A stretch of 64,000 nucleotides of DNA, taken from positions 2,496,001 to 2,560,000 of the forward strand of contig OZ244048.1 of the NCBI GenBank assembly GCA_965215265.1, given 5' to 3'. The position numbers and the translations under genes are program-made. This stretch comes from Candidatus Poribacteria bacterium. Lineage in GTDB: Bacteria; Poribacteria; WGA-4E; WGA-3G. The notes under the pieces are model-generated. The model was not told where the DNA came from and did no database searches. It worked only from the letters and a program-made list of their open reading frames with translations. Of the stretch, positions 1 through 64,000 are shown piece by piece (position 1 is the stretch's first letter; each line of letters starts with the position of its first letter).

Positions 1-268
1 GGTCGTTTTGTCCTTTGAATTCAAACAGATTATGCGTGCGTAAGTAAGAGAGCAGCGGGTTGGCACGCACTCTCGCGCGGGCTGCGGCGCTTTCGAGGAG
101 AGCGAGTGCATCTATACGCTGCGGCAACCGGTTCACTTCTATCTCTGTCTGGATAGAGGCACCCAGCCCAGAGAAGGGTAGGGCGAGGAACTCTTTGAAG
201 AAAGGGTCCCAGAGTTTCCGTTTGCTTTGTGTTTCTTTAGATGTCTCCGGCACTGTCGTTTGCCTCAT
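1..268 (-). CDS. Partial CDS (runs off left edge), putative PD-(D/E)xK/Rpn-like protein
   Basis: Manual translation from ATG 268: MRQTTVPETSKETQSKRKLWDPFFKEFL...QTEIEVNRLPQRIDALALL...HNLFEFKGQND. The D..FK / RID / EFK pattern resembles PD-(D/E)xK nuclease folds. Not in the ORF track. Confidence 0.6.
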   Translation of the reverse strand, partial: MRQTTVPETSKETQSKRKLWDPFFKEFLALPFSGLGASIQTEIEVNRLPQRIDALALLESAAARARVRANPLLSYLRTHNLFEFKGQND

Positions 269-301
269 CTATCTGCTTAGACGCTCCACTTCTCATAATA
301 A

Positions 302-331
302 AGTATAGCAGCCTTTCTGCTTTTTTGTCAA
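302..331 (-). promoter_or_regulatory. Sigma70-type promoter for the left-edge ORF
   Basis: TTGACA (331-326), 18-bp spacer, TATACT (307-302) on the minus strand. Confidence 0.55.
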
Positions 332-388
332 GGCCGTCTCCAGATTTGGCTTCTCAAGGTGGCCTCGGTGCTTCTCTCTATCCAAAGC

Positions 389-428
389 AAAAAAATAGGG
401 GCAACCACTTGTGAGGGTAGCTGCCCCT
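389..428 (-). terminator. Rho-independent terminator of the LRR/LTD gene
   Basis: AGGGGCA...TGCCCCT stem followed by a T7 run on the minus strand, ~40 bp after the stop at 467. Confidence 0.7.
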
Positions 429-466
429 GGTTAGGTTAGGTTAGTTTAGTTTAGCATTCACAGCGA

Positions 467-3400
467 TTATTCTTCCGATTTGAGCGTTGCCCAGCGTTCT
501 GTGAGTTTCCCATCTGCACTCAGATGCCCTTTCAAGCGGGTTGTCTGCAGTGTCTGCTGCACACCTGCGTTGGAGACATCTTCAATGCGGTAGTAATACA
601 CCACATTCGGTTTGGCAGACGTATCCGTCCAACTATAGTCGTTGCGTTCGCCTGTGGTGCCGGCCCCTGCAATCAACTCGGAGTTTATCTTTGTGAAGGT
701 GCCGTTGCGCGCATCGCTCCGCAGCAGGTTGAATCCTGCGTTGTTCAACTCGGATTCGGTTGCCCAACTGATGACGATAGCGCCTTCTACGCGTTTCGCG
801 GTGAAGGCAGAGAGCGCCACGGGCAGCGGGCCGCCGCCCCGATAGCCGGGCGTGCCTTCATCCTCGGCATTGCCGTAGAAGGTGTCGCGCTGCGCCTCGT
901 TCAAAGAGGTGTTGGCGGCTAGCACCCAACCCGCTTCGGTGGTGCCGTCTTCGGCAACTGCGCCGGTGGCGCGGCTAGCGCTGCCGTAGCGGCGGATGAT
1001 GGAGCTGCGCCCGTCTTCAAGCATTGGCAGCTCCCAGGCAGGTTCTTCCCCTCGCCCGACATAGTTGCCAACCGTATCCACCACGGGCTTGACACCAGAG
1101 GCTTCTTTACCATATAACGTCAACTTGAAGGCGGTGGTGGCTAGCACCGGCGAACGCCGTTCCAAGTCCAGTTTATCGCGATAAGCGCTCTCGCGCCGCA
1201 GGTTGATGACACGTGCATCAGGGAAGTGGCCAGAGGTGCGCCCGGTGTCTGTCACGATGAGCAGCGTCTGGTTCGGGGGGATTATCTTACCGCCTACGAA
1301 TTTGAGCGTCACATCTGGGCGAACGGCGGTGTCGGTGGTGGCATCTTGTTGGATGCGGAGCGTCCAGTCGTTCAGATTCACCGCTTCGGTTAGAGAACTA
1401 TTGTGCAGCTCTATCCACTGCGGCAGCCGGTTGTCTGTGTCGAACATAATCTCGCTGATGGAGACTTGGCCCGCGGCGGATTTATCTTTCACTACACCGT
1501 TCTGATACCCGGGGGTACCGCCATACGCGTCTGCGTTCGGGGTATCGCGATCCCAGCCTATGCCGGTGAAACCGCGTTTGCTCCACGCGTTTTCCGCGAA
1601 GTTGTTCTCATTGTCGCGCTGATACACTGACCCTTCCTTGAACGCCTCATCTATATCCTTAAAGATGTCCTTGTCGGGATCCGGTGTCGCCTGCAGTGGC
1701 CAAACCTCCGTATTGTAGTTCTGAGAATCATGCGTCCCTACAAACGGAACGAAAACAGCGCCTGCCGCATCTTCTATGTGAATCGGCTTATTCTTTTGCT
1801 CTTTCTTATTCCGCAGCAGCAACAAGAACTTACCGTCGGCAGGAAGGTTGAGCCCGGATACAACTACGTATTGGTGCAACGCACCATGCTGCACCTCATC
1901 CGCATCGTCCACACCCAGATTGTTCCCACCAGCGAGAAAGTTTCCTTCGGGATTGCTGTTCGCAACGAGTAACACATCCCCGCCGGCAATGCTCTTATCA
2001 GGCAGCGTCACAAGCACCTTCTCGGTGCGCGCAGACGCATCGCCTGTCACAAGCGTGAACTCCCACTCTTTGATACTGACGGCGGCATCCGTGTCGTTTC
2101 GCAGCTCTATCCAATCTAGGCTGTCATCCGTGTGATTCCCTACTTCGTTGATGACAATCTTTCGACCTTCGAAACTCGTCCGGTCTCCGGCGGCGATACG
2201 CTGAGACGGGGTCGAACCAGGGGTGCCGATACGCTGCCCACCGAGGTTTATGCTCGGCGCAGAGGACGCTTGCCAGTTATCGGAACGGTTACCGTCTTCG
2301 ACTTCAGCCTTGGCAAAATCTATGCTCCTATACATCGAAACCAGAGACGCAGACGCGGCTTCATCAGTTGCCACGGTGCGCCCACCTCCACCGGGCACCT
2401 CCCAGTAGCCCAGCCCTAGATTGCTTATGCTATCTATCACCAGATACGGAGTCTCTCCTATTGTCACTTCCGCACGATTCACCAGGTCGCCTGTCGTAAA
2501 ATACAACGCCCAATCGTCCGCTACGGCAGTGGCGGCAACCGCTTTTACTGCATACAGCTCTAGCCACTGGCCAGACGACGACGGCGTTTGACTCGCATCT
2601 TCGCCCCACAACACTTCACTTATGACTACATCACCTTTCACGGCACCGCCGGTGGTTAGCTTCGGCGCTATCAATTCTATCGTCCCACCATTGCGGAAAA
2701 ATTCGCTCAAGTTACGAGTCAGGGTTTCTACAGGTGCAACGGCACTGGAGATACCATGCGTTGTGGATGAGCTTCCCTCTTGGGTCAATACCTCAAAACC
2801 GCCCGCTGCCAACGCTGAAAGCGTGAAGTAGTCCGCTTTCGCGAGCGTTTCCAAGTTGGGGAGGGTTGACAGATGCGAGATATCCGACACGGGCGAATCC
2901 GTAAAACCTACCACTGTCAATTTGGTGAGGGTTGACAGTGCCGAGATATCCGACACTCGCGCATTCCTGATATTCAGCGATATCAAGCTGGTGAGGGTTG
3001 ACAGCGGCGAGATATCCGACACTGGCGTATCACTGAGATCCAGCCCTATCAAGCTGGTGAGGGTTGACAGCGGCGAGATATCCTCTACTTGCGTATCACT
3101 GAGAGACAGCTCTAGCAAGTTGATGAGGCCTGACAGCGGCGAGATATCCTCTACTTGCGTACCCCTGAGATACAGCTCTAGCAAGTTAGTGAGGCCTGAC
3201 AGCGGCGAGATATCCAACACTTGCGTATCCCTGAGATTCAGCTTTACCAATTCGGTGAGGCCTGACAGTGCTGAGATATCCGACACTTGCGTATTCCTGA
3301 GCCACAGCCAATCCAATTTGATGAGGGTTGACAGATGCGAGATATCCGACACTGGCGTATTAGTGAGAAACAGCGTTGTCAAGCTGATGAGGCCTGACAG

Positions 3401-3739
3401 ATGCGAGATATCCTCTACTTGCGTATCACTGAGATACAGCTCTTCCAAGTTAGTGAGGCCTGACAGATGCGAGATATCCTCTACTTGCGTACTGTCGAGA
3501 TCCAGATATTGCAAGTTGGTGAGGGTTGACAGATGCGAGATATCCTCTACTTGCGTACTGTCGAGCTCCAGCTCTTCCAAGTTGGTGGCGTATTCAAGTC
3601 CTGTCAGATTGCTAACGTTTGATTCCCTTAGATCGAGGTATGTCAAGCGGAGCATATCTGCCTGGGTGACATCCGTCCCCGCGGAGATGTAGAGTGTCTC
3701 CTCTATTTCCGCAAGGAGCGCCGCATCCGGAATGTTCAC
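467..3739 (-). CDS. Internalin-like leucine-rich-repeat protein fused to lamin-tail-like domains; secreted/surface protein (true start probably ATG 3906, across a C8 frameshift)
   Basis: N-cap VNIPDAAL, then 22-aa LRRs (LxxLxLxxTQVEDISxLSxL). Three lamin-tail-like segments (VVISEVLW..QWLELY; IVINEVGN..DWIELRN; VSISEIMF..QWIELHN). C-terminal PLPVxLSxF...YYYRIEDV domain and GKLTERWATLK tail. Confidence 0.85.
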   Translation of the reverse strand: MNIPDAALLAEIEETLYISAGTDVTQADMLRLTYLDLRESNVSNLTGLEYATNLEELELDSTQVEDISHLSTLTNLQYLDLDSTQVEDISHLSGLTNLEELYLSDTQVEDISHLSGLISLTTLFLTNTPVSDISHLSTLIKLDWLWLRNTQVSDISALSGLTELVKLNLRDTQVLDISPLSGLTNLLELYLRGTQVEDISPLSGLINLLELSLSDTQVEDISPLSTLTSLIGLDLSDTPVSDISPLSTLTSLISLNIRNARVSDISALSTLTKLTVVGFTDSPVSDISHLSTLPNLETLAKADYFTLSALAAGGFEVLTQEGSSSTTHGISSAVAPVETLTRNLSEFFRNGGTIELIAPKLTTGGAVKGDVVISEVLWGEDASQTPSSSGQWLELYAVKAVAATAVADDWALYFTTGDLVNRAEVTIGETPYLVIDSISNLGLGYWEVPGGGGRTVATDEAASASLVSMYRSIDFAKAEVEDGNRSDNWQASSAPSINLGGQRIGTPGSTPSQRIAAGDRTSFEGRKIVINEVGNHTDDSLDWIELRNDTDAAVSIKEWEFTLVTGDASARTEKVLVTLPDKSIAGGDVLLVANSNPEGNFLAGGNNLGVDDADEVQHGALHQYVVVSGLNLPADGKFLLLLRNKKEQKNKPIHIEDAAGAVFVPFVGTHDSQNYNTEVWPLQATPDPDKDIFKDIDEAFKEGSVYQRDNENNFAENAWSKRGFTGIGWDRDTPNADAYGGTPGYQNGVVKDKSAAGQVSISEIMFDTDNRLPQWIELHNSSLTEAVNLNDWTLRIQQDATTDTAVRPDVTLKFVGGKIIPPNQTLLIVTDTGRTSGHFPDARVINLRRESAYRDKLDLERRSPVLATTAFKLTLYGKEASGVKPVVDTVGNYVGRGEEPAWELPMLEDGRSSIIRRYGSASRATGAVAEDGTTEAGWVLAANTSLNEAQRDTFYGNAEDEGTPGYRGGGPLPVALSAFTAKRVEGAIVISWATESELNNAGFNLLRSDARNGTFTKINSELIAGAGTTGERNDYSWTDTSAKPNVVYYYRIEDVSNAGVQQTLQTTRLKGHLSADGKLTERWATLKSEE
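2850..3590 (-). repeat. About 11 tandem 66-bp repeats encoding the LRR units
   Basis: GAGATATCC recurs every 66 bp (2877, 2943, 3009 ... 3537). Confidence 0.95.
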
Positions 3740-3881
3740 TACCGGATTTTGGCTTACTGCCAGGGGGGCAATGAGTAACGAAAGCGTGATGCAAAATAGA
3801 ATGGAACAGGTTAAGGGGTGTTTGTAAACGGCATAACAAGCCCGGCGATTAATAATAGAACTAAAACACTTAACATATAGA

Positions 3882-3889
3882 GGGGGGGG
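3882..3889 (-). repeat. C8 homopolymer just after the SD-preceded ATG (candidate phase-variation tract)
   Basis: G8 on the + strand; ATG at 3906 with AGGAG upstream; one extra C puts this ATG in frame with the LRR ORF. Confidence 0.7.
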
Positions 3890-4172
3890 TACATTCTTCT
3901 CTTCATATTATCTAACTCCTTGTTATTCTTTATCCCGTTACGGAATAAACTTGACTTGACTTTATAGTTCGAACTAAGTTTCCGAACAGACTACGTTTTC
4001 AACCTTTTTTGCCAATTCGTAAGACGTGCACATAGGTGTTCAAGAAAATGAAATCGTGTTTGTGAATCCCTTTCCAAAAAATGCAGTGCATTCACAAACT
4101 CTCAACGGGCACGTCCGTTCATTCTTTCACTTTTAAAGAACACTTTTGCTCTCTTCGCAAAAGCTTATTTTA

Positions 4173-4201
4173 AGTATACCTCAAGAAAAAGTGTTTGTCA
4201 A
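4173..4201 (-). promoter_or_regulatory. Sigma70 promoter of the LRR gene, defining a ~260-nt 5' leader
   Basis: TTGACA (4201-4196), 17 bp, TATACT (4178-4173). Confidence 0.7.
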
Positions 4202-4596
4202 ATTAAAAAGATGTGGAATATAGCAAGGTGAAGAAAGAGGATACCATCAAAGGATATAAGACAGAGAGTTGCGCTAATCTCTACGCCACGGTATGAAAGC
4301 ACTCTATTGGGTTGTCACCGGGTGGACAGGTTGGATTTATCGTTACTGAGAAACCCTCCGACGAGATTTTTAGTCTCTTTTAGCACAATAAAGGCAGTTG
4401 TGGCAGGTAACGTTTCATTTTCACATTCAAAAGAGAGGGGGATTTTATGAAAAGGGAAAAATAAAGAATCCTATACGTATTGTAAAAGAAAATACGTTAT
4501 TTTTCAAACAAATTTTCAAACCCGAAAAGTTTGATTTTCACCTTCACAGAGGAAAATCGGCTTGCTATTTGTTTTGAATTCTGCTATGATAAGGGC

Positions 4597-7500
4597 ATGC
4601 GAAACTTGAGACTGAACTCCAACAGTAAATCTGTGCGTGACTACTACACGACGCTGGAACGCTACGAACAGAGCCACATCGTTCACGAAGGTGCGGTGAG
4701 TATTCCGCTGGGGACGCTGCTGCAAACGTGTGCGCGACAGGTAGAGGCGGTATTTGTGCCGCAATATGCTATGCGTACGGAACGCGGAAACCGTATCGTG
4801 CTTGACGGTGCGATTCTTGATGAATACGAACTCCCTTTCGCTTATTGTGAAGCGAAAGACATGGCAGATGATCTGGAGCGCGAAATCATACGAAAGATTG
4901 ACGCGGGTTACCCGACATCTAATATCTTCTTCTACACGCCGCAGCGCGGTGTCCTCTATCAGAACGATCAGAGAGTGCTTGACGTAGACATGACGCAGCC
5001 TGACAGGCTCCTTGAGGCAGTGCAGCGTCTGTTTTCAGAGCCGTTTGCCGCGATTGAGAAGTGGCACGCCGCTGTTGCTGCATTCAAAGAGAGGGTCCCT
5101 GCGCTCGGGCGAGAACTCGCTCAACTCATCCGGCAACAGCACCAAACCAATACACGCTTCACCAGCGCTTTTGCTGATTTTTACCGGCAGTGCCGCGCAT
5201 CAATCAATCCGAATCTGTCTAAAGCCGCAGTGGAAGAGATGCTCATCCAACATCTGCTCACAGAACGCATTTTCCGCACCGTCTTTGATAATCCGGATTT
5301 TACACGCAGAAATATCATCGCCCGCGACATTGAAACCGTTATTGATGCACTCACGCACCACGCTTTCAGTCGAGACGGCTTCATGCGGCGTCTTGAGCCG
5401 TTCTATCGTGCGATTGAGCAAGCGGCGACGCTCTGCACGGATTTCTCGCAAAAACAACACTTTTTGAACACGGTTTACGAACAGTTCTTCCAAGGGTTCT
5501 CCATAGAAGTTGCGGATACGCATGGGATTGTCTATACGCCGCAACCGATAGTCGAGTTCATGGTGAAAAGTGTGGAATACCTCTTAGAAACCGAGTTCAA
5601 CCGTTCGCTTTCCGAGCCGGGTGTTCACATCATCGACCTGTTCGTTGGTACCGGTAACTTCATCGTGCGTCTGATGCAAGACATTGAAGGCACAATGTTG
5701 GAGGAGAAATACGGCGGGGAACTCCACTGCAACGAGTTGATGCTGTTGCCGTATTACATCTCCAGTTTGAACATAGAGCATGAATATTTCCGCCGGACGG
5801 GTGAATACCTGCCGTTTGAGGGCATCTGCCTTGTTGATACGTTTGAGTTGCTTGAATCAGAGCAGGCGCAACTCTTCACGCGTGAAAACACGGCCCGCGT
5901 TGAACGTCAGAAAGCGTCGGAGATGTTTGTAGTTCTCGGGAATCCGCCCTACAACGCTGGCCAGGTGAATGAGAACGATAACAACAAAAATCGGCAGTAT
6001 CCAGCGATGGATAAACGCATAGAGGAAACGTACGCGGCGGATTCCATGGCGCAGAACAAGAATAAGTTATATGATCCGTATGTGAAGGCAATTCGATGGG
6101 GGTTGGATAGGATAGGCGATGAAGGTATTGTCGCCTTGATAACGAACAATAGCTTCCTTGATGGCATCTCGTTCGATGGAATGCGGAAACATCTCGCGGC
6201 CGACTGCGATGCACTCTATGTTCTGGACTTGGGGGGCAATGCGAGGCGAGGCTTAAAGTGCTCTGACGCAAATGTCTTCGGAATCCAGGTCGGTGTCAGT
6301 ATCAACCTGTTTGTGAAGAAACAGCAAAAATCACCCGAGCCCTGCCGTATCTATTACCATCGCACTGATGAACTGTGGAATAGACAACGGAAGTTTGATT
6401 TTCTGAATGAACGCCAACATGCTGGGAATGTTGAGTGGCAAGCCATCGCCCCGGATGCCCGATACACTTGGCTCACGGAAGGACTCAACGCAGCGTTTGA
6501 TACCTTTATTCCTATCGGAACGCAGCAAGCAAAGAAAGCAAAAGAGGAGGCTGTGGATGTCATTTTCAAAACCTACAGCCTCGGTATTAGCACGAACCGC
6601 GATGCGTGGAGCCTCAACTTCAACGCCCAAGCGCTCTCTCAAAATATGCAGCGGATGATTGAGAACTACAACACGCAGGTTTTCAAGTGGCAGCATCAGA
6701 GCGCTCGAGGCACCAACGTTGATGATTTTGTGGAGGCTGATGCCACGAAAATTAAGTGGAGTTCCACGTTAAAACGGCATCTGAATAGCGGACATTTCGC
6801 TGAATTTAATGACTCAAAACTGCGGCGATGCCTCTACCGCCCTTTCACGAAGCGGGCGCTCTACTTTGATCGGATGCTGGTAGAGGGACCCCGGCTCTTT
6901 CCTTTCATATTTCCGACTCCTGAGACAGAAAAGGAAAACCAGGTAATTTGTGTAGCGGGTGTTGGAAATAGAAAAGGCTTTGGTTGTCTCGCAACAAATA
7001 TGATTCCTAATTTAGATGTGGCATTTGAAAAAACGCAATGCTTCCCTTTCTATACCTACGCCGAGGACGGCAGCAACCGCCGTGAAAACATCACGGAGTG
7101 GGCATTGGCAGCGTTCAGAACTCACTACGGCGAGGACACCATCAGCAAGTGGGACATCTTTCACTATACCTATGCACTCTTGCATCAGCCCGACTATCGC
7201 GAAACTTATCAGATGAATCTCAGGCGCGATTTACCTCACATCCCATTTGCACCAGATTTCTGGGCGTTCGTGAACATTGGCGCGCGGTTAGCAGAACTTC
7301 ACGTCAACTATGAAACGCAGCCCGAATCTGCAGGCTTGCAGTTTATTGAGACACCTAATGTCCAGCGGGATTGGCGCGTAGAGAAGATGAGATTCTCGAA
7401 AGAGAAGACGCAGCTACACTACAACGACTTCCTGACGATAGCCGGTATTCCGGATGAGGCGTTTGCGTATCGTTTAGGTGCGCGTAGTGCGTTGGAGTGG

Positions 7501-7662
7501 GTAGTGGATGGGTATCGTGTGAAGGTAGACAAACGGAGTGGCATTGTGAACGATCCGAACCGTGCGGATGTGCCGAAATATATTGTAGCATTAATCGGAC
7601 GGGTTGTGTCGGTAAGTTTAGAGACGGTGAAGCTTGTGGGGCAGCTGCCGCCGCTAGCATGA
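4597..7662 (+). CDS. Fused restriction-modification enzyme (type IIG / helicase-less type ISP-like N6-adenine MTase with N-terminal nuclease-like domain)
   Basis: LDG...YCEAKD nuclease-like motif; GIVYTPQPIV; motif I DLFVGTG; motif IV GNPPY; type ISP-like C-terminal specificity region (LYRPF, YRLGARSALEW, SGIVNDPN). Start placed at ATG 4597. Confidence 0.85.
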   Translation: MRNLRLNSNSKSVRDYYTTLERYEQSHIVHEGAVSIPLGTLLQTCARQVEAVFVPQYAMRTERGNRIVLDGAILDEYELPFAYCEAKDMADDLEREIIRKIDAGYPTSNIFFYTPQRGVLYQNDQRVLDVDMTQPDRLLEAVQRLFSEPFAAIEKWHAAVAAFKERVPALGRELAQLIRQQHQTNTRFTSAFADFYRQCRASINPNLSKAAVEEMLIQHLLTERIFRTVFDNPDFTRRNIIARDIETVIDALTHHAFSRDGFMRRLEPFYRAIEQAATLCTDFSQKQHFLNTVYEQFFQGFSIEVADTHGIVYTPQPIVEFMVKSVEYLLETEFNRSLSEPGVHIIDLFVGTGNFIVRLMQDIEGTMLEEKYGGELHCNELMLLPYYISSLNIEHEYFRRTGEYLPFEGICLVDTFELLESEQAQLFTRENTARVERQKASEMFVVLGNPPYNAGQVNENDNNKNRQYPAMDKRIEETYAADSMAQNKNKLYDPYVKAIRWGLDRIGDEGIVALITNNSFLDGISFDGMRKHLAADCDALYVLDLGGNARRGLKCSDANVFGIQVGVSINLFVKKQQKSPEPCRIYYHRTDELWNRQRKFDFLNERQHAGNVEWQAIAPDARYTWLTEGLNAAFDTFIPIGTQQAKKAKEEAVDVIFKTYSLGISTNRDAWSLNFNAQALSQNMQRMIENYNTQVFKWQHQSARGTNVDDFVEADATKIKWSSTLKRHLNSGHFAEFNDSKLRRCLYRPFTKRALYFDRMLVEGPRLFPFIFPTPETEKENQVICVAGVGNRKGFGCLATNMIPNLDVAFEKTQCFPFYTYAEDGSNRRENITEWALAAFRTHYGEDTISKWDIFHYTYALLHQPDYRETYQMNLRRDLPHIPFAPDFWAFVNIGARLAELHVNYETQPESAGLQFIETPNVQRDWRVEKMRFSKEKTQLHYNDFLTIAGIPDEAFAYRLGARSALEWVVDGYRVKVDKRSGIVNDPNRADVPKYIVALIGRVVSVSLETVKLVGQLPPLA

Positions 7663-7759
7663 TAGCGAATTGCGTTCAAGTTTGGAGGCGTAAAAGTAAA
7701 AAGAGCGCTGCACCTGTTGGTTCACGCCAACCTAACTTTATCGCGCCTGGCGACAAAAT

Positions 7760-9136
7760 ATGAAGCAAGCACGTGGAGATTTAACGCGAGGTAATCTTCT
7801 AAAGCACTTGTTAAGGCTTGCCGTTCCGTTAACGTTGAGCAATATTTTACAAGATGCGTTTAACATTGTGGATATGATTTTTGTAGGGAGATTAGGTTCG
7901 GCTTCTATTGCGGCGGTGGGGGTCAGCGGTAATCTGCTTAGACTGATCGGGGTTTTCGCGCTGGGTATATCTACGGGGAGCGGGATTCTGGTGTCGCAAT
8001 ACCTTGGTGCGGGTAATCGGGCTCAGGCGGAGCATGTGGCACTTCAGGCGATTCTGCTATCAATTTTTTGTTCAATATGCGTCACGCTCGTAGGCTATCC
8101 GTTGGCGGAACAAGGGTTGCTGTCGGTGCGCATGACGGACCCGGAGGTGCTTCAGTTCGGTACAACGTACATGCATATCATCCTGATAGGTATCAGCACA
8201 ATGTTTCTGTCAATGACACTGGGTTCTATCTTCCGTGCAGGTGGAGATGCGCTGACGCCGATGGTGGTGTTAATTTTTTCAACGGTGATCAACATTACGT
8301 TGGATCCGCTGTTGATTTTCGGTATCTGGAAATTTCCGAGGCTGGGTGTGGCGGGTTCTGCGTTGGCAACGTTGATCGGCCGTGCGCTGGGTGTGGTTGT
8401 GCTGTTCTACCTGTGCTGGAGTGGCCGTGCGCCGGTTTCGTTTCGAAACGTTCAGTACCGTGCGGATTTGGTAGAAATGCTTGACATTTTACGGTTAGGC
8501 GTTTATAGTTCTATGCAAGGCTTCTGGCGGCATTTATCGCGTCTCGGTTTTCTGTGGGTGATCGGTCCGTATGGTAAGCATGCGGTTGCGGCATATACCA
8601 TCTGCATGCGTCTCCGTATATTGGTAATGAATCCGGGTTTCGGTATCTCGCATGCGGTATCGCCGATAGTCGGGCAGAATTTAGGTGCGAACCAGATAGA
8701 ACGTGCTGAAAAAGCGACGCGGCTTGCCAACGTGCTGGGTGCGACGGTGATGACGCTGATAGGTGTGATGTTTCTCTTTTTTCCGGGCGTGTTTCTTCGG
8801 ATTTTCACGGATGACGTTCAAGCGATAGAGCTCGGTGCGGTTTACCTCCAGTTTTTATCGTTGACGTTCGGGTTTATCGCGTTCTCGTTGGTTTTAGGGC
8901 GTGCGCTCAACGGTGCGGGGGACACATTTTCTCCGATGGTGATTACCTTAGCGTCGCAAATCGGTGTTGGGTTGGGGCTCGTCATCCTATTTTCACGCTT
9001 CATGGCGCTCAACGGTGTTTGGCTCGGTATAGCGCTCTCAAATGTCGTACAAGGCCTCGCCATGTGGTTCTGGTACCGGACTGGGAAATGGAAGACAAAA
9101 AAAGTTGTCAAGGATAGGTCTGTCAAATCGGATTAA
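7760..9136 (+). CDS. MATE family efflux transporter
   Basis: DLTRG..L.RLAVP, D.IFVGRLG, NITLDPLLIFG...LGVAGSALAT, VGQNLGA; ~12 TM segments. Confidence 0.92.
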   Translation: MKQARGDLTRGNLLKHLLRLAVPLTLSNILQDAFNIVDMIFVGRLGSASIAAVGVSGNLLRLIGVFALGISTGSGILVSQYLGAGNRAQAEHVALQAILLSIFCSICVTLVGYPLAEQGLLSVRMTDPEVLQFGTTYMHIILIGISTMFLSMTLGSIFRAGGDALTPMVVLIFSTVINITLDPLLIFGIWKFPRLGVAGSALATLIGRALGVVVLFYLCWSGRAPVSFRNVQYRADLVEMLDILRLGVYSSMQGFWRHLSRLGFLWVIGPYGKHAVAAYTICMRLRILVMNPGFGISHAVSPIVGQNLGANQIERAEKATRLANVLGATVMTLIGVMFLFFPGVFLRIFTDDVQAIELGAVYLQFLSLTFGFIAFSLVLGRALNGAGDTFSPMVITLASQIGVGLGLVILFSRFMALNGVWLGIALSNVVQGLAMWFWYRTGKWKTKKVVKDRSVKSD

Positions 9137-9166
9137 TCGTTCTACAAAGCAAAGGAGAACCCAAAA

Positions 9167-10033
9167 ATGATTGACAAAGGCTATGAAAACCCAGGATTAC
9201 TTATCTCGGCAGAGGAATTGAAAGCCAAGGTTCAAGCAACGCTTGCGTCGGACGCGCCTGATGCCGATGAACCGTTCTGCATTGTGGATGTTCGTCCGAC
9301 GTATGAATATGTGCGTGGGCATATTCCGGGGGCGTTGCATCTGGATCTGTTCGGGCTGAGCCTGATTGATACCCGCAAAGCGACGTTTGATGCGTTTATG
9401 TGGATGATAGGTTACCTCTTTCAACAACGGGGTATTGACCCGGATAAAACGATCATCTGGTATGAGGATATTTCAGGTACGCGTGCTTCCCGTGGGTTTT
9501 GGTTTTGTGAGTACTTTGGGCATGCGAAGACGCGTCTATTAGATGGTGGTTACAAAGCCTGGTTAGCGGCAGAGGGTCCTGTCAGTACGGCGGGTGTTGA
9601 ACCGCCCGAGGTGCCGCCGTTTCCGATTAACCCGCGACACGAGACGCACATGGATGCAGATGTCATCCGTGTTCTGTTAAATCGTGAGGATTTTGTGCCG
9701 CTGGATACGCGGACAGCCGATGAACACTACGGTAGAGTGGCCCGTGCGGCACGCGCAGGCGCGATTCCGGGTTCCATCCATATTGAATGGCTCGATAACC
9801 TTGACGAGACGGGTGCTTTTAAACCTGCTCAGGAACTGCGAGAGATGTACGAAGCCGTCGGTATTACGTCAGACAAACAGGTTATGTGCTACTGACAGGG
9901 TGGGTACCGCTCTTCCCAGAGTTATTTAGCGCTGCGGCTTTTGGGTTATAAAGCCAGCAACTATATCGGCTCATGGAAAGAGTGGGGTGACCGGCTGGAT
10001 TTGCCGGTTGAAGTGCCTGAGGCATCTGCCTAA
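9167..10033 (+). CDS. Tandem-domain rhodanese/sulfurtransferase, probable selenoprotein (UGA 9893-9895 = Sec)
   Basis: GHIPGA, LDGG, GAIPGS motifs. The frame continues past TGA as [36 protein letters not shown] to TAA 10031-10033, completing the rhodanese active loop and signature. Confidence 0.85.
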
Positions 10034-10135
10034 ATTGCAGATGGAATTTGCAGGAAAAGATCCGGGGCTGGGATGTCTGTTATGGAAGCGTAGTTGAACA
10101 GTATGATGTATTTGTATAAGTAAGAAGCGAGAGTA

Positions 10136-10185
10136 CATAACCCCTTTCTCTCTTTTCTCCCTGGATGTGTGAGAAAGGGGTTATG
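10136..10185. terminator. Inverted repeat between the convergent rhodanese and moeA genes
   Basis: 15-bp perfect stem CATAACCCCTTTCTC / GAGAAAGGGGTTATG. Confidence 0.65.
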
Positions 10186-10212
10186 CTCATCCGTGGTTAA
10201 TTTGAGGTGCGC

Positions 10213-11412
10213 CTAAAAGAACTGTGCATCTACAATTTCGCCTGCCTGCATTCTGGCGCCGGCTGGAATGGTAATTAGCCCGTTGGCCAAGACGAGCGAA
10301 TGAAGGATGCCGGAGCCTTGGGGTCCGGTTGTTTTCGCTGTGTAGTTCCCCCCATGTTCTGTTAGAATGGCGCGCATATAGTTGACTCTTCCATCTCTGT
10401 TTACGATATTTTCTGCGAGGGCGGCTTTGAAGGTTGGCCGTAACAGTTGGGAGTGTCCGGCCATTTTGAGGAGTGCTGGACGCACGAACAGTTCGAAGAC
10501 CACGAGGGAAGAGACTGGATTGCCGGGCAATCCAAAGATCGGTTTTCCGTCAGCAATCCCGTAAGCTTGCGGTTTTCCGGGTTTCATAGCGACACGCCAA
10601 AAGTTAATCTTTCCCAATTTCTCCAACACATTTTTAACGATATCGTGCTCGCCGACTGAAACCCCGCCGCTGGTGATGAGTGCGTCGGCTTGCGCCAGGG
10701 CAGCCCGAAATGTCTGTTCTGTTTCTGCTTCGTCGTCACGGGCAATCCCGATATCTATCGGAATAGCCCCTGCTTCCTTGACTTGTGCATAAATTCCGTA
10801 GCGGTTGCTATCTCGGATTTTTCCGGGGGTGAGTTGCTCGCCGAGGGGTGTCAACTCGTCGCCGGTCGAAACGATTGCGACGGTAGGTTTTCGATGTACC
10901 GTTACCTTATTGCAATTGAGGGAGGCGAGCATAGAGATTTCTGGTGGGCGGAGCTGCTTTCCGGGTGCCATGACGCGTTCGCCTCGCTTCACGCTCTCTC
11001 CGGTGAATCGGACGTTTCGGTTTTCGTCAACATCCTCAAAAATGTTGACGGTATCGTTTTGTTGTTGTGTTACCTCTTGCATGACGACGGCATCAGCGCC
11101 GTGTGGCATCATTGCGCCTGTCATAATCCGTGCTGCTTGACCTGGCTGGACAGGTTTGGTGGGTGCATATCCGGCTGCGATTGTCTCCACGATGGTGAGT
11201 ATAACAGGATTATCTTTCGACGCGCCCTGCACATCTGAGGCATGGACAGCGTAGCCGTCCATCGCCGAATTGTCAAACGGCGGTATATCTTCAGCGGCAT
11301 AGAGTGCTTCGGCGAGGACATATCCAAAGCAGTTGAGGATATTGCGTTTTTCTGTTGATAAAACAGGAATGGTGTCTAGCATCTGTTGACGTGCGGCTTC
11401 AACACTTAGCAT
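10213..11412 (-). CDS. moeA: Molybdopterin molybdotransferase MoeA
   Basis: PPFDNSAMDGYA, IMTGA, STGDEL, ITSGGVSVG, MKPGKP, LPGNPVS. Start placed at MLSVEAA. Confidence 0.95.
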   Translation of the reverse strand: MLSVEAARQQMLDTIPVLSTEKRNILNCFGYVLAEALYAAEDIPPFDNSAMDGYAVHASDVQGASKDNPVILTIVETIAAGYAPTKPVQPGQAARIMTGAMMPHGADAVVMQEVTQQQNDTVNIFEDVDENRNVRFTGESVKRGERVMAPGKQLRPPEISMLASLNCNKVTVHRKPTVAIVSTGDELTPLGEQLTPGKIRDSNRYGIYAQVKEAGAIPIDIGIARDDEAETEQTFRAALAQADALITSGGVSVGEHDIVKNVLEKLGKINFWRVAMKPGKPQAYGIADGKPIFGLPGNPVSSLVVFELFVRPALLKMAGHSQLLRPTFKAALAENIVNRDGRVNYMRAILTEHGGNYTAKTTGPQGSGILHSLVLANGLITIPAGARMQAGEIVDAQFF

Positions 11413-11513
11413 GATAATTTTTCTCCATTTCGTTTTGTATTGTTGCATATCATATAACATAAAGACGGTAACTGCAAGCAGTTATTTTGCTGCGGCTTGT
11501 CATAAAATTTTAT

Positions 11514-11542
11514 TTGACATTGATGCAATCATATCGTATAAT
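11514..11542 (+). promoter_or_regulatory. Consensus sigma70 promoter with overlapping imperfect palindrome (possible Fur/Zur-family operator)
   Basis: TTGACA-17 bp-TATAAT; the spacer/-10 region contains ATGCAAT-CAT-ATCGTAT (imperfect 7-3-7). Confidence 0.75.
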
Positions 11543-11576
11543 ACTTAAAAAGTGTAGTTCACAAGTCAGTAAAATT

Positions 11577-11900
11577 ATGAAGAACGACAAAATTTTTAAG
11601 CTACTGATACTGATAGGCCTTTGTGGTTATGCGGTTGTGTTCGCTTTCGTCGCGTTAATGCATACCCATGAGCATCACGTGTGTTCTGATTCGGTTGAGG
11701 ATTGCACGGCGTGTTTCTATGATGTCCATCATATAGCGGAGGCGATTCCTCTCGTTGCATCTGTTGTGCGGGAATGTTGGATTGCAATCCAGCCCGGTTA
11801 TGATGCGATTTTCCTCTCCGTCAACCTTTCCTATAGCGCGCTCAGCCGGGCGCCGCCCTCTCCTCCTATTTATCAAAAAGCCGATGTTGGGCTAGTTTAA
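11577..11900 (+). CDS. DUF2946/CruR-like leader protein with His-rich, CxxC and RAPP motifs
   Basis: TM/signal segment, HTHEHH, DCTAC, C-terminal SRAPP; first ORF of a metal-uptake operon. Confidence 0.75.
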   Translation: MKNDKIFKLLILIGLCGYAVVFAFVALMHTHEHHVCSDSVEDCTACFYDVHHIAEAIPLVASVVRECWIAIQPGYDAIFLSVNLSYSALSRAPPSPPIYQKADVGLV

Positions 11901-12163
11901 CAAATCGGCTACCCCTATACGTATATCTTTTGAAAAATCCATAGTTCATTCGCGAATTATTTACCGTTTATCGCTGTAAGACTATGGTTTACTGTCTGCG
12001 TGCCTAATTCTTTACGCGCCGAGTTCTTCGTGCCATAATTATAACACGAGTGCACAGATTTGAACGGGAGGTCTTCGCGCAATTGTCATGAATTAGACTT
12101 TATTTTAACGCGGATTGAACGCTAAGCTAGAAGAATACCGATGAATAGATAAAATTGGAGGAT

Positions 12164-12808
12164 ATGATGTTTAAGCAATTCCGTAAGTGCGGTGGCGCAC
12201 ATTTTTCAACTTTTCAAGTAACTTTACTCAGTTTTGCCGTAGTGCTGCTCCTTTTTGGATGTGGTGAAGATGATAACCCAATTGTGGACGAGCATGAGCA
12301 CGAGCACGAAGAAGCGCCTTTCCACGCAGATGCTGATGGGTTTTTGCTAAAAGTGGATGGCGCGGAAGTTTATAGACAATTCCAAGGCACCGCAACCGGC
12401 GGGCTCACCGTTGGTGTCGGCGAAGAAGTCGAGGTTCACGTTAGATTCCTTAGTCCGAACGGGGATGAATTCCTGCCTAGTGGGACAGAGGAACACGATG
12501 AACATGAACACGCCGAGCATGGAGAAGAACCGTTTTTCCTTAATTTAACCGGTTACGATATCGCGATTGCTGATATCCATCTTCATGAAGAACATGAAGA
12601 ACATGAAGAACATGAAGAACATGAAGAACATGAAGAACATGAAGAACATGAAGAACATGAAGATGAGCACCACGATGAAGCCGGTGAAAAGTGGGTGTTT
12701 GAAGTCGTTGGCGTGAAGGCCGGCAAAACCGACATCAAGCTGCAACTATTTCATGGTGACCACGCTGATTTTACCGCGGCCCTCTTGATTCCTGTGACGG
12801 TTCAATAG
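12164..12808 (+). CDS. His/Glu-rich lipoprotein, putative metal-binding
   Basis: Lipobox LLFGC; three His-rich tracts; HADADG and HGDHADF motifs; SD GGAGG. Confidence 0.8.
   Translation: MMFKQFRKCGGAHFSTFQVTLLSFAVVLLLFGCGEDDNPIVDEHEHEHEEAPFHADADGFLLKVDGAEVYRQFQGTATGGLTVGVGEEVEVHVRFLSPNGDEFLPSGTEEHDEHEHAEHGEEPFFLNLTGYDIAIADIHLHEEHEEHEEHEEHEEHEEHEEHEEHEDEHHDEAGEKWVFEVVGVKAGKTDIKLQLFHGDHADFTAALLIPVTVQ
12584..12664 (+). repeat. 9-bp tandem repeat (CATGAAGAA)x8 plus one variant, encoding HEE
   Basis: Perfect copies 12584-12655, then CATGAAGAT. Confidence 0.97.
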
Positions 12809-12859
12809 CGATAGGAAGCGATATAAGCACACTATTGCTATTGAAAAGGAGAGGATATT

Positions 12860-15172
12860 ATGAGTAGGGTATCGATGCTTTTACGGAATACTGACGGATT
12901 AACTTGCTGTTCGAGAACGTGCGCGAAAAAGTGGTTACTCGCGTTTGGCACGGCGTGTCTGTTCTGTACCGTCAAGTATACCGCCTGCAGTGAGGTTAGA
13001 AGATTTCCGCTCCGCGGGCAGGTTATTGACGCGCAGCACCGTGTTCCTCTTGAGAGTACTGTCGTTAGTATCGTTATAAATGCATTCGACGATAGAGAGA
13101 ATAGAGATTCTGTTTCCACGCGTACAGTTCGTAGCGATGCGGGTGGGTGGTTTGACTTTCAAGGTGTTCCTGAAGGCAAGCAAAAACTTCGGATTGTCAA
13201 GGCGGACTATCATCCGTTTGAACAAGTGATTGATGTTGATAGTTCCACGGCTGAGCTGCAAGTCGTGCTGAAAAAAGTCGCCTTTCAACTAGAGGGCATT
13301 ACGGTGTATGGCTCAAGTCGTGGCCTACCGCAGCTTGATGCGACAACAGGCTTTGCACTTGATGAGGTTGCACTTCAGAAGCGCCTTGGAATGACTTTGG
13401 CCTCCACATTAACCAATGAGCTGGGTGTGTCCGAACGGACGTTGGGGCGTGCAGTCGCGCGTCCTGTCATCCGTGGGCTCGGTGGGAACAGGCTACTGAT
13501 TCTTGAAAATGGTGTTCGGACGGGCGATAAATCTGCGTCCAGTGCAGACCACGCTGTCGCCTTCGATCCGACTTCAGCTAAGAATGTTGAAATTACGCGC
13601 GGGCCGGCATCGCTCCTATACGGTTCGAGTACGCTTGGGGGGGTTGTGAACGTTCGAAGCAACAGCATATCAGCCGTGTTGCCGAAACATCCGAGCATGG
13701 ATTTGAGTTTCCAGAGTGAAACAGTCAATTCAGGTGTGATGGCGAATACGAGGGTTGCTGTTCCAGTCGGCGACTTTGCAGGAGTGATGGAATGGAACCG
13801 CCGGCTGGCTAAAGATACGCGTACGCCGCTGGGCATATTAGAGAACACAGCGGTCTCAAATATTAATTTTTCAACGGGAGCGTCCATAATTCAGGAGTGG
13901 GGCCATCTGGGGCTATCGGGTGGCAGTTACCGTTCGCATTACGGCATTCCCGGTTCTCCTGAGGGACATATCACCGGTGTGAACATCGTGCTGGATCGGC
14001 AGCGGTATGAGGGCCAATTGGAGTACGGTTTCAGTCGTGCGTGGCTGGATAAAATCAAGTTCCGGGGGGCATATACGCGTTACCAGCATCAAGAATTGGA
14101 GTCAAACGGCAGCATCGGTGTTGAATTCGGGGTGCTAACGTACAGCGTTTCAGCAATGGCGCATGTTTTTGACAATGCGATCATGGGGGTTTGGTGGCAG
14201 TACCGGGACCATGCCACAGGTGGATTTTATTGGACACCGCACACGCGCGAGTTTGCGTTGGCGGGATTCTATCTGAACCAACGCAATTTTGATAGGTTCA
14301 CCTTACAGGGTGCTATCCGTTATGACATAAGCCGCACCGCTCCGTTTTATCCGGGTACAGTCATACGTGCTGGAGCTGTAGAACAGCGTGATTTTAACGG
14401 TGTCTCCGGTGCGGTTTCCGGGATTTACCGTTGGAACGATCGGATAAGTGCTGGTGGCACGTTAATGAAGACGTTTCGTGCGCCGGGTATAGAGGAGCTC
14501 TTTTCGGACGGTCCGCATTTAGCTATCTATTCGTATGAAATCGGCAATGCGGCGTTACCAGCCGAGAACGGCTATGGGAGCGAACTGTTCGGGCGTTATT
14601 CAAGCGACAGGGTCAAGTTCAAATTGGCGCTGTTCCACAATCAGATAGAAAATTATCTTATTCCGACGAACACTGGCGAAAAAGATTGGGGAAGCGGTGC
14701 GGCGGGATGGTTGTGGATTTACCAGTACATGGGGCAGGACGTTGTGATGGATGGTGTGGAAATAGAGTTTCAAAGCGAGGTTCTGCCCCGTTTTCACGTC
14801 CAATTCGGTGTGAGTTACCTTAACGGCAGGATTACATCCGGTGCGCAAGCGAGAAAACCGTTGGAACGGATACCGCCTTTGAACGGCAAATTCGCTCTCC
14901 GTTACATCCGGGTGCCGTTTGAGGTCCATCTGACAACCCGGTTTTCAGCGAGTCAGACCCGCCTTGGCGAATTTGAGGAGCCGACAGACGGCTATCTTGT
15001 CTACGATGCCGGCTGTTACTTCAATTTACCGTGGTGGAAACTCGAGAATATAGTAGTTCTTGAGGTAGAGAACCTGTTGGATACGGCTTACCGCGAGCAT
15101 CTTTCTCGCATCAAATCGATTATGCCGGAGCCGGGGCGGAATGTCAAATTTTTGTATAAACTTAATTTTTAA
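12860..15172 (+). CDS. TonB-dependent receptor (ZnuD-like metal uptake)
   Basis: N-terminal carboxypeptidase-regulatory-like domain; plug RPVIRGLGGNR, SADHAV, RGPASLLYGS; C-terminal NLLD...PGRN...F. Confidence 0.9.
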   Translation: MSRVSMLLRNTDGLTCCSRTCAKKWLLAFGTACLFCTVKYTACSEVRRFPLRGQVIDAQHRVPLESTVVSIVINAFDDRENRDSVSTRTVRSDAGGWFDFQGVPEGKQKLRIVKADYHPFEQVIDVDSSTAELQVVLKKVAFQLEGITVYGSSRGLPQLDATTGFALDEVALQKRLGMTLASTLTNELGVSERTLGRAVARPVIRGLGGNRLLILENGVRTGDKSASSADHAVAFDPTSAKNVEITRGPASLLYGSSTLGGVVNVRSNSISAVLPKHPSMDLSFQSETVNSGVMANTRVAVPVGDFAGVMEWNRRLAKDTRTPLGILENTAVSNINFSTGASIIQEWGHLGLSGGSYRSHYGIPGSPEGHITGVNIVLDRQRYEGQLEYGFSRAWLDKIKFRGAYTRYQHQELESNGSIGVEFGVLTYSVSAMAHVFDNAIMGVWWQYRDHATGGFYWTPHTREFALAGFYLNQRNFDRFTLQGAIRYDISRTAPFYPGTVIRAGAVEQRDFNGVSGAVSGIYRWNDRISAGGTLMKTFRAPGIEELFSDGPHLAIYSYEIGNAALPAENGYGSELFGRYSSDRVKFKLALFHNQIENYLIPTNTGEKDWGSGAAGWLWIYQYMGQDVVMDGVEIEFQSEVLPRFHVQFGVSYLNGRITSGAQARKPLERIPPLNGKFALRYIRVPFEVHLTTRFSASQTRLGEFEEPTDGYLVYDAGCYFNLPWWKLENIVVLEVENLLDTAYREHLSRIKSIMPEPGRNVKFLYKLNF

Positions 15173-15241
15173 TCCTTAATTTTGCAGTGTATAAATAGCG
15201 TGCTTTACAAGCGTGCTATTTATACATGCATAGGAGTTAGT

Positions 15242-15637
15242 GTGAACAAACATTTTAATAGTGAAATTTTAGATAATACCGGCGCGTGTCTTTCTTTTGC
15301 GTGTGCCATTCATTGTCTTGCCATGCCGCTTTTGGTTGTTGCTTTACCACTTCTCGGACTCGGTTTCCTTGCGAGTGAACCAACTGAGCGGATATTGCTG
15401 CTCGGAGCGATTGTGCTCGCAGTTGGAAGCATCACTTGGGGAATTCAACACCATCGGCAATGGCGTGCCTTTCTCATCCTACTTGCAGCGATGACGTTTC
15501 TAGGCATCGCTAAAACCGTTGAGGTAGGCAGTTTTGAGGTAGTTTTTCACAGTTTAGGTGCTGTCCTGCTTGCAGCTGCGCATCTCTTAAATCGTTATTT
15601 GTGCCGGACATGCCCGGCCTGTGAAAAAGGAGAGTAA
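15242..15637 (+). CDS. MerC domain-containing membrane protein
   Basis: LD..G..LS.ACAIHCLA.P and C-terminal AH.LN; SD GGAG before GTG 15242. Confidence 0.85.
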   Translation: MNKHFNSEILDNTGACLSFACAIHCLAMPLLVVALPLLGLGFLASEPTERILLLGAIVLAVGSITWGIQHHRQWRAFLILLAAMTFLGIAKTVEVGSFEVVFHSLGAVLLAAAHLLNRYLCRTCPACEKGE

Positions 15638-15803
15638 CGTCAACCGCGAGACACGTGTCTTGGGCCTGAAGAGTCTGCTTGTTTACGGGATATTGGAGGT
15701 GCGCTTTGTCGGCGCACCTCAACGTTTATAGCGGTGTTGGAAACACGCAATCCCAATTTTGCCCCACGGTATCTCGTCTGCGGCTTTGTCGTCAGAAATC
15801 CGT

Positions 15804-16322
15804 TCAATTAATTAAGAGGAGCATGCCAATCTTTGCGGAGATAATGCCGAGGATGGATCCAGCGATAACATCGGTTGGATAGTGGATACCGAGATAAACG
15901 CGCGAAAATCCTACCGTTGTCGCCCAAATTTGCATCGGGATGCGGAATTCTGGAAGGATTTGTGAGAGCAGGGTTACCATCGCAAATGCGGCGGCGGTGT
16001 GCCCAGATGGGAAGCTGAACACGTCCCGCGGTGCCATGAGAAATTCGACCTGATCGAGACGTTCAAAAGGACGTTGCCGTTTCAGGGTTAGTTTCAGCGT
16101 CCAATAGAGCGAACGTTCTAGTGCGAACGCAAATAGGGCGGTTATGAAAAGCGACTTTTCAAATAGTAGCAGGTACCCCGCGATAATAGCATAAAGATGA
16201 CCGTCAGCACTGCGAGATACGCCTAACATGAAAAAATCCGGGTATCTCCTTCCGTTCCATCCAAAGATCCGGTAGAACAGCTGCGTATCCCAATGCCGGA
16301 GGCGATTAACAAATTCTGGCAT
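15804..16322 (-). CDS. PAP2 family phosphatase
   Basis: KxxxxRxRP, SFPSGH, SRVYLGIHYPTD. Confidence 0.92.
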   Translation of the reverse strand: MPEFVNRLRHWDTQLFYRIFGWNGRRYPDFFMLGVSRSADGHLYAIIAGYLLLFEKSLFITALFAFALERSLYWTLKLTLKRQRPFERLDQVEFLMAPRDVFSFPSGHTAAAFAMVTLLSQILPEFRIPMQIWATTVGFSRVYLGIHYPTDVIAGSILGIISAKIGMLLLIN

Positions 16323-16596
16323 TGTCCACTTTTTTTATGATTCAGAGAGGGTTCAGGTGACGAGGTTAAGAGCCTAGGTTCACACAGAGCGTGCCTTCTT
16401 TGAACCGTATACAAAAATCGTAATACTGTTATTAAAATTATAGCATAATTCTCTATAAATTTCAAAGCATTTTTGTGTAAAGTTTTTGTATGCGCGTGTA
16501 GTAGCGAAATCTGGAGCTCGATACTCAGGGCGAATTGACAGACACGCCTGCTATCTCCATTCCTAGTGCCGGTGCGCCGGTGGAGATTGGCTTACT

Positions 16597-17259
16597 TCAA
16601 ATATCTTTTAGAGTGTTATTGATGCGGTGCGCGTTTTCGAAATCTGCGGGTGTATTCACATTGAAAAAAGAGAGGCCTTCTGCATCAAACGGTTGCCAAC
16701 GTTCAGGGGGTACTGTCCGCATCCGGACGCGGTGATAGAGTTCATGGACGCGTAGTTCGGATTCATTCAGCATTTTTTCAATTACACGGAGCCCCTGCTT
16801 AGAATAGACAGCGCATAAGGTTTGCAGCGTTCTCTTTTTTTGAATGCAGGTATACGGCACAACCGCATCATATTCGTCCAAAAGGGAGACGAGATACGTC
16901 AGCAGCTTCGGTTCTAAAAATGGCGTATCGCAAGCGACACAAAGTGCAGCGTCATACGAAGCATAGGTTAACCCTGTGTGGATTCCACCGAGTGCTCCTG
17001 CGTTGGGAATAATATCTATGTGTCGAGGTACGTCAAATTCAGTATATGCCTCAGGGCTATTGGTGATAAGCAGCAGTTCATCTGTCACGGTGCGCATGCG
17101 ATGGATAACATGTCCAATGAGAGTCTCGTCTCCGATGCGCATCAACGCCTTATTTTGTCCCATCCGTCTGCTGTTGCCACCGGCAAGGATAACCCCGGTG
17201 ACAGGTTTTTGTCGGTAGTAGCGTTCAGGACTCTCTGGTGTGAAAGCGTTTGTGCTCAT
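16597..17259 (-). CDS. mobA: Molybdenum cofactor guanylyltransferase
   Basis: ILAGGNSRRMGQNKA, GALGGI, ACDTP, FNVNTP. Start placed at MSTNAF. Confidence 0.92.
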   Translation of the reverse strand: MSTNAFTPESPERYYRQKPVTGVILAGGNSRRMGQNKALMRIGDETLIGHVIHRMRTVTDELLLITNSPEAYTEFDVPRHIDIIPNAGALGGIHTGLTYASYDAALCVACDTPFLEPKLLTYLVSLLDEYDAVVPYTCIQKKRTLQTLCAVYSKQGLRVIEKMLNESELRVHELYHRVRMRTVPPERWQPFDAEGLSFFNVNTPADFENAHRINNTLKDI

Positions 17260-17338
17260 CGCGGCAGACTCCTTTTTTGATGATGGAAGCGTTTTGCATG
17301 TGCATATAGCATTCCGTCTGTGCGAATATTCCTTGCGG

Positions 17339-18523
17339 TTACTCGTCAGTGCCTTTTTGGCTGATACGTTCAATAACATCGACAATTAACTCGCCTACTT
17401 GCTGTAGACTTTCTACAGAGAGGAGTTCGCCTCGATCTTGTTTGGAGTGAACTTTTAAGGTGACGCTGCTTGCACCGCCCGCCGTTAACGTAACCGTTTC
17501 TAATCCACGGCTCGCAATCGGAATGCTATCCAATCCGACACCGACAGGAAGATACCTCTCTGTAATCTGGACACCGAGGGATGCTCCGGATGCTTGGAAC
17601 CAGGTTCTCAGCTTAGCGGTGGTGCAAACGGGTGGAATCCCGTAGCGTGTAACGAGATTCACTCTGTTTCCGATGCCGAGTCCGTCTAAGTTGATAATAT
17701 AGGTGCGATTGCGGTTATGTTCATCAGCATGCTTCTGTATATAGCGTAACGCTCCACACATGCCGTATTCTTCTGCCCCAGTCGCGAGAAAGGTCACAGG
17801 TGTCTTGTTCCCACGTGCTGTTACAGTGCGTGCGACTTCCAAGAGAACGCCAACCCCCGAAGCGTTGTCGAAACCACCGGGAGACTGGTTTTGGGTTAAA
17901 TTGATTTGTAACAGCAATAGACAAAAACTGGTAATGCCTGCAATAGCCCAGGCTATGGCATCAGGTAACCCAGCGAAACCGATGAGCTGAATTACCGTAG
18001 CGATTATTAAAAGAATAAGTCCAAAAATTGAGACACCGTAAGCGGCAGCACGGACGGCAATCGGCAAAACCTGCGATTTAGAGTCGTAGTGTGCTACTAA
18101 GATCACGGTGGGAATCTTGCTATCTTGTGTCTCGCCTGTCGTTGCGACAATATTCTCCGAGCAATGTTTTCTGCCAACCTCGTACAACCTCTCTGCCCAT
18201 TTCTGCCAACGCGTGAATATTATAGCTATAGCGAGCGCGAGTACGCAGGCGAGACATATAGGGAGAGGAAACTGTTCACCTAACCATGGGACAGAGATGA
18301 CGATCGGCGTGATAAAAGCACATAAGATACGGGGCAATACTTCGGCGGGGAATTTCGTAAAGTGGAAGCGTTCCCGCTGAAGGTGCAGTCCAAATTTTGT
18401 GAATTGCTGTATGATATATTCTTGTGCCTTTGCCTCGCCTTCGCTGCCGGCAAGTCTCGGTACAGCGAGATGCCTGATGTGATGGTATGCGCGTTTTGCG
18501 TTATAATTGTGGTTTGTGCTCAT
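17339..18523 (-). CDS. Membrane-bound M28 family peptidase
   Basis: AHYDS, DNASG, AEEYG, INLD, H.KQD; TM segments. Confidence 0.85.
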   Translation of the reverse strand: MSTNHNYNAKRAYHHIRHLAVPRLAGSEGEAKAQEYIIQQFTKFGLHLQRERFHFTKFPAEVLPRILCAFITPIVISVPWLGEQFPLPICLACVLALAIAIIFTRWQKWAERLYEVGRKHCSENIVATTGETQDSKIPTVILVAHYDSKSQVLPIAVRAAAYGVSIFGLILLIIATVIQLIGFAGLPDAIAWAIAGITSFCLLLLQINLTQNQSPGGFDNASGVGVLLEVARTVTARGNKTPVTFLATGAEEYGMCGALRYIQKHADEHNRNRTYIINLDGLGIGNRVNLVTRYGIPPVCTTAKLRTWFQASGASLGVQITERYLPVGVGLDSIPIASRGLETVTLTAGGASSVTLKVHSKQDRGELLSVESLQQVGELIVDVIERISQKGTDE

Positions 18524-18529
18524 GCGGCA

Positions 18530-19912
18530 TTATGAATTTGCCCCCCGTGCTGTACGGAACCGTCTCGCCAAACGTGCCCGGAGTTTTCCAACCAGTTGTG
18601 ATTCTGTTTGTGCGATGTTGTGCAATTCGGTTGGGTCATTTTCTAAATTGTAAAGTTCAACGACATCGTTGTAGTTCTCAATCAGTTTATAGGTTTGAGT
18701 GCGGATGCACCGGAAGTTTCGGAGTGCGCTGACTGTCTCGGTGCGGTGTGTCTCTGTGTCTGCATGTAGCATAGGTGCAATTGAAAGCGCATCAATGTTC
18801 GCTAGGGCTGGCAGGCCTGCTAGTTCGGATATCGTTGGGTTCAAATCGATGAGTTCAACCAATCCATTTAAGGTTCGTGCAGGTTCGATGCCCGGCCCTG
18901 CGACAAGGAGTGGGACTCTTAGCGATGGTTCGTATGCGATGCTTTTTGTGTAAAGTCCGTGGTCGCCGAGCATTTCGCCGTGGTCGCTTGAATAGATGAT
19001 ATAGGTGTTGTCGAGCATGCCGCGCTGTTCAAGTGCATGAAGCATGTGTCCGATTTGTGCGTCGATGAGTTCTGTGGCGGCGCAGTATTGCTGGCGTGTT
19101 ATGTTGATTTGTTCGGTGCTGATATTAAGGACGCGTTTTTTGACCCAATCGGGTTTTCCGTGCATCTCGTCAGCAATCGCGGCAGGCATTTCTGCGTGCC
19201 GGTACTTATCGGCGTATTCTGTAGGCGGGTCGAACGGGTCGTGCGGTCCGACAAAACTGACGAAGAGGTGCCATGGGAAGTCGTCAGGAATGTTTTGAAT
19301 AAATTCAGTTGCGCGTCGGCCGATGTATGTATCCTCAAAATCCTCTGTTGAAAGCACCGAATCGTAGGAGCCGCCTTTAATCCAACCGTTGGTGCTACGC
19401 TTTCGATAATCTTGGTGGAACGTTTTGAGCATCCCTTTTTCCATGAGGTAATGGGTATAGGGTCCGATGGGGGTTGCCGAGCTGCCGGCGTGCATCTTGC
19501 CTTCACATTCTTCGGGGTGTGTGAAACCCCAGCTGTAGGTACGTGGCCGGTCTCCGTAGCGGCCGTTATAGCCATCAGGCTTGGCAAGATCGAGTTTTCC
19601 GACACATCCGACGCGATAGCCGTGGTCACGTAGTTGTTGGTAGTAGGTTGGTACATGAGATGGAAGGAAGCAACCGTTATCTACCGCACCGAGTCGAGAT
19701 GGTTGTAACCCAGATGCCAAAGCGATACGTGAAGGAGCGCAGACCGGGGCATTAGTGGTACAGTTCGTAAAGCGAACCCCTCGTTCTGCCAGTTGTCGCA
19801 AGTTGGGGGTATTGAGTGGTGCAGGCGCACCTTGATGCGATTCGAGATAGTCGTATCGGTGCTGGTCCGCCATAATAAAAAGAAAGTTCGGTCTGTCCGT
19901 TTTTCTGTTCAT
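18530..19912 (-). CDS. Sulfatase family hydrolase
   Basis: PNFLFIMADQ, CAPSR formylglycine motif, PHDP, SDHG. Confidence 0.92.
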   Translation of the reverse strand: MNRKTDRPNFLFIMADQHRYDYLESHQGAPAPLNTPNLRQLAERGVRFTNCTTNAPVCAPSRIALASGLQPSRLGAVDNGCFLPSHVPTYYQQLRDHGYRVGCVGKLDLAKPDGYNGRYGDRPRTYSWGFTHPEECEGKMHAGSSATPIGPYTHYLMEKGMLKTFHQDYRKRSTNGWIKGGSYDSVLSTEDFEDTYIGRRATEFIQNIPDDFPWHLFVSFVGPHDPFDPPTEYADKYRHAEMPAAIADEMHGKPDWVKKRVLNISTEQINITRQQYCAATELIDAQIGHMLHALEQRGMLDNTYIIYSSDHGEMLGDHGLYTKSIAYEPSLRVPLLVAGPGIEPARTLNGLVELIDLNPTISELAGLPALANIDALSIAPMLHADTETHRTETVSALRNFRCIRTQTYKLIENYNDVVELYNLENDPTELHNIAQTESQLVGKLRARLARRFRTARGANS

Positions 19913-20121
19913 TTTTCGTGTATCATATCCTCTTAGGTGGCTGCAATGTATTTTTTCAAGGAACTTACAAGCTATTATACCTGTCAATGCCCTAATTTCC
20001 AAGTAAAAAAATGTTATCAATCTTTTTTGCCAAAATTTACGAGGTATGCTATTATAGTTTCATAAATCTGAATACGGAAAAGGCTAAAACGTCTAATATC
20101 GAGGAAAATAAGGAGAGATTC

Positions 20122-20547
20122 ATGGCAGTTTTTTTACATACACGTGTTCGCGTCAGCGACTTAGACAATTCCATTAAGTGGTATTGCGACCATTTGGGTT
20201 TTGAAGTGCTCAGTCGGAGTGATAAATCTCCGGCGGGGAACCAGATAGTGCATCTTGAGCTTCCGGGCAACGCGCACACGTTGGAGCTTACCTATTCACC
20301 TGATTTTGAACTCAACGTTCAAGAAGACTTGATGCATTTTGCAATCGGTGTCCCGGATATTGTTGAATTTTGCGGTGGTTTAGAGAAAGCGGGTCTTGAG
20401 ATCTGGCCGGATGGGTGGCATAAGCAATTCACGTCGGGTGGAATGAAGATGGCATTCATCACAGATCCAGATGGTTATGAAGTAGAGATACTAGAGCGTA
20501 AAGATGCAGTGGGAGACCCGCTGAGCGTTCTTGAGACCGGCGAATAA
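20122..20547 (+). CDS. VOC/glyoxalase family protein
   Basis: HTRVRVSDL, LELTY, HFAIGV, FITDPDGYEVE; SD AAGGAG. Confidence 0.9.
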   Translation: MAVFLHTRVRVSDLDNSIKWYCDHLGFEVLSRSDKSPAGNQIVHLELPGNAHTLELTYSPDFELNVQEDLMHFAIGVPDIVEFCGGLEKAGLEIWPDGWHKQFTSGGMKMAFITDPDGYEVEILERKDAVGDPLSVLETGE

Positions 20548-20555
20548 GAAGGGTT

Positions 20556-21371
20556 CTAGGCGTAGGGCCAAAACTGGTTCCATGCGTTCATCCAATCTTT
20601 TGCGCGGCTTTCTACGGTGTAGGGTCCTGTGATTTCAACCCCCGGTCGCCCTTTGAATTCAGCGAGTTTATCAACTTTGGCAAGTTCAATGCTGATTGTT
20701 GTCGGTTTCTTGGGGATATACGGTTGTGTCAGGTTCAAATTTGTGAGTGCGTTTTTGGCGGCTTCTTCAATCATCTGCCGTGCACGTATGGGTGGTATTT
20801 GCTGTGCGCTAAACCTGCTGAGCCCTTTTTTAACAGCAAGTGTTGGGAGTGTTTCGCCGAGGAGTGCTTTGGCTTCTCGGCAAACGGCAGTGTCGCCTGT
20901 CACGAGGGAGATCGGAACGCCGTAGTGTCCATTGAGTGCAGCGTTTACGCCCGTTTCGCCGACGAGTACATCGTTGAACCAGAGGTTTCTGTATTGGACG
21001 CTGGAGATGGTGTGGCATAAGACGCCGTCGGGGGTTCCGCTGCGTGCGTGCATGCCGATAAGTAGACATGCGTCGCAGCCAGATTCCCAGAGGTCTTCAT
21101 AGCGGCCCCAGCCGTGGTGCGCGACCCATTCGCAATCTGGGTGAATTTGGTCTGGGATAAGCGAATTAAACGTCCAGGCTTGCCCGGCACCGTGGCAATC
21201 GACGACAACGATTTCGGTTGCGCCGGCGGCTTTCGCGCCGCGCGCCGCCGCGTTGATTTCTTCTGTGTATAGGTGTCTACCTTCCTCAAACATTGAGGCA
21301 CCGCCCGTAACTTGTTCCCACACGACAATGCCGCTGACACCCTCCATATCTGACATAATCAGTACACGCAC
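20556..21371 (-). CDS. M55 family D-aminopeptidase (DppA-like)
   Basis: SDMEG, DCHG, GMHA...G.L.HT, VTGD. Confidence 0.9.
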   Translation of the reverse strand: MRVLIMSDMEGVSGIVVWEQVTGGASMFEEGRHLYTEEINAAARGAKAAGATEIVVVDCHGAGQAWTFNSLIPDQIHPDCEWVAHHGWGRYEDLWESGCDACLLIGMHARSGTPDGVLCHTISSVQYRNLWFNDVLVGETGVNAALNGHYGVPISLVTGDTAVCREAKALLGETLPTLAVKKGLSRFSAQQIPPIRARQMIEEAAKNALTNLNLTQPYIPKKPTTISIELAKVDKLAEFKGRPGVEITGPYTVESRAKDWMNAWNQFWPYA

Positions 21372-21502
21372 TATTTTATTCTCCTCAACATGCCGGTAGG
21401 CATCAGGCTACAGCGTGCCTACCGTTTTTTTTAGGATACAATAAGGGAGGCGCGACATGCACATCCAAGTGTGCATGTCGTCGTTCATTGCAGTCTCCTT
21501 TT

Positions 21503-21733
21503 TTACTCAACCACCACTATTTTTGCTATTGCGCCACACAACAACTTAATTTTTGACGGTTGCCTGTCTGTCTCATAAGCCTCTAAAAATTCACCGCTAT
21601 TCCTATCAATATGCACTACAATTCTAGTCTTTTCAAAATCATAGTGCATTATCTCTCTGTTTGCTGCATTAATCCGCCGGTCAGGTAATCGACCGATAAT
21701 CTTCTGCTTTAATTCTTCTTTTCCTAAATTCAT
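21503..21733 (-). CDS. Small hypothetical protein (76 aa)
   Basis: AT-rich ORF with GAGG upstream; no recognisable motif. Confidence 0.45.
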   Translation of the reverse strand: MNLGKEELKQKIIGRLPDRRINAANREIMHYDFEKTRIVVHIDRNSGEFLEAYETDRQPSKIKLLCGAIAKIVVVE

Positions 21734-21977
21734 GATGCCCTCTTTAGCAGGTTATGCGTGCCCTTTACGGGGCGTGCGTTGTTGTGGTTCATAATTCTAT
21801 TCGCGACTTCGTGTATAAGTTCAACGGCGATAAAGTTGTCCTGCCTCTCCTTTTTTATCGTAAGAAACAATTAGACGGCTAAAGGATGCGATAAGGGCGG
21901 CGAATGGAAGTCGCATACGTGCTTGACATGTTGCCGTTCGCCGTGCCGACTTTTGCTGTTAGCCGCCTCTTTATTGA

Positions 21978-23015
21978 CTACAACTTCGCTCTGAGCAGAT
22001 GCATCAGACGTTCTGGTGGTTCAAACGGAAGTTCAACAATTTCGTTGGTGATGCCGCTGTAATAGATGCCTAGTAGCAGATTGAACTCTGCGAGTGATTG
22101 CTTCAGGTGCGTTGGATGCACCTTGTTCTCATCGTCGAGCCAGTTGAACACCGCTTCGGTGAGATTGCCTTGTGCGATGACATCTTGCTGTCCGTAGTTG
22201 AGCGGTCCGCCTTCATAGCCGTTCTCCTGCGTGGCGCGTTCCCAGCTGCTGAACCGCCAATGGACGAATCCCTTGGTACCAACAACGAAAACCCGTTTGT
22301 GACAGTGAACCCCCGGATCGTCGGAAGCGCGCAGTCCCAAGCCAGTGCCGAAGGCGACAGAAACATGGAGCCCATTTTCGTATTCAACGCGTCCGACGGC
22401 ATGCATGGGGGATGGCTGTGCTGAATCCAACTGTTCACTTCCGGAGATTTGCCCAAGTACCCTTATTGGACGAGAGTTGTCAATGTAGGACGAGACTAAT
22501 TGCAGCACATGGGGTCCCTGGTCAACGGGTGTGCTTCGGGCGCTTGCATCAATAAACTTAATGTCGCCAATTCTGCCGGCTGCCACGTCGCGTTTGAGTT
22601 CAAGATTCTGCGGGTGGAAGTTGAGTTGTGTATTGACAACGAACTTGGTTTGCGTTTCCTCAGCCAAACCTGCAATTTGTTTCCAATCTTCGCTTTCGAC
22701 GGCGATCGGTTTTTCGACGATGGCGGCTGGCACACCGTGGTCAGATGCCTGTTTCATCAGAGGGTATCGGATACGTTCGTTGCTGCCACGCAGGACGGGT
22801 GCCGTGACAATATGGAGCACATCCGGTTCCTCTTTCTCTAGCATCTCATCCAAGTCGGTGTATCGTGAAGAGATGCCGAAGTCGTCCCCGAATTTATTGA
22901 GCAGTTCGGTATTCATATCACAGATTGCGGTGAGTTTTCCGTTTTTAACAAAACGGTATGCGTCTGCATGGGCGCGTGCCCTGCCCCCGCATCCTAACAT
23001 CGCTGTTTTATACAT
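21978..23015 (-). CDS. Gfo/Idh/MocA oxidoreductase
   Basis: GCGGRA Rossmann motif, EKP. Confidence 0.88.
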   Translation of the reverse strand: MYKTAMLGCGGRARAHADAYRFVKNGKLTAICDMNTELLNKFGDDFGISSRYTDLDEMLEKEEPDVLHIVTAPVLRGSNERIRYPLMKQASDHGVPAAIVEKPIAVESEDWKQIAGLAEETQTKFVVNTQLNFHPQNLELKRDVAAGRIGDIKFIDASARSTPVDQGPHVLQLVSSYIDNSRPIRVLGQISGSEQLDSAQPSPMHAVGRVEYENGLHVSVAFGTGLGLRASDDPGVHCHKRVFVVGTKGFVHWRFSSWERATQENGYEGGPLNYGQQDVIAQGNLTEAVFNWLDDENKVHPTHLKQSLAEFNLLLGIYYSGITNEIVELPFEPPERLMHLLRAKL

Positions 23016-23127
23016 GAGTCATGTCTCCTATTAGCGGTATTTAATTATTGAAAATGCTTGTACTTTCATAGAAATCCTCGAGAAATACAGAGATTAGATT
23101 AACAGAAGCACAAGTTCTTGTCAACGG

Positions 23128-24174
23128 TTATCTATCAGGATTGATTGAAATCTTTTCGGCGATCTTCGCGCTATCGTAGAGTGCATCCAAAATTTGCATG
23201 AAAGTATAGGCATCTGCTGGGGAAACATCCGGTGCAACTTCGCCTGCGATTGCCATGGCGAAATGGTTGAGTTCATAGAAGAAGACGGGTATCTCTTGAG
23301 GCAGCGTGCCGTGTTCTATTTCGCTGGGTTCATCAATAACTTCGCGAATAAATTCACCAGCTTTGAATCGAGCGATTCCACCGTTGGTGATTGCCCCGGT
23401 GGTGCCGTAGCATTCCACAACACTTGGAGAATCGGAATGGCTCATTCGGGAACAGTCGATCTGGATGGTTTTTCCGCCTTCGCATCCGACAATACCAGTG
23501 AAATAGTCTTCTGCGGGTCCTTCTGGTCCGTGGTACTGTGGATAAAGTGCATGTATTGATGCGAACGCCCATTCAGGGTTCGGGCATCCCATCCACCACC
23601 AGACGAGGTTGAGTTCGTGCGAATAGTGTTGGCCTAACGAACCGCCCTTCTGCCCATAGACGTGCAGCCAGCGGCTGTCCTGATTAAACTGTGGGATGAA
23701 GTTATATTTGCCGAAGACCCGGGCGTGATAAGGCGTTCCAATTTTTCCTTTTTGTATTGCGTTGCGAATTTGGCGATTCTGCGGTGCGTGACGCATAAAA
23801 TAGCAGAATTGGAGTGTTTTTGCGGATGCTTCTGCTGCTGCTTCCATCTTTAAGATTTCCGGTGCCCGGATGGCGTGCGGTTTCTGTACTAAAACGTGCT
23901 TGTTTGCGTGCAGCGTATCCAGTACCTGTTGAAGGCGTCCGTCCGGTGAAGTTGCGAGATAGACGGCATCAACTGCAGGGTTGTCCAATAGTTCCCGGTA
24001 GTCGCTATGTCGGTGTGTGACGGCGAAGTCGTTTCCGGCCTGTTCACGGCGTGCAGCGTTGCGTTCTGCGATGGCAGTGACGTTCATGCGTGAAGTTGCA
24101 TTGGCGGCTTGAATTGCTTGACAGCCTGCCCATCCGCATCCAACGACTCCGAGTTGAATCTGTCCGTTTTTCAT
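23128..24174 (-). CDS. Gfo/Idh/MocA oxidoreductase
   Basis: VVGCGWAG, KHVLVQKP, GGSL...H. Confidence 0.88.
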   Translation of the reverse strand: MKNGQIQLGVVGCGWAGCQAIQAANATSRMNVTAIAERNAARREQAGNDFAVTHRHSDYRELLDNPAVDAVYLATSPDGRLQQVLDTLHANKHVLVQKPHAIRAPEILKMEAAAEASAKTLQFCYFMRHAPQNRQIRNAIQKGKIGTPYHARVFGKYNFIPQFNQDSRWLHVYGQKGGSLGQHYSHELNLVWWWMGCPNPEWAFASIHALYPQYHGPEGPAEDYFTGIVGCEGGKTIQIDCSRMSHSDSPSVVECYGTTGAITNGGIARFKAGEFIREVIDEPSEIEHGTLPQEIPVFFYELNHFAMAIAGEVAPDVSPADAYTFMQILDALYDSAKIAEKISINPDR

Positions 24175-24219
24175 TCCAAATTCTCCGTGGCTTGGCGATT
24201 GCCTGTTTTGTGGCTTCCC

Positions 24220-25482
24220 TTACGGTTCCGCAATTTTGTAGAGTTCTACCTGCCCGCCACGATATGTCTGGATGGCGAGGCTTTTGACGGGTTGACGGTT
24301 TTCGTCGTAGTGTGAAATCGTTGTTGCCCCTTTGTAAGCCTTGACTGCTGCGAATGCTCTTTGAACAGCAACCGCATCCAAGGAACCGGCTGTCTCTATT
24401 GCCAGAGCCAATAGTCGCATTGCATCGTACCCTGAGGCGGCGATGCCATCAGGCGGACTTCCGAACAGTGCGGTGTAACCTCCCACAAATTCTTGGACGG
24501 CTTCATCCTCAGCTGCGACAGAAAAATTAGTGGGATAGTAGCTGCCATCCAGTACAGAGTTATTGTCTAGGATACTGAGGAACTGCTCGCGATCGTCCCA
24601 AGCACTGCCGCCAAGGAAGGGGTTCTTTATACCGAGCTGCCGGGCTTCATTGATTAACAGGGGTACCTCGGGCAGGAAGCTCGGGCAGAAGATAACGTCC
24701 GGTTCTGCGACAGCGATTTGTGTCAGCTGTGGCATAAACGTTGTATCCCCGACAGTATAGGTGTCCATGTAAAGGATTTGGCCGCCGGTGTCCTCAAAAG
24801 CGGTGCGGAATGCTTGAACGAGATCTTCGGAATAGACATCGTCCGCTTCGTAAATTATCGCTGCCGTTTTCGCGTTGAGTTCATCGGTGTCCATAGCGAA
24901 TCTGGCCATCACTTCCCCTTGTAACGCGTTCGGCACTGTAATCAGGAAGACATATTCCCCAATTTTTGGTACGGTGGAGCTGCTGGACCCTGGGAGCATG
25001 AGCCTGCGTGCTTTTTGCGCAATCGGACCTACTACGACAGCATTGCTTGAGTAAACGGGCCCAAGCAGTGCAAAGACGTTCGCCTCTTCAATGAGTTCAG
25101 TTGCCGCGACGACACTGGATTCAGGGGTAGGAGGCATGGTTGCTACAGGTTGATTGTTTCGAGTGATAAACTCCACTTGCCGCCCAAGCACCCCGCCCTG
25201 GTTGTTAATCTGGTGTCGTGCGGTTTCGGCACCTTGGCTAAAGGTCGTGAAGACGTTTGAAGGCTGAATCACCCCGATTTTGAGCGTTGTTTCCATAGGG
25301 GCAGTTGTACCGTCAGGCTGAATCACCTGATTAATCCGTTCACACCCTGACAGGCATGCAATTAAAATTGAGAGAAAAAGGAGTTTAAGAGAATGCTGCT
25401 GTCGCAACGTTCCTAATACGTGATTTACAAACTGTCCAGAAGATATTGAGATTAGCCCAGTCGATCTAATTATAAGTTTCAT
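24220..25482 (-). CDS. ABC transporter substrate-binding lipoprotein (LivJ/branched-chain amino acid type)
   Basis: Lipobox LSGC, INNQGGVLGR, GPVYS, GYDA, YKGAT. Exact start uncertain. Confidence 0.85.
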   Translation of the reverse strand: MKLIIRSTGLISISSGQFVNHVLGTLRQQHSLKLLFLSILIACLSGCERINQVIQPDGTTAPMETTLKIGVIQPSNVFTTFSQGAETARHQINNQGGVLGRQVEFITRNNQPVATMPPTPESSVVAATELIEEANVFALLGPVYSSNAVVVGPIAQKARRLMLPGSSSSTVPKIGEYVFLITVPNALQGEVMARFAMDTDELNAKTAAIIYEADDVYSEDLVQAFRTAFEDTGGQILYMDTYTVGDTTFMPQLTQIAVAEPDVIFCPSFLPEVPLLINEARQLGIKNPFLGGSAWDDREQFLSILDNNSVLDGSYYPTNFSVAAEDEAVQEFVGGYTALFGSPPDGIAASGYDAMRLLALAIETAGSLDAVAVQRAFAAVKAYKGATTISHYDENRQPVKSLAIQTYRGGQVELYKIAEP

Positions 25483-25759
25483 TTTTTCCTTTCGTAATCA
25501 GAATGTCGCCCGGTTATCCGGGCGATTCATCTGTTTTATACAAAAAAACTTGAAAAATATTCGGTTTTATGATAGTTTTACAACAAGAGTTTTTAAGAAA
25601 AATAATAACATATATCGCGCGTGACTGGCAAGCGCAATTGTAAATCTGCACAGATTGGCACAGTTATTAAAATAGCCACGGTTGCTCTGGCGAGATAGGT
25701 GCGCGATGCCTCGCGCAAGGCGTGCCTTATCGCTTTAATCGACGGAAAAGGAGTTTTCC

Positions 25760-26818
25760 ATGGAACTCGGTTTTTTCACAATGCCTTTGCATCCCCCCGG
25801 TAGCGATACCACGAAGACGTTAGACGATGATATGGAGCAGATGGTAACGTTAGACGGGTTGGGCTACAAAGAAGCCTATATTGGTGAACATTTCACTTTC
25901 ACGTGGGAGAATATCCCGTCTCCGGATCTTTTCATCGCGAAGGCGGTTGCGATGACAGAGAACATCGTATTTGGTACTGGTATAACCTGCATGCCCATCC
26001 ACAATCCGGCAGTTGTCGCACATCGCATCGCACAACTTGACCATCTTGCACATGGCCGTTTTCATTGGGGCGTTGGTTCAAGTTCTACACCGAGCGATGC
26101 TGAGATGTTTTTGGCAGATGGGGACAGGAGGCAGGCGACGCGGGAAGGAATTGATGCAGTTCTTAATATTTGGGACGACCCGGAGCCCGGCCACTATAAG
26201 ACTAATTTCTGGGAATTTAAAATTCCGGAACCGAGGCCGGACATTGTGAGTATTCACATGAAACCGTATCAGAAACCGCATCCGCCCATTGCGTTGGCTG
26301 GTTCCTCTACTAGATCTGACACTCTCATCCTTGCTGGTGAGCGCGGCTGGATTCCGATGAGCATTAATCTCGCCCCTGTATCTGTCATCAAAACGCACTG
26401 GGATGCAGTCGAAGAGGGTGCTGCAAAAACCGGGCTCTCGCCCTGCCGTTCAACTTGGCGGATTGCACGTGAGGTATACGTGGCGGATACCAATGAGCAG
26501 GCACGAAAAGAGGCGATTCAAGGCACCCTCGGTCGCGATTTTAGGGAGTACTGGTTTAAACTGTTTGGATGGGAAAAGTTCAAGCCGGCTCCGGATATTC
26601 CTGATATAGAATCGTGCCTTGAACATCTATTGGATACTTTGTGGATTGTTGGGAGCCCTGAACATGTCGCGAACCGCCTCCGTGAACTTTATGATGAGGT
26701 TGGTGGATTTGGGGTGTTACTCGCTATGGGGCATGAATGGGAACCTAAGGAGCAGTGGTTGCGCTCAATGGAACTCCTGCAGAATGAAGTGATGCCACAA
26801 TTGGGGGACTTGACTTAA
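25760..26818 (+). CDS. LLM class flavin-dependent monooxygenase
   Basis: GFFTMPLHP, IGEH, LDHLAHGRF, PYQKPHPPI, IVGSP. Confidence 0.9.
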   Translation: MELGFFTMPLHPPGSDTTKTLDDDMEQMVTLDGLGYKEAYIGEHFTFTWENIPSPDLFIAKAVAMTENIVFGTGITCMPIHNPAVVAHRIAQLDHLAHGRFHWGVGSSSTPSDAEMFLADGDRRQATREGIDAVLNIWDDPEPGHYKTNFWEFKIPEPRPDIVSIHMKPYQKPHPPIALAGSSTRSDTLILAGERGWIPMSINLAPVSVIKTHWDAVEEGAAKTGLSPCRSTWRIAREVYVADTNEQARKEAIQGTLGRDFREYWFKLFGWEKFKPAPDIPDIESCLEHLLDTLWIVGSPEHVANRLRELYDEVGGFGVLLAMGHEWEPKEQWLRSMELLQNEVMPQLGDLT

Positions 26819-26916
26819 CGCCATCGTTGTGAGATGATGCGCTGGTTCAAAGCAACGCACTGCCGCGACTCTGCCGACATGCCAGAGAACCTTATGTGGT
26901 GCCAGGTACGAAAAAA

Positions 26917-27072
26917 TGAATGCAACGTTAAGAGTAGGTGCTGCCGAAACCTCTATCACTACTATAAAGGACAGGCCTGTTGAAAGAGAACTGTTAGTCC
27001 ATGTCGCGTCTCCTTAGAGTGTTCAGTCATCTGCTGTGCAATCCTGTTGAAAGAGAACTGTTAGTCCATGTC
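26917..27072 (+). pseudogene. Gene fragment with a 30-bp direct repeat
   Basis: MNATLRVGAAETSITT..DRPVERELLVHV then stop; CCTGTTGAAAGAGAACTGTTAGTCCATGTC at 26976-27005 and 27043-27072. Confidence 0.45.
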
Positions 27073-27130
27073 CCTGCCGAACTCAATCTGAGATACGGAA
27101 ATCCGGCTCTGACACAAATAGGAGATAGGA

Positions 27131-27934
27131 ATGAAAATTGGACTCATGGAGGGCACGATTCGCCGCCAAACGTTAGGCGAGACATTTGATGCTGTTGTGG
27201 AGCACGGTGTCCACCATTTACAATATCATGTGTCTGCATCTGCTCCACTCGCCGAAATTCGCAAAGAGTTGGACGTGCGGCAGATAACCATCTCTGCGCT
27301 TTCAGGCACGTATAATATGATCGATCCGGATGTCCAGAAACGTCGTGATGGATTGAGTATGTTGCGCGTGGTGGCAGCAGCGTGTGAACCGCTCGGAACA
27401 TCCGTAATTACACTCTGCACAGGCAGCCGGGATTCGGACAGTATGTGGCGTGCCCATCCGGATAATAGTAGCGATTCTGCGTGGCGCGATCTGGTTGATT
27501 CGATGGAGCAGGCACTACAGGTTGCAGAAGCGTACGGTGTTACCCTCGCCTTGGAACCCGAGGTCGCGAATGTTATCGATTCAGCCCAAAAAGCCCGTCG
27601 TCTACTTGATGAGATGCAATCACCGTTGCTGAAAGTGGTGATGGATGGCGCGAACATCTTTCACAAAGGTGAACTGCCACGCATGCGTGAGATTCTCAAC
27701 GAGGCATTTGACCTGCTCGGTTCCGATATAGCCCTTGCACACGCGAAAGACCTTGACAGGGACGGTGCGGCTGGGCACCTTGCTGCAGGAACCGGATTAT
27801 TAGACTATGAACAGTATCTCGGTTTACTTAAGCAGATCGGCTATGATGGTGCTGTAGTTCTACACGGGTTGTCAGAAGCACAGGTGCCGTATTGTACCGA
27901 ATTTTTGCGTCAAAAGATCGCTGCCATTTTGTAA
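27131..27934 (+). CDS. Sugar phosphate isomerase/epimerase (TIM barrel)
   Basis: LALEPE, MDGAN, AHAKD, GTGLLDY. Confidence 0.88.
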   Translation: MKIGLMEGTIRRQTLGETFDAVVEHGVHHLQYHVSASAPLAEIRKELDVRQITISALSGTYNMIDPDVQKRRDGLSMLRVVAAACEPLGTSVITLCTGSRDSDSMWRAHPDNSSDSAWRDLVDSMEQALQVAEAYGVTLALEPEVANVIDSAQKARRLLDEMQSPLLKVVMDGANIFHKGELPRMREILNEAFDLLGSDIALAHAKDLDRDGAAGHLAAGTGLLDYEQYLGLLKQIGYDGAVVLHGLSEAQVPYCTEFLRQKIAAIL

Positions 27935-28019
27935 TCGTGATTTTTTTGGTGCCCTCAAACGTAGTGAGGATAGTGCGCCGTTTCAAAGCTTTTCAAAGCT
28001 TTTCAAACCTTGGGTGCGA

Positions 28020-28107
28020 ATCCACAAAACGCTCCGGGTATATTGAAGGCAGCTTGAACTTAGATTCACAAAACGCTTCGGGTATATTGAAGGCAGCTTG
28101 AACTTAA
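28020..28107 (+). repeat. 44-bp tandem duplication overlapping the promoter of the ABC genes
   Basis: CACAAAACGCTYCGGGTATATTGAAGGCAGCTTGAACTTA at 28023 and 28067; TTGAAC(28098)-17 bp-TATAAT(28121). Confidence 0.9.
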
Positions 28108-28147
28108 ATTGCAGATTTGTTATAATAGATGAAAGGAGGAACAGTTG

Positions 28148-28825
28148 ATGAATCAGAGAAAACCTATTGAGGAACAGATCGATCTCCCGTTTGTTGAATC
28201 GCTCCGTATCAGTTTTCAGAGTTTAAAAATCCGATTCGGTCGTTCGATCATCACGACAGCTGGGATTACCTTAGGGATTGCGTTTCTCGTCTCGGTGTGG
28301 GCAAGCAACGAAATTGACTTAGCGCTTCAAGAGAGCGGCCGGCAAACCCAAATTAACACTTTTGAAGAGACAACCGAACAAGGGATTTCAACAAAAGATA
28401 TCTGGCTAATTATCATGTCGCTCATCGTGTGTGTTGTGGGGATTGCCAATTCGATGCTGATGGCAGTGACAGAACGTTTCCGTGAGATCGGTACTATGAA
28501 ATGTCTGGGTGCGTTGGACGGTTTTGTGGTGCGGCTGTTCTTGCTTGAATCTGGATTCCAAGGTTTTTCAGGTGCGCTCATCGGTGCGCTCATCGGCATT
28601 CTTGGTGCTGTGCTTTTGGGGCTTAAGAACTATGGACTGGATCTGTTTTTCTATTTCCCTTTGTTGCCTGCGCAGTCTGAGAACGGTCCAATGCAGCTGG
28701 GAGTGATAGTTATCATCCTATTGGGCTGTGTACTAGGTATGATTCTAGCCGTGATCGGTTCATCGTTTCCGGCGTGGCGTGCGGCGAAGCTTCCGCCGGC
28801 TGAAGCGATGCGTACGGAGGTGTAG
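28148..28825 (+). CDS. FtsX-like ABC permease (short)
   Basis: GIANSMLMAVTERFREIGTMKCLGA; PAWRAAKLPPAEAMR. Confidence 0.9.
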   Translation: MNQRKPIEEQIDLPFVESLRISFQSLKIRFGRSIITTAGITLGIAFLVSVWASNEIDLALQESGRQTQINTFEETTEQGISTKDIWLIIMSLIVCVVGIANSMLMAVTERFREIGTMKCLGALDGFVVRLFLLESGFQGFSGALIGALIGILGAVLLGLKNYGLDLFFYFPLLPAQSENGPMQLGVIVIILLGCVLGMILAVIGSSFPAWRAAKLPPAEAMRTEV

Positions 28826-28860
28826 GGGCGCTGGGCAATGACTTTTAAGAAGGAAAAACT

Positions 28861-29589
28861 ATGGCTGATATTGTTGTGAAAACGGAGGATGTGGTCAAAG
28901 AGTATAGAATGGGTTCAAACGTCCTTCGTGCTTTAGACGGCATCAACATTGAAATTAATCGTGGCGAATACATTTCGTTGATGGGGCCGTCGGGTTCTGG
29001 AAAATCAACGCTCTTTAATATGATTGGTGCGTTGGACCGTCCGACAGAGGGGCAGGTTTACATTGATGGTCAAAACATGTCGCAGCTGTCGCAAAGGCAG
29101 ATTGCAGCGTTTCGGTGTCACCGTGTTGGGTACATTTTTCAGAGTTACAACCTACTGCACGTTCGGAGTGCGCACGGAAATGTGACCCTGCCGATGATTT
29201 TTGCAGGTGTTTCGGAGCGCGCGCGAAATGAAAAAGCCGAGCGGCTGCTTGACATGGTAGGCTTGGGAGACAGAATTTATCACCTGCCAGACGAGCTCTC
29301 AGGCGGTCAACGTCAACGGGTAGCAATCGCGAGGGCGCTCGCGAATGACCCGAGTATCATACTTGCAGATGAGCCGACAGCAAACCTTGATACGATTACG
29401 GGCAGAGAGATTATCGATCTGATTAAGAAATTGAATAGAGAACAAGGGGTTACAGTCATCTCTGCAACGCACGACCTGAAGATGCTTGATGTTTCGGATC
29501 GGATTGTTGATATCCGCGACGGGCTCGTTGAGCGCATCAGGAATAGAGACGAGATTGAGATTGAGATTGGAGAAGTTGGCGGCGAGTAA
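28861..29589 (+). CDS. ABC ATP-binding protein (LolD/MacB-like)
   Basis: [27 protein letters not shown]. Confidence 0.95.
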   Translation: MADIVVKTEDVVKEYRMGSNVLRALDGINIEINRGEYISLMGPSGSGKSTLFNMIGALDRPTEGQVYIDGQNMSQLSQRQIAAFRCHRVGYIFQSYNLLHVRSAHGNVTLPMIFAGVSERARNEKAERLLDMVGLGDRIYHLPDELSGGQRQRVAIARALANDPSIILADEPTANLDTITGREIIDLIKKLNREQGVTVISATHDLKMLDVSDRIVDIRDGLVERIRNRDEIEIEIGEVGGE

Positions 29590-29685
29590 TCCCCGGCGGG
29601 GCTGATGGTGGTAGAGCTCGTCTCTGAACTTCAGATTTTCTGTCGGGTCGAGTGGGCTTCGTTCTTTTTAATTCGGTTGGCAGAT

Positions 29686-30711
29686 TTAGGATGTGATTTC
29701 GGATAGCGGTATAGGGCGGTTTTCGCGAAGCGATTGCATCGCCGCGAAAGCCATCACGATAGGGGCACGGCCGTCATCTCCGTTAACCAAAGGTGGAGTA
29801 TCCTCGCGAATGGCGGCAAAAAACGCTTGTAATTCTGCCAGAAATGCCGCCTTATAACGTTGCAGGAAAAAGTATGGTGGCAATGAAACGTGGGTGCCGT
29901 TGCATCCACTGAAGGTGACGTTATCTGTCAATGGATTATGGGCTGTAACCATGCCTTGTGAACCGAAAACCTCCACACGCTGATCGTAGCCGTAGACTGC
30001 CTGTCGGCTATTGTCAATGGTCCCGATAACGCCGTTCTGGAAACGTAAAGTGATAAGAGCGGTATCAATGTCGCCTACCTCACCGATTTTTGGGTTAACT
30101 CGTACGCCGCCCGTGGCGTAGATTTCAGTAACCTCATCGCCAATTAGGTAGCGTGCCATATCAAAATCGTGGATAGTCATATCTAAAAAAAGTCCGCCAG
30201 AAATTTTGACGTAATCGATGGGCGGTGGTGCGGCGTCTCGGCTGGTAATTCGCAAGAGATGGGGTTCGCCGAGCTGCCCCGAAGCAACCGTCTCGCGTAC
30301 CTGAAGAAAATTCGGATCAAATCTGCGATTGAAGCCAACCTGAAATTTAACACCTGCCTTGGCCACGATGGATAGGGTTTCATCAATGCGCCGTAAATCC
30401 AGGTCGATCGGTTTCTCACAAAAGATGTGTTTCTGTGCAGCGGCGGCTTCCTGGCAGATACGTGCGTGCGTATCGGTTGAAGAACAGATAAGCACAGCAT
30501 CAATATCCTGTTCTGCTAACACCGCAGCGGAGTCGGTTGTCACTATCGGGACATTACGCTGTTTTGCGAGTGTTTCTGCGTCAGCTCGGTTTAAGCTGCA
30601 AATCGCGACTAGTTCGGCTTCCGGTATATTCTGAGCGATATGCTCGATGTGAAGTTTACCGATGCGCCCTGCACCAATGACCCCGACGCGGATTTTATCG
30701 GTTTTATTCAT
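29686..30711 (-). CDS. iolG: Inositol 2-dehydrogenase
   Basis: GAGRIG, CEKP, GFNRRFD, SGGLFLDMTIHDFD, YGYDQRVE. Confidence 0.88.
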   Translation of the reverse strand: MNKTDKIRVGVIGAGRIGKLHIEHIAQNIPEAELVAICSLNRADAETLAKQRNVPIVTTDSAAVLAEQDIDAVLICSSTDTHARICQEAAAAQKHIFCEKPIDLDLRRIDETLSIVAKAGVKFQVGFNRRFDPNFLQVRETVASGQLGEPHLLRITSRDAAPPPIDYVKISGGLFLDMTIHDFDMARYLIGDEVTEIYATGGVRVNPKIGEVGDIDTALITLRFQNGVIGTIDNSRQAVYGYDQRVEVFGSQGMVTAHNPLTDNVTFSGCNGTHVSLPPYFFLQRYKAAFLAELQAFFAAIREDTPPLVNGDDGRAPIVMAFAAMQSLRENRPIPLSEITS

Positions 30712-30936
30712 CGGAGATTTCTCCTAGTTCACGGGTAATACGTCGGTTTCCCTGTTTTGAATGCGTTGTTAGGCGGGCCTGCTTCACGGTTCTTTTCTAA
30801 AAGTGCTTTTCGTATACAGGCACCCATTAACGCTTTATGCTTTGATAATGACTGTGTAAATCTCGTCTGAGCCCTTCGATGTTATGAATCTAAACATCGG
30901 ATGAAAAACAGGCATCATTAAAACCGATAAGTTACG

Positions 30937-31830
30937 CTAGAGAATTGAATGGATGTACTTCAAATTCCGCTCCGCGCTCTGCCTTGGACTGCCCATTCCG
31001 GGCAAAACATCTTGCTCTACGACGATCCATCCATCGTAGTTCTGATTTTTCAAAGCTGCGATGAGTTCTGGAAAATCGATGTCGCCTTGCCCGAGTTCGC
31101 AAAAGACCCCTTTTCCGACTGACTTAAAGTAATCCCACTCGTTTGCACGTGAACGTGCGGCAATATCAGGCTGACAGTCCTTAAAATGAACGTGCCAGAC
31201 GCGTTGTGCGTAGCGTTCGAAAGCCTGGGTAGGTTCTCCTCCGCCAAATCGGTAGTGCCCGGTATCGAAGCACAAACCGATAAGCTCTGGGTCGGTAAGT
31301 TTCATCAGCATGTCGACTTCGGCAGGTGCTTCGACGTACCCGGCGCAGTGCGGATGGAAGACGGTGCGGAGTCCGGTTTCCGTTCGGACGGCTTTTGCAA
31401 TACGATGCACGCCGGCTACAAAGGTGTGCCATTGGTGGTTAGCTAAGCTATGTTCAGCAGTGATGCGTCCGGCATATCGGGTTCGGATATCGGAAGTGCC
31501 GTTGTCATCTGAGAGTACAATGAAGGGTGTATCTCCTGCGACTTCGGCTAACAAACGTGCATGACGCAATGCGTCTGCTTCACCGGGGGCGTGGGCTTCA
31601 GCCTGGGCGAGGGCAACCGGTATGAAACTGCCGAGCAACGTCAAGCGGTGCGTCTGAAGTGCCTTACGGAGTTGCGAGGCGTCGGTAGGCATAAACCCCC
31701 AATCGCCCAATTCAGTGCCGAGATAGCCTATTGCCTGCATTTCGTCCAACACCTGCGTGTAATCAAGGGTTTGACCGGCTAATTCAAATTCAAGTATTCC
31801 CCAGGAGCAGGGAGCGTTTGCGATTTTCAT
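30937..31830 (-). CDS. iolE: Myo-inosose-2 dehydratase-like TIM barrel protein (IolE-like)
   Basis: ANAPCSWG, GTELG, DTGH, HVHFKD, FCELGQG, VVEQD; adjacent to iolG. Confidence 0.75.
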   Translation of the reverse strand: MKIANAPCSWGILEFELAGQTLDYTQVLDEMQAIGYLGTELGDWGFMPTDASQLRKALQTHRLTLLGSFIPVALAQAEAHAPGEADALRHARLLAEVAGDTPFIVLSDDNGTSDIRTRYAGRITAEHSLANHQWHTFVAGVHRIAKAVRTETGLRTVFHPHCAGYVEAPAEVDMLMKLTDPELIGLCFDTGHYRFGGGEPTQAFERYAQRVWHVHFKDCQPDIAARSRANEWDYFKSVGKGVFCELGQGDIDFPELIAALKNQNYDGWIVVEQDVLPGMGSPRQSAERNLKYIHSIL

Positions 31831-31834
31831 TATG

Positions 31835-32518
31835 CTATGGGTTCTCTGTTATGACTTTTTTTAAATCCTCAATGAAATGCTCAAACAACTTGACTTTGTC
31901 GCTTTCCTCGAGTTCTGCTGCCGTTAGCACATAGGTGCCATCAAGCTCTGTTTCCACAATGGCTCGTTCTTTCCTTGCAGGATTCAGCTTTGTCAAGTCG
32001 TTGTCCGTATCAGGTGTAAACAGATAAACCTTGATATGTGCTGTGCGTTTTCCTTCTAGGAGTTTAGACTTCCAATAGCCTGTTTGGGCAATACGTTCTC
32101 TCAAAGAGGTTTTACTTGAAATAATAGCAATGACTTGTGAATTTTCCGGTTTGTAAATAACAATATCAGCATCAGGTAAATATAACCCAAATTCCTTGTA
32201 ATCAATTGTCACGTTTTGCTTAACAGCATGTAATTCTGGCGATAGCATGCGACGATCTAATGTGCTGCCGTTAATCAACTTAAGTCCAAGTGCTTCGATT
32301 GAATCAGTGATAATATATTGGAGGAGTTTTTCAAAATTCTTTCCCTTAAAAGAACGCCAACTTTGCCCCTTATCTTTTTCTGGTTTGTGTGCATCAAGAT
32401 AAGCGGCATGCAACACCTGAGCCTTTTTCAAGAGTTCTTGAACATATTTGTAAGTTTCTTCTCCTTTTTCGTCTTTCATTTTATTATATAGATTTTTCAA
32501 ATCTTCGAAATTTCGCAC
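31835..32518 (-). CDS. BsaWI-family type II restriction endonuclease, paralog A
   Basis: QSWRSFKGKNFE, LPDADIV, SSKTSLRERIAQTGYW. Confidence 0.8.
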   Translation of the reverse strand: MRNFEDLKNLYNKMKDEKGEETYKYVQELLKKAQVLHAAYLDAHKPEKDKGQSWRSFKGKNFEKLLQYIITDSIEALGLKLINGSTLDRRMLSPELHAVKQNVTIDYKEFGLYLPDADIVIYKPENSQVIAIISSKTSLRERIAQTGYWKSKLLEGKRTAHIKVYLFTPDTDNDLTKLNPARKERAIVETELDGTYVLTAAELEESDKVKLFEHFIEDLKKVITENP

Positions 32519-32665
32519 AGTTGCTCATTCCTTTAATCCGATAAGAATGTGTCCATCGATTACACTTCTGTGGTAGACAAGACCTTGTGTGAAACGATGT
32601 TCGGCTTGAACTGCCTATGCAATGCGGTGTATGCGCTATTCAAAGTAGTTCAAGGACTAGTTTGC

Positions 32666-33337
32666 TTAGATCAGTTGTTTGAAATCTTCAATAAAATGCT
32701 CAAAAAGTTTGACGTTGTTGCTCTCTTCAAGCTCGGCTTCCGTTAGTACATAGGTGCCATCAAGGTCAATCTCTACAATAGCTCTTCCCTTTTTAGGGAG
32801 ATATGTGCTTGTCAAGGTACCATCTTCGTCCGGCGTGATAAAATAGACCTTGATGTGTTTCGTAGCCTCACTTTCGAGGAGTTTGAGTTTCCAATAGCCA
32901 GTCTGTGCAATTCGCTCGCGCAACGTAACTTTGCTTGAGATGAGAGCGATTACTTTCCGATTCTTAGGGTTGTAAACTATAATGTCTACATCAGGTAGAT
33001 GCAACCCAAATTCTCCGTAATCAATTGCTAAATTCCGCTTAACTTGGCTCAGCTCTAGGGATAGATTTTTACTCCGTTCTAATTTATTGCCATTGATCAC
33101 CTTCATCCCGAGTTCTTCTATTGATTCTGTGATAATATGTTGGATGAGTTTCTCAAAATTCTTTCCCTTGAAAGCGCGCCAACTCTGTTCATGGTCTCCG
33201 CCTGGTTTATCTTTCAAAAAATCCTGTTTATGAAGTTTTTTCGCGTCCTTCAAAAGTTGAGAAACGGATCTGTATGCTTCCGGTCCTTCTACTAATCGTG
33301 TCTCCCTGTACATATCTTTCAAATCTTCAAATTTCAT
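32666..33337 (-). CDS. BsaWI-family type II restriction endonuclease, paralog B
   Basis: QSWRAFKGKNFE, LPDVDII, SSKVTLRERIAQTGYW. Confidence 0.82.
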   Translation of the reverse strand: MKFEDLKDMYRETRLVEGPEAYRSVSQLLKDAKKLHKQDFLKDKPGGDHEQSWRAFKGKNFEKLIQHIITESIEELGMKVINGNKLERSKNLSLELSQVKRNLAIDYGEFGLHLPDVDIIVYNPKNRKVIALISSKVTLRERIAQTGYWKLKLLESEATKHIKVYFITPDEDGTLTSTYLPKKGRAIVEIDLDGTYVLTEAELEESNNVKLFEHFIEDFKQLI

Positions 33338-33348
33338 GATTATCTTAT

Positions 33349-34662
33349 CTATTTCTTTAACCCGATTACGATATATTCAGTTGGATATGCTTCGGAATCG
33401 GCTTTATTCTTGCTAGCAAATCGCCCTGTTTTTTCGTCTCTTTTCTGAGGGAGAATCTTCAGCGGAATTTCGCGTTTTATGAGTCGGTCTAGTTTGAAAC
33501 CTGAGCATTGTAAGGACTCAGCAAAGGCTTCAGCGTTGAGTATATCAACGCCTCTTAGCTTTGTATTGCCGATGACGTAACAACATCTACCGCCTGGTTT
33601 CAGAATTCTAAAACTTTCGTCAAAGACCTCTTGCATATCAATAAAGAAAGCTTCAATTTCCTTCGCCTTTTTTTTGCTTTTAGGTGCCATTTCATCAACT
33701 ATCCCGGAGGCAATTTGACTCAATAAGGGCTTGTTCTCGTACTGTTTGTAGGATGTCCCAATGAATTCCTTCTTGTATCTTTTTAGATCGTCCGCCAAAT
33801 TAAGCCAGAGGGTTGAGAGTTGATGAAGATCTGCATATTCATAGCTTGTCACATAGGGGCTAGAACTGACAATTAGATCTATACCGTTATCTGGAACTGC
33901 TTGTGCTTTGGCTGAGCCTATCTGGATGTTTAAGTAATCATTGGGGTTTTCTCTAACCTGAGATGGCACAACTTCATAAAATTGTGCATTTCCTTTTAGC
34001 ATTTTCAAAAGGTGCCTTTTGATAGCATCATAGGGAGACGTAGGCCGCTTTTTCAAATCACGTGTAGGTTTTGTACTACCTTGGCTCCAAATTGAACAAA
34101 TTTTGAGAATATGGCTAAATGCAACGAGAAGAAACGATTGAACGGCTTGATCCGTTTCAGTCAGAATTAAAGTGAGAATTTGTCCGATTTCGTCACGCGT
34201 TTTTTCATGAAACCAATAGTCAATACGTTCTAAGTGTTTCTCTGGAATTTGGGGGGCTATCTGACTGTTGGGGAAAAAGTTATGTTCTTCTCTGAGTTGG
34301 CAAATTTTGGCTAGAAATTGCTTCACTTTTTTTTCGAGGTAGTCAGGTCGAATGGCAGTTGCTTTCGCTTTAGCAACCAAATAAGCGATTTTATTAATGT
34401 CTGTGCCGCTCACGCGAAGTCCCTTGGATATAGCGGTGACGACGGTCGTTCCACATCCCATAAACGGGTCGTTTACATGAGCAGCTCCATTAGTTATGTA
34501 GGTATCAATCAGACGTTCAACAAGCTGAGGAATAAACTTGGCGGGGTAGCGGTGATACCCGTGGGTCCATTTTCCTGTGTCCGATGGCTTGAATTCGTTA
34601 AAAGACCAGGTTTTATCGACGGGTGTCTGATCGAACCATTCAAAGATTTCATTTGGCGACAT
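33349..34662 (-). CDS. Amino-DNA methyltransferase (probably N4-cytosine), cognate to the BsaWI-like nucleases
   Basis: HGYHRYPAKFIPQ, DPFMGCGTT, variant catalytic motif SSSPY, LKPGG..C.VIGN. Confidence 0.85.
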   Translation of the reverse strand: MSPNEIFEWFDQTPVDKTWSFNEFKPSDTGKWTHGYHRYPAKFIPQLVERLIDTYITNGAAHVNDPFMGCGTTVVTAISKGLRVSGTDINKIAYLVAKAKATAIRPDYLEKKVKQFLAKICQLREEHNFFPNSQIAPQIPEKHLERIDYWFHEKTRDEIGQILTLILTETDQAVQSFLLVAFSHILKICSIWSQGSTKPTRDLKKRPTSPYDAIKRHLLKMLKGNAQFYEVVPSQVRENPNDYLNIQIGSAKAQAVPDNGIDLIVSSSPYVTSYEYADLHQLSTLWLNLADDLKRYKKEFIGTSYKQYENKPLLSQIASGIVDEMAPKSKKKAKEIEAFFIDMQEVFDESFRILKPGGRCCYVIGNTKLRGVDILNAEAFAESLQCSGFKLDRLIKREIPLKILPQKRDEKTGRFASKNKADSEAYPTEYIVIGLKK

Positions 34663-34809
34663 GGATTGAGATATATCCTCTCTCGTTGTAAATAAAATTA
34701 GTATATCGTACAATTTAGCAGATATCAACGAAAAAAGATAGTAAATTAAAAATAGGCGCGCGAGGTGCCCCAGGGTATCCGTGATTCTGAAGAGAGGGAA
34801 ACCGTGAAA

Positions 34810-35253
34810 TCAATTCACCTGATGTACACGGCACTCCTGCCCACGTGCCACTTCTTCTCGGAGAATTTTGATGCTTTCAGGAGTGTTGTAACGTCGTTGT
34901 AGCACTTTTATGATCTCATCTTCTAGATAGTCATACGTCCAACGAATCCGCTTTGTTATCAGATACCCTAAATCCGGATAATCCAGGGATGAACGGAAGT
35001 TCAGTACATCGTTGATTACTATGGTTAGAATTGTCTTAACAGGTTCAAATTGAGAACCTGACATATACTCGTGAACCATGGTCCAACCACAGCAAGGAAT
35101 GATTTTAGATTCATCGCAAATATCCTGTGCCTCTTTGTCCGTCTGAAATCTGTCTGCATCGTTGACAAGAATCTGCTTCGGTATAGTGTTAACGATAGCG
35201 ATAGCTAGTTGCTGTAGCGTCATATCGCTAGTGATGTTCAACTTAATAGTCAT
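34810..35253 (-). CDS. Hypothetical protein within the RM island
   Basis: 147-aa ORF with strong SD (AAAGGAG); no recognised motif. Confidence 0.65.
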   Translation of the reverse strand: MTIKLNITSDMTLQQLAIAIVNTIPKQILVNDADRFQTDKEAQDICDESKIIPCCGWTMVHEYMSGSQFEPVKTILTIVINDVLNFRSSLDYPDLGYLITKRIRWTYDYLEDEIIKVLQRRYNTPESIKILREEVARGQECRVHQVN

Positions 35254-35586
35254 GTGTTTACTCCTTTATATTTGTTAATAATTAAATTATACCCTAAAAA
35301 TTAGTGAGAAGCAAATTAATTTTTATCTTTTCGCCTGAGAATGGCAAGTAAATTATGGTAAAATCCAAAGAGATGTAGGCAATATCGGGATGAGATGCTC
35401 GCTCCGACGGGTGGGTTTACTGATGTTTTTACCGTTGAACATTCGTAACAATATTTTAACCGTTGCGTTTTGCCTCTGTTTTGCGTTTAAGATGCAAAAC
35501 GTGCACGTCTCCCTTTTGAGACGGTGGTTGGGTTGGCGTGCTTTTTTAGTTATGGATTTTTGCGTTTGCAGGCAATTTGAACCACC

Positions 35587-36174
35587 TCAATTCTCGGAGT
35601 CGGGGCGGTCTATATGGCCGTTTACATGATATGTCTCGTAAACGTCAAAAACGGCTTTGCAAAAGGCTATCATCTTCTGGTCTGAGTGTTCTAAGGCAGT
35701 TTCGTACATTTTGATAAAATACCTTTTACCGGCTTCAGTCTGTGAGTAATTGCGTTTGAGTAGATTGTGTTCGTAACAGAGTGTCTGGCCGTTGGCAATG
35801 GTATTTGTGCCGCCCTTATCTTTGGGCTTAACATGGTCAGCGGCAAGCGTAACGCCATCTTCACGGCTGCGTCCACAGACAACACACCGATGGCCATCAC
35901 GTTCAAAAATAGCCGCTCTCGTCTGAGCCGAAAATTCGAACAATTCAACTTCGTGTTCATGGTGTGGGTCATATTTATAGATACCCTTGTCTACTTTGAT
36001 GAGTTTTCCTTCTTGATGTAGTTTCCTAATGGTTCGCCATGGGTCTCTGGGTACTCTCCCATGTGCTGCTTGATATTGTTCTGTTACCCAATCTACGACT
36101 GGATCGTGTGGCAATTCTTGGTTTGGGTGGTTCATAAAGTACTCCATAACAAGTTCACGAATCGTCTGTGCCAT
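35587..36174 (-). CDS. HNH endonuclease (putative restriction enzyme)
   Basis: RDGHRCVVCG, ADHVKPKDKGG, NGQTLCYEHN; start overlaps the MTase 3' end. Confidence 0.85.
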   Translation of the reverse strand: MAQTIRELVMEYFMNHPNQELPHDPVVDWVTEQYQAAHGRVPRDPWRTIRKLHQEGKLIKVDKGIYKYDPHHEHEVELFEFSAQTRAAIFERDGHRCVVCGRSREDGVTLAADHVKPKDKGGTNTIANGQTLCYEHNLLKRNYSQTEAGKRYFIKMYETALEHSDQKMIAFCKAVFDVYETYHVNGHIDRPDSEN

Positions 36175-36958
36175 GTCTCTCCTCGGTATTTTCAAAGAGT
36201 TGCAATTGATTTGTAGCGTGCTGGATGCGTTCTTTTGCGAGTTTGCAGTAGCCTTCGTCCACCTCGATTCCAATGCTTTGCCGGTTGTTTAAACGTGCGG
36301 CAATTAAGGTGGTGCCGCTCCCCATAAACGGGTCGAGGACGGTGTCCTGAACGTAACTAAAGAGTTTGATACAGCGCTGTGGGAGTTCGATAGGAAAAGG
36401 CGCGGGGTGCCCAATCCGCTTCTTGCTTTCACCGGGGAAGGTCCAGAGCCCATTTGTCCACTCCATAAACTCTTGTTTATTCATATCGGATTTGCCGCTC
36501 CCGCTTGTTTTCTTCCATTGTTGCTTATAGAGGACGACAATCAATTCAACCGGGGCGATGACGTAGGGTGCAGATGCCTTTAACCAAGAGCCCCAGGCGG
36601 TTCTTCTAGAGATGTTGCCTTCGTTCCAAACGATGGTGGCGTGGTATTGAAACCCGACAGTGGTTGCTAGCTTTGTCAGATCTGCGCCGACGTGTTGCTG
36701 TCCGCCCTTGTTTTTGTCCAAGGGGATATTGAGACAGAAACGCCCATCGGGCTTTAGCCACTGTAGAGAGCGAGCGAACCACGCTTCCGAAAAGGCGAGA
36801 TAATCGGCATAAGAGAGTGCATCGTCATTTGAATCGTATTTAATGTCTACATTATAGGGTGGCGAAGTGACGATGAGATCTATACTCTCTTTCTCAATGG
36901 CGTGCGTTGTCAATACATTATCATTGATAATCTCAAAGGGTTTGTTAGTAGAAAACAC
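36155..36958 (-). CDS. Beta-class N4/N6 DNA methyltransferase
   Basis: TSPPY, HPAPFP, VLDPFMGSGTT. Confidence 0.93.
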   Translation of the reverse strand: MFSTNKPFEIINDNVLTTHAIEKESIDLIVTSPPYNVDIKYDSNDDALSYADYLAFSEAWFARSLQWLKPDGRFCLNIPLDKNKGGQQHVGADLTKLATTVGFQYHATIVWNEGNISRRTAWGSWLKASAPYVIAPVELIVVLYKQQWKKTSGSGKSDMNKQEFMEWTNGLWTFPGESKKRIGHPAPFPIELPQRCIKLFSYVQDTVLDPFMGSGTTLIAARLNNRQSIGIEVDEGYCKLAKERIQHATNQLQLFENTEERHGTDDS

Positions 36959-37104
36959 GTTTTTCTCCTATATACGGGGGAGCAGCGGGTATATTCTTCG
37001 TTCTTGTAAATTATTTCTCCCGATACAACTGATTGGTAGTCGAGATAAAGAAGAGGCATTTAACTATTATCTCCTATAGATTGGCGTTGTGCGTGTGAAC
37101 TCTC

Positions 37105-37431
37105 CTATAGTAATATTCGTAACCTATCCTCTGCGGTTTTGCAATATTCAGGTGAAATATCTATCCGCAAGTAGTGACGTTGATGTTTGAACTCGGAAAG
37201 TCAGGTTGTTCCGGCACCAACAAAAGCATCTAGGATGACATCCCGATTGATATCGGCATCCTTGGGCTCTCCGGATTTTTTCAAAGAACCTTTGCAAAAG
37301 ATGTCTAAAAACTCCCATGTATATTTCAGATAAGGACCGGATGGACTTTTCCAACTCCGCCAAGTCGTGTACTTGTAATGGTGTAAGGGTTGCCTGAAGT
37401 TTTAGAGAACCTATTGTGTGAACAAATTCAT
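37105..37431 (-). pseudogene. Degraded second beta-class DNA methyltransferase
   Basis: Single frame: MNLFTQ*VL*...KYTTWRSWKSPSGPYLKYTWEFLDIFCKGSLKKSGEPKDADI/NRDVILDAFVGAGTT*LSEFKHQRHYLRIDISPEYCKTAEDRL. Contains stops and internal deletions. Confidence 0.8.
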
Positions 37432-37458
37432 GGGCTTTATAGGAAAAGCAAGATTTTT

Positions 37459-38916
37459 CTATGCCCACCGTTCGACAACGACTTTTTTCTGTGTGAAAAA
37501 GTCAACGGCATCGGAGCTCTGTCCGTGCAGGTCACCGAAGAAGCTATTTTTCCAACCACTGAAAGGGAAGAACGCCATCGGTGCGGCAACCCCGATGTTA
37601 ACGCCGATGTTTCCGAGCTCGGCTTCATAGCGGAATTTGCGTGCGGCGGCCCCGCTGTTTGTAAAGATGCATGCCATATTGCCGTAACGTCCGCGGTTGA
37701 TTAACGTGATAGCGTCGTCAATTGTCTCGACGTGTATGAGCCCGAGGACGGGTCCGAAAATCTCTGTCTGTGCGATGTCGCCGTCAGGGTTGAGTTGGTT
37801 GAGTAGCGTTGGCCGTATGAAATTACCGTTTTCGCTGCCGGGGATGCTTGGATGTCTGCCGTCGACGAGAATTTGCGCGCCTTCGTCAGCGCCTGCTTGA
37901 ATGAGTGTTTCAATGCGTGTTTTACTTTCTGGGGTGATAACGGGCCCCATTTGCACGTTTTCATCCAAACCGTTTCCAACGATGCGGTTTGTGGCAGTTT
38001 CGGCGATGGCTTCAGTGAACCAGTTCTGTGCACTTCCGACGGTGAGTGCGATAGATGCGGCGAGGCAGCGCTGTCCTGCACATCCGAAAGCGCTTTCGGC
38101 GGTTGCATTTGCGGTAAACTGTGGTTCCGCATCTGGTAGTATAATGAGTGGGTTTTTCGCGCCGCCTTGGCACTGTACCCGTTTGCCGTTTGCGGCGGCT
38201 TTTGCATAGATATTTCTGGCTGTGGCTGTGGCACCGACAAAGCTGATGGCACGGATCTCCGGATGCGTTAAGAGGGCATCGACGGTGTCTTTACCGCCGT
38301 TGACGAGGTTAACAACGCCTTTGGGGAGCTCGGTCTGTTCAAGCAGTTGAAACACCTTCTGCATGGTGAGCGGTACCTTCTCGGAAGGTTTAACGATGAC
38401 GGTGTTCCCGCATGCGATGGCATAAGGGAGGAACCAGAACGGAATCATGCCGGGGAAATTGAAGGGTGCGATGACAGCACAGACGCCGACGGGTTGACGG
38501 ATCATGAATTCGTCGATGCCAGTAGCGATGTCCTCAAGGTTTGTGCCTTGCATAAGGGTCGGTATGCCGCAGGCGACTTCGACATTTTCAATTGCCCGTC
38601 GCATTTCACCTTTTGCTTCGTCAAGTGTTTTTCCGCATTCCAGTGTGATGGTTTCTGCGATGTCGGTTAGGTTCTGCTCGAGTAGGTTTTTCAACTGGAA
38701 CAGGTACTGGATTCGCTGAGTAGGTGGTGTTCTCCGCCAGTGATTGAGAGCACTGGCGGCTGACGTGGCTGCGTGATGTACTTCTTCAGCAGGCGAGAGT
38801 GGTACCTTTGTAAGCAGATCTCCGGTGGCTGGGTTCGTGACGTTGAGTTGTTCTGCGGTTGCTGATGTTTGCCAAACGTTGTCAATGTAATTGGGGAGTG
38901 GGGTTTGGAAGTTCAT
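37459..38916 (-). CDS. mmsA: CoA-acylating (methyl)malonate-semialdehyde dehydrogenase (MmsA/IolA)
   Basis: [36 protein letters not shown]. Confidence 0.93.
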
Positions 38917-39038
38917 TTTTTGTATATCTCCGTACCGTCAACGCTTATGTCGTGGGTACTCGTGTGTTGGCAGGATAGGATAAGATTACCTTTTACCTGC
39001 CATCTATAGATCGGGGGTTATCTATGCTATGATTCATA

Positions 39039-40505
39039 TCATTGAGCGGTTGTGCTGTTCCTGCTGGATTTAGATGAGAAGAGCTCAAGTACTTTCAATT
39101 GCTTCATAGCAGCGACAACTTGTGGGTCTTGCTCGAGTTCGTCCTGTGTATTTTCAGTGATTTGGGCAATAGCATATTTCATGCCGGCTTCGCTGAGAAT
39201 AATCTGTTCTTCGGTGAGTTCATCGACTAAACGTTGGTATGTACGCAGGAGTTTGGATGCTTGCCGGTCGTCTCTTGGTGCGTTTTCTACGGTTTCCAAT
39301 TGTGCCAACACATCGTCGCCGTTTTCAGCAATAAAGGTTTTGATTTTTTCGTGTTCTCGGAGTTTCAACTGCATCTGCTGCTCTGACCGGCTAAACCCGT
39401 CGGATTCGATGTCTGGGGTGATTCCGATTTTGTCGATATTGGTGCCGTTCGGGGTATAGTAGTTGGCAACAGTTAATTTGATTGCGGCTTTTGAATTGCT
39501 GAGTTGCCAGATGCGTTGTACGGAAGCTTTTCCGAATGTTTTCTGGCCCATGACGAGTCCTCGCCCATGGTCTTTGATGGCGCCGGCGACGATTTCAGAG
39601 GCACTGGCACTTCCACTGTTGACGAGTACAATTAGTGGAAATTTGTCTCTTGCGATGCCCTTTGCGTTAAAATCCTGTTTCTGTTTTCCCTGGCTGTAAA
39701 CGACGAGTTGCCCGGGTTCGAGAAAGTCGCTGGCGATATCGATCGCAGCCGTGAGGAGTCCGCCTGGGTTGAAGCGGAGGTCGAGAATGACACCACGCGT
39801 CTGTTGTGCTTGGAATTCGAGCAGCGCTGCATCTACGTCAGAGGCGGTTGTCTGAATAAATTGATTGATTTTGAGATAGCCGATGTTGTTGCCGATAATG
39901 GCTTTTTCGACGCTGGGGATGCGAATTACATCGCGCGTAATTGTGAGTTCAATGGGCTGGCTCTCCTTTGCGCGAATGATGGTAATGGAGACGGCGGTGC
40001 CGGGTTCGCCTCGCAGCTGCCCGACTGCGTCGTCCAAGCTCATGACGGCTGTGGATTCGCCTTCAATCTGGCTGATGATGTCCCCACTTTGCATTCCGGC
40101 AGCGGCAGCAGGGGAGCCCTTGAAAGGCGTAATTACAGTCAGCATGTCTTCCCGGATGCCGATGGTCATGCCAAGTCCGGCGTAATTGCCACGGTTTTTG
40201 GTACTGAGCTCAAGATAGTCTGGTATAAATTGGCTGTACGGGTCCAAAGTGCGGAGCATCCCGGTGATTGCGCCCTCTATGAGTTCCTTTGTCTCCGGTG
40301 CCTCCAGATGCTGCTGTTTAATGTAAGCCAAGATTTCTGAAAACTGTGCTAGGTTCTCTAACAGTTCGGCATCTGCCGGGTCTTCGGTTTCTTCGGTGTT
40401 CGCATTAAGTGTGAGAGAAGCGATGATGAGAATTGTTAAAACGAGACAGACAAGATGTTTGATGTCATAAAGTCTCTTCAGGCGATGAAAATAGGTTTTG
40501 TTCAT
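39039..40505 (-). CDS. ctpA: S41 C-terminal processing peptidase
   Basis: LDPYS, PDZ domain, DLRFNPGG, SASASEI, TFGK, YYTPNG. Confidence 0.92.
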   Translation of the reverse strand: MNKTYFHRLKRLYDIKHLVCLVLTILIIASLTLNANTEETEDPADAELLENLAQFSEILAYIKQQHLEAPETKELIEGAITGMLRTLDPYSQFIPDYLELSTKNRGNYAGLGMTIGIREDMLTVITPFKGSPAAAAGMQSGDIISQIEGESTAVMSLDDAVGQLRGEPGTAVSITIIRAKESQPIELTITRDVIRIPSVEKAIIGNNIGYLKINQFIQTTASDVDAALLEFQAQQTRGVILDLRFNPGGLLTAAIDIASDFLEPGQLVVYSQGKQKQDFNAKGIARDKFPLIVLVNSGSASASEIVAGAIKDHGRGLVMGQKTFGKASVQRIWQLSNSKAAIKLTVANYYTPNGTNIDKIGITPDIESDGFSRSEQQMQLKLREHEKIKTFIAENGDDVLAQLETVENAPRDDRQASKLLRTYQRLVDELTEEQIILSEAGMKYAIAQITENTQDELEQDPQVVAAMKQLKVLELFSSKSSRNSTTAQ

Positions 40506-40548
40506 TTTTGTTTGACTCCTTGGAGCGTCAGGAAAAGTGTGAGATTTT

Positions 40549-41031
40549 TCATGACCTCCTCAATAGACGAGAAAATTGGAGAGTTGGCGTACGAAAAGCG
40601 ATGAAGGCGGCAGCTGCGCCGTAGAGCCAGTCGATGTGGCTCATGCGATGACGCATCAACTCCCATACGGATTGTCCGTTAAAGACAGTTTTGGCGATAG
40701 GTGCGGCTTGCTCTGCAGACATGTGATGTTCTTGTATGAGTTGTTGTGTAATCTGTGCCACGGCATTCCATTGCACGTCCAGATATTTTCCGATGAAGAT
40801 ACCGATAATGGCGAAGAGAGCGCTGGCGACAGTCACGATGTTCCATGCCGTTTTAGGATGGTTGTGGAGACTGAAGCGACTCGTGAGGCGTATCCCTATC
40901 CCGGTGAGTACACCGATGCCGATGGCGATGAATTCTGCAGTGTTCCCTGTCCACTGTATATATTTTGCCCAGAGGATTCCCCCGGTGGCTGCGCCCAGGA
41001 GCCCGCCAAGCGGTACGGTGAGAATGTTCAT
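40549..41031 (-). CDS. Hypothetical membrane protein
   Basis: Several hydrophobic Gly-rich segments; lies between gatA and ctpA on the same strand. Confidence 0.7.
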   Translation of the reverse strand: MNILTVPLGGLLGAATGGILWAKYIQWTGNTAEFIAIGIGVLTGIGIRLTSRFSLHNHPKTAWNIVTVASALFAIIGIFIGKYLDVQWNAVAQITQQLIQEHHMSAEQAAPIAKTVFNGQSVWELMRHRMSHIDWLYGAAAAFIAFRTPTLQFSRLLRRS

Positions 41032-41139
41032 ATTTTTGTCGTTCCGTTGCGTCCCTGCCAATGTGCGTGTGACATTTGCGTGGAGCAGTCAGATGTCTTG
41101 TGAAAACAGAGAGGCTTGCTCGCCTTGTTGGGCGGGTTC

Positions 41140-42606
41140 CTATCCGTCCAGATTTGGCTTGTGCCGGTGATGTTCAGTATTTTGCTCAAACGTATATGCA
41201 ACGCGCAGGAGTTTTTCCTCTGCGAAGGGTGCGGCGAGGAGCTGCAAGCCGACGGGGAGTCCGCTATGGACAAAACCACAAGGTACTGAAATACCGGGTA
41301 ACCCTGCATGGCTTGCAGGTGTCGTCATTACGTCGGAGAGGTACATCTGCAGCGGGTCTGCGGTGCGTTCACCGATTTTGAATGCCGGTGTGGGCGATGT
41401 AGGCGTTGCGATAAGATCGACCTTCGCCCAGGCGGCATCAAAATCGGATTTGATCAAGGTTCGTACTTTCTGTGCTTTTCGGTAGTATGCATCTTGGTAG
41501 CCGGCACTCAGTGCAAAGGTGCCGAGCATGATGCGCCGTTTAACCTCTTGCCCGAATCCCTGGCTCCGTGTTTTTTTGTACATAGTGAGCAGATCTGTTG
41601 GGTGTTCGGAACGGTAACCGTAGCGGACACCATCGTATCTCGCGAGGTTGGCGCTGGCTTCCGCTGGGGCGATAATGTAGTAGGTAGCGATGGCGTATTC
41701 AGTATGGGGCAGCGAGATATCTACAATAGTAGCCCCGAGGTTCTCCAAGGTAGCGATAGCCTCATGCACCGTGTCTGCGACGGCTGGTTCTAAGCCGTGG
41801 GTAAAATACTCCTTTGGTATACCGATTTTCAAACCGTTTACATCGTTGATGAGGCTCTGCGTAAAATCTGGTACTGGGAGTTCTACGGAGGTCGAGTCCA
41901 TCTCGTCGTGCCCACAGATGGCATTGAGAAGGAGCGCGCAATCCGTTACATCTTTAGAAAATGGGCCGATTTGGTCTAGTGATGAGGCGAATGCGATCAA
42001 GCCGTAGCGGGAGACACGGCCGTAGGTGGGTTTCATGCCGACAACGCCGCACAGTGCTGCGGGCTGTCGGATGGACCCGCCGGTATCTGAGCCGAGGGAA
42101 CAGATGGCTGTATCAGCAGATACAACGGCTGCTGAGCCGCCGCTGGACCCGCCGGGGATGGTGTCTAGGTCCCAGGGGTTGTGCGTGAGTTGGAAGGCGG
42201 AATTTTCGGTAGAGGAGCCCATGGCGAATTCGTCCATGTTGGTTTTTCCGAGCATTACAATGCGCTGCTCGTGAAGTTTCTGCATCACGGTTGCATCGTA
42301 AGGCGGCACAAAATTGCTGAGTATTTTAGAGGCACAAGTTGTGCGCACCCCTTTGGTGCATATTATATCTTTAATGGCAATAGGTATGCCTGCTAAGGGT
42401 GGCATGTCGTCGCCGCGTTGGAAGCCTTCATCCGCTGCGTTTGCTTGTTCTAGTGCGCTCTGTTTAGTGAGCGTCAAGTAGCCTTTAACGTGCGGCTCCA
42501 CTGCCTCTATGCGAGCATAGAGAGCTTCTGTTAACGCGACGGCGGTAATTTCGCGTGCTTTGAGTTTTTCGTGTAGTGTGTGTGCTGTTAATTCGTAAAG
42601 GGACAT
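41140..42606 (-). CDS. gatA: Asp/Glu-tRNA amidotransferase subunit A
   Basis: [39 protein letters not shown]. Confidence 0.97.
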
Positions 42607-42619
42607 TCAGTTGTGCTCC

Positions 42620-42916
42620 TTACGCGGTTTCAATTACTCTGGGGACTCCGAAATATCCAGTTTCTGCTTCAGGTGCATTAGCGAGTACCTCTTCGCGCGG
42701 ATAGGAGGGTTTAACGATATCCGGCTTGGTGACATTTTGGAGTGGGTGGATGTGCGATGTGGGTGGTACGTCATCCGTCTCCAATTCATTCAACTTTCCG
42801 ATATAGTCCAAGATTCTGGCAAGCTGCTCGGTGAAGTGTTGCGTCTCTTCGTTGTTAAATTCGAGACGTGCTAAGTTTGCGACGTGAAGTACGTCTTCGG
42901 TGTTAATCGTTGCCAT
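42620..42916 (-). CDS. gatC: Asp/Glu-tRNA amidotransferase subunit C
   Basis: HVANLARL, VPPTSH, LANAP..YF.VPRVI. Confidence 0.95.
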   Translation of the reverse strand: MATINTEDVLHVANLARLEFNNEETQHFTEQLARILDYIGKLNELETDDVPPTSHIHPLQNVTKPDIVKPSYPREEVLANAPEAETGYFGVPRVIETA

Positions 42917-43124
42917 GATTTTTGTTGTCTCCTAACGGGCCTGGTAAGGCTTTTTGTATCTCTCCGTACCATCATCACTTATGTCGCGATGTCTTGTGTG
43001 TAAATCTCGTCAGAGCCTTCTTAGGTTATGATTCCTCAAAAACTTTTCGCGCAATCTCTTCAATCTCGAATGGACTAAACAGATACGTCCTACCGGCCCT
43101 TGTTGCTTGTGAGTTTCGACTTTT

Positions 43125-45359
43125 TTAGACGGGTTGCAGGGAGGTATATGCTGCTGCAAATTCCTTCATCAAGCCTGTGCGCTGAAACCGTACTCTCACG
43201 AATGCATTCTTTCCGTAGCCACTGATTTTTGTTATTTTCCCTCTTCCAAATTTCGGGTGATGTACAATCTGGTTTACTTGGTAACTAAGTTCCGCTTCTT
43301 CTACCCCATATTGTCCTTCCGTTTCGCGGAATGGAGAGCGGTACCGGTCGACATGCTTGATGAGGTTATCAGGTATTTCGGAAATGAAGCGGGATGGCAC
43401 CCGATATTCGTTTTGCCCATACGTCCGCCGCGAGGAGGCATGTAGGAGGTAGAGTTGCTCCATTGCACGCGTGATACCGACGTAACAGAGTCTCCGTTCT
43501 TCCTCTATTGCCGCTTCTGTTGCCTCATCAGTGGAGCGTTTATGCGGGAGAAAGCCCTCCTCCATCCCGACGATGAAAACAAATGGGAATTCTAAGCCTT
43601 TCGCGCTGTGCAGTGTCATAAGCGGTACCATATCGGTATTCTTGTCTGTCTTCATAGTATCTATATCCGCGCTGAGTGCGACGTTCTCCAGATAATCCGA
43701 GAGGCTTGGTTCTGTGATGCCGCTTTCATATTCTGCGATGGCGTTCATGAGCTCCTCAATATTCTCGACGCGGTTCTGTGCTTCTATGCTGTGCTGCTCC
43801 TCGAGCCGTTTGAGGTAACCGGTTCTTTTCAAGACGTGTTGGAGTGCATCGGAGGGCAGGTCTGCGGCATCAAAGTCGTCAAAGATTTTGGCGAAACGGT
43901 GGACCTTTGCTTGGATGCTGCGATTAATTTGGGGGTTTTCCGCGACGCGTTGGATTGCCTCAAAGAGAGACATGCCGCGGTCTGCGGCAAAATCGACAAG
44001 CCTTTGGAGCGTTGTGGCACCGATGCCTCGCGCTGGAACGTTAAGAATACGCCGGACGCTCATTGAATCGTCGCGGTTGCACAAGACGCGGAGGTAGGCG
44101 AGCAGGTCTCTGATTTCCATTCTATCATAGAATCCAACGCCTCCGATAATCTGATAAGGTATGTTGGCAGTTCGGAGTGCTTCTTCAAAGTTTCGGGATT
44201 GTGCGTTCGTGCGGTAAAAGATGGCGAAATCTGAGTAATCGATGCCGTCAGCGTGCCAATCCTCAATTTGCGTTATAACGTAACCTGCCTCGTCATTTTC
44301 ATCCATCGCCTCGTAGCATGTGAGTAGCGCGCCGGTTTCGTTTTTCGTCCACAACTTTTTATGACGGCGGTGGACATTGTTGTGAATGACGCACCACGCT
44401 GCATCCAGAATATTTTGGGTCGAACGGTAGTTCTGCTCCAACCGAAGCACGCGTGCGTGTGGATACGTCCGCTCAAAATCGAGGATATTCTTGATGTCTG
44501 CGCCTCGAAACGCGTAAATAGACTGATCATCATCGCCAACGACACAAAGATTCTGCTTTGTGCCTGTTAACAAGCGTATCAGTTCATATTGGCAGGTATT
44601 GGTATCCTGATACTCGTCAACGAGAATATATTCGAACTGGTTCTGATAGTGTTTGAGAACGCCTTGGTTTGTCTCAAAAAGTTCTAACGTCAAAAGTAGC
44701 AGATCATCGAAGTCGACGGCGTTGTTTTGACGTAGGGTGTCCTGATACCTCGGGTAGATTTGAGCAACGACGTGCTCAAAGTAGCCATCTGCCCGGTCTG
44801 CGAATGTAGAGGGGTTGACGAACTCGTTTTTGGCGCGGCTGATATGGCTGAGAATTGCCCGTGGATTATACTGCTTGTCATTGAAGCCGAGTTGCCGGAG
44901 GATATCTTTCACAAGGGTGGCTTGTTCGCCGGAATCAAAGATGGTGAAGTTCCGGTCAAGGTATTTTGTATTATCATTCGAAGTTGGTTCTTTTGTTGTA
45001 TCTGCGGGCTTCGTCATCTCGTCAGCGAAATCTTCACGGCTGCCTAACTTCTCAATATCTCGTCGGAGGATGCGAGCACAAGTGGTGTGGAAGGTGGCTA
45101 CCCAGAGGTTACGGCTGGCACCTTCTTCTACAAGTGCATCCAACCGTTCCTTCATTTCATTCGCTGCCTTGTTGGTAAATGTTACGGCGAGAATGCGGAA
45201 CGGGGAAACGCCACACTGCTTGAGCAGGTAAGCGACACGGTGGGTGATAACCCGTGTTTTGCCGCTCCCTGCGCCTGCGAGAATAAGAAGCGGCCCCTCG
45301 GTATGGAGCACAGCTTCGCGTTGTACATCGTTTAAGGATTTTAATTGGGTATCGGTCAA
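43125..45359 (-). CDS. pcrA: UvrD/PcrA DNA helicase
   Basis: AGAGSGKT, DEYQD, GDDDQSIY, QNYRS, TLHSAKGLEF, EERRLCYVGITRA. Confidence 0.95.
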   Translation of the reverse strand: MTDTQLKSLNDVQREAVLHTEGPLLILAGAGSGKTRVITHRVAYLLKQCGVSPFRILAVTFTNKAANEMKERLDALVEEGASRNLWVATFHTTCARILRRDIEKLGSREDFADEMTKPADTTKEPTSNDNTKYLDRNFTIFDSGEQATLVKDILRQLGFNDKQYNPRAILSHISRAKNEFVNPSTFADRADGYFEHVVAQIYPRYQDTLRQNNAVDFDDLLLLTLELFETNQGVLKHYQNQFEYILVDEYQDTNTCQYELIRLLTGTKQNLCVVGDDDQSIYAFRGADIKNILDFERTYPHARVLRLEQNYRSTQNILDAAWCVIHNNVHRRHKKLWTKNETGALLTCYEAMDENDEAGYVITQIEDWHADGIDYSDFAIFYRTNAQSRNFEEALRTANIPYQIIGGVGFYDRMEIRDLLAYLRVLCNRDDSMSVRRILNVPARGIGATTLQRLVDFAADRGMSLFEAIQRVAENPQINRSIQAKVHRFAKIFDDFDAADLPSDALQHVLKRTGYLKRLEEQHSIEAQNRVENIEELMNAIAEYESGITEPSLSDYLENVALSADIDTMKTDKNTDMVPLMTLHSAKGLEFPFVFIVGMEEGFLPHKRSTDEATEAAIEEERRLCYVGITRAMEQLYLLHASSRRTYGQNEYRVPSRFISEIPDNLIKHVDRYRSPFRETEGQYGVEEAELSYQVNQIVHHPKFGRGKITKISGYGKNAFVRVRFQRTGLMKEFAAAYTSLQPV

Positions 45360-45634
45360 TGTTTATCCCTTATCGCATAGTATTTGTGGGAAATGCGCCG
45401 TCGCTTTTTTATGTAAGTTTTTAATCGGCGCTTGAAATGCCCCAACTTTATTCTGTAAAGTATATACGATTTGGATTAATTTTGCAAGCGGAAATTTCGA
45501 GCGGTATTTCGTTTAAGGAAATGTGATAGTCATGTTCTGTGCTGAAGGGTGAATCAAGTGATAAGTAAGGTGGTAAAACTGCGGCTGTTGCTGCGTTTGT
45601 TTCGCATTTGTACTGCCCTTCAGGATAACGCTCC

Positions 45635-48586
45635 TTAGTTAAGGTATTGCTTCAAAAACCGCCCGGTATGCGATTCGGGTGCTGCTGCGATTTCTTCGGG
45701 TGTGCCTTGGGCTAACACTTGTCCCCCTTTATGCCCACCCTCTGGGCCGAGGTCTATGACATAATCGGCGGTCTTTATGACATCCAGATGGTGTTCAATG
45801 ACGATGACAGTATGTCCGGTATCAACGAGCCGGTTCAGGCTGTCCAATAGTTTCTGAACGTCGGCGAGGTGGAGCCCCGTGGTCGGTTCATCCAAGATGT
45901 AGAGATTATGCTTACCGCGCTTGATTTTCCCCAATTCGCATGCGAGTTTAACGCGCTGTGCCTCACCACCCGAAAGAATGGGGGCTGGGTGTCCGATCTG
46001 GAGGTAACCCATGCCGAGTTGGTTAAGCACACTTAATTTGTGGTGAATGAGGCGCTGGTCTGCAAAGAATTCTACGCCGTCTTCAATAGACATCTCCAAA
46101 ATCTCGGAGATGTTTTTGCCGTTATATGTCACCTCGAGTGTATCTTGATTATAGCGGGCACCTTTACAAGTGGGGCAAGTCACCTCGACATCAGGCATAA
46201 AGTGTAGTTTAGTAGTGATGGTGCCTTCGCCGTGGCATTCTTCGCACCGTCCGCCTTTGACGTTAAAACTAAACCTGCCCATGGCGTAACCCCGTGCTTG
46301 TGCTTGGGGTGTATTTGCAAACAGTTTTCGGATATTATCATAAAAACCGATGTAGGTTGCGGGATTAGAACGTGGGGAACGTCCGATGGGAGACTGGTCG
46401 ATGTTAATAACGTCGCTCACGTGCTCGTGGCCTTTAAGTGCCTCATGTGCGCCGGAGAGGATGCGGCTATCATGATAGATGGAATAAAGTTTTTTGTAGA
46501 GAATTTCGTTCACAAGTGTGCTTTTGCCGGAGCCGGATGCGCCTGTGACACAGATAAACGCCCCCAAGGGGATGTCAATATCAATATTGCGCAGGTTGTT
46601 TTCTCTTGCTCCGGTGACGCTCAGGCATTTGCCGTTGAGAATGCGGCGTTGTATGGGAAGCGGAATCTGCTCTTTTCCGCTCATGTAGAGTCCTGTCAAA
46701 GAGACTGTGCTTTTGAGAATGGTTTCGAGAGGTCCCTGTGCGACGATGTGTCCGCCGTGGACACCTGGGCCTGGTCCGAGCTCGATGATGTGATCTGCGG
46801 CACGAATGGTGCTCTCATCATGTTCAACGACGATAACAGTGTTTCCGATGTCGCGCAGCTTGTGCAAGGTTTCGATCATTTTGACGTTATCTTTAGGGTG
46901 TAAACCGATGCTGGGTTCATCAAGTACATAGAGCATTCCCATTAACCCTGAACCTATCTGTGTGGAGAGTCGGATGCGCTGGGATTCTCCGCCGGAGAGC
47001 GTTGCGGAACGTCGATTGAGGTTCAGATAGTCCAGTCCAATGCCGAGCAGTAGGTTAATCCGTTCGACGAGTTCCTTGATGACGCGCTGCCCTGCCTCGC
47101 GTTGCTTTTCAGGGATTCCGGTAATCTGTAACAAGAAATCCCTTAATTCCTCAAAGTGGAGTTCGCCGACATCATGAATTGTGATGTCTTTGATTTTAAC
47201 GAGGAGGCGTTGCAGTTTGAGTTTTGCGCCGTTGCAATCAGGGCATGTGTGTTCCACCATGACTTTTCGGAGATATTCCTCCATGCCGGAGTGTGCTTCT
47301 CCCTGTTTTCGGTAGTGTCGGTAGTGCCGGTCAATGCGGGTAATGATTCCGTCAAATCGTATTTTTCTGCCGAGGTGTCGTTTTTCGATCGGCTTTGCAT
47401 CTTCAGGTTGACAGATGGGGAATTCCTCGCCGCGTGTGCCGTGGAAGAGAATATCGACGATATGCGGTGGGAGTTGAGCAAAAGGTGTGTTCAAGTCAAA
47501 TCCGTAGTGTTTAGAGAGGCTGTATAGGGTTCTGCCGTCCCACCGATCCGGGTCGTAGCTAGTGGTTTGATGTGCGAATGTCCCTTCAACGATGCTGCGC
47601 GTTTTATCTGGGACGAGCAGATCTGGGTGGACCTGGAGGTATGTGCCGAGTCCGGAGCATGTGACGCATGCGCCTGTAGGTTCATTAAAGGTGAAGTGGT
47701 GTGGTCCCAATTCGCCCATGAGTACTCCGTGTTCGGGGCATCCAAAATCTGTGAGCAGGCGTGCGATTTCTTGTTCGTATTGCGGTTGTTCACTAGGAAT
47801 CGGTATAATTTCGGGTGGGGTGGCCACATTATTCTTGGGTGGAGGGTTTGCCGCCGCGTCCATTTCAGGTGGGTAGACGACAAAGCTCATGAACGCTTCC
47901 CCAACCAGCATGGTGTGTTCAAGCGAGGCGAGCACCAGTTTGTCAATATCCTTTTTAATAAAGAATTTGTCAACGATGACTTGGATATCGTATTCTTTAT
48001 CTGCATCCAGTTGAATTTCGTCACTGATGTCGTGTTGTACGCCGTCAATACGGACGTGGCGGCATCCTTTTGTGCGGATATCGTCAAAGAGGTAGTCGTA
48101 ATCTTCCCCGTAGATTTTGAAGACTGGTGCGTGAATTTCAACTTCGCTGCCTTCAGGTAATGAAAGGAGGCGCTCCAAGATTTGGTGTGGTGTGCGGGTG
48201 GGTATTTCGCGTTCACAGTATGGACAGTGCGCGGTGCCGATGGTTGCGAAGAGCATCCGGAGAAAATCTTGCAGATCGGTCATGGTTCCGACGGTGGAGC
48301 GCGGGTTCATTGTTATGGTTTTCTGTTCAATGGAAACAACCGGGGAGAGCCCATCAACGAAGTCGACATCGGGTTTCTTAAGTTGGGTGATGAAACGTTT
48401 GGCATAAGTGGACATGGATTCCAGAAAACGGCGTTGTCCCTCTGCATAGACGGTGTCGAAAGCCAATGAGGATTTACCGGAACCACTGATGCCTGTGACG
48501 ACAACGAGCTGGTTTCTGGGGATCTCGACTTCTATATTTTGGAGGTTATTTTCTCTCGCGCCTTTGACAGCAACGGTTTGTCTCAT
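45635..48586 (-). CDS. uvrA: Excinuclease ABC subunit UvrA
   Basis: Two ABC ATPase cassettes (GSGKS, LSGGE), Zn fingers, YAEGQRR. Confidence 0.95.
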
Positions 48587-48823
48587 CAGTTTTCTCCTTC
48601 TTTAGCCTAAAACGGCTCTGGCAAGATTTGTATAGGCGTTATCAGAGCAGCCGCCTTCAAGGCACTCCAATAGACAAAAATAAGACAAAAAGCTACAATA
48701 CAAATATGTCTGTTATGGCTGAACGGTTACATGAAAAAATTTAAAATCTTTAGTGTGTCTAAGGTTATGAATGGGTTTGTAGATAGTATACACAATTCGA
48801 ATTTGCCTGAGTGGCTCCGTCTT

Positions 48824-48849
48824 AAAAAGTTACCGTACGGTAACTTTTT
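48824..48849. promoter_or_regulatory. 26-bp perfect palindrome upstream of uvrA (operator or terminator)
   Basis: AAAAAGTTACCGTACGGTAACTTTTT. Confidence 0.5.
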
Positions 48850-49193
48850 TCTGTTTTTGGTAACTTTATAAACTATGCTTGAAAACTCAATCGCTGTATG
48901 GGTTTATAGCCGTTTTTTTTCTAAAGTTTTCCGAAAAAAAAAGGAAAAGTGTAACAATTTTGATGTTTCGGATTACAAGGGTTTATTTTTTTTATCCGTT
49001 GCAATCAGGAGAGCAGCCCTCAGTCCGTTCCGTTTCAAGGGCGTTGCATTCCAAGGGGCCGTAATTATGGGATTGGCTTAGGGCGGAAGTGTGCCGGTAA
49101 CAGGCGCTAAATCGCTCTCCTACAAAATAGCATGATTTCGTGCTGCGGTGGCATTCGACCTTCCGCCTTGATTCACGTACTGATCGGTTCTAT

Positions 49194-51158
49194 CTACAAA
49201 AACGGATTATCTGCATCGTAATAATATGATGGCTGTTCGAGTGACACTTGGCTGTCCTTAGTTAAACGGATGGGCGCGGCGAATTGCTCAATAACGTCTT
49301 TCTGTGCGAGCCATTCACACGCCATTTCAAACAGTAAGTTGCGCTGCCCGAAATGGTCATAAAGATCGGTTATCGTGCGCTCTTCTCTGGCAGTCTGCAG
49401 GAAATCGAGCAACGGTTTGAAAAGAGTGTGCACGTTGTCTGCTAAGTAGGCATCTACCTGCTCAAGCACGTGCTGGAGGGTGTCCTGATCTTTAGGTATG
49501 TGAAGCATCTGTGTAAAAACGGTGTTGAAGAACGCGGGGTTATGTTTGATGGCTTGATAGATAACCTTGCGTTTGGGTGTTTCGCCGTGCATCAGGCATT
49601 CAATAGCTGCCAATTGTCTAATAACAAAGATTAAGTATAAAAATGTATAGTTAAGATCGCGTTTGAGGTAAAACCATTTTTCCGCTTTGGCGAGTACGGC
49701 GGTGGCATCTGCTGCATTGTTGAGGAGCTGAGCGTGTTTATCGCGTTCACCAAGTTGGTTGTCCGTGATGTGCTGGAGCCAGTCTGCGAGTCCGGGTTCT
49801 TTGGAAAAGAGGATTTCACTTTGGGCAAGCATCGCATGGAGTGTGCTCCCTTGTAAGGTTTTTTCGAGCAGCTGCCGATATGCGCTGCGGGTGTGCAGTT
49901 TAACCCGAATAGGTACGTTTTCTTCGATTAATTGATGTTCTGCTTGCTTAAATTTAGTCCCGTCTCTCAGAATCAGTGTGATAAAGGGTGTTGTCTTTTC
50001 CCAGACGTTGTTTTCAGCGAGGTTACTGGTAAGAACCGCCGCGAGAACGTACCGGTCTTGCTTGAGCGTCTGGATAAGTCTGTCGAGTGCGTCGTGAATC
50101 TGCTGTTTTTTGTCTGCGTGGGCGATAATGTGATTTTTGGTTGAGATGTGTTGTGGGTATCTCGTCGGAGTCTCTTTGGGCGGTGAAGAGGCGGCTGCGT
50201 CTGTTTGGCCAGGGTCATCTTCGTGCTCATTATTCTCATCGTAATAGTAGGCGGGTTCCTCGACAGAGCCCTGGCTTTTGCGTGTAAGTTTCATGGGCAC
50301 GGCGACTTGCTGGATGCGCCCTTTCCACGCGAGCCATTGGCATACTAGAGACAACGATTCTTCATCAAAGTTTGCACGGAAATAAGCGTTCAATTCCGTA
50401 TTGGAGCGCGGTGTCTTCTGCTCAGTGAGATAATCGAGAATCGGTTTGAAGATGAACTGGCGTTCGTCAAGGTAGGCGTTAATTGCATCCAGTGCGTGTT
50501 GAATGACCGTCTCGTTTTTCTGACAGTTTATCAATTCAGTATAGACGTGATTGAAGAAGTCGGGGTTGTAGTGCAGCGCGGGTTGAATCACCTCACGTGC
50601 GGGTACTTCATCGTTTAGGAGTACCTCTATTCGTGCGAGGCCCTGTACTACATTCAGCAGCGTAAGGAAACAGGTAATTATATCGTTATTTACGTAAAAC
50701 TGTTTTTCGGCATAGATAAGATTTGGCAAGATGCTGGCGGCGACGTTAAGCAGTTGGACTTGTCTGTCACGTTCACCGATGTTATGGCGGTTGGCGTTTT
50801 TATCGTACCATTGCTTGATGGAGTCGTCCCGTGAGAAGAGGAGTGTGCTGTGGGAGAAATAGGAGTGGGTGATAGAGCCTTGTTGCGCACGTTCTATTGT
50901 CTTTTTGAAGTGGCTGCGCGGTGTCAAAGAGGCGTGAATGTTGATGCCGTTTTCCACCAGTATGTAGAAGGATTGGTTTGGGCGGATGTCGTCCCTACCG
51001 ATGAGCTCGACATCTAGGTCCGATTTCTGCCAGACTTGTGCGTATGAGAAACTGCCTGCGACGATCGCGGCAAGGATATAAGGATCTTGCTTAACCTTTT
51101 CAACGAGCGAATCGACGGCTTCGCGGTACTGTTGTTCAATCGCGTCTTGGGATTTCAT
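49194..51158 (-). CDS. Tandem-duplicated nucleotidyltransferase-like protein (intact plus degenerate copy)
   Basis: N-half AGS..(x9)..SDLD; C-half homologous but without GS/DxD; both halves end in V..E.P.YYYD. Confidence 0.75.
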   Translation of the reverse strand: MKSQDAIEQQYREAVDSLVEKVKQDPYILAAIVAGSFSYAQVWQKSDLDVELIGRDDIRPNQSFYILVENGINIHASLTPRSHFKKTIERAQQGSITHSYFSHSTLLFSRDDSIKQWYDKNANRHNIGERDRQVQLLNVAASILPNLIYAEKQFYVNNDIITCFLTLLNVVQGLARIEVLLNDEVPAREVIQPALHYNPDFFNHVYTELINCQKNETVIQHALDAINAYLDERQFIFKPILDYLTEQKTPRSNTELNAYFRANFDEESLSLVCQWLAWKGRIQQVAVPMKLTRKSQGSVEEPAYYYDENNEHEDDPGQTDAAASSPPKETPTRYPQHISTKNHIIAHADKKQQIHDALDRLIQTLKQDRYVLAAVLTSNLAENNVWEKTTPFITLILRDGTKFKQAEHQLIEENVPIRVKLHTRSAYRQLLEKTLQGSTLHAMLAQSEILFSKEPGLADWLQHITDNQLGERDKHAQLLNNAADATAVLAKAEKWFYLKRDLNYTFLYLIFVIRQLAAIECLMHGETPKRKVIYQAIKHNPAFFNTVFTQMLHIPKDQDTLQHVLEQVDAYLADNVHTLFKPLLDFLQTAREERTITDLYDHFGQRNLLFEMACEWLAQKDVIEQFAAPIRLTKDSQVSLEQPSYYYDADNPFL

Positions 51159-51409
51159 CAGGATTTCTCCGATTGCGGGTGCATTTATAATCTTAATTAT
51201 ACCCTTTATATGTTAAGAATGCAAGGAAAAAAAATAGCAAACGTTGATTTTTTTTTGCATCTGCGTGCCTCCAATTCGTATTTTTTTACCCAAAAATGTG
51301 GCGAAATTCTGATTTTTCGTCAAAGAAGTCTGTTTTTATCTAGCGTGCCCGATTTTGTTGCAAATTCACTGAGATTGAAAAACGGAGTTGACTGGTTTCA
51401 AACGCTGAC

Positions 51410-51562
51410 GGCACCGTGCTGCTCTGGGACCTCTGCCCCTAGCCCGATGCCCTCGGCACCGCAGCCCGCTTTTTTGCGTTATAGTTTTACCCTCTGCTTG
51501 TGGGCGTTAGCCGGGTTCGTCTTTCACAGAGGCTAGGCGCTGCCACCCAACAAAAGCCAAAA
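51410..51562 (+). repeat. ~150-bp direct repeat copy 1 (WD40 gene 3' end plus downstream region)
   Basis: Near-identical to 53317-53468; begins GGCACCGTGCTGCTCTGGGAC = GTVLLWD. Confidence 0.93.
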
Positions 51563-51704
51563 ACTCATTTACCCCTATTTTTTTTGAAGGTTTGTGGTGA
51601 AAGGTTTTTGTTTAGAGCAGTGTGAGAAAAGCAGTGGGTTAGAGATACCCGAAATGGGTAAATCCAACATCTCTGATAACCCGTTTTCAAGACATCTTCA
51701 AGGC

Positions 51705-51744
51705 TTCTGGTATCTCCGTCCCTAGCCCGATGCCACCGGCACCG
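51705..51744 (+). repeat. Partial third copy of the WD40-end repeat
   Basis: TTCTGGTATCTCCGTCCCTAGCCCGATGCCACCGGCACCG. Confidence 0.7.
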
Positions 51745-51805
51745 AAGACAGCAGCCCTCTGTTTGCAGGGAGACATGAGGTTACCATCAAAAATCTAAAA
51801 AAAGA

Positions 51806-51834
51806 GTGACTTTTTTCAAAATCTGTGGTATACT
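51806..51834 (+). promoter_or_regulatory. Promoter of the collapsed WD40 gene (also antisense to the Rpn gene)
   Basis: GTGACT-17 bp-TATACT with extended -10 TG. Confidence 0.55.
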
Positions 51835-51895
51835 TCTTCAGTGAGCCAAGTGGCAAACTCCAAAAATGCAGCTTGCGGCAGGCAGGTAAAAAACG

Positions 51896-51973
51896 ATGAA
51901 AAAGAATTTCACTACCATTCGGCTCTGGGATGTCAACACAGGCGAACCCCTCAAAACTCTCATGTCTCTCTAA
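51896..51973 (+). pseudogene. Collapsed WD40 gene, 5' remnant
   Basis: MKKNFTTIRLWDVNTGEPLKTLMSL*; TIRLWDVNTG..LKTL is a canonical WD40 segment. Confidence 0.75.
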
Positions 51974-53079
51974 GTGTGCAGCGCTTGCAGGAACGCTTCA
52001 AAACTGGGTGTCTCAACGGCGATGAGATGTAGCTGCTTGAGCCGCGCCAGGTCTGGTATGGCTTCAAGGTGCGGTTGAGTCGTCTGCACGTCGCTCTGCG
52101 GGAACCGTGCGGTGAGCACCGCGATGACGTTTTCTATCGCCGTCCGGCGTGCGCCTTGTTCAATGCCTTGTTCAATGCCTTGTTCAATGCCTTGTTTGAG
52201 TCCTTGTTGCACGAGGACTTCTGCCATGGTTTCTGCCATCTGTTTTACCTCCATCTTATCTTCTGCGAGTTGTTCCACTAATGCGACTAAGCCACTTTGT
52301 TCTGATAGCGGCCGACGATGCAAGATGAGTAGCAAGAAATAGACTATCGCCTCACGCCGCTGTTCGGCACCAACCGTATCAAACTCATCAAGGTGCGCTA
52401 TCGCCGTGCGTAACGCATCGCGTATCTCCGCCTCGTCTGCTCTCTCTTTTTGCAGCACCGTCAAAAGCCACCCGAACGGATGATGCGTTTGAGTGAGCGT
52501 GGCGACATCGGTTTGCTTCACGCTCAGAAACAACGTCTCAAAAGCCGGAACGAACCGGGCGAGTTCAGCAGGGATGTCCATCAGCGCCTCAAGTGTCAGC
52601 GGGGTTTTCCACTGCTGCTCGCCGGTATAAAACACAACCGGCAGTATCGGGGGCAACCGTCGTGCCTGTTTGGGCACCTTGTCGTGTTCCCATTGCCTGC
52701 GATGTGCGTCCCAAATCAGCATCATATAAAACAGCACCCGAAACCCCATCGTCGCATCCACCGTCGATTGATGTTCGACGAGCAGATAGATAAGCAGCGC
52801 CTCCGTGGCTGTCTCGGTTCTAAACGGGACGCGAAACACGCTATCCGCTTCCTGCTCCCGCAGCACTTCTGGCAGCAGGCTTCTCGGGAGTGGAACGAGT
52901 TGGCTAAAATCTATGCGTTCTGCGATGTCAGCGGCGACGATTTCTAGCACACCCCGGACGTTTTCGCCGTTTTGTAGCAAGCGCCGCACACTTCTGTCGG
53001 CGAAGTGTTCAACGCGTCCATCAAGCAGCGCGCGGATATGCTGCATCTGCGTGTCCACGTCTTTGGTTTCTTGCGTCAT
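51970..53079 (-). CDS. Rpn family recombination-promoting nuclease/putative transposase (YhgA-like)
   Basis: D...R.LL, EADSVF, YLLVEHQS, LPPILPVVFYTG; GIEQ repeats before the C-terminal domain. Confidence 0.9.
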   Translation of the reverse strand: MTQETKDVDTQMQHIRALLDGRVEHFADRSVRRLLQNGENVRGVLEIVAADIAERIDFSQLVPLPRSLLPEVLREQEADSVFRVPFRTETATEALLIYLLVEHQSTVDATMGFRVLFYMMLIWDAHRRQWEHDKVPKQARRLPPILPVVFYTGEQQWKTPLTLEALMDIPAELARFVPAFETLFLSVKQTDVATLTQTHHPFGWLLTVLQKERADEAEIRDALRTAIAHLDEFDTVGAEQRREAIVYFLLLILHRRPLSEQSGLVALVEQLAEDKMEVKQMAETMAEVLVQQGLKQGIEQGIEQGIEQGARRTAIENVIAVLTARFPQSDVQTTQPHLEAIPDLARLKQLHLIAVETPSFEAFLQALHT

Positions 53080-53215
53080 TTATCTCCTCTATGCCGGGTG
53101 CCTGCCATTCGGGCAGCCCGCCGGTGAAAAGCGGTGAAGATTTTACTCAAATTATACCACTTTTGGCAGTAAAGATGCCACCCTTTTTTTTAGGCGGATT
53201 TCGTTTTTCGCTTCT

Positions 53216-53349
53216 GGCACCGGAGAATCGCTTAAGCGGCTCACTGCGTATAAGTATAATGTCCATAACTTGTGTTCAGCACAGATGGCAGCACGCTCGC
53301 GAGTGGAAGTTCGGATGGCACCGTGCTGCTCTGGGACCGCCGCCCCTAG
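53216..53349 (+). pseudogene. WD40 gene 3' remnant with a frameshift
   Basis: GTGESLKRLTAYKYNVHN(L), 1-nt shift, VFSTDGSTLASGSSDGTVLLWDRRP*. Confidence 0.85.
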
Positions 53350-53468
53350 CCCGAGGCCCTCGGCACCGCAGCCCGCTTTTTTGCGTTATAGTTTTACCCT
53401 TGCTTCCGGGCGTTAGCGGGGTGCGTCTTTCACAGAGGCTAGGCGCTGCCACCTAACAACAGACAAAA
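53317..53468 (+). repeat. ~150-bp direct repeat copy 2
   Basis: Matches 51410-51562. Confidence 0.93.
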
Positions 53469-53474
53469 AAAACA

Positions 53475-53504
53475 TTGACATTCTCCCCTCATTTGTGCTA
53501 CAAT
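53475..53504 (+). promoter_or_regulatory. Sigma70 promoter of the Rpn2-DUF1156 unit
   Basis: TTGACA-18 bp-TACAAT with extended -10 TG. Confidence 0.7.
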
Positions 53505-53551
53505 GATATAGAAAGACGACGCAACCAAAGGCGAGGCACCCTCACAACATC

Positions 53552-54490
53552 ATGGCAGAACCCGATATCACCTCTAAATATATGGCACGCGAACATCTCA
53601 ACGCACTCCTAAAGTTGTTCGGCATTCCGAACGCGGTTGTATTGGAGCATGTGGACAGCGTGCAAGCGAGAGTCAAAGAATATCAAGGCGACAGCAGCGC
53701 GAAAGTGAAAATAGATGGCAAAGAGATAATACTTCATATAGAAGTCCAAACCACAGATAGCCGTCAACCGATGTGGGCGCGGGTGGCGAACTACTGTGGA
53801 CACCTGATGCTGGTGCACCAGCTGCCCGTTTACTGTGTCGTGTTATACCTGCGTCCGAATGCCGGGCGGCGCGACAGGGGCACCTTTGGATATGACGCGA
53901 CAGATTTCAAATATCTGCTGCAATATAAAGTGGTTCGTCTGGCAGAAGTGGACGGTGCATCGATATTAGCATCGGGTGAGCCGGGTTTGCTGCCGTATAC
54001 GCCGTTGATGAAAGCGCCCGTGGATATGGCGGGTGATGCGTGGTTACGGCGGTGTGCCGAGAAGGCAGAGGCGACATTAGAGAACAATCCTGAGCGTGCG
54101 AATCTTCTGACAGCCTTTGCGGTTTTCGCCGAGCTGCTGCATAGCAAGAGCACGATAGCATCCCTAATTACGGAGGTCATCATGCAAGAGTCAACACTCT
54201 TACAACCTTACTTCGAAAAAGAACGTGAGGCAGGACGAAAACAAGGTTTAGAACAAGGTATAGAACGAGGCATGGAACGAGGCATAGAACGAGGCATAGA
54301 ACAAGGTGCGAAAGAGAGCACCATCAAAAATACATTGGCGGTGCTGAGCGCTAAGTTTTCACCGGATACTGTCAAGGCGTTAGCACCGGCGTTGCAACGC
54401 ATTACCGATTTACAACGCCTTGAGCTGCTGCTGCTCGCCGCCGTTCAGGCGGAGAGTCTTGATAGTTTCGCACGAAGCCTAAACCGATAG
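53552..54490 (+). CDS. Rpn-like PD-(D/E)xK nuclease family protein
   Basis: DITSK, GDS, LHIEVQT, PMWAR..Y, PVYCVVLYL; GIER repeats and a C-terminal domain homologous to Rpn1. Confidence 0.85.
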   Translation: MAEPDITSKYMAREHLNALLKLFGIPNAVVLEHVDSVQARVKEYQGDSSAKVKIDGKEIILHIEVQTTDSRQPMWARVANYCGHLMLVHQLPVYCVVLYLRPNAGRRDRGTFGYDATDFKYLLQYKVVRLAEVDGASILASGEPGLLPYTPLMKAPVDMAGDAWLRRCAEKAEATLENNPERANLLTAFAVFAELLHSKSTIASLITEVIMQESTLLQPYFEKEREAGRKQGLEQGIERGMERGIERGIEQGAKESTIKNTLAVLSAKFSPDTVKALAPALQRITDLQRLELLLLAAVQAESLDSFARSLNR

Positions 54491-54529
54491 GAACGCTAGC
54501 CTTGTCGGGAGAGGGACTAAGGCATCATT

Positions 54530-57304
54530 ATGCCCGTTTATCGCAAAAAACTGATTGAGGTGAATATCCCGCTGCCAGCCATCAACGCGGAATCGGCAAA
54601 GGATGCCTCGCTGACACATGGACACCCTTCAACGCTGCACCGCTATTGGGCGCGCCGCCCACTCGCCGCTTGTCGCGCCGTCATCTTCGCCTGCCTTGTA
54701 GATGATCCGGGCGACTGCCCCGCCGAGTTCCCAACCGAAGCGGCGCAGAATGCTGAACGCGACAGGCTCCACTGCCTGCTTAGCCGGCTTGTGGTTTGGA
54801 AAAATAGCACCGATGACAACTTGTTAGCCGAGGCACGCTACGAGATTGCTTTGTCTGTGGCACGCAACAACGGCGAAGAGTTGACGGCTTTTCGGCAGCG
54901 GTTTGAGAAGGAACCGGGGGCGGTGCTAAACTATCTGCGAGAACACGGTCCTGCTGTCTACGATGCGTTCTGTGGCGGGGGCTCCATCCCCCTTGAAGCA
55001 CAACGATTGGGCGTGCATGCCCGCGGCTCGGATCTAAATCCACTCCCTGTGCTGCTCACGAAGGCGATGATTGAATTGCCCCCGAGATTTCATAACCATC
55101 CACCGCTCCATCTCAAAGCGGATTCAGCCAATAGCATCGTCACAGAGCAGAGTTGGCGTGGCACGGCGGGCTTGGCTGCCGACATCCGCCACTACGGCCA
55201 GTGGCTGCGCGAACAAGCCCACCAACGCATCGGGCACCTCTATCCGCCAGTGCGGTTGCGAGACGGCACGGCTGCCACCGTTGTGGCGTGGCTGTGGGCA
55301 CGCACGGTGCCGTGCAGCAACCCTGCCTGCGGGCTTCAGAAGCCGCTGATGAAAAGCTTTCAGTTGTCAAAGAGGCGTGGCAATGAATATTGGACAAAAC
55401 CTGTAGTGGACAGAGACACCAACACGCTATCGTGGGTGGTGCAACCCTCAAAGACGGGTGTGCCGATGCCGACAGTGAGGCGTACGGGCGCGCACTGCTG
55501 CGCGTGCGGCACGGCAGTTAAATTGGCTTATCTTCGCGAGCAAGCGAAACGCGGGAAGATGGGGGAGATGATGACGGCGATAGTGGCCGAGAGCCCACCC
55601 ACCCAACGCAAAAAGTTGTTCCTGTCGCCTACTGACGAACATCTTCAAGTGGCAATGGCTGCTATTCCAAAATGGCGGCCAAGGCAAGCCATAATGAATA
55701 CGCCAAAGGTTAGCAGTCTCGGTTACGGCATGACACATTGGCATGAACTCTTCACTGAGCGGCAACTCACTGCACTAACCACTTTCAGCGACCTGTTGCC
55801 AGAAGTCCGCCATCGTATCCTACAAGACGGCGCAGAGGAAAGCTACGCCGATGCGGTTTGCACCTATCTCGCACTCGCTATCGGGAGAACTGCTGAGAGC
55901 CATTGTAGTTTTGCATGGTGGCAAGATCCAGTAGTCCGAACGGTTTTTACGGTTCAAGCCATTCAGATGACGTGGGCTTTCGCGGAAGCCAATCCATTCT
56001 CAAATTCAACACAGAATTGGATGGCACAGGTGGAGTGGATTGCAAAAGTGATTGAGCATTTACCCGCCACCGCGAACAGCGGCACCGTGTATCAGGCAGA
56101 CGCTACCAACACACCGCATGCCAAAGAGAGACCTGTTATCGTCACAGATCCGCCCTACTACGACAACATTAACTACGCCGATTTGTCAGACTTTTTCTAC
56201 GTCTGGCTGCGCCCGTTGCTTCGCGACACTTATCCAGAGTTGTTCGGCGGGATGATGACACCGAAGAGTGAAGAGATTATTGCTGCACCCAGGTTTGAGG
56301 GGGCGCGAGAGCGGTTTGAAGAACTGCTCAGCAAAGTTTTGCTGCGGCTGCGGCAGGACTGCTCTGACAGGTTTCCTACCCTCATCTTCTACGCCTACAA
56401 ACAGCAGGCCGCGAAACGCGAGGATAACGCCTCCACCGGTTGGGAGACGATGCTCGCTGCACTCGTCAACGCAGGCTTTCAAATCGTGGCTACCTGGCCC
56501 ATACGCACGGAACAAACGAAAGGACTCAAGACACAGGTCAATGCGCTCGCCTCCTCTATTCTGCTGGTGTGCCGCCCACGCCCGGAAGATGCACCTCTCA
56601 TCATCCGTAACGCCTTCTTGAAAGAACTCAAAGCCGCAATGCCACCCGCGCTTGACAGGCTCACACGCACCGCAAACATCAGACCTGTTGATCTGGCGCA
56701 AGCCGCTATCGGCCCAGGGATGGCTGTCTACTCCCGCTATCGCCAGGTGACGCGAATCAGCGGAGAACTCATTTCTATACGCGAGGCGCTTCGGCACATC
56801 AATCACGAAATCGTGGCTTATCACGAAAAGGAGACGGGCGAACTGGATGCGGAGAGTCAGTTCTGTCTGACGTGGCTGCAGCAGCACGATTACACGGTAG
56901 GCACTTTCGGGGATGCCGATGGACTGTCAAAAGCGAAAGGCGTGGACATCGCCGCACTGCACGACAAGGTGCTGCTTGCGGAACGAGGTCAGGTTCGGTT
57001 GCTGCGAGGCGGAGAGTTGGCAGCGCGCGAGCACAGTGAAAGGATGACGGCGTGGGAGGGGTGTCAGCGGATGGTTTGGCATCTGTCGGGTATAGAGTTT
57101 AGCGGTGGGATTCAGGGGTGCGTTAGGGTAGGGCTTGGGATGCGAGAGAGCGAGTCAGCGGTGCGTTTAGCGCGCGTGTTGTATGCCCACTATGAGAGGT
57201 GCGGAGATGCGGAACGTGCGTCAGACTACAACCTGCTCGTGTCGGAGTGGCGAGATATAGAGCAGGAGATGGGCTTAGCGCAACGGAGGCAGACACTGTT
57301 CTAA
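54530..57304 (+). CDS. DUF1156 adenine-specific DNA methyltransferase with Zn ribbon
   Basis: KKLIEV, GHPSTLHRYWARRPLAACRA, DAFCGGGSIPLE, CSNPAC / CCAC, TDPPYYDNI.YADLSDFF, NALASS. Confidence 0.9.
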   Translation: MPVYRKKLIEVNIPLPAINAESAKDASLTHGHPSTLHRYWARRPLAACRAVIFACLVDDPGDCPAEFPTEAAQNAERDRLHCLLSRLVVWKNSTDDNLLAEARYEIALSVARNNGEELTAFRQRFEKEPGAVLNYLREHGPAVYDAFCGGGSIPLEAQRLGVHARGSDLNPLPVLLTKAMIELPPRFHNHPPLHLKADSANSIVTEQSWRGTAGLAADIRHYGQWLREQAHQRIGHLYPPVRLRDGTAATVVAWLWARTVPCSNPACGLQKPLMKSFQLSKRRGNEYWTKPVVDRDTNTLSWVVQPSKTGVPMPTVRRTGAHCCACGTAVKLAYLREQAKRGKMGEMMTAIVAESPPTQRKKLFLSPTDEHLQVAMAAIPKWRPRQAIMNTPKVSSLGYGMTHWHELFTERQLTALTTFSDLLPEVRHRILQDGAEESYADAVCTYLALAIGRTAESHCSFAWWQDPVVRTVFTVQAIQMTWAFAEANPFSNSTQNWMAQVEWIAKVIEHLPATANSGTVYQADATNTPHAKERPVIVTDPPYYDNINYADLSDFFYVWLRPLLRDTYPELFGGMMTPKSEEIIAAPRFEGARERFEELLSKVLLRLRQDCSDRFPTLIFYAYKQQAAKREDNASTGWETMLAALVNAGFQIVATWPIRTEQTKGLKTQVNALASSILLVCRPRPEDAPLIIRNAFLKELKAAMPPALDRLTRTANIRPVDLAQAAIGPGMAVYSRYRQVTRISGELISIREALRHINHEIVAYHEKETGELDAESQFCLTWLQQHDYTVGTFGDADGLSKAKGVDIAALHDKVLLAERGQVRLLRGGELAAREHSERMTAWEGCQRMVWHLSGIEFSGGIQGCVRVGLGMRESESAVRLARVLYAHYERCGDAERASDYNLLVSEWRDIEQEMGLAQRRQTLF

Positions 57305-57581
57305 GAGGGGGTTCACTCTGCGTGATACGCGCCTTTGTTATTGGATTGTTCTAAGAAGCTGCCAGTTTTCACGCATTTATTCCCATTTTTTGTGGTGAGT
57401 TAGAGCCACCTATTAGCCAACCAGGATGACAATGCTAACACCGGGTCCCTTCTTCTGCTGCGCATCCTAAAATTCTGCAAATCCTAATTCTGAATTCTGA
57501 TATCCAACACCACATATCTGCCACAAGAACCTCTTTCTCATAAGCCTGTTACAAAAAACGGGCGTAAGTGAAAAAAAACAG

Positions 57582-57610
57582 TTGACATCCGTTGAAAAAT
57601 AAGGTATAAT
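57582..57610 (+). promoter_or_regulatory. Consensus sigma70 promoter of argF-thrC
   Basis: TTGACA-17 bp-TATAAT. Confidence 0.8.
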
Positions 57611-57629
57611 TTCGTTTTCTTTAAAGAAG

Positions 57630-58577
57630 GTGAAAACGATGATGCATCTAATTACACTCAAAAATTGGACAGAAGCTGATATTCTTGAGACGGTTGCAGA
57701 CAGCCTTAACATCAAAAACTATCCTGAAAAATCTAGACACGCTGTAGTGGGCCGGAGTCTCGCGTTGCTTTTTCAGAAGACTTCGACTCGGACGCGTTGC
57801 GCAGGCGAAATCGGCATTACGGAACTAGGCGGGCACGCCTACTACCTCGACTGGCGCACGACAAATTTTGGGTTAGCGGACCTCGGTGACGAAATTCGCG
57901 TGCTGTCGGCGTATGTTGATGTGATTTTAGCCCGATTCTTGAAACACGCCGATATGGTCTCCGCGGCCGCCGCAGCAGATGTGCCAATGATTAACGGTTG
58001 TTGCGATAGGTATCACCCGACGCAGGCACTCGGAGATCTGATGACTATCCAAGAAACCTTCGGTAGACTTGAAGGTGTTAAGCTGTGCTTTATCGGGGTG
58101 CATAACAACGTTTGCAATTCACTGATTGCGGCCGGGATGAAGGTAGGGATTGAGGTCACGGTTGTTGCACCGGAAGTCAATCCAGCTGCTGTGGATAAAG
58201 AATTATGGGATGGAGCCGGCCGGAAGGGGCTTTTGAAACGGCTGTCAGCAGGCGAACTTACGAATGGTAACTTGGAAAAAATCGTTGCGCAAAGTGATAT
58301 TGTCTATACAGACACCTGGATTGACATGGAATTTTTCACAGATCCGGCATTCGCAGCAGAACGGAAACGGCGGACGGAACAGATGATGCCGTATCAGTTG
58401 AATGGTGCCCTGCTTAAGGGCCACGCGTGCAGGATTATGCACTGTTTACCGGCACATCGCGGTTATGAAATCGCCGGTGAGATGCTTGACGATGCTCGTG
58501 CAATTATCTTTGAGCAGTCTGAAAACCGTCTTCATAGTATGAAAGGAATTCTGCTCAAATTGCTGTTGGGTATTTAA
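57630..58577 (+). CDS. argF: Ornithine carbamoyltransferase
   Basis: STRT, HPTQ, HCLPAHRG, QSENR; the usual SMG loop reads DME. Start may be 57639 or 57642. Confidence 0.8.
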   Translation: MKTMMHLITLKNWTEADILETVADSLNIKNYPEKSRHAVVGRSLALLFQKTSTRTRCAGEIGITELGGHAYYLDWRTTNFGLADLGDEIRVLSAYVDVILARFLKHADMVSAAAAADVPMINGCCDRYHPTQALGDLMTIQETFGRLEGVKLCFIGVHNNVCNSLIAAGMKVGIEVTVVAPEVNPAAVDKELWDGAGRKGLLKRLSAGELTNGNLEKIVAQSDIVYTDTWIDMEFFTDPAFAAERKRRTEQMMPYQLNGALLKGHACRIMHCLPAHRGYEIAGEMLDDARAIIFEQSENRLHSMKGILLKLLLGI

Positions 58578-58634
58578 TGTAACGGTTGACATCGTTGAGC
58601 AGTCCCCTTTTTCTCTCTATTATCCCAAACGATT

Positions 58635-59792
58635 ATGAAAACTTATCTAGATTGGCTCGAATGTAGCAGCGGCTGTGTAAAAAAATACTCATATACTGAG
58701 CCGCAGAACGTGTGTACGTCGTGTGGGAAACCGTTATTTGCCCGGTATGACCTTCAAACCTTAGCAGAGACCTGGAAACGTGAGCATCTTTTATCGCGTG
58801 TGCCGACGTTGTGGCGTTACAGTGAGCTGCTGCCTATTTGCGAAGTGTTTAATCGCGTCACACTTGGTGAAACGATGACGCCGCTCATTCATGCGAAAAA
58901 GCTGGGTGCAACATTAGGCGATGCGCCCGAGGTCTGGATAAAGGACGAATCTCGTCTGCCGACAGGGAGTTTTAAGGCGCGCGGTTTAGCGTTAGCGGTT
59001 TCTAAGGCGAAGGAGTTGGGGTTGACGCAGTTAGCTATCCCGTCAGCAGGTAATGCGGCAACAGCCCTTGCCCTCTATGCAGCGTGCGCCGGCATCACTG
59101 CCAACATTTTTATGCCGAAAGATACGCCTGCTTTTAATCAGGAAACCTGCCGGCTTGCGGGTGCGAAGGTGACACTCATTGATGGTTTTATTACAGATGC
59201 GGGTAGAATTGTCGCAGAACGAAAACTGGATGAAGGGTGGTTTGACGTGTCTACTCTAAAAGAGCCGTATCGTGTTGAGGGCAAAAAGACGATGGGTTTT
59301 GAATTAGCAGAACAATTCGGGTGGGAGCTTCCTGATGTCATCATCTATCCGACCGGCGGTGGTACGGGTCTAATCGGCATGCGGAAAGCGTTTGAAGAAT
59401 TAATAGAGCTCGGGTGGATTAGCGATAAACTCCCAAGGTTCATCGCTGTGCAAGCCGCCGGGTGTGCGCCTATTGTGAAAGCGTGGGAGGAAGGTGCATC
59501 TGAAGCTGCGCCCTGGCAAGATGCAGAGACTATCGCCAGTGGTTTGCGCGTGCCGCAAGCAATTGGCGACTTTCTGATTTTAAACACAATACGGGTAACC
59601 GGTGGTGCTGCCATCGCAGTTACAGACGATGCCATCCGAGAGGCGATGCGATTGCTGCCGGCAACCGAAGGTCTTCTGACGTGCCCGGAGGGTGCGGCAA
59701 CTGTGGCTGCCCTCAAACAGTTAATCGGGAGAGGTATAATTGAGCGTAACGAGCGGATTGTGCTATTTAATACAGGTGGGTATCAATCTTAA
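58635..59792 (+). CDS. thrC: Threonine synthase
   Basis: Zn ribbon, PTGSFKARG, SAGNA, EGKKT, YPTGGG, PEGAA, FNTG. Confidence 0.85.
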   Translation: MKTYLDWLECSSGCVKKYSYTEPQNVCTSCGKPLFARYDLQTLAETWKREHLLSRVPTLWRYSELLPICEVFNRVTLGETMTPLIHAKKLGATLGDAPEVWIKDESRLPTGSFKARGLALAVSKAKELGLTQLAIPSAGNAATALALYAACAGITANIFMPKDTPAFNQETCRLAGAKVTLIDGFITDAGRIVAERKLDEGWFDVSTLKEPYRVEGKKTMGFELAEQFGWELPDVIIYPTGGGTGLIGMRKAFEELIELGWISDKLPRFIAVQAAGCAPIVKAWEEGASEAAPWQDAETIASGLRVPQAIGDFLILNTIRVTGGAAIAVTDDAIREAMRLLPATEGLLTCPEGAATVAALKQLIGRGIIERNERIVLFNTGGYQS

Positions 59793-59799
59793 ACGTTAG

Positions 59800-59858
59800 C
59801 GAAAAGTTCTTGTGCCTCTCAATACTTCGTGAAGCACAAGAACTTTTCGTCTTTTTTA
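59800..59858. terminator. Terminator hairpin between convergent genes
   Basis: 16-bp perfect stem CGAAAAGTTCTTGTGC / GCACAAGAACTTTTCG followed by a T run. Confidence 0.8.
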
Positions 59859-59903
59859 CCGGTCCGGGATATTTTCGCAGAATTAGATAGAACATAGGGC
59901 TAT

Positions 59904-60686
59904 CTATCGATTTTCCTTCTGTAGGTAATCGTAGGTGGGTTGTTCATTCTCATCGCTGCCAGTTTCTTCTGCCGGTGCCCCTTCTTCACCGACGCGGTAG
60001 CCGACGCGGTATTTTCTAACAGAGAGAATAGGGTAGGGTCCATCAAACCCAGTAATGATGCCGTGTACCTCAACCTCTTTCTGATTATTAGCGGCATCAA
60101 TTCGGAGTTGATCGAATTCAGCGTTTGCACTGAAGACGAATTTCTGGTCTTCGCTCCCCGCGTTCATGGCGTGATGTATATGAGAGGTATCCGGTCTCCA
60201 GCGTCGCCAAGACGGTACGTTTCGGATATAACTTCGTGCAAATCCGGGGTGTGCAAACAGGTCTCCGCGCACTGTTGCTTCGCTTTTAAGGATGCGGGAT
60301 TGCCCGAGTCCATGACGGCCACGGAATCGCGAATCGTTAAGCTGCCGCATAATATCGTATACGTCAAAAGTATGCGTTTCGCTATATTCAGAGGCACCTT
60401 GTCGGGGCTTGACTTCAACGACAGTGGTGAAAAGTCGTTTTTTCCCGTTTTTTCCAACTGGGGTATAGAAGGTAATGTCTTCAGCAGCCGCCCATGGTTC
60501 CAGCAACCGCCGGATCTGCCGGGCATCAGCGTTACTGACGACATCGGAAATCTCTATCTTTAAAGTTGCCACTTCAGCCGAACTGAGTGAGCTCATTCCT
60601 GCTAATAGGAGCAGGAGCAGCGCTCCGAAGGTGACACGCTGTAAACTGAGGAACCGCCAAGGGGTTCCTAAGTGTGTGCGTTTCAT
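59904..60686 (-). CDS. Secreted hypothetical protein
   Basis: Signal peptide (LLLLLLAGMSSLSSA); SD GGAG. Confidence 0.75.
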   Translation of the reverse strand: MKRTHLGTPWRFLSLQRVTFGALLLLLLAGMSSLSSAEVATLKIEISDVVSNADARQIRRLLEPWAAAEDITFYTPVGKNGKKRLFTTVVEVKPRQGASEYSETHTFDVYDIMRQLNDSRFRGRHGLGQSRILKSEATVRGDLFAHPGFARSYIRNVPSWRRWRPDTSHIHHAMNAGSEDQKFVFSANAEFDQLRIDAANNQKEVEVHGIITGFDGPYPILSVRKYRVGYRVGEEGAPAEETGSDENEQPTYDYLQKENR

Positions 60687-61168
60687 TGTGGTTTCCTCCG
60701 TTATTATATTCTCATTGTATCTATTATACCCTATTTTACGAAAAAAGTTGCAATAAAAAAAGTATTATATTATCTGAGTGGCGGATTTGCCTATGTGATG
60801 AGCTTAGGGGTGAAAATTTTATAATACTTCTCTACGCGGATGGTGCTTGAACAGTCAAGCCTCGGGGAAAAATATGGACTTGAGGGCCGCTGTAATGAAT
60901 CCAACGTTGTAATCTCTCCGTCTATAGATACACTTGCTAAAAACTAAATCGCCTAAAAAAAATTGTCTTGCTACTTGTCCGCAGAGTATATTACGATAAA
61001 ATTATAGTAAATACCTTAATGGTATTTGCTGTACGAATTTAATGAAACGCTCAATTAAAAAGTTGAAAAGGATTATAGAATATGTTAACATTTAAATAAA
61101 CTATTCCTATTAGAGGTTAAGAACGGTCCCATTAGGGAACGACGAAAGAGAAAGAGGAGGTCTGAGAG

Positions 61169-62098
61169 ATGAAAAAAAAGTTTTGGGTAGCGATGGTGCT
61201 TTCGGTGATGTGTGTTGCCACCACTTACGGACAATACAACGGTGAATGTTGGGTTGTGAGCGAGGGGAGTACGATTTATAAGTTATATTCAAATGGAAAC
61301 GCAGATATGAACGTTATCCCCAATTTAACACAAGCAAGTGCGGCTGAGGTGAATCCAGCAGATGGGGTTGTCTGGATTGCTGTATCAGCGGCAAATACCG
61401 TCTACCGGTATAATCCAAATAGTGGTGCGTTTCTTGAGATTCCGGATATCAACCGTCCAAGCATGATTTCCATTAATCCTGAAGACGGCTCTGCGTGGAT
61501 TGCCGGTTATGACGGTGTGAAAAAGGTTTCGGGCGATGGTACACAAATCCTCGCCCATATAGAGGCGCATGAACCGGCAGTTGCTGTGAATCCGAAGGAT
61601 GGAAGTTGTTGGATAACCAATGCGCGTGGGCCGATTGCGCGTTACGATGCAGCCGGGAATAAGGTTGCAGATGCCCCCCCGATGGGCGAACCGAAAGGCG
61701 TAACGGTTGACTATGAAGGCAACGCGTGGGTTGCAGATAGTCAGCACAGCATCCTCGTTCGACTCTCACCGGCAGGCGAGAAGTTGGTGGAACTCACTGA
61801 TATTCCGAATCCGACTTCTCCACGTATCAATCCCAAGGATGGCAGTCTCTGGGTAGTTTCTCAACAATCGATGCTGGTAAATTTGGCTAAAGACGGGACA
61901 AAGGTGACTGAATTTCCAGCAGGTATGGCAATTCTTGCAATTAGTATCTCCCCTGAGGACAACGGTATTTGGGTGGCGGACATGTTAGGCGAGTCGTTTC
62001 AAGGTGAAGTCAGTAAATTTTCTGCAAAAGGTGTGAAAATTTTTGCTAACGCCATTAAGCAACCGTCTTCCGTTTCGGTTGGATATTGGAAACCGTAG
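61169..62098 (+). CDS. Secreted beta-propeller protein (NHL/Vgb-like repeats)
   Basis: Signal peptide MKKKFW...TYG; ~40-aa repeats with (V/I)NPxDGSxW. Confidence 0.8.
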   Translation: MKKKFWVAMVLSVMCVATTYGQYNGECWVVSEGSTIYKLYSNGNADMNVIPNLTQASAAEVNPADGVVWIAVSAANTVYRYNPNSGAFLEIPDINRPSMISINPEDGSAWIAGYDGVKKVSGDGTQILAHIEAHEPAVAVNPKDGSCWITNARGPIARYDAAGNKVADAPPMGEPKGVTVDYEGNAWVADSQHSILVRLSPAGEKLVELTDIPNPTSPRINPKDGSLWVVSQQSMLVNLAKDGTKVTEFPAGMAILAISISPEDNGIWVADMLGESFQGEVSKFSAKGVKIFANAIKQPSSVSVGYWKP

Positions 62099-62346
62099 TG
62101 GGCGGAACGTGGGAAATTTCATCGAGATGCAAAACGATGCCCTTTACCGACAAGTCCGCATTTTTGGTGTTGTATAAACCGCTCGCTCTGTCACCGTGAG
62201 AGAAGGCGTATCGCGATCGGGAGGTTGCGCCTACAAATTGTGGATTGACAAGCGATAAACCTCGAGTTATAACGGTATGGAAATCTTTCTGACAGTAAAA
62301 GCAGGCGTGATTCGCCGGTCGCGCCAATAGATAAAGAGGAAGCATC

Positions 62347-64000
62347 ATGCGTAAGTCCTGTCTTATTGCAACAATAGCGATTTTTGTGGTTTCCGTTACG
62401 TTGGGTACGTTGGGCAGAAGTGCCCGCGCACATACGTTGGACGGAGGTGCCCACACGCAACATCCTGATTTTCATGTTGGCCCTGACAGCATCACCTTTT
62501 CTAACCCAAACCCTATTGAAGGCGAAGAGATTACTATCTATGTTGCAGTGAAGAACATTGGGGATGTGACACCGACCATGAATCAGGATTTGGTTGTTGA
62601 ACTTTACGAGGCGCATCCAGCCACACAGCCGCTCCAAATTCTATGTACGGATGTTATCTTAGAATTAAAACCCAGGCAAGCTGACCGTGTGAAAACGCAG
62701 TGGAGACCGCCTCCCGGACAGACTGAGATTTATGCTGTCGTTAACCCTAAAGGGAAACAGTATATTCATGAAGCAAACAGAGACAACAACGTCGCGTCCG
62801 CCGTGCTGGCTGCAAAATCGAGGACATTTCCTCCGGCAACCCCGGAGAGCATCCAGAACGCAATCGCCAAAGGAGTGGCGTGGATTGAGGCACAACAAGG
62901 TAAACACAGCCGTATCTGTCTACAGTGTGGGACTGAAAACCAACTGATTTTAACTTGTATTGCTTGTGGTGCAAACCTGAAAGGTGTCGCTGAAAATTTT
63001 GTGCCCGGCTCTGTTTGGGATTTTGGAGAAGACCGAACCCAGGAGACATCGCTTGCCTTGCAGGCATTGTTCGCCTCTGGCCGTACTCCAGATCATCCGT
63101 CGGTTCAGAAAGGTATCACCTTTCTGCTGGAACAGAATTGGAACGAGTTTGCCGTTTACCACTATGCGGTCATAGTGCCTGTTTTAGTGGCAAGTCAGAA
63201 TCCTGCGTATAGAGAACGCGTCCAATTCGCTGTGAATCAGTTAGTCAAAAAGCAGCTGCCGGTTCCCGGAAGTGAATTTGCTGACGAGCGAGACGATGGC
63301 GGCTGGGGCTATGGCTACAGTGCGGATGGCGCGCACATGAACATGGTCGTCTACGCGCTCTATGCAGCCAAGCATGCCCAACTTGAAATTCCACAGCAGG
63401 TCTGGGAACGTGCGGAACAGTGGATCCGTAGGAACCAAACCGAAACTGGTGGCTGGCTCTATAATCTGGTAGAGGAAGGTTCTCCCTGGGCAATAGGTGT
63501 TTACGGTAGTATGACGGCAACGGGGCTGTGGGCACTTCGTGCGTGTGGTGTACCTGTGGAAGACCCACAAATTCAGAAAGGCACCGCATGGGTAAAAAAG
63601 CATTGGACTTTGACCCGGAACCCCGGCTCTAACTCCTGGCTGTACTATTATCTCCTTTCGTTGCAACGGTTCTGTGACATTCCGCCCAGCCTCAATACAC
63701 TTGCTGGACATAACTGGTACGATGCATTTGCGGGGATGATGGTGGCAAAACAGGAAGCAGATGGAAGATGGCGCGATTCAGAAGGTGATTTTACCGCTAC
63801 CTGTTTCGCCGTGATGACCTTGAACCATGCCCTGGTGGGGCCGACAGCGCCTAATATCGGGATTGTACCGCGGAGCCTGCGGTTTTCGCCCCCGGCACCC
63901 CGTGTTGGTGAAGCTGTACGCCTGAGCGTCACACTCAGAAATACGGGAACTCCATTTGATGAACTTCTGAATGTTGAATTCTATGCAGATGACGTGAAGG
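62347..64000 (+). CDS. Partial secreted protein: CARDB + CxxC..CxxC Zn ribbon + prenyltransferase/squalene-cyclase-like alpha/alpha repeats + CARDB
   Basis: Manual translation from ATG 62347 (SD GAGG): signal peptide, VKNIG...EANRDNN, CLQC...CIAC, DGGWGY, QTETGGWLY, QEADGRW, LRNTG. Open to the window edge; absent from the ORF track. Confidence 0.8.
   Translation, partial: MRKSCLIATIAIFVVSVTLGTLGRSARAHTLDGGAHTQHPDFHVGPDSITFSNPNPIEGEEITIYVAVKNIGDVTPTMNQDLVVELYEAHPATQPLQILCTDVILELKPRQADRVKTQWRPPPGQTEIYAVVNPKGKQYIHEANRDNNVASAVLAAKSRTFPPATPESIQNAIAKGVAWIEAQQGKHSRICLQCGTENQLILTCIACGANLKGVAENFVPGSVWDFGEDRTQETSLALQALFASGRTPDHPSVQKGITFLLEQNWNEFAVYHYAVIVPVLVASQNPAYRERVQFAVNQLVKKQLPVPGSEFADERDDGGWGYGYSADGAHMNMVVYALYAAKHAQLEIPQQVWERAEQWIRRNQTETGGWLYNLVEEGSPWAIGVYGSMTATGLWALRACGVPVEDPQIQKGTAWVKKHWTLTRNPGSNSWLYYYLLSLQRFCDIPPSLNTLAGHNWYDAFAGMMVAKQEADGRWRDSEGDFTATCFAVMTLNHALVGPTAPNIGIVPRSLRFSPPAPRVGEAVRLSVTLRNTGTPFDELLNVEFYADDVK

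Follow-up and report, generated by a model that had tools for sequence, protein, structure and literature searches.

What does a short open reading frame do at the head of an operon for metal uptake, separated by a long gap from the genes behind it? Here we analyse such a locus within a 64,000-nucleotide stretch of DNA from Candidatus Poribacteria (the window), and describe why we consider the frame probably to be a regulatory leader of the CruR/CutF (DUF2946) type, at which a ribosome stalled on the motif RAPP would uncover the ribosome-binding site of the next gene. A preliminary description had listed a consensus promoter followed by a 107-aa frame with a membrane or signal segment and the motifs HTHEHH, DCTAC and SRAPP, a gap of about 260 nt, and genes for a His-rich lipoprotein, a ZnuD-like receptor and a MerC-like protein; every one of these is present, confirming what was observed there, and its interpretation of the frame as a metal-sensing arrest-peptide attenuator is partly supported by the analyses below. 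The promoter, the leader with its motifs, and the genes downstream are arranged as follows.

11514..11542, + strand: sigma-70 consensus promoter (TTGACA 11514-11519, 17 nt, TATAAT 11537-11542)
11577..11900, + strand: leader frame, 107 aa, remotely DUF2946/CruR-like, putative RAPP arrest peptide (ATG 11577, stop 11898-11900)
11592..11660, + strand: hydrophobic segment of the leader, residues 6-28, signal anchor by hydropathy
11661..11678, + strand: HTHEHH, residues 29-34, by translation (H29 and H31 invariant)
11703..11714, + strand: CTAC (C43-x-A45-C46), putative metal ligand pair, by translation and conservation
11847..11858, + strand: RAPP codons CGG GCG CCG CCC, putative arrest site, invariant and 44 residues after C46
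11901..12166, + strand: long untranslated intergenic region, from the ORF map
12167..12808, + strand: His/Glu-rich lipoprotein, by its lipobox (LLFGC) and composition
12860..15172, + strand: ZnuD-like TonB-dependent receptor (Pfam Plug 3.5e-15, TonB barrel 2.3e-29)
15182..15637, + strand: MerC-family inner-membrane protein, putative metal permease (PF03203, 3.7e-23)

The leader gene, its family and its operon

The promoter agrees with the consensus at 12 of 12 positions and is the sole such site within 11300-15900; the scan returned 8 promoter-like sites in total against 6.2 +/- 2.1 in shuffled sequences. Of 52 upstream regions, comprising those of 51 leader copies from related loci and that of the window, 47 contain a promoter of the form TTGAC[AT]-16..18-TA[TC]AAT. 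The leader's N-terminus, MKNDKIF, aligns with the MRNG and MKNG starts of its relatives; a longer start at TTG 11487, given in the ORF listing, was rejected as its position is 5' of the promoter. Kyte-Doolittle means over 19 residues reach 2.74 within residues 6-28. The positive-inside rule is an established basis for orienting membrane segments and, since the sequence ahead of this segment is Lys-rich and that behind it acidic, we infer an N-in/C-out topology. DCTAC corresponds to residues 42-46 (11700-11714) and SRAPP to residues 90-94 (11844-11858). RAPP is rare in the window, being carried by 2 of the six-frame ORFs of at least 40 aa.

The window's leader has no match in Pfam or NCBIfam. 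A phmmer search over 1.84 billion representatives returned 7 true relatives and a profile search 120 clusters, giving a family of about 120 relatives; all of the source names and 48 of 49 genome titles read Candidatus Poribacteria. Residues H29, H31, C43, A45, C46, R91, A92, P93 and P94 are invariant in an alignment of eight sequences, which is free of gaps between CxxC and RAPP. Of 123 family proteins, 122 carry both motifs at a distance of 41-46 residues, which is 44 in 99 proteins and 45 in 11. Given a conserved family in which the motif residues are invariant and their spacing is fixed, the leader goes beyond chance and is a real gene.

The PF11162 (DUF2946) profile, to which the preliminary description had pointed, finds no match at E<=1 in the window's own protein; among its relatives there are weak, in-register matches in 72 of 119 at E<=0.1, nearly all of them sub-threshold, with only two proteins exceeding the cut-off of 23.7 bits (P0015, 24.5; P0018, 29.6). 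The matches inspected extend to the final profile position (117 of 117), near RAPP. The leader family thus appears to be a remote relative of DUF2946/CruR, a homology that rests on relatives of the window protein. An ESM-Atlas neighbour cluster, 54% of whose members carry PF11162, offers a lead only.

The leader is the first gene of its operon, and in the window and related loci alike it is followed by a long gap and then by TonB-dependent receptor genes. The lipoprotein is followed by a complete receptor in 40 of 49 related loci, the other 9 stopping short of a complete receptor frame; a leader lies upstream in 39 of these 40 (L048 has a leader fragment only), and a MerC gene follows the receptor in 36. 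Homologues of the lipoprotein, 53-65% identical, occur in 44 loci. Its mature part of 182 aa contains 23 His, 39 Glu and 15 Asp and has no Pfam or NCBIfam match; the AlphaFold model (pLDDT 72.9) predicts an Ig-like beta-sandwich with disordered HE-repeat loops, for which comparison with the PDB returned generic Ig-like matches only (TM about 0.3). The best NCBIfam model for the receptor is ZnuD, at 172.9 bits, far under the cut-off of 950, and the copper receptor model gives 45 bits against 472; by sequence its nearest PDB structure is likewise ZnuD (4rdr, 7.4e-27), with PhuR next (1.4e-10). The MerC-family protein scores 82.6 bits with PF03203, against a cut-off of 27.6.

Relationship to known nascent-chain sensors

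RAPP-type arrest peptides such as ApdA and ApdP combine a C-terminal RAPP with an N-terminal localisation signal, and in SecM-secA, MifM-yidC2 and VemP-secDF2 the arrested ribosome keeps the mRNA from forming a pairing that would conceal the ribosome-binding site further downstream. An arrest-prevented pairing of this kind over the downstream ribosome-binding site is what we would propose for the Poribacteria leader; SecM, MifM and VemP differ from it in monitoring protein export and in using local stem-loops, and none has the His/Cys ligand set. A survey of RAPP/RGPP uORFs describes the same combination of C-terminal RAPP and N-terminal localisation signal in genes upstream of their putative targets, with TonB-dependent receptors among the enriched downstream genes, and its main text has no mention of zinc (PMC12992588).

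In CruR (Bp2923) of Bordetella pertussis, the CxxC-RAPP spacing of 45 is conserved to within 1-2 residues and a change by 5 breaks regulation, which is reported to act via Rho termination (PMC9426467); arrest was shown in vitro, the P and A sites being occupied by the two Pro codons (PMC12992588). The hallmarks of this system are found in the Poribacteria family. The gene is small, comes first in its operon and encodes an export or membrane signal at the N-terminus; RAPP lies 44 residues after CxxC (45 in CruR); a long intergenic region separates the gene from those for a TonB-dependent transporter and an inner-membrane protein; and the relatives give weak in-register PF11162 matches, though the window protein itself gives none at E<=1. 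In contrast to CruR, however, RAPP lies 13 rather than 3 residues from the C-terminus, an invariant HxH pair is added to CxxC, the downstream genes encode a ZnuD-like receptor, a His-rich lipoprotein and MerC where CruR accompanies a copper-type transporter and a PepSY_TM protein, a conserved anti-Shine-Dalgarno sequence (anti-SD) is present at the putative stall site where CruR is reported to be Rho-based, and the host is Ca. Poribacteria. This host does place the system outside Proteobacteria, as had been suggested, which is not in itself new: DUF2946 is also described in Planctomycetes, Firmicutes and Deinococcus (Roy et al., PMC9426467), and RAPP uORFs ahead of TonB receptor genes in various Gram-negative phyla (PMC12992588).

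CutF of Rhodobacter capsulatus, a DUF2946 protein, is likewise a nascent sensor that is exported, has a pair of Cys residues and stalls through a C-terminal proline motif (PMC9973294), and its stalling exposes the masked Shine-Dalgarno sequence (SD) of the next gene (PMC9973294; 10.1101/2025.02.05.636593), as may happen here. It differs in its CxxxC, its PPP-type motif and its short spacer with a local stem-loop, and in controlling a copper-induced detoxifying multicopper oxidase instead of importers (PMC9973294); the putative masking partner of the Poribacteria system lies within the leader frame, about 290 nt from the SD.

Conservation of the entire stretch between CxxC and RAPP across the main clade (e.g. 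LPFYEAVFLPLRLTTNTRSRAPPVFSN) would also suit a stable small membrane protein that, for example, binds metal as a partner of the receptor or MerC, or serves as an anti-sigma-like sensor, with no arrest-based control and with RAPP and the SD complementarity as by-products; some DUF2946 relatives without the proline motif, such as CzcI, are thought to act as proteins (PMC9973294). We regard such a role as very improbable, given that RAPP is invariant and a demonstrated arrest motif, in CruR among others (PMC12992588), that its distance from CxxC is fixed as in CruR, that the gene is invariably first with a long gap after it, and that the anti-SD falls exactly at the stall site. Conservation ahead of RAPP would moreover be expected from the tunnel contacts of an arrest peptide.

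Complementarity between the putative stall site and the lipoprotein Shine-Dalgarno region

The spacer measures 263 nt if the lipoprotein starts at ATG 12164 and 266 nt if it starts at ATG 12167, the likelier choice because relatives show a GGAG+6+ATG spacing; equivalent gaps span 182-576 nt in 45 related loci. Within 11901..12166 no terminator-like site was predicted and no Rfam match was found, and the region from leader to SD as a whole is no more stably folded than shuffles (z = -0.20). Three further features are relevant to how the downstream genes may be controlled.

11787..11930, + strand: C-rich, G-poor stretch, possible Rho-loading region (C/G 1.3-2.2 in 78-nt windows)
11859..11874, + strand: putative anti-SD TCTCCTCCTATTTATC, codons S-P-P-I-Y-Q, from MFE pairing and duplex energy
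12148..12162, + strand: lipoprotein SD region GATAAAATTGGAGGA, partner of the anti-SD (GGAGGA at 12157-12162)

The latter two pair in the window's MFE fold with a duplex energy of -14.8 to -15.2 kcal/mol; when 8000 24-mers were drawn at random from the window, only 14 equalled this pairing. This anti-SD is positionally equivalent to the GTATTCTCCAAT anti-SD of 45 related loci, in which the 12 nt directly 3' of the RAPP codons are complementary to the lipoprotein SD region. The best SD complement in leader and spacer begins 1-12 nt past the Arg codon's first base in 39 of 46 loci; four of the 7 exceptions have a mis-set start codon and, once start codons are corrected, all 46 loci pair, at -9.0 to -20.5 kcal/mol. 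In the fixed 12-bp register 485 of 540 cells are paired (89.8%), against 36-60% with the partner slid by 1-3 nt, and in 30 of 45 loci no other 12-mer does as well as the post-RAPP one. The core that pairs with GGAG varies mostly by C-to-T changes that retain G-U pairs, and the window's GGAGGA/TCCTCC represents an A-U to G-C double change relative to the GGAGAA/TTCTCC of its relatives; clear double changes are few within the 45 loci (one cell, at position 1).

Pro93 and Pro94 of the leader would, by analogy, occupy the P and A sites of the arrested ribosome, because the CruR toeprint places its prolines there, and the anti-SD core therefore lies 8-13 nt 3' of the first base of the P-site codon (PMC12992588). 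We thus place the anti-SD, putatively, inside the downstream footprint of a RAPP-arrested ribosome.

Support for the helix consists mostly of conservation among fairly close relatives, and in a synonymous-site test the codons that follow RAPP did not stand out. A second, slightly better SD complement occurs in the window at 11747-11766 (-16.6 kcal/mol). Ser and Pro codons readily produce CCUCC-type anti-SD sequences, and the best complement of second-copy leaders lies away from any SD in 7 of 9.

Proposed mode of control and the likely metal signal

The conserved pairing with the lipoprotein SD suggests that control works by unmasking translation, as it does in CutF or SecM. The strong promoter would yield a single transcript of leader, 266-nt spacer, lipoprotein, receptor and MerC; the nascent leader would be anchored through its membrane segment and the ribosome would arrest at R91-A-P-P94. 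The following 15 nt or so would then be buried in the ribosome and unable to pair with the SD some 290 nt downstream, so that the uptake genes would be translated. Were the arrest released, the ribosome would terminate 13 codons further on, the anti-SD would pair with the SD and reduce translation starts, and the long naked RNA may also become accessible to Rho.

Rho termination within 11900-12160 was the output envisaged by the preliminary description; only the C-rich, G-poor stretch was seen, as a hint of Rho loading, and the conserved anti-SD was found instead. A pure CruR-type attenuator, in which arrest at RAPP bars Rho, release leads to termination in the 266-nt spacer and the anti-SD is incidental or secondary, is nevertheless the mode shown experimentally for the closest characterised system, with its downstream TonB receptor and 162 bp spacer (PMC9426467). 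It would fit the long, untranslated spacer with no intrinsic terminator predicted within it, the C/G ratio of up to 2.2 in 11787-11930, and a conserved hairpin with TTTG, 40-90 nt past the leader stop in related loci, as a possible pause site (86.9% of cells paired against at most 54% when slid; two pairs with double changes). We nonetheless judge it unlikely as the sole mode: the match of the 12 nt after RAPP to the SD, seen in 45 related loci and kept in the window with different bases, is left unexplained, the C-rich stretch consists mostly of Pro and Ser codons, and RNAalifold gave no structure for the 5' part of the spacer. Rho attenuation and anti-SD masking are compatible with each other.

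Release of the arrest, in the unmasking model that we favour, would most likely be signalled by metal bound to nascent H29, H31, C43 and C46, a set kept at a constant distance of 44 residues from RAPP; as the operon serves import, metal would be expected to relieve arrest and turn the operon off, like CruR. Alternatively, the leader could sense membrane insertion or export, in the manner of SecM, MifM, VemP or ApdA/ApdP, or metal-induced arrest could turn the operon on as in CutF. The membrane segment and SD-masking partner do match the output logic of CutF and SecM, the first RAPP arrest peptides bearing N-terminal localisation signals came to light upstream of Sec/YidC genes (PMC9973294; PMC12992588), and copper-induced stalling during co-translational export opens a shielded SD in CutF (PMC9973294; 10.1101/2025.02.05.636593). 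These options seem quite improbable here, since the downstream genes encode a receptor, a His-rich lipoprotein and a MerC permease rather than Sec or YidC components, and the invariant His and Cys residues at a constant distance from RAPP favour a ligand; an importer induced by its own metal would presumably be unusual.

The preliminary description had pointed to Zn, Ni or Co, and the context supports zinc, rather than copper, as the likeliest signal, because the receptor is ZnuD-like, the leader carries an invariant set of 2 His and 2 Cys in the eight-sequence alignment, and zinc-type genes lie near second leader copies. To our knowledge, the DUF2946 proteins studied to date are copper sensors, and CxxC is a classic Cu(I) site. 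Also counting against zinc, none of the ZnuD and AztC/AztD scores comes near its curated cut-off, and the COG0523 protein encoded near one second copy scores as CobW too. In related loci a ZnuA-family protein (Pfam 1.9e-81; best NCBIfam model AztC, 3.3e-64) follows MerC, and in nine of them a second promoter and leader copy adjoins the ZnuA/AztC-like binding protein. This second copy heads AztD-like genes (2e-10) or a Cys-rich gene, which in L044 is followed by the COG0523 GTPase gene.

The leader gene, its family and its operon

The elements named in the preliminary description, namely a consensus promoter, a short leader open reading frame (ORF) with a membrane segment and His, CxxC and RAPP motifs, and the lipoprotein, receptor and MerC genes that follow it, were all located in the sequence, and that observation is confirmed. 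The features of the locus, including the Shine-Dalgarno (SD) region of the lipoprotein gene and its putative complement (anti-SD) within the leader, are as follows.

11514-11542 (+): sigma-70 promoter, TTGACA, 17 nt, TATAAT; 12 of 12 consensus positions, the sole perfect site in 11300-15900
11577-11900 (+): leader ORF of 107 aa, from the ATG at 11577 to the stop codon at 11898-11900
Leader residues 6-28: hydrophobic segment, Lys on its N-side and acidic residues on its C-side
Leader residues 29-34, 42-46 and 90-94: HTHEHH, DCTAC and SRAPP, respectively
11859-11874 (+): putative anti-SD TCTCCTCCTATTTATC, in the codons S-P-P-I-Y-Q
Untranslated gap after the leader: 263-266 nt
12148-12162 (+): SD region GATAAAATTGGAGGA, the partner of the anti-SD
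12167-12808 (+): lipoprotein, mature part of 182 residues with 23 His and 39 Glu
12860-15172 (+): TonB-dependent receptor, ZnuD-like
15182-15637 (+): MerC protein

Inspection of the sequence before the leader ATG found no strong SD. TTGAC(A/T) and TA(T/C)AAT, separated by 16 to 18 nt, occur in 47 of 52 upstream regions, and the promoter and its surroundings are near-identical between loci. Conservation extends far beyond the hexamers (11490-11576 in the window; upstream regions of the related loci L001-L047), into the promoter spacer (often ATTGACACAATCGTATG) and approximately 20 nt past the -10 element (TTATCGCAAGTTTATTGGCA in relatives), a pattern which suggests an operator. An ATTG-N3-CAAT palindrome in the promoter spacer was dropped as the operator candidate, being present in just 33 of the 52 regions.

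A word-indexed homologue search with the single leader gave 4 candidates and, among them, no homologue but the leader itself. When 1.84 billion representatives were scanned in full with phmmer, 7 true relatives of 97-121 aa emerged, with three further matches (P0002, P0006 and P0009) left out of the family as repetitive or long proteins. In the resulting alignment of 8 sequences, H29, H31, C43, A45, C46, R91, A92, P93 and P94 are invariant and the stretch from CxxC to RAPP is gap-free. Profile searching enlarged the family to 120 clusters; where an organism name is given, as in a few of them, it is Candidatus Poribacteria. Both motifs are present in 122 of 123 proteins, with 44 residues between them in 99 (as in the window leader), 45 in 11 and 41, 42 or 46 in the rest, while the distance from RAPP to the C-terminus is 13 residues in the window leader but usually 4 or 10-11 among relatives. 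Scanning genomes with the main clade identified 49 loci, 48 of which are titled Poribacteria and one 'uncultured bacterium'. On this comparative evidence the leader is a real, conserved gene; the window copy derives from a divergent lineage of the phylum, since it shares only 30-41% identity with the others.

Four metagenome proteins (P0123-P0126) form a further subfamily, presenting the same design in another lineage: a membrane segment, then 4-5 consecutive His and a CAAC that 44 residues (as counted in P0123) separate from an SRAPP with 4 residues after it. Among the excluded matches, P0002 (721 aa) consists of a unit of approximately 57 aa, matching leader residues 31-68, repeated 12 times in tandem, and P0006 (133 aa) has two CxxC...FLSV..LSRSRLG units that are leader-like and lack RAPP; both may be mis-translated or repeat-derived ORFs.

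The gene order MoeA (opposite strand), leader, long gap, His-rich lipoprotein, receptor and MerC is conserved. The lipoprotein is followed by a complete receptor in 40 of the 49 loci, with the leader upstream in 39 of these (L048 has a leader fragment only) and MerC present in 36; in the remaining 9 loci the sequence stops short of a complete receptor ORF. Between leader and lipoprotein lie 182-576 nt in 45 related loci, compared with 266 nt in the window. The window operon is bounded by a divergent MoeA gene upstream and a convergent PAP2 phosphatase gene downstream. Molybdenum-cofactor genes thus lie on both flanks, this MoeA at 10213-11460 (-) and a MobA-like NTP transferase at 16597-17385 (-), and the MoeA adjacency is kept in 37 of the 49 related loci.

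The lipoprotein is predicted (pLDDT 72.9) to form an Ig-like sandwich with disordered His/Glu loops; a structure search returned generic Ig-like matches only, with no specific structural relative or functional lead. The receptor scores 172.9 bits on its best NCBIfam model, ZnuD (cut-off 950), and reaches 45.3 bits on TIGR01778, the copper-receptor model, whose cut-off is 472; its closest solved structure by sequence is ZnuD (PDB 4rdr, 7.4e-27; next 1.4e-10). We therefore term it 'ZnuD-like' on sequence grounds, rather than a ZnuD equivalog. The MerC protein matches PF03203 at 82.6 bits (gathering score 27.6) over profile positions 1-107 of 108.

Comparison with CruR and other DUF2946 leaders

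Leaders of the DUF2946 family (PF11162), which includes the copper-sensing CruR of Bordetella pertussis, are described by Roy et al. (PMC9426467) as defined by CxxC and RAPP 45 residues apart, conserved to within 1-2, with an export signal (a signal peptide or an N-in/C-out membrane segment) in >95% of members, and as standing first in operons before a long intergenic region, often with TonB-dependent transporters downstream. The window leader reproduces this architecture point by point: it possesses a CxxC (C43-T-A-C46) whose 44-residue distance from RAPP, versus 45 in CruR, lies inside the 1-2-residue tolerance, as do most relatives within their range of 41-46; an N-terminal membrane segment whose charge pattern fits an N-in/C-out topology; and a position at the head of the operon, with the promoter directly upstream and a long gap after it. 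Spacing is important in CruR, where lengthening the CxxC-RAPP distance by 5 residues abolished copper control (PMC9426467), and CruR was shown to arrest in vitro while its two Pro codons occupy the P and A sites (Fujiwara and colleagues, PMC12992588).

The suggested DUF2946 HMM search did not recover the leader, which has no PF11162 match at E<=1. When 119 relatives were scanned (P0123-P0126, of the same architecture, were left out), 72 matched at E<=0.1 and only 2 exceeded the 23.7-bit cut-off, the matches inspected covering the last 65-85 profile positions and ending at position 117 of 117. Relaxing the profile search to E<=10, with the aim of retrieving labelled DUF2946 proteins, added just 3 matches, and a tblastn search of plasmids for classical DUF2946 genes with a high-GC relative (P0010) matched nothing. 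Neighbours in the ESM-Atlas are unnamed clusters of approximately 100 aa from Verrucomicrobiota and Acidobacteriota, one with PF11162 on 54% of its members, which we treat as a lead only. Because the architecture matches point by point but the curated profile misses the window leader, we consider it at best a remote relative of DUF2946 and not a member by the curated threshold. That threshold misses whole clades of such leaders, the approximately 120 clusters found here being almost all unannotated.

The leader also differs from CruR in the position of RAPP, 13 residues from the C-terminus compared with 3 in CruR (PMC9426467), and in its inner-membrane partner, which is MerC and not PepSY_TM. 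Indeed, the copper partners of DUF2946 (OprC-type transporter, PepSY_TM, PCuAC, YcnI, CopC and Sco) are unmatched by the partner genes in the window. The earlier interpretation of a CruR-like metal-sensing attenuator is partly supported, the architecture being borne out and the DUF2946 profile match not; by analogy, we infer that the leader may work like CruR and CutF, the DUF2946 leader of Rhodobacter capsulatus. Links to other metals are on record, with DUF2946 genes located beside Zn/Co/Cd efflux genes, namely CzcI (PMC9973294) and Caulobacter CC2720 beside czrCBA (PMC4176598). DUF2946 is reported from a few non-proteobacterial phyla (PMC9426467), and RAPP/RGPP upstream ORFs occur before TonB receptors across Gram-negative phyla (PMC12992588).

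Complementarity between the leader and the lipoprotein ribosome-binding site

The leader and spacer were searched for the best complement to the lipoprotein SD region. Its start falls 1-12 nt past the first base of the RAPP Arg codon in 39 of 46 loci; 4 of the 7 missing loci are explained by a mis-set start codon and, with starts corrected, pairing is present in all 46 (-9.0 to -20.5 kcal/mol). Main-clade leaders follow RAPP with the codons GTA TTC TCC AAT (V-F-S-N), whose reverse complement is exactly ATTGGAGAATAC, the sequence before the lipoprotein ATG. With the register fixed at 12 bp across 45 loci, pairing occurs in 485 of 540 cells (89.8%), compared with 36-60% when the partner is slid by 1-3 nt, and the post-RAPP 12-mer is strictly the best of all 12-mers in leader and spacer in 30 of the 45, with ties in most others. 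Variants of the core that pairs with GGAG are mainly C-to-T changes, which preserve G-U pairs, one kind being a Ser-to-Phe change. Much of this signal is nevertheless conservation because the related loci are kin, and a synonymous-site test found the post-RAPP codons indistinguishable in conservation from the rest of the leader. Among the second-copy leaders described below, 7 of 9 lack a strong SD complement.

The window was counted apart and not column-wise, because its spacer aligns with those of its relatives only at the SD. Both partners are altered relative to the main clade, from GGAGAA/TTCTCC to GGAGGA/TCCTCC, and the pairing is retained in the minimum-energy fold; of 8000 24-mers drawn at random from the window, just 14 equal it. 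A second candidate SD partner lies at 11747-11766, and the fold of 11840-12175 is no more stable than shuffled sequences (z = -0.20). If Pro93 occupies the P site, counting from the first base of its codon would put the TCCTCC core 8-13 nt downstream, within the stretch of mRNA that a ribosome covers. The complementarity is present in the sequence, and its putative function is an mRNA pairing that masks the SD, following the logic of SecM and CutF.

We regard RAPP arrest coupled to SD unmasking as a reasonably probable reading of this arrangement. The transcript would begin approximately 28 nt ahead of the leader ATG, and the N-terminal segment of the nascent leader would enter the membrane with the N-in/C-out orientation indicated by the hydropathy and charge distribution of residues 6-28. 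A ribosome arrested at RAPP would cover the anti-SD, leaving the lipoprotein SD open and the import genes translated; once released, it would finish 13 codons on, allowing the anti-SD to shut the SD. The 44-residue spacing would place C43 and C46 just outside the exit tunnel and H29 and H31 approximately 63 residues from the peptidyl-transferase centre, and metal-driven compaction at these His/Cys positions could pull on the chain. An engineered zinc finger reportedly pulls on the chain with SecM, in work by Nilsson et al. in 2015. Such metal-driven pulling on the nascent chain has been proposed for CruR (PMC9426467). The polarity expected of an importer would be that metal frees the arrest and the operon is switched off.

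After release, the long untranslated RNA may also serve as a Rho substrate, an idea raised by the C-rich, G-poor stretch at 11787-11930 and by a TTTG-ended hairpin in related loci. Looking for the Rho-dependent termination earlier suggested for 11900-12160 brought up this C-rich stretch only; a terminator scan found none within the spacer. Rfam returned nothing at gathering scores over the whole window, and RNAalifold predicted 0 pairs in the 5' spacer part of 24 related loci. The hairpin, GT(A/C)CAAAG ... CTTTG(T/G)AC, is semi-conserved 40-90 nt past the leader stop in these loci (columns 63-116 of the spacer alignment); its inner stem is GC-rich, its loop resembles CCTATAC, and TTTG follows it. 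Its helix, drawn by eye, has modest support, with 86.9% of cells paired versus at most 54% when slid and double changes at 2 pairs. The window carries CCTATAC at 11914-11920 without a comparable stem.

Candidate metal, second leader copies and neighbouring genes

A second copy of the leader, approximately 6 kb downstream of the first and with an almost identical promoter, was found in 9 related loci; the window has one copy only.

Second leader copies in related loci (locus, coordinates)
L012: 13101-13484
L017: 10566-10937
L019: 13104-13517
L022: 13123-13494
L030: 13222-13635
L038, L041 and L043: 6959-7372
L044: 7001-7372

In the two loci inspected, L012 and L044, this copy stands after a ZnuA-family, AztC-like metal-binding lipoprotein gene (L012:11123-12088; L044:5074-6039), itself directly after MerC and overlapping its end; the protein matches its Pfam family at 1.9e-81, and its best NCBIfam model, AztC, at 3.3e-64 lies below the cut-off. 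The corresponding position in the window is occupied by the convergent PAP2 gene. The second copy heads an AztD-like gene in L012 and L019 (2e-10, on a truncated N-terminus) and a Cys-rich 150-aa gene in 5 loci (L017, L022, L038, L041 and L044), followed in L044 by a small ORF and a COG0523 CobW/ZigA-type GTPase gene. Among the other 45 large ORFs of the 64-kb window, Pfam detected no member of the Zur, ZnuABC or COG0523 families.

On balance we lean towards zinc as the signal, most of the remaining probability going to copper and cobalt/nickel. Zinc is favoured because the ligand set comprises two His and two Cys, because the receptor is nearest the ZnuD type (NCBIfam and PDB 4rdr) and low on the copper-receptor model, and because the sister operon has AztC-, AztD- and COG0523-like genes. 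Counting against it, the ZnuD, AztC, AztD and COG0523 scores are all under curated cut-offs and the COG0523 protein scores as CobW too; CxxC is typical of Cu(I) sites, and His-rich proteins also bind Ni, Co and Cu.

To our knowledge, copper is so far the sole metal for which control by a nascent peptide has been demonstrated (CruR and CutF), and unmasking of an SD by a stalled ribosome is established for SecM. Such unmasking is also described for CutF (PMC9973294), and CruR/DUF2946 leaders are known before TonB transporters (PMC9426467). The titles and abstracts returned by the library searches described no zinc-responsive leader of such kind, and the supplements of PMC9426467 (Table S1) and PMC12992588 may list Poribacteria or similar loci. 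What appears new from these comparisons is a Poribacteria-wide leader clade mostly missed by Pfam, an extra invariant HxH together with a zinc-type gene set, the use of one promoter-leader-SD module before two operons, and a putative anti-SD within the codons right after RAPP with a reach of approximately 180-580 nt.

As a tentative and, taken whole, rather doubtful proposal, this could be the first zinc-sensing nascent peptide, in which a His2-Cys2 site times the RAPP arrest, the arrested ribosome hides an anti-SD whose reach of approximately 300 nt would otherwise shut the ribosome-binding site of a zinc-import operon, and the promoter-leader-SD module before at least two operons constitutes a translational zinc-starvation regulon of Poribacteria that complements or replaces Zur. 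The regulon, if true, would follow from one such module preceding, in related genomes, both the receptor operon and the AztD/COG0523 operon. A zinc-tuned relative, differing in ligand set and read-out, would mark the DUF2946/RAPP design as a general, retunable metal sensor; furthermore, ribosome arrest could work at long range on a ribosome-binding site, and metal regulation in this uncultivated phylum would gain a first handle.

Elsewhere in the window, restriction-modification or defence-type genes lie at 4531-7659 (+), 31838-34728 (-), 35590-36958 (-) and 54530-57301 (+). The set comprises a Type ISP enzyme, a DUF1156 protein, a pair of adjacent BsaWI-like endonuclease ORFs accompanied by an N6/N4 methylase, and an HNH endonuclease accompanied by a second methylase. 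The gene at 470-3739 (-) encodes a protein of 1090 aa that combines leucine-rich repeats with lamin-tail domains.

Follow-up and report, generated by a model that had tools for sequence, protein, structure and literature searches.

An intact rpn gene lodged among WD40 debris in the chromosome of a sponge-associated Poribacteria bacterium neatly illustrates how rpn genes are known to behave, rather than a new way of remodelling repeat proteins. The explanation that we favour, and that we hold with somewhat better than even confidence when all its parts are taken together, has three elements. First, 51.4-57.3 kb of the window (the whole stretch of DNA analysed, 64 kb, in which all positions are given) forms a small, variable, defence-type islet that holds the intact rpn gene, an rpn-like gene and an orphan HmaB-type methylase. 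Second, the WD40 pieces around rpn no longer function and are what is left of one or more WD40 repeat genes formerly located here. Third, rpn is predicted to be of the RpnL/RpnS kind, encoding a non-specific PD-(D/E)XK nuclease toxin whose 3′ part would also be translated as a small antitoxin. The features on which this explanation is built are collected in Table 1.

Table 1. Features of the rpn islet, in order along the window
Feature	Position	Strand	Remarks
WD40 3′ end remnant A (ADGTVLLWDLCP, then stop)	51404..51435	+	5′-truncated, without start codon
Direct repeat copy A	51407..51563	+	~10 terminal WD40 codons with their stop, then 128 bp of 3′ flank (hairpin + T-run)
Partial third copy C (..GFWYLRP, then stop)	51706..51752	+	more diverged; 81-83% identical over 42-47 bp
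Micro-ORF (MKKNFTTIRLWDVNTGEPLKTLMSL, then stop)	51896..51973	+	ATG-initiated, 25 codons
Intact rpn gene (RpnL, 369 aa)	51970..53079	-	PF04754; full-length homologues up to 98% identical
Candidate internal RpnS antitoxin ORF (89 aa, MAETMAEVL...)	51970..52239	-	GGAGG 7 nt before ATG at 52239
Four-residue (12-nt) repeat tract QGLK-QGIE-QGIE-QGIE	52159..52206	-	tandem 12-nt family
rpn upstream region common to paralogues	53134..53189	-	75-80% matches just upstream of L008 and L001 rpn genes
WD40 fragment, about 44 codons (linker + last blade)	53219..53349	+	starts TGESLKRLTAYKYNVHN; original stop codon
Direct repeat copy B	53314..53469	+	pairs with copy A
Strong sigma-70-type promoter match for second rpn-like gene	53475..53504	+	TTGACA-18-TACAAT with TG, 11/12
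Second rpn-like gene, divergent, 312 aa	53552..54490	+	five 4-residue repeats; RpnS-type C-terminal module
Orphan HmaB-type (DUF1156) DNA methylase	54530..57304	+	PADLOC HmaB E 1.4e-259; PF06634; last islet gene, followed by argF

The islet lies between core genes, with pcrA, uvrA and a nucleotidyltransferase-like gene on its left and argF and thrC on its right, and its GC content (0.55-0.60) exceeds that of the flanks (0.46-0.50). The three genes of the complete Hma system (HmaA helicase, HmaB methylase, HmaC ATPase) do not occur together here: the methylase stands between the rpn-like gene and argF, and NCBIfam models were run over the remainder of the window. Because the protein P0122 joins the second rpn-like gene to the 3′ end of the methylase in a fusion, the islet is considered unstable. 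The sequence-only reading had proposed a rearrangement hotspot, and the GC-richer islet, a change in rpn repeat number relative to a 98% identical relative and the P0122 fusion bear this out.

The rpn product matched the PF04754 (Transposase_31/YhgA-like) model over residues 28-230 (E 2.1e-26; 93.2 bits against a cut-off of 21). With TIGR01784 (NCBIfam) it scored 40.2 bits, below the cut-off of 52.1, and by that model it is a divergent member, though its close homologues carry the NCBI name 'Rpn family'. Residues D28, D79, E102, Q104 and R114 were invariant in seven aligned sequences and correspond, as mapped by motif and spacing only, to D11, D63, E82, Q84 and R94, which are reported as mutated in RpnA (PMC5350276). 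Solved structures searched by sequence gave only chance-level matches to the rpn product. PADLOC (2023) contains no Rpn model and gave a weak match alone, to the C-terminal module. The paralogue family is large, with 849 matches at E <= 0.001 among 8000 candidates scored.

The candidate antitoxin would start at an internal ATG that stands 11 codons ahead of the four-residue repeat tract. This arrangement (ATGGAGGT..ATG, 11 codons before the tract) was kept in 12/12 sequences with at least two repeats, namely the window and 11 of the 34 other Poribacteria loci described below, with repeats called by regex. Four-residue repeats are described as beginning 8-20 residues after the RpnS Met (PMC10400941). 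Repeat number varied from four in the window to three in P0001, a protein 98% identical to the rpn product, and from one to four in other relatives. The second rpn-like gene shares the same C-terminal module: its last 79 aa are 44% identical to Rpn1 (the 369-aa rpn product), and an hhalign probability of 99.2% covers this module alone. It had no Pfam match even at E <= 10, the N-terminal nuclease domain PF04754 included; by eye, its HIEVQT resembles the hhhE-x-Q motif, and two full-length homologues (37-38% identical) are named Rpn family by NCBI. The Rpn family is presented as an antiphage system of the toxin-antitoxin type, without autonomous mobility (PMC10400941), and from its sequence the present role of the rpn product is most likely phage defence.

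The sequence-only reading had placed a minus-strand rpn gene between two pieces of a WD40 gene, with a frameshifted WD40 end on its right and a WD40 3′ end that recurs, with the DNA downstream of it, as a direct repeat. All of this was confirmed. The WD40 fragments adjoin the rpn module on both sides, 8 bp from the stop codon and 139 bp from the start codon of the gene, and the two blade fragments are in register, their overlap being exactly one TGExLKxL linker. The right-hand fragment shifts frame by 1 nt near 53266-53272, carries on as LVFSTDGSTLASGSSDGTVLLWDRRP and stops at 53349, after RRP and not directly after WD. The parent gene ended right after its last blade (WDRRP and stop), and in L013 and L024 there are short WD40 proteins that end in the same way. 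A WD40-blade hidden Markov model (HMM), built from 38 blades of the WD40 genes of related loci, gave exactly three matches of at least 12 bits in the 64-kb window, all within the locus (53269-53337, 46.5 bits; 51908-51934, 13.1 bits; 51404-51430, 12.6 bits), and none at that score in a reversed-DNA control of the whole 739 kb. Altogether the locus contains one piece of an internal blade and three 5′-truncated WD40 3′ ends. These pieces are 9-44 codons long, all lack a native start and one carries a frameshift; no functional WD40 gene was found in the window. A protein search with a 121-aa open frame over 53091-53453 yielded 18 word-sharing candidates, none at E <= 0.01.

The internal blade piece lies within the micro-ORF on the left of rpn, where residues 6-22 (51911-51961, TTIRLWDVNTGEPLKTL) make up part of an internal WD40 blade plus linker. 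This plus-strand frame had been noted before together with a promoter at 51806-51834, and the frame does exist, but nothing found marks it as a gene. As an ATG-initiated frame of 25 codons, about 60 bp past a promoter-like site, it could be taken for a WD40 blade that was exapted as a working small gene or regulator. However, the promoter-like site (+; GTGACT-17-TATACT) matched at 9/12 positions and was not above chance, with six such sites in 3.6 kb compared with 2.8 +/- 1.8 in shuffles. There was also no Rfam match in 50-55 kb, the DNA of 51600-51975 matched nothing in the 34 loci beyond short WD40 coding stretches, and the frame terminates by running into the rpn stop codon. An exapted gene is therefore scarcely credible, and we read the micro-ORF, from its sequence, as probable debris rather than a gene.

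A defence gene of the STAND/NACHT type as the source of the pieces was unsupported: the best 25 families for each of seven WD40 proteins from related loci comprised only WD40/beta-propeller domains, plus LRR in one, with the N-terminus of the parent itself lost.

Copies A and B of the direct repeat bracket the whole unit of rpn and WD40 fragments, and the partial copy C falls inside the bracket. They are 92.4% identical over 157 bp, made up of ~29 coding bases and 128 bp downstream, and lie 1,907 bp apart, start to start. A 25-nt core pattern of the repeat occurred three times in the 64-kb window and in none of 100 shuffles, and a 28-nt stretch occurred twice and never in shuffles. The 157-bp repeat was rejected as a widespread element or RNA: nothing in 50-55 kb matched Rfam at E <= 1, its folding was neutral (z-scores -0.58 to +0.49, both strands), and no copies of its non-coding part were present in the 34 loci. 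Likewise, a 5′ remnant of the rpn-like gene after copy A was rejected, since 101/300 shuffles scored as well beyond about 51580.

Two such copies might reflect a mis-join or a collapsed duplication in the assembly, a caveat of the sequence-only reading in favour of which nothing was found. The copies are short and 8% diverged and therefore should not confuse an assembler; moreover, the window's own protein lies on a 4.83-Mb contig and an independent genome (L003) has the same architecture. We thus consider an assembly artefact very improbable. The same bracket could make the 1.9-kb unit between A and B an active cassette that excises and integrates as a circle carrying rpn and one WD40 3′ end, a proposal to which we assign a small probability. 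One crossover would put it into any WD40 gene end followed by the same flank, and recombination between A and B would release it. The geometry of the repeats, its recurrence in L003 and the existence of P0001 speak for such a cassette. Against it, the 8% divergence of the repeats argues against a recent crossover, the DNA upstream of copy A is just the promoter region of the neighbouring gene, with no body of a WD40 gene, neither an integrase nor a tRNA was found near the locus, and the non-coding part of the repeat was found in 0/34 loci.

The rpn module itself also lacks the marks of a transposable element. It consists of the gene plus about 110 bp upstream, without terminal repeats, and homology to paralogues spans the gene and no more than about 70 bp ahead of it and ends at the stop codon. 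The stretch at 53134-53189 that is matched upstream of the L008 and L001 genes contains a promoter-like site at 53169-53140, which scored 9/12 in the promoter scan. No inverted repeats flanking the gene were found. The linker overlap between the WD40 fragments is identical at 15/24 nt and thus is not a target-site duplication. On these grounds an insertion sequence or transposon was rejected. In the published family, too, rpn genes are described as lacking inverted repeats or target-site duplications and as having variable ends, and the 2023 family study suggested movement by recombination or hitch-hiking (PMC10400941).

For comparison, we assembled 34 rpn-anchored Poribacteria loci from a contig search with the Rpn protein (best identity 65%), a set that is evidently made up of genomes other than that of the window and the 96-98% and 79% relatives. 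None was orthologous and none carried the uvrA or nucleotidyltransferase-like neighbour. In L003, an intact WD40 gene (895 aa) has its final 100 bp and its terminator duplicated, and this 209-bp duplication (91% identical) brackets the rpn module. This was the one locus among the 34 in which the duplicated-3′-end architecture recurred exactly; rpn is on the strand opposite to the WD40 pieces in the window and on the same strand as the WD40 gene in L003. The WD40 proteins of L003 and L009 (870-895 aa; PF00400 E about 1e-137) have, by eye, a signal-like N-terminus and a sorting-type C-terminus. Since homology stops at the WD40 stop codon, an empty-site comparison of these two loci, whose WD40 genes are orthologous, was uninformative. 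Duplications touch the rpn genes of the window, L002, L003, L015, L018, L023 and L026: rpn lies between tandem paralogues in L002 (and in L005), and L015, L018, L023 and L026 have a tandem duplication of its 3′ part. In L001, three tandem stand-alone RpnS-type ORFs with differing repeat numbers follow an rpn-like gene.

From these data, the most likely history, which we infer from the arrangement of the pieces, is that rpn arrived, the WD40 gene was inactivated and deletions followed. Recombination of the illegitimate or short-homology kind, and not transposition, would have brought the rpn module into a WD40 gene, within its 3′ part, and would have duplicated the 3′ end of this target, as with the intact WD40 gene in L003. 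The arrival of the module would have inactivated the WD40 gene, most of which may since have been lost through deletions between its repetitive blades and flanks. That insertion preceded decay, and not the reverse, is likewise something that we infer from sequence.

If decay came first, rpn may have been a passive passenger: the WD40 gene or genes would have decayed by ordinary homologous or slipped recombination between their own blades and between paralogous 3′ ends, and rpn would have landed later or come along, with its nuclease uninvolved. WD40 blades are indeed internally repetitive at the DNA level (64-84% self-matches within the L003 and L009 genes), and segmental direct duplications are common and involve genes of many kinds, with 58 pairs (at least 100 bp, 0.9-4 kb spacing) in 739 kb. 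High-identity brackets also enclose genes other than rpn, such as an enolase-superfamily gene in L004 and others in L001 and L015. Among bracket pairs no shorter than 100 bp, at least 85% identical and spaced 0.9-4 kb apart, the anchor rpn was enclosed in 3/6, a count that includes the window, itself chosen for this feature. In a permutation test, 3/10 WD40 gene clusters lay no more than 1 kb from rpn compared with 1.2 expected (P about 0.11), and isolated WD40 remnants near rpn were found in 0/34 other loci. A co-location of Rpn and WD40 genes above chance, which the sequence-only reading had proposed as a check, is thus not borne out, and with remnants at no other locus and non-rpn genes bracketed too, neither is the earlier suggestion of an Rpn-linked route for the turnover of repeat proteins. 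However, a mere passenger does not readily explain why the rpn module sits exactly at an in-register blade junction, why the duplicated 3′ end of a WD40 gene precisely brackets it in L003, or why several rpn genes have duplications touching them. We regard a passenger role as unlikely, while giving it serious weight, and prefer the reading in which rpn arrived first.

How rpn might have duplicated its target is a more speculative matter. RpnA cleavage products are reported to be able to prime template switching (PMC5350276), and rpn modules might reach new sites through an event, either a nuclease-primed template switch or one based on short homology, in which the target has 150-600 bp of its 3′ end duplicated, an idea to which we give a low probability. 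If it were true, an orphan 3′ fragment would be left on the far side of the module, as in the window and L003, and the missing footprint of rpn mobility would be supplied. It would also imply recurrent inactivation and turnover of neighbouring genes in Poribacteria, where rpn paralogues are many, eukaryote-like WD40 genes included. Two independent loci with rpn bracketed by a duplicated neighbour 3′ end are a concrete though weak lead on how rpn genes move, and one that is testable genome-wide on the many public complete Poribacteria chromosomes. The WD40 'graveyard' itself has the appearance of ordinary collateral decay within a defence islet, not of a dedicated mechanism that diversifies eukaryote-like proteins.

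In Rhs and CdiA toxin genes, orphan 3′ modules are displaced downstream. The window likewise stacks 5′-truncated 3′ ends in one orientation, each with its own downstream flank, but its WD40 ends, a mere 5-44 codons in length, lack variable toxin-immunity cargo, appear decay-like and have no conserved core gene upstream. Poribacteria are known for eukaryote-like WD40 repeat proteins, many of which bear a Por-secretion sorting domain at the C-terminus (PMC3909097); the window remnants match the blades of these proteins, yet the window has no intact WD40 gene. Arrays of rpn are described as arising by tandem direct duplication, with rpn enriched near defence genes, and the duplications touching rpn in the window and six other loci, like the stand-alone RpnS-type ORFs of L001, resemble the tandem duplications and stand-alone rpnSs (DUF4351) reported there (PMC10400941). 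In contrast to those cases, the window and L003 duplicate the 3′ end and terminator of a neighbour, not rpn, and have an orphan 3′ fragment beyond the rpn module; this was not found described in the text of PMC10400941 available to us, and its supplementary figures (S1B) may cover it. The closest likeness is to RpnL/RpnS, as characterised for E. coli RpnA-E and plasmid RpnP2 (PMC10400941), and to the Rpn/YhgA-like recombination-promoting nucleases (PMC5350276). With these, as far as the available text describes them, the window rpn shares PF04754, the conserved D, D, E-x-Q and R positions, an internal Shine-Dalgarno sequence and ATG, repeats that start 11 residues after the Met and so fall within the published range, a repeat number that varies between close relatives, the lack of inverted repeats or a target-site duplication, and an adjoining defence gene. 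It differs in its host (a Poribacteria bacterium, in which the paralogues form a large family) and in being too distant for NCBIfam cut-offs or a PDB sequence match, and it is from sequence a predicted member of the same toxin-antitoxin family.

An rpn gene occupies the minus strand between two pieces of WD40 coding sequence. Reading of 51000-54000 together with the ORF listing placed the end of TTIRLWDVNTGEPLKTL 8 bases past the rpn stop codon and the start of TGESLKRLTAYKYNVHN 139 bases past its start codon, bearing out the anatomy proposed in the sequence-only reading, in which rpn sits between WD40 pieces with a direct repeat and a partial copy of that repeat. The two longer copies (A and B) are 92.4% identical over 157 bp, and copy B comprises the last ~10 codons of the right WD40 piece and 128 bp downstream. 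The repeat core occurred three times in the window and never in 100 shuffles. Our own WD40-blade HMM, built from 38 blades of WD40 genes in related loci, gave three window matches of at least 12 bits, all inside this locus, and none at that threshold on reversed DNA (739 kb). No intact WD40 gene is present in the window. The 5′-truncated WD40 pieces at 51404, 51706 and 51911 share a near-identical blade start, just before the h-h-L-W-D strand, although this may be only where homology becomes strong enough for detection. Two proposed elements were lost on inspection: the promoter at 51806-51834 is a 9/12 match, with six such sites versus 2.8 +/- 1.8 in shuffles, and nothing favours the micro-ORF as a gene.

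Features of the window locus and of related Poribacteria loci (L numbers)
Feature	Position	Strand	Description
654-aa gene	49194-51158	-	nucleotidyltransferase-like
Copy A	51407-51563		direct repeat
Copy C	51706-51752		partial copy, 81-83% identical
Left WD40 piece	51911-51961	+	TTIRLWDVNTGEPLKTL, inside 25-codon ATG frame (micro-ORF)
rpn gene	51970-53079	-	369-aa ORF; PF04754 (YhgA-like/Transposase_31), E 2.1e-26
Right WD40 piece	ends 53349	+	TGESLKRLTAYKYNVHN, one-base frame change, then LVFSTDGSTLASGSSDGTVLLWDRRP* (translation)
Copy B	53314-53469		direct repeat
Promoter match for next gene	directly after copy B		11/12
Second gene, rpn-like	53552-54490		312 aa; five four-residue repeats
DUF1156 protein gene	54530-57304		924 aa; PADLOC HmaB, E 1.4e-259
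L003 WD40-rpn			355 bp apart, same strand
L009 WD40-rpn			294 bp apart, divergent
L027 WD40-rpn			619 bp apart, rpn with in-frame stop
L015 rpn 3′ duplication	10673-11493
L018 rpn 3′ duplication	10767-11312
L023 rpn 3′ duplication	10569-12255
L026 rpn 3′ duplication	10722-11238

We read the 51.4-57.3 kb region as a small islet of the defence type, set among core genes. GC content is 0.52-0.60 over 52.2-57.2 kb versus 0.46-0.50 in the flanks, and no tRNA genes were found in 45-60 kb. To the left lie the 654-aa gene, uvrA and pcrA; the N-terminal half of the 654-aa protein has a weak, below-cut-off nucleotidyltransferase (Polbeta) match, and the protein had no NCBIfam match. By eye, it appears to consist of two tandem homologous halves. 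In the rpn-like 312-aa protein, the C-terminal 79 residues share 44% identity with the C-terminal module of Rpn, and hhalign matched this module only (99.2% probability). Pfam gave no match to this protein, and two homologues with 37-38% identity are named 'Rpn family' by NCBI. Neither HmaA nor HmaC adjoins the HmaB-type methylase, which is followed by argF and thrC. Either this methylase is an orphan or it is what remains of an Hma defence system. Elsewhere in the window, a further eukaryote-like repeat gene (467-3739) encodes a 1090-aa leucine-rich-repeat (internalin-like) protein, and at 35587-36958 an HNH/IscB-like fragment overlaps with an adenine methyltransferase.

The window's own rpn-like protein is P0121, listed on a contig of 4,833,177 bp; another protein, P0122, forms a single-member cluster, and its listed contig is also exactly 4,833,177 bp. 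P0122 is a fusion of residues 1-241 of the rpn-like protein (238/241 identical) with the C-terminal 76 residues of the HmaB-type methylase (72/76 identical), joined inside the four-residue repeat tract, with ATGG common to both partners at the junction. Very probably the same chromosome carries the islet twice, the second copy being slightly diverged and shortened by a 2.8-kb deletion. P0001, the closest listed relative of the window Rpn protein, may be the rpn product of that copy.

A genome scan with the Rpn protein matched 62 stretches, 34 of which encode a relative; these 34 loci all come from MAGs of Poribacteria, and identity reaches 65% at best. None holds uvrA or the left-hand neighbour gene, and hence there is no orthologous locus among them. 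Nine of the 34 loci contain WD40 genes (10 clusters in total), and 25 contain none. Poribacteria are described as rich in WD40 proteins and Por-type sorting domains (PMC3909097). In three loci (L003, L009 and L027) a WD40 cluster lies less than 1 kb from the anchor rpn, the matched rpn gene of the locus. These adjacencies probably arose independently, because their rpn genes belong to separate clades in an rpn tree. When each WD40 cluster was re-placed at random in its own locus (20,000 permutations), 1.2 clusters were expected within 1 kb and 11% of permutations reached the observed three, so the proposed Rpn/WD40 co-location is not above chance and the excess is suggestive at most. Isolated single-blade WD40 remnants like those of the window were found in none of the 34 loci (10 bits or more). 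Short WD40 genes that end directly after the last blade (..LLWE*) occur in L013 (14654-18862) and, at similar positions, in L017 and L024, in each case 3.5-5.5 kb downstream of rpn and flanked by paralogous segments in tandem. Around 10001-11060, broken rpn homologues were seen in three of the 34 loci (L008 and L027, both through in-frame stops, and L031, through a frameshift); L008 and L031 are 92% identical across the rpn gene and its flanks.

L003 offers the closest parallel to the window. There, an rpn module (the gene plus short upstream DNA) of about 1.35 kb comes after an intact 895-aa WD40 gene (6962-9649). A 209-bp stretch, made up of the final 100 bp of the WD40 gene with its terminator hairpin and flank (9549-9757), is present again 38 bp past the rpn stop codon (11110-11318; 91% identical), an arrangement that matches copies A and B of the window. 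Duplications also surround or enter rpn in other loci. In L002 (7943-11817), a 215-223-aa gene is present in three tandem copies (87-93% identical), with rpn between the second and the third; the copies around rpn are 92% identical, and copies 1 and 2 are 87% identical. The triplicated gene encodes a signal-like N-terminus and a CHACH motif. In L005, rpn lies between 1.9-kb paralogues (71% identical), and in four loci the rpn 3′ part, the antitoxin module region, is tandemly duplicated (78-92% identical). L001 (13516-15384, minus strand) has an rpn-like gene with six RGLE repeats, then three tandem ~130-aa stand-alone RpnS-type ORFs consisting of the C-terminal module only, with 1-2 repeats each and 95% identical duplicated DNA.

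As a control, all 739 kb were searched for direct repeats of 100 bp or more whose copies are spaced 0.9-4 kb apart, giving 58 pairs, the majority around genes other than rpn. Pairs of at least 85% identity made up six instances: three around an anchor rpn (window, L002 and L003) and three around other genes (L001, L004 and L015). As the anchor is about one gene in 18, three of six is an excess, although the counts are very small and include the window, which was chosen for having this feature. Genes other than rpn can be bracketed in this way, as shown by an enolase-superfamily gene in L004, where the direct repeats (12524-14239) are 133-164 bp and 95-98% identical. The bracket of duplicated flank common to the window and L003 is the sole lead worth a genome-wide test.

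The two fragments that abut rpn are in register: the left one closes with TGEPLKTL and the right one opens with TGESLKRL. Their linker overlap is 15/24 nt identical versus 92% for copies A/B; it represents two different blades rather than a fresh target duplication. We prefer a history, its order of events inferred, in which illegitimate or short-homology recombination would have placed the rpn module within the 3′ portion of a WD40 gene, duplicating the target 3′ end, after which most of the WD40 gene would have been lost through deletions among its repetitive blades; the more diverged copy C could then record an older round of the same process. In this we follow the example of L003 and the primer-template-switch model that PMC5350276 puts forward for the products of RpnA cleavage. 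Nearly as good is the reading that rpn was a passenger that landed in, or came along with, already dead DNA. The suggestion of a rearrangement hotspot is reasonable, with the P0122 fusion as a further sign of instability; the Rpn-linked route for turnover of WD40 proteins that accompanied it is not supported by the data reached.

Among 8000 candidates scored, 849 database proteins are related to Rpn at E <= 0.001, and all source names among those listed are Candidatus Poribacteria. A literature listing for Poribacteria and rpn included nothing on the rpn genes of sponge symbionts. P0001 is 96% identical to the window protein by BLASTP (98% by alignment), with a few substitutions and one QGIE unit fewer in the four-residue repeat tract; other relatives have 1-4 units. 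At the DNA level the tract is a 12-nt tandem repeat, and an in-frame ATG (52239) lies eleven codons before it, with GGAGG 7 nt upstream of the ATG. The ATGGAGGT...ATG arrangement was present in 12/12 sequences with at least two repeats by regular expression (the window and 11 of the 34 loci), the 23 unmatched loci being outside this count. Two results count against a clean assignment: TIGR01784 scored 40.2 bits, under its cut-off of 52.1, and no solved structure matched the protein by sequence.

Residues D28, D79, E102, Q104 and R114, invariant in a seq­uence alignment of seven proteins, correspond by motif and spacing to those mutated in RpnA (PMC5350276). In RpnL/RpnS, as described in PMC10400941, the C-terminal domain of a toxic nuclease is also produced on its own, from an internal start, and serves as the antitoxin; four-residue repeats set in 8-20 residues downstream of this start and differ from strain to strain, the genes are enriched near defence genes, and arrays arise by tandem direct duplication. 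The same paper describes variable ends without inverted repeats or target-site duplications. Homology between our paralogues covers the rpn gene and at most ~70 bp upstream and ends at the stop codon; therefore, the rpn module has no defined ends, as published. From its sequence, the window rpn is best filed as a putative new, divergent member of the RpnL/RpnS defence family within an apparently decaying islet, its candidate internal start with GGAGG and its varying four-residue repeats being the defining traits of that family in the same source (PMC10400941).
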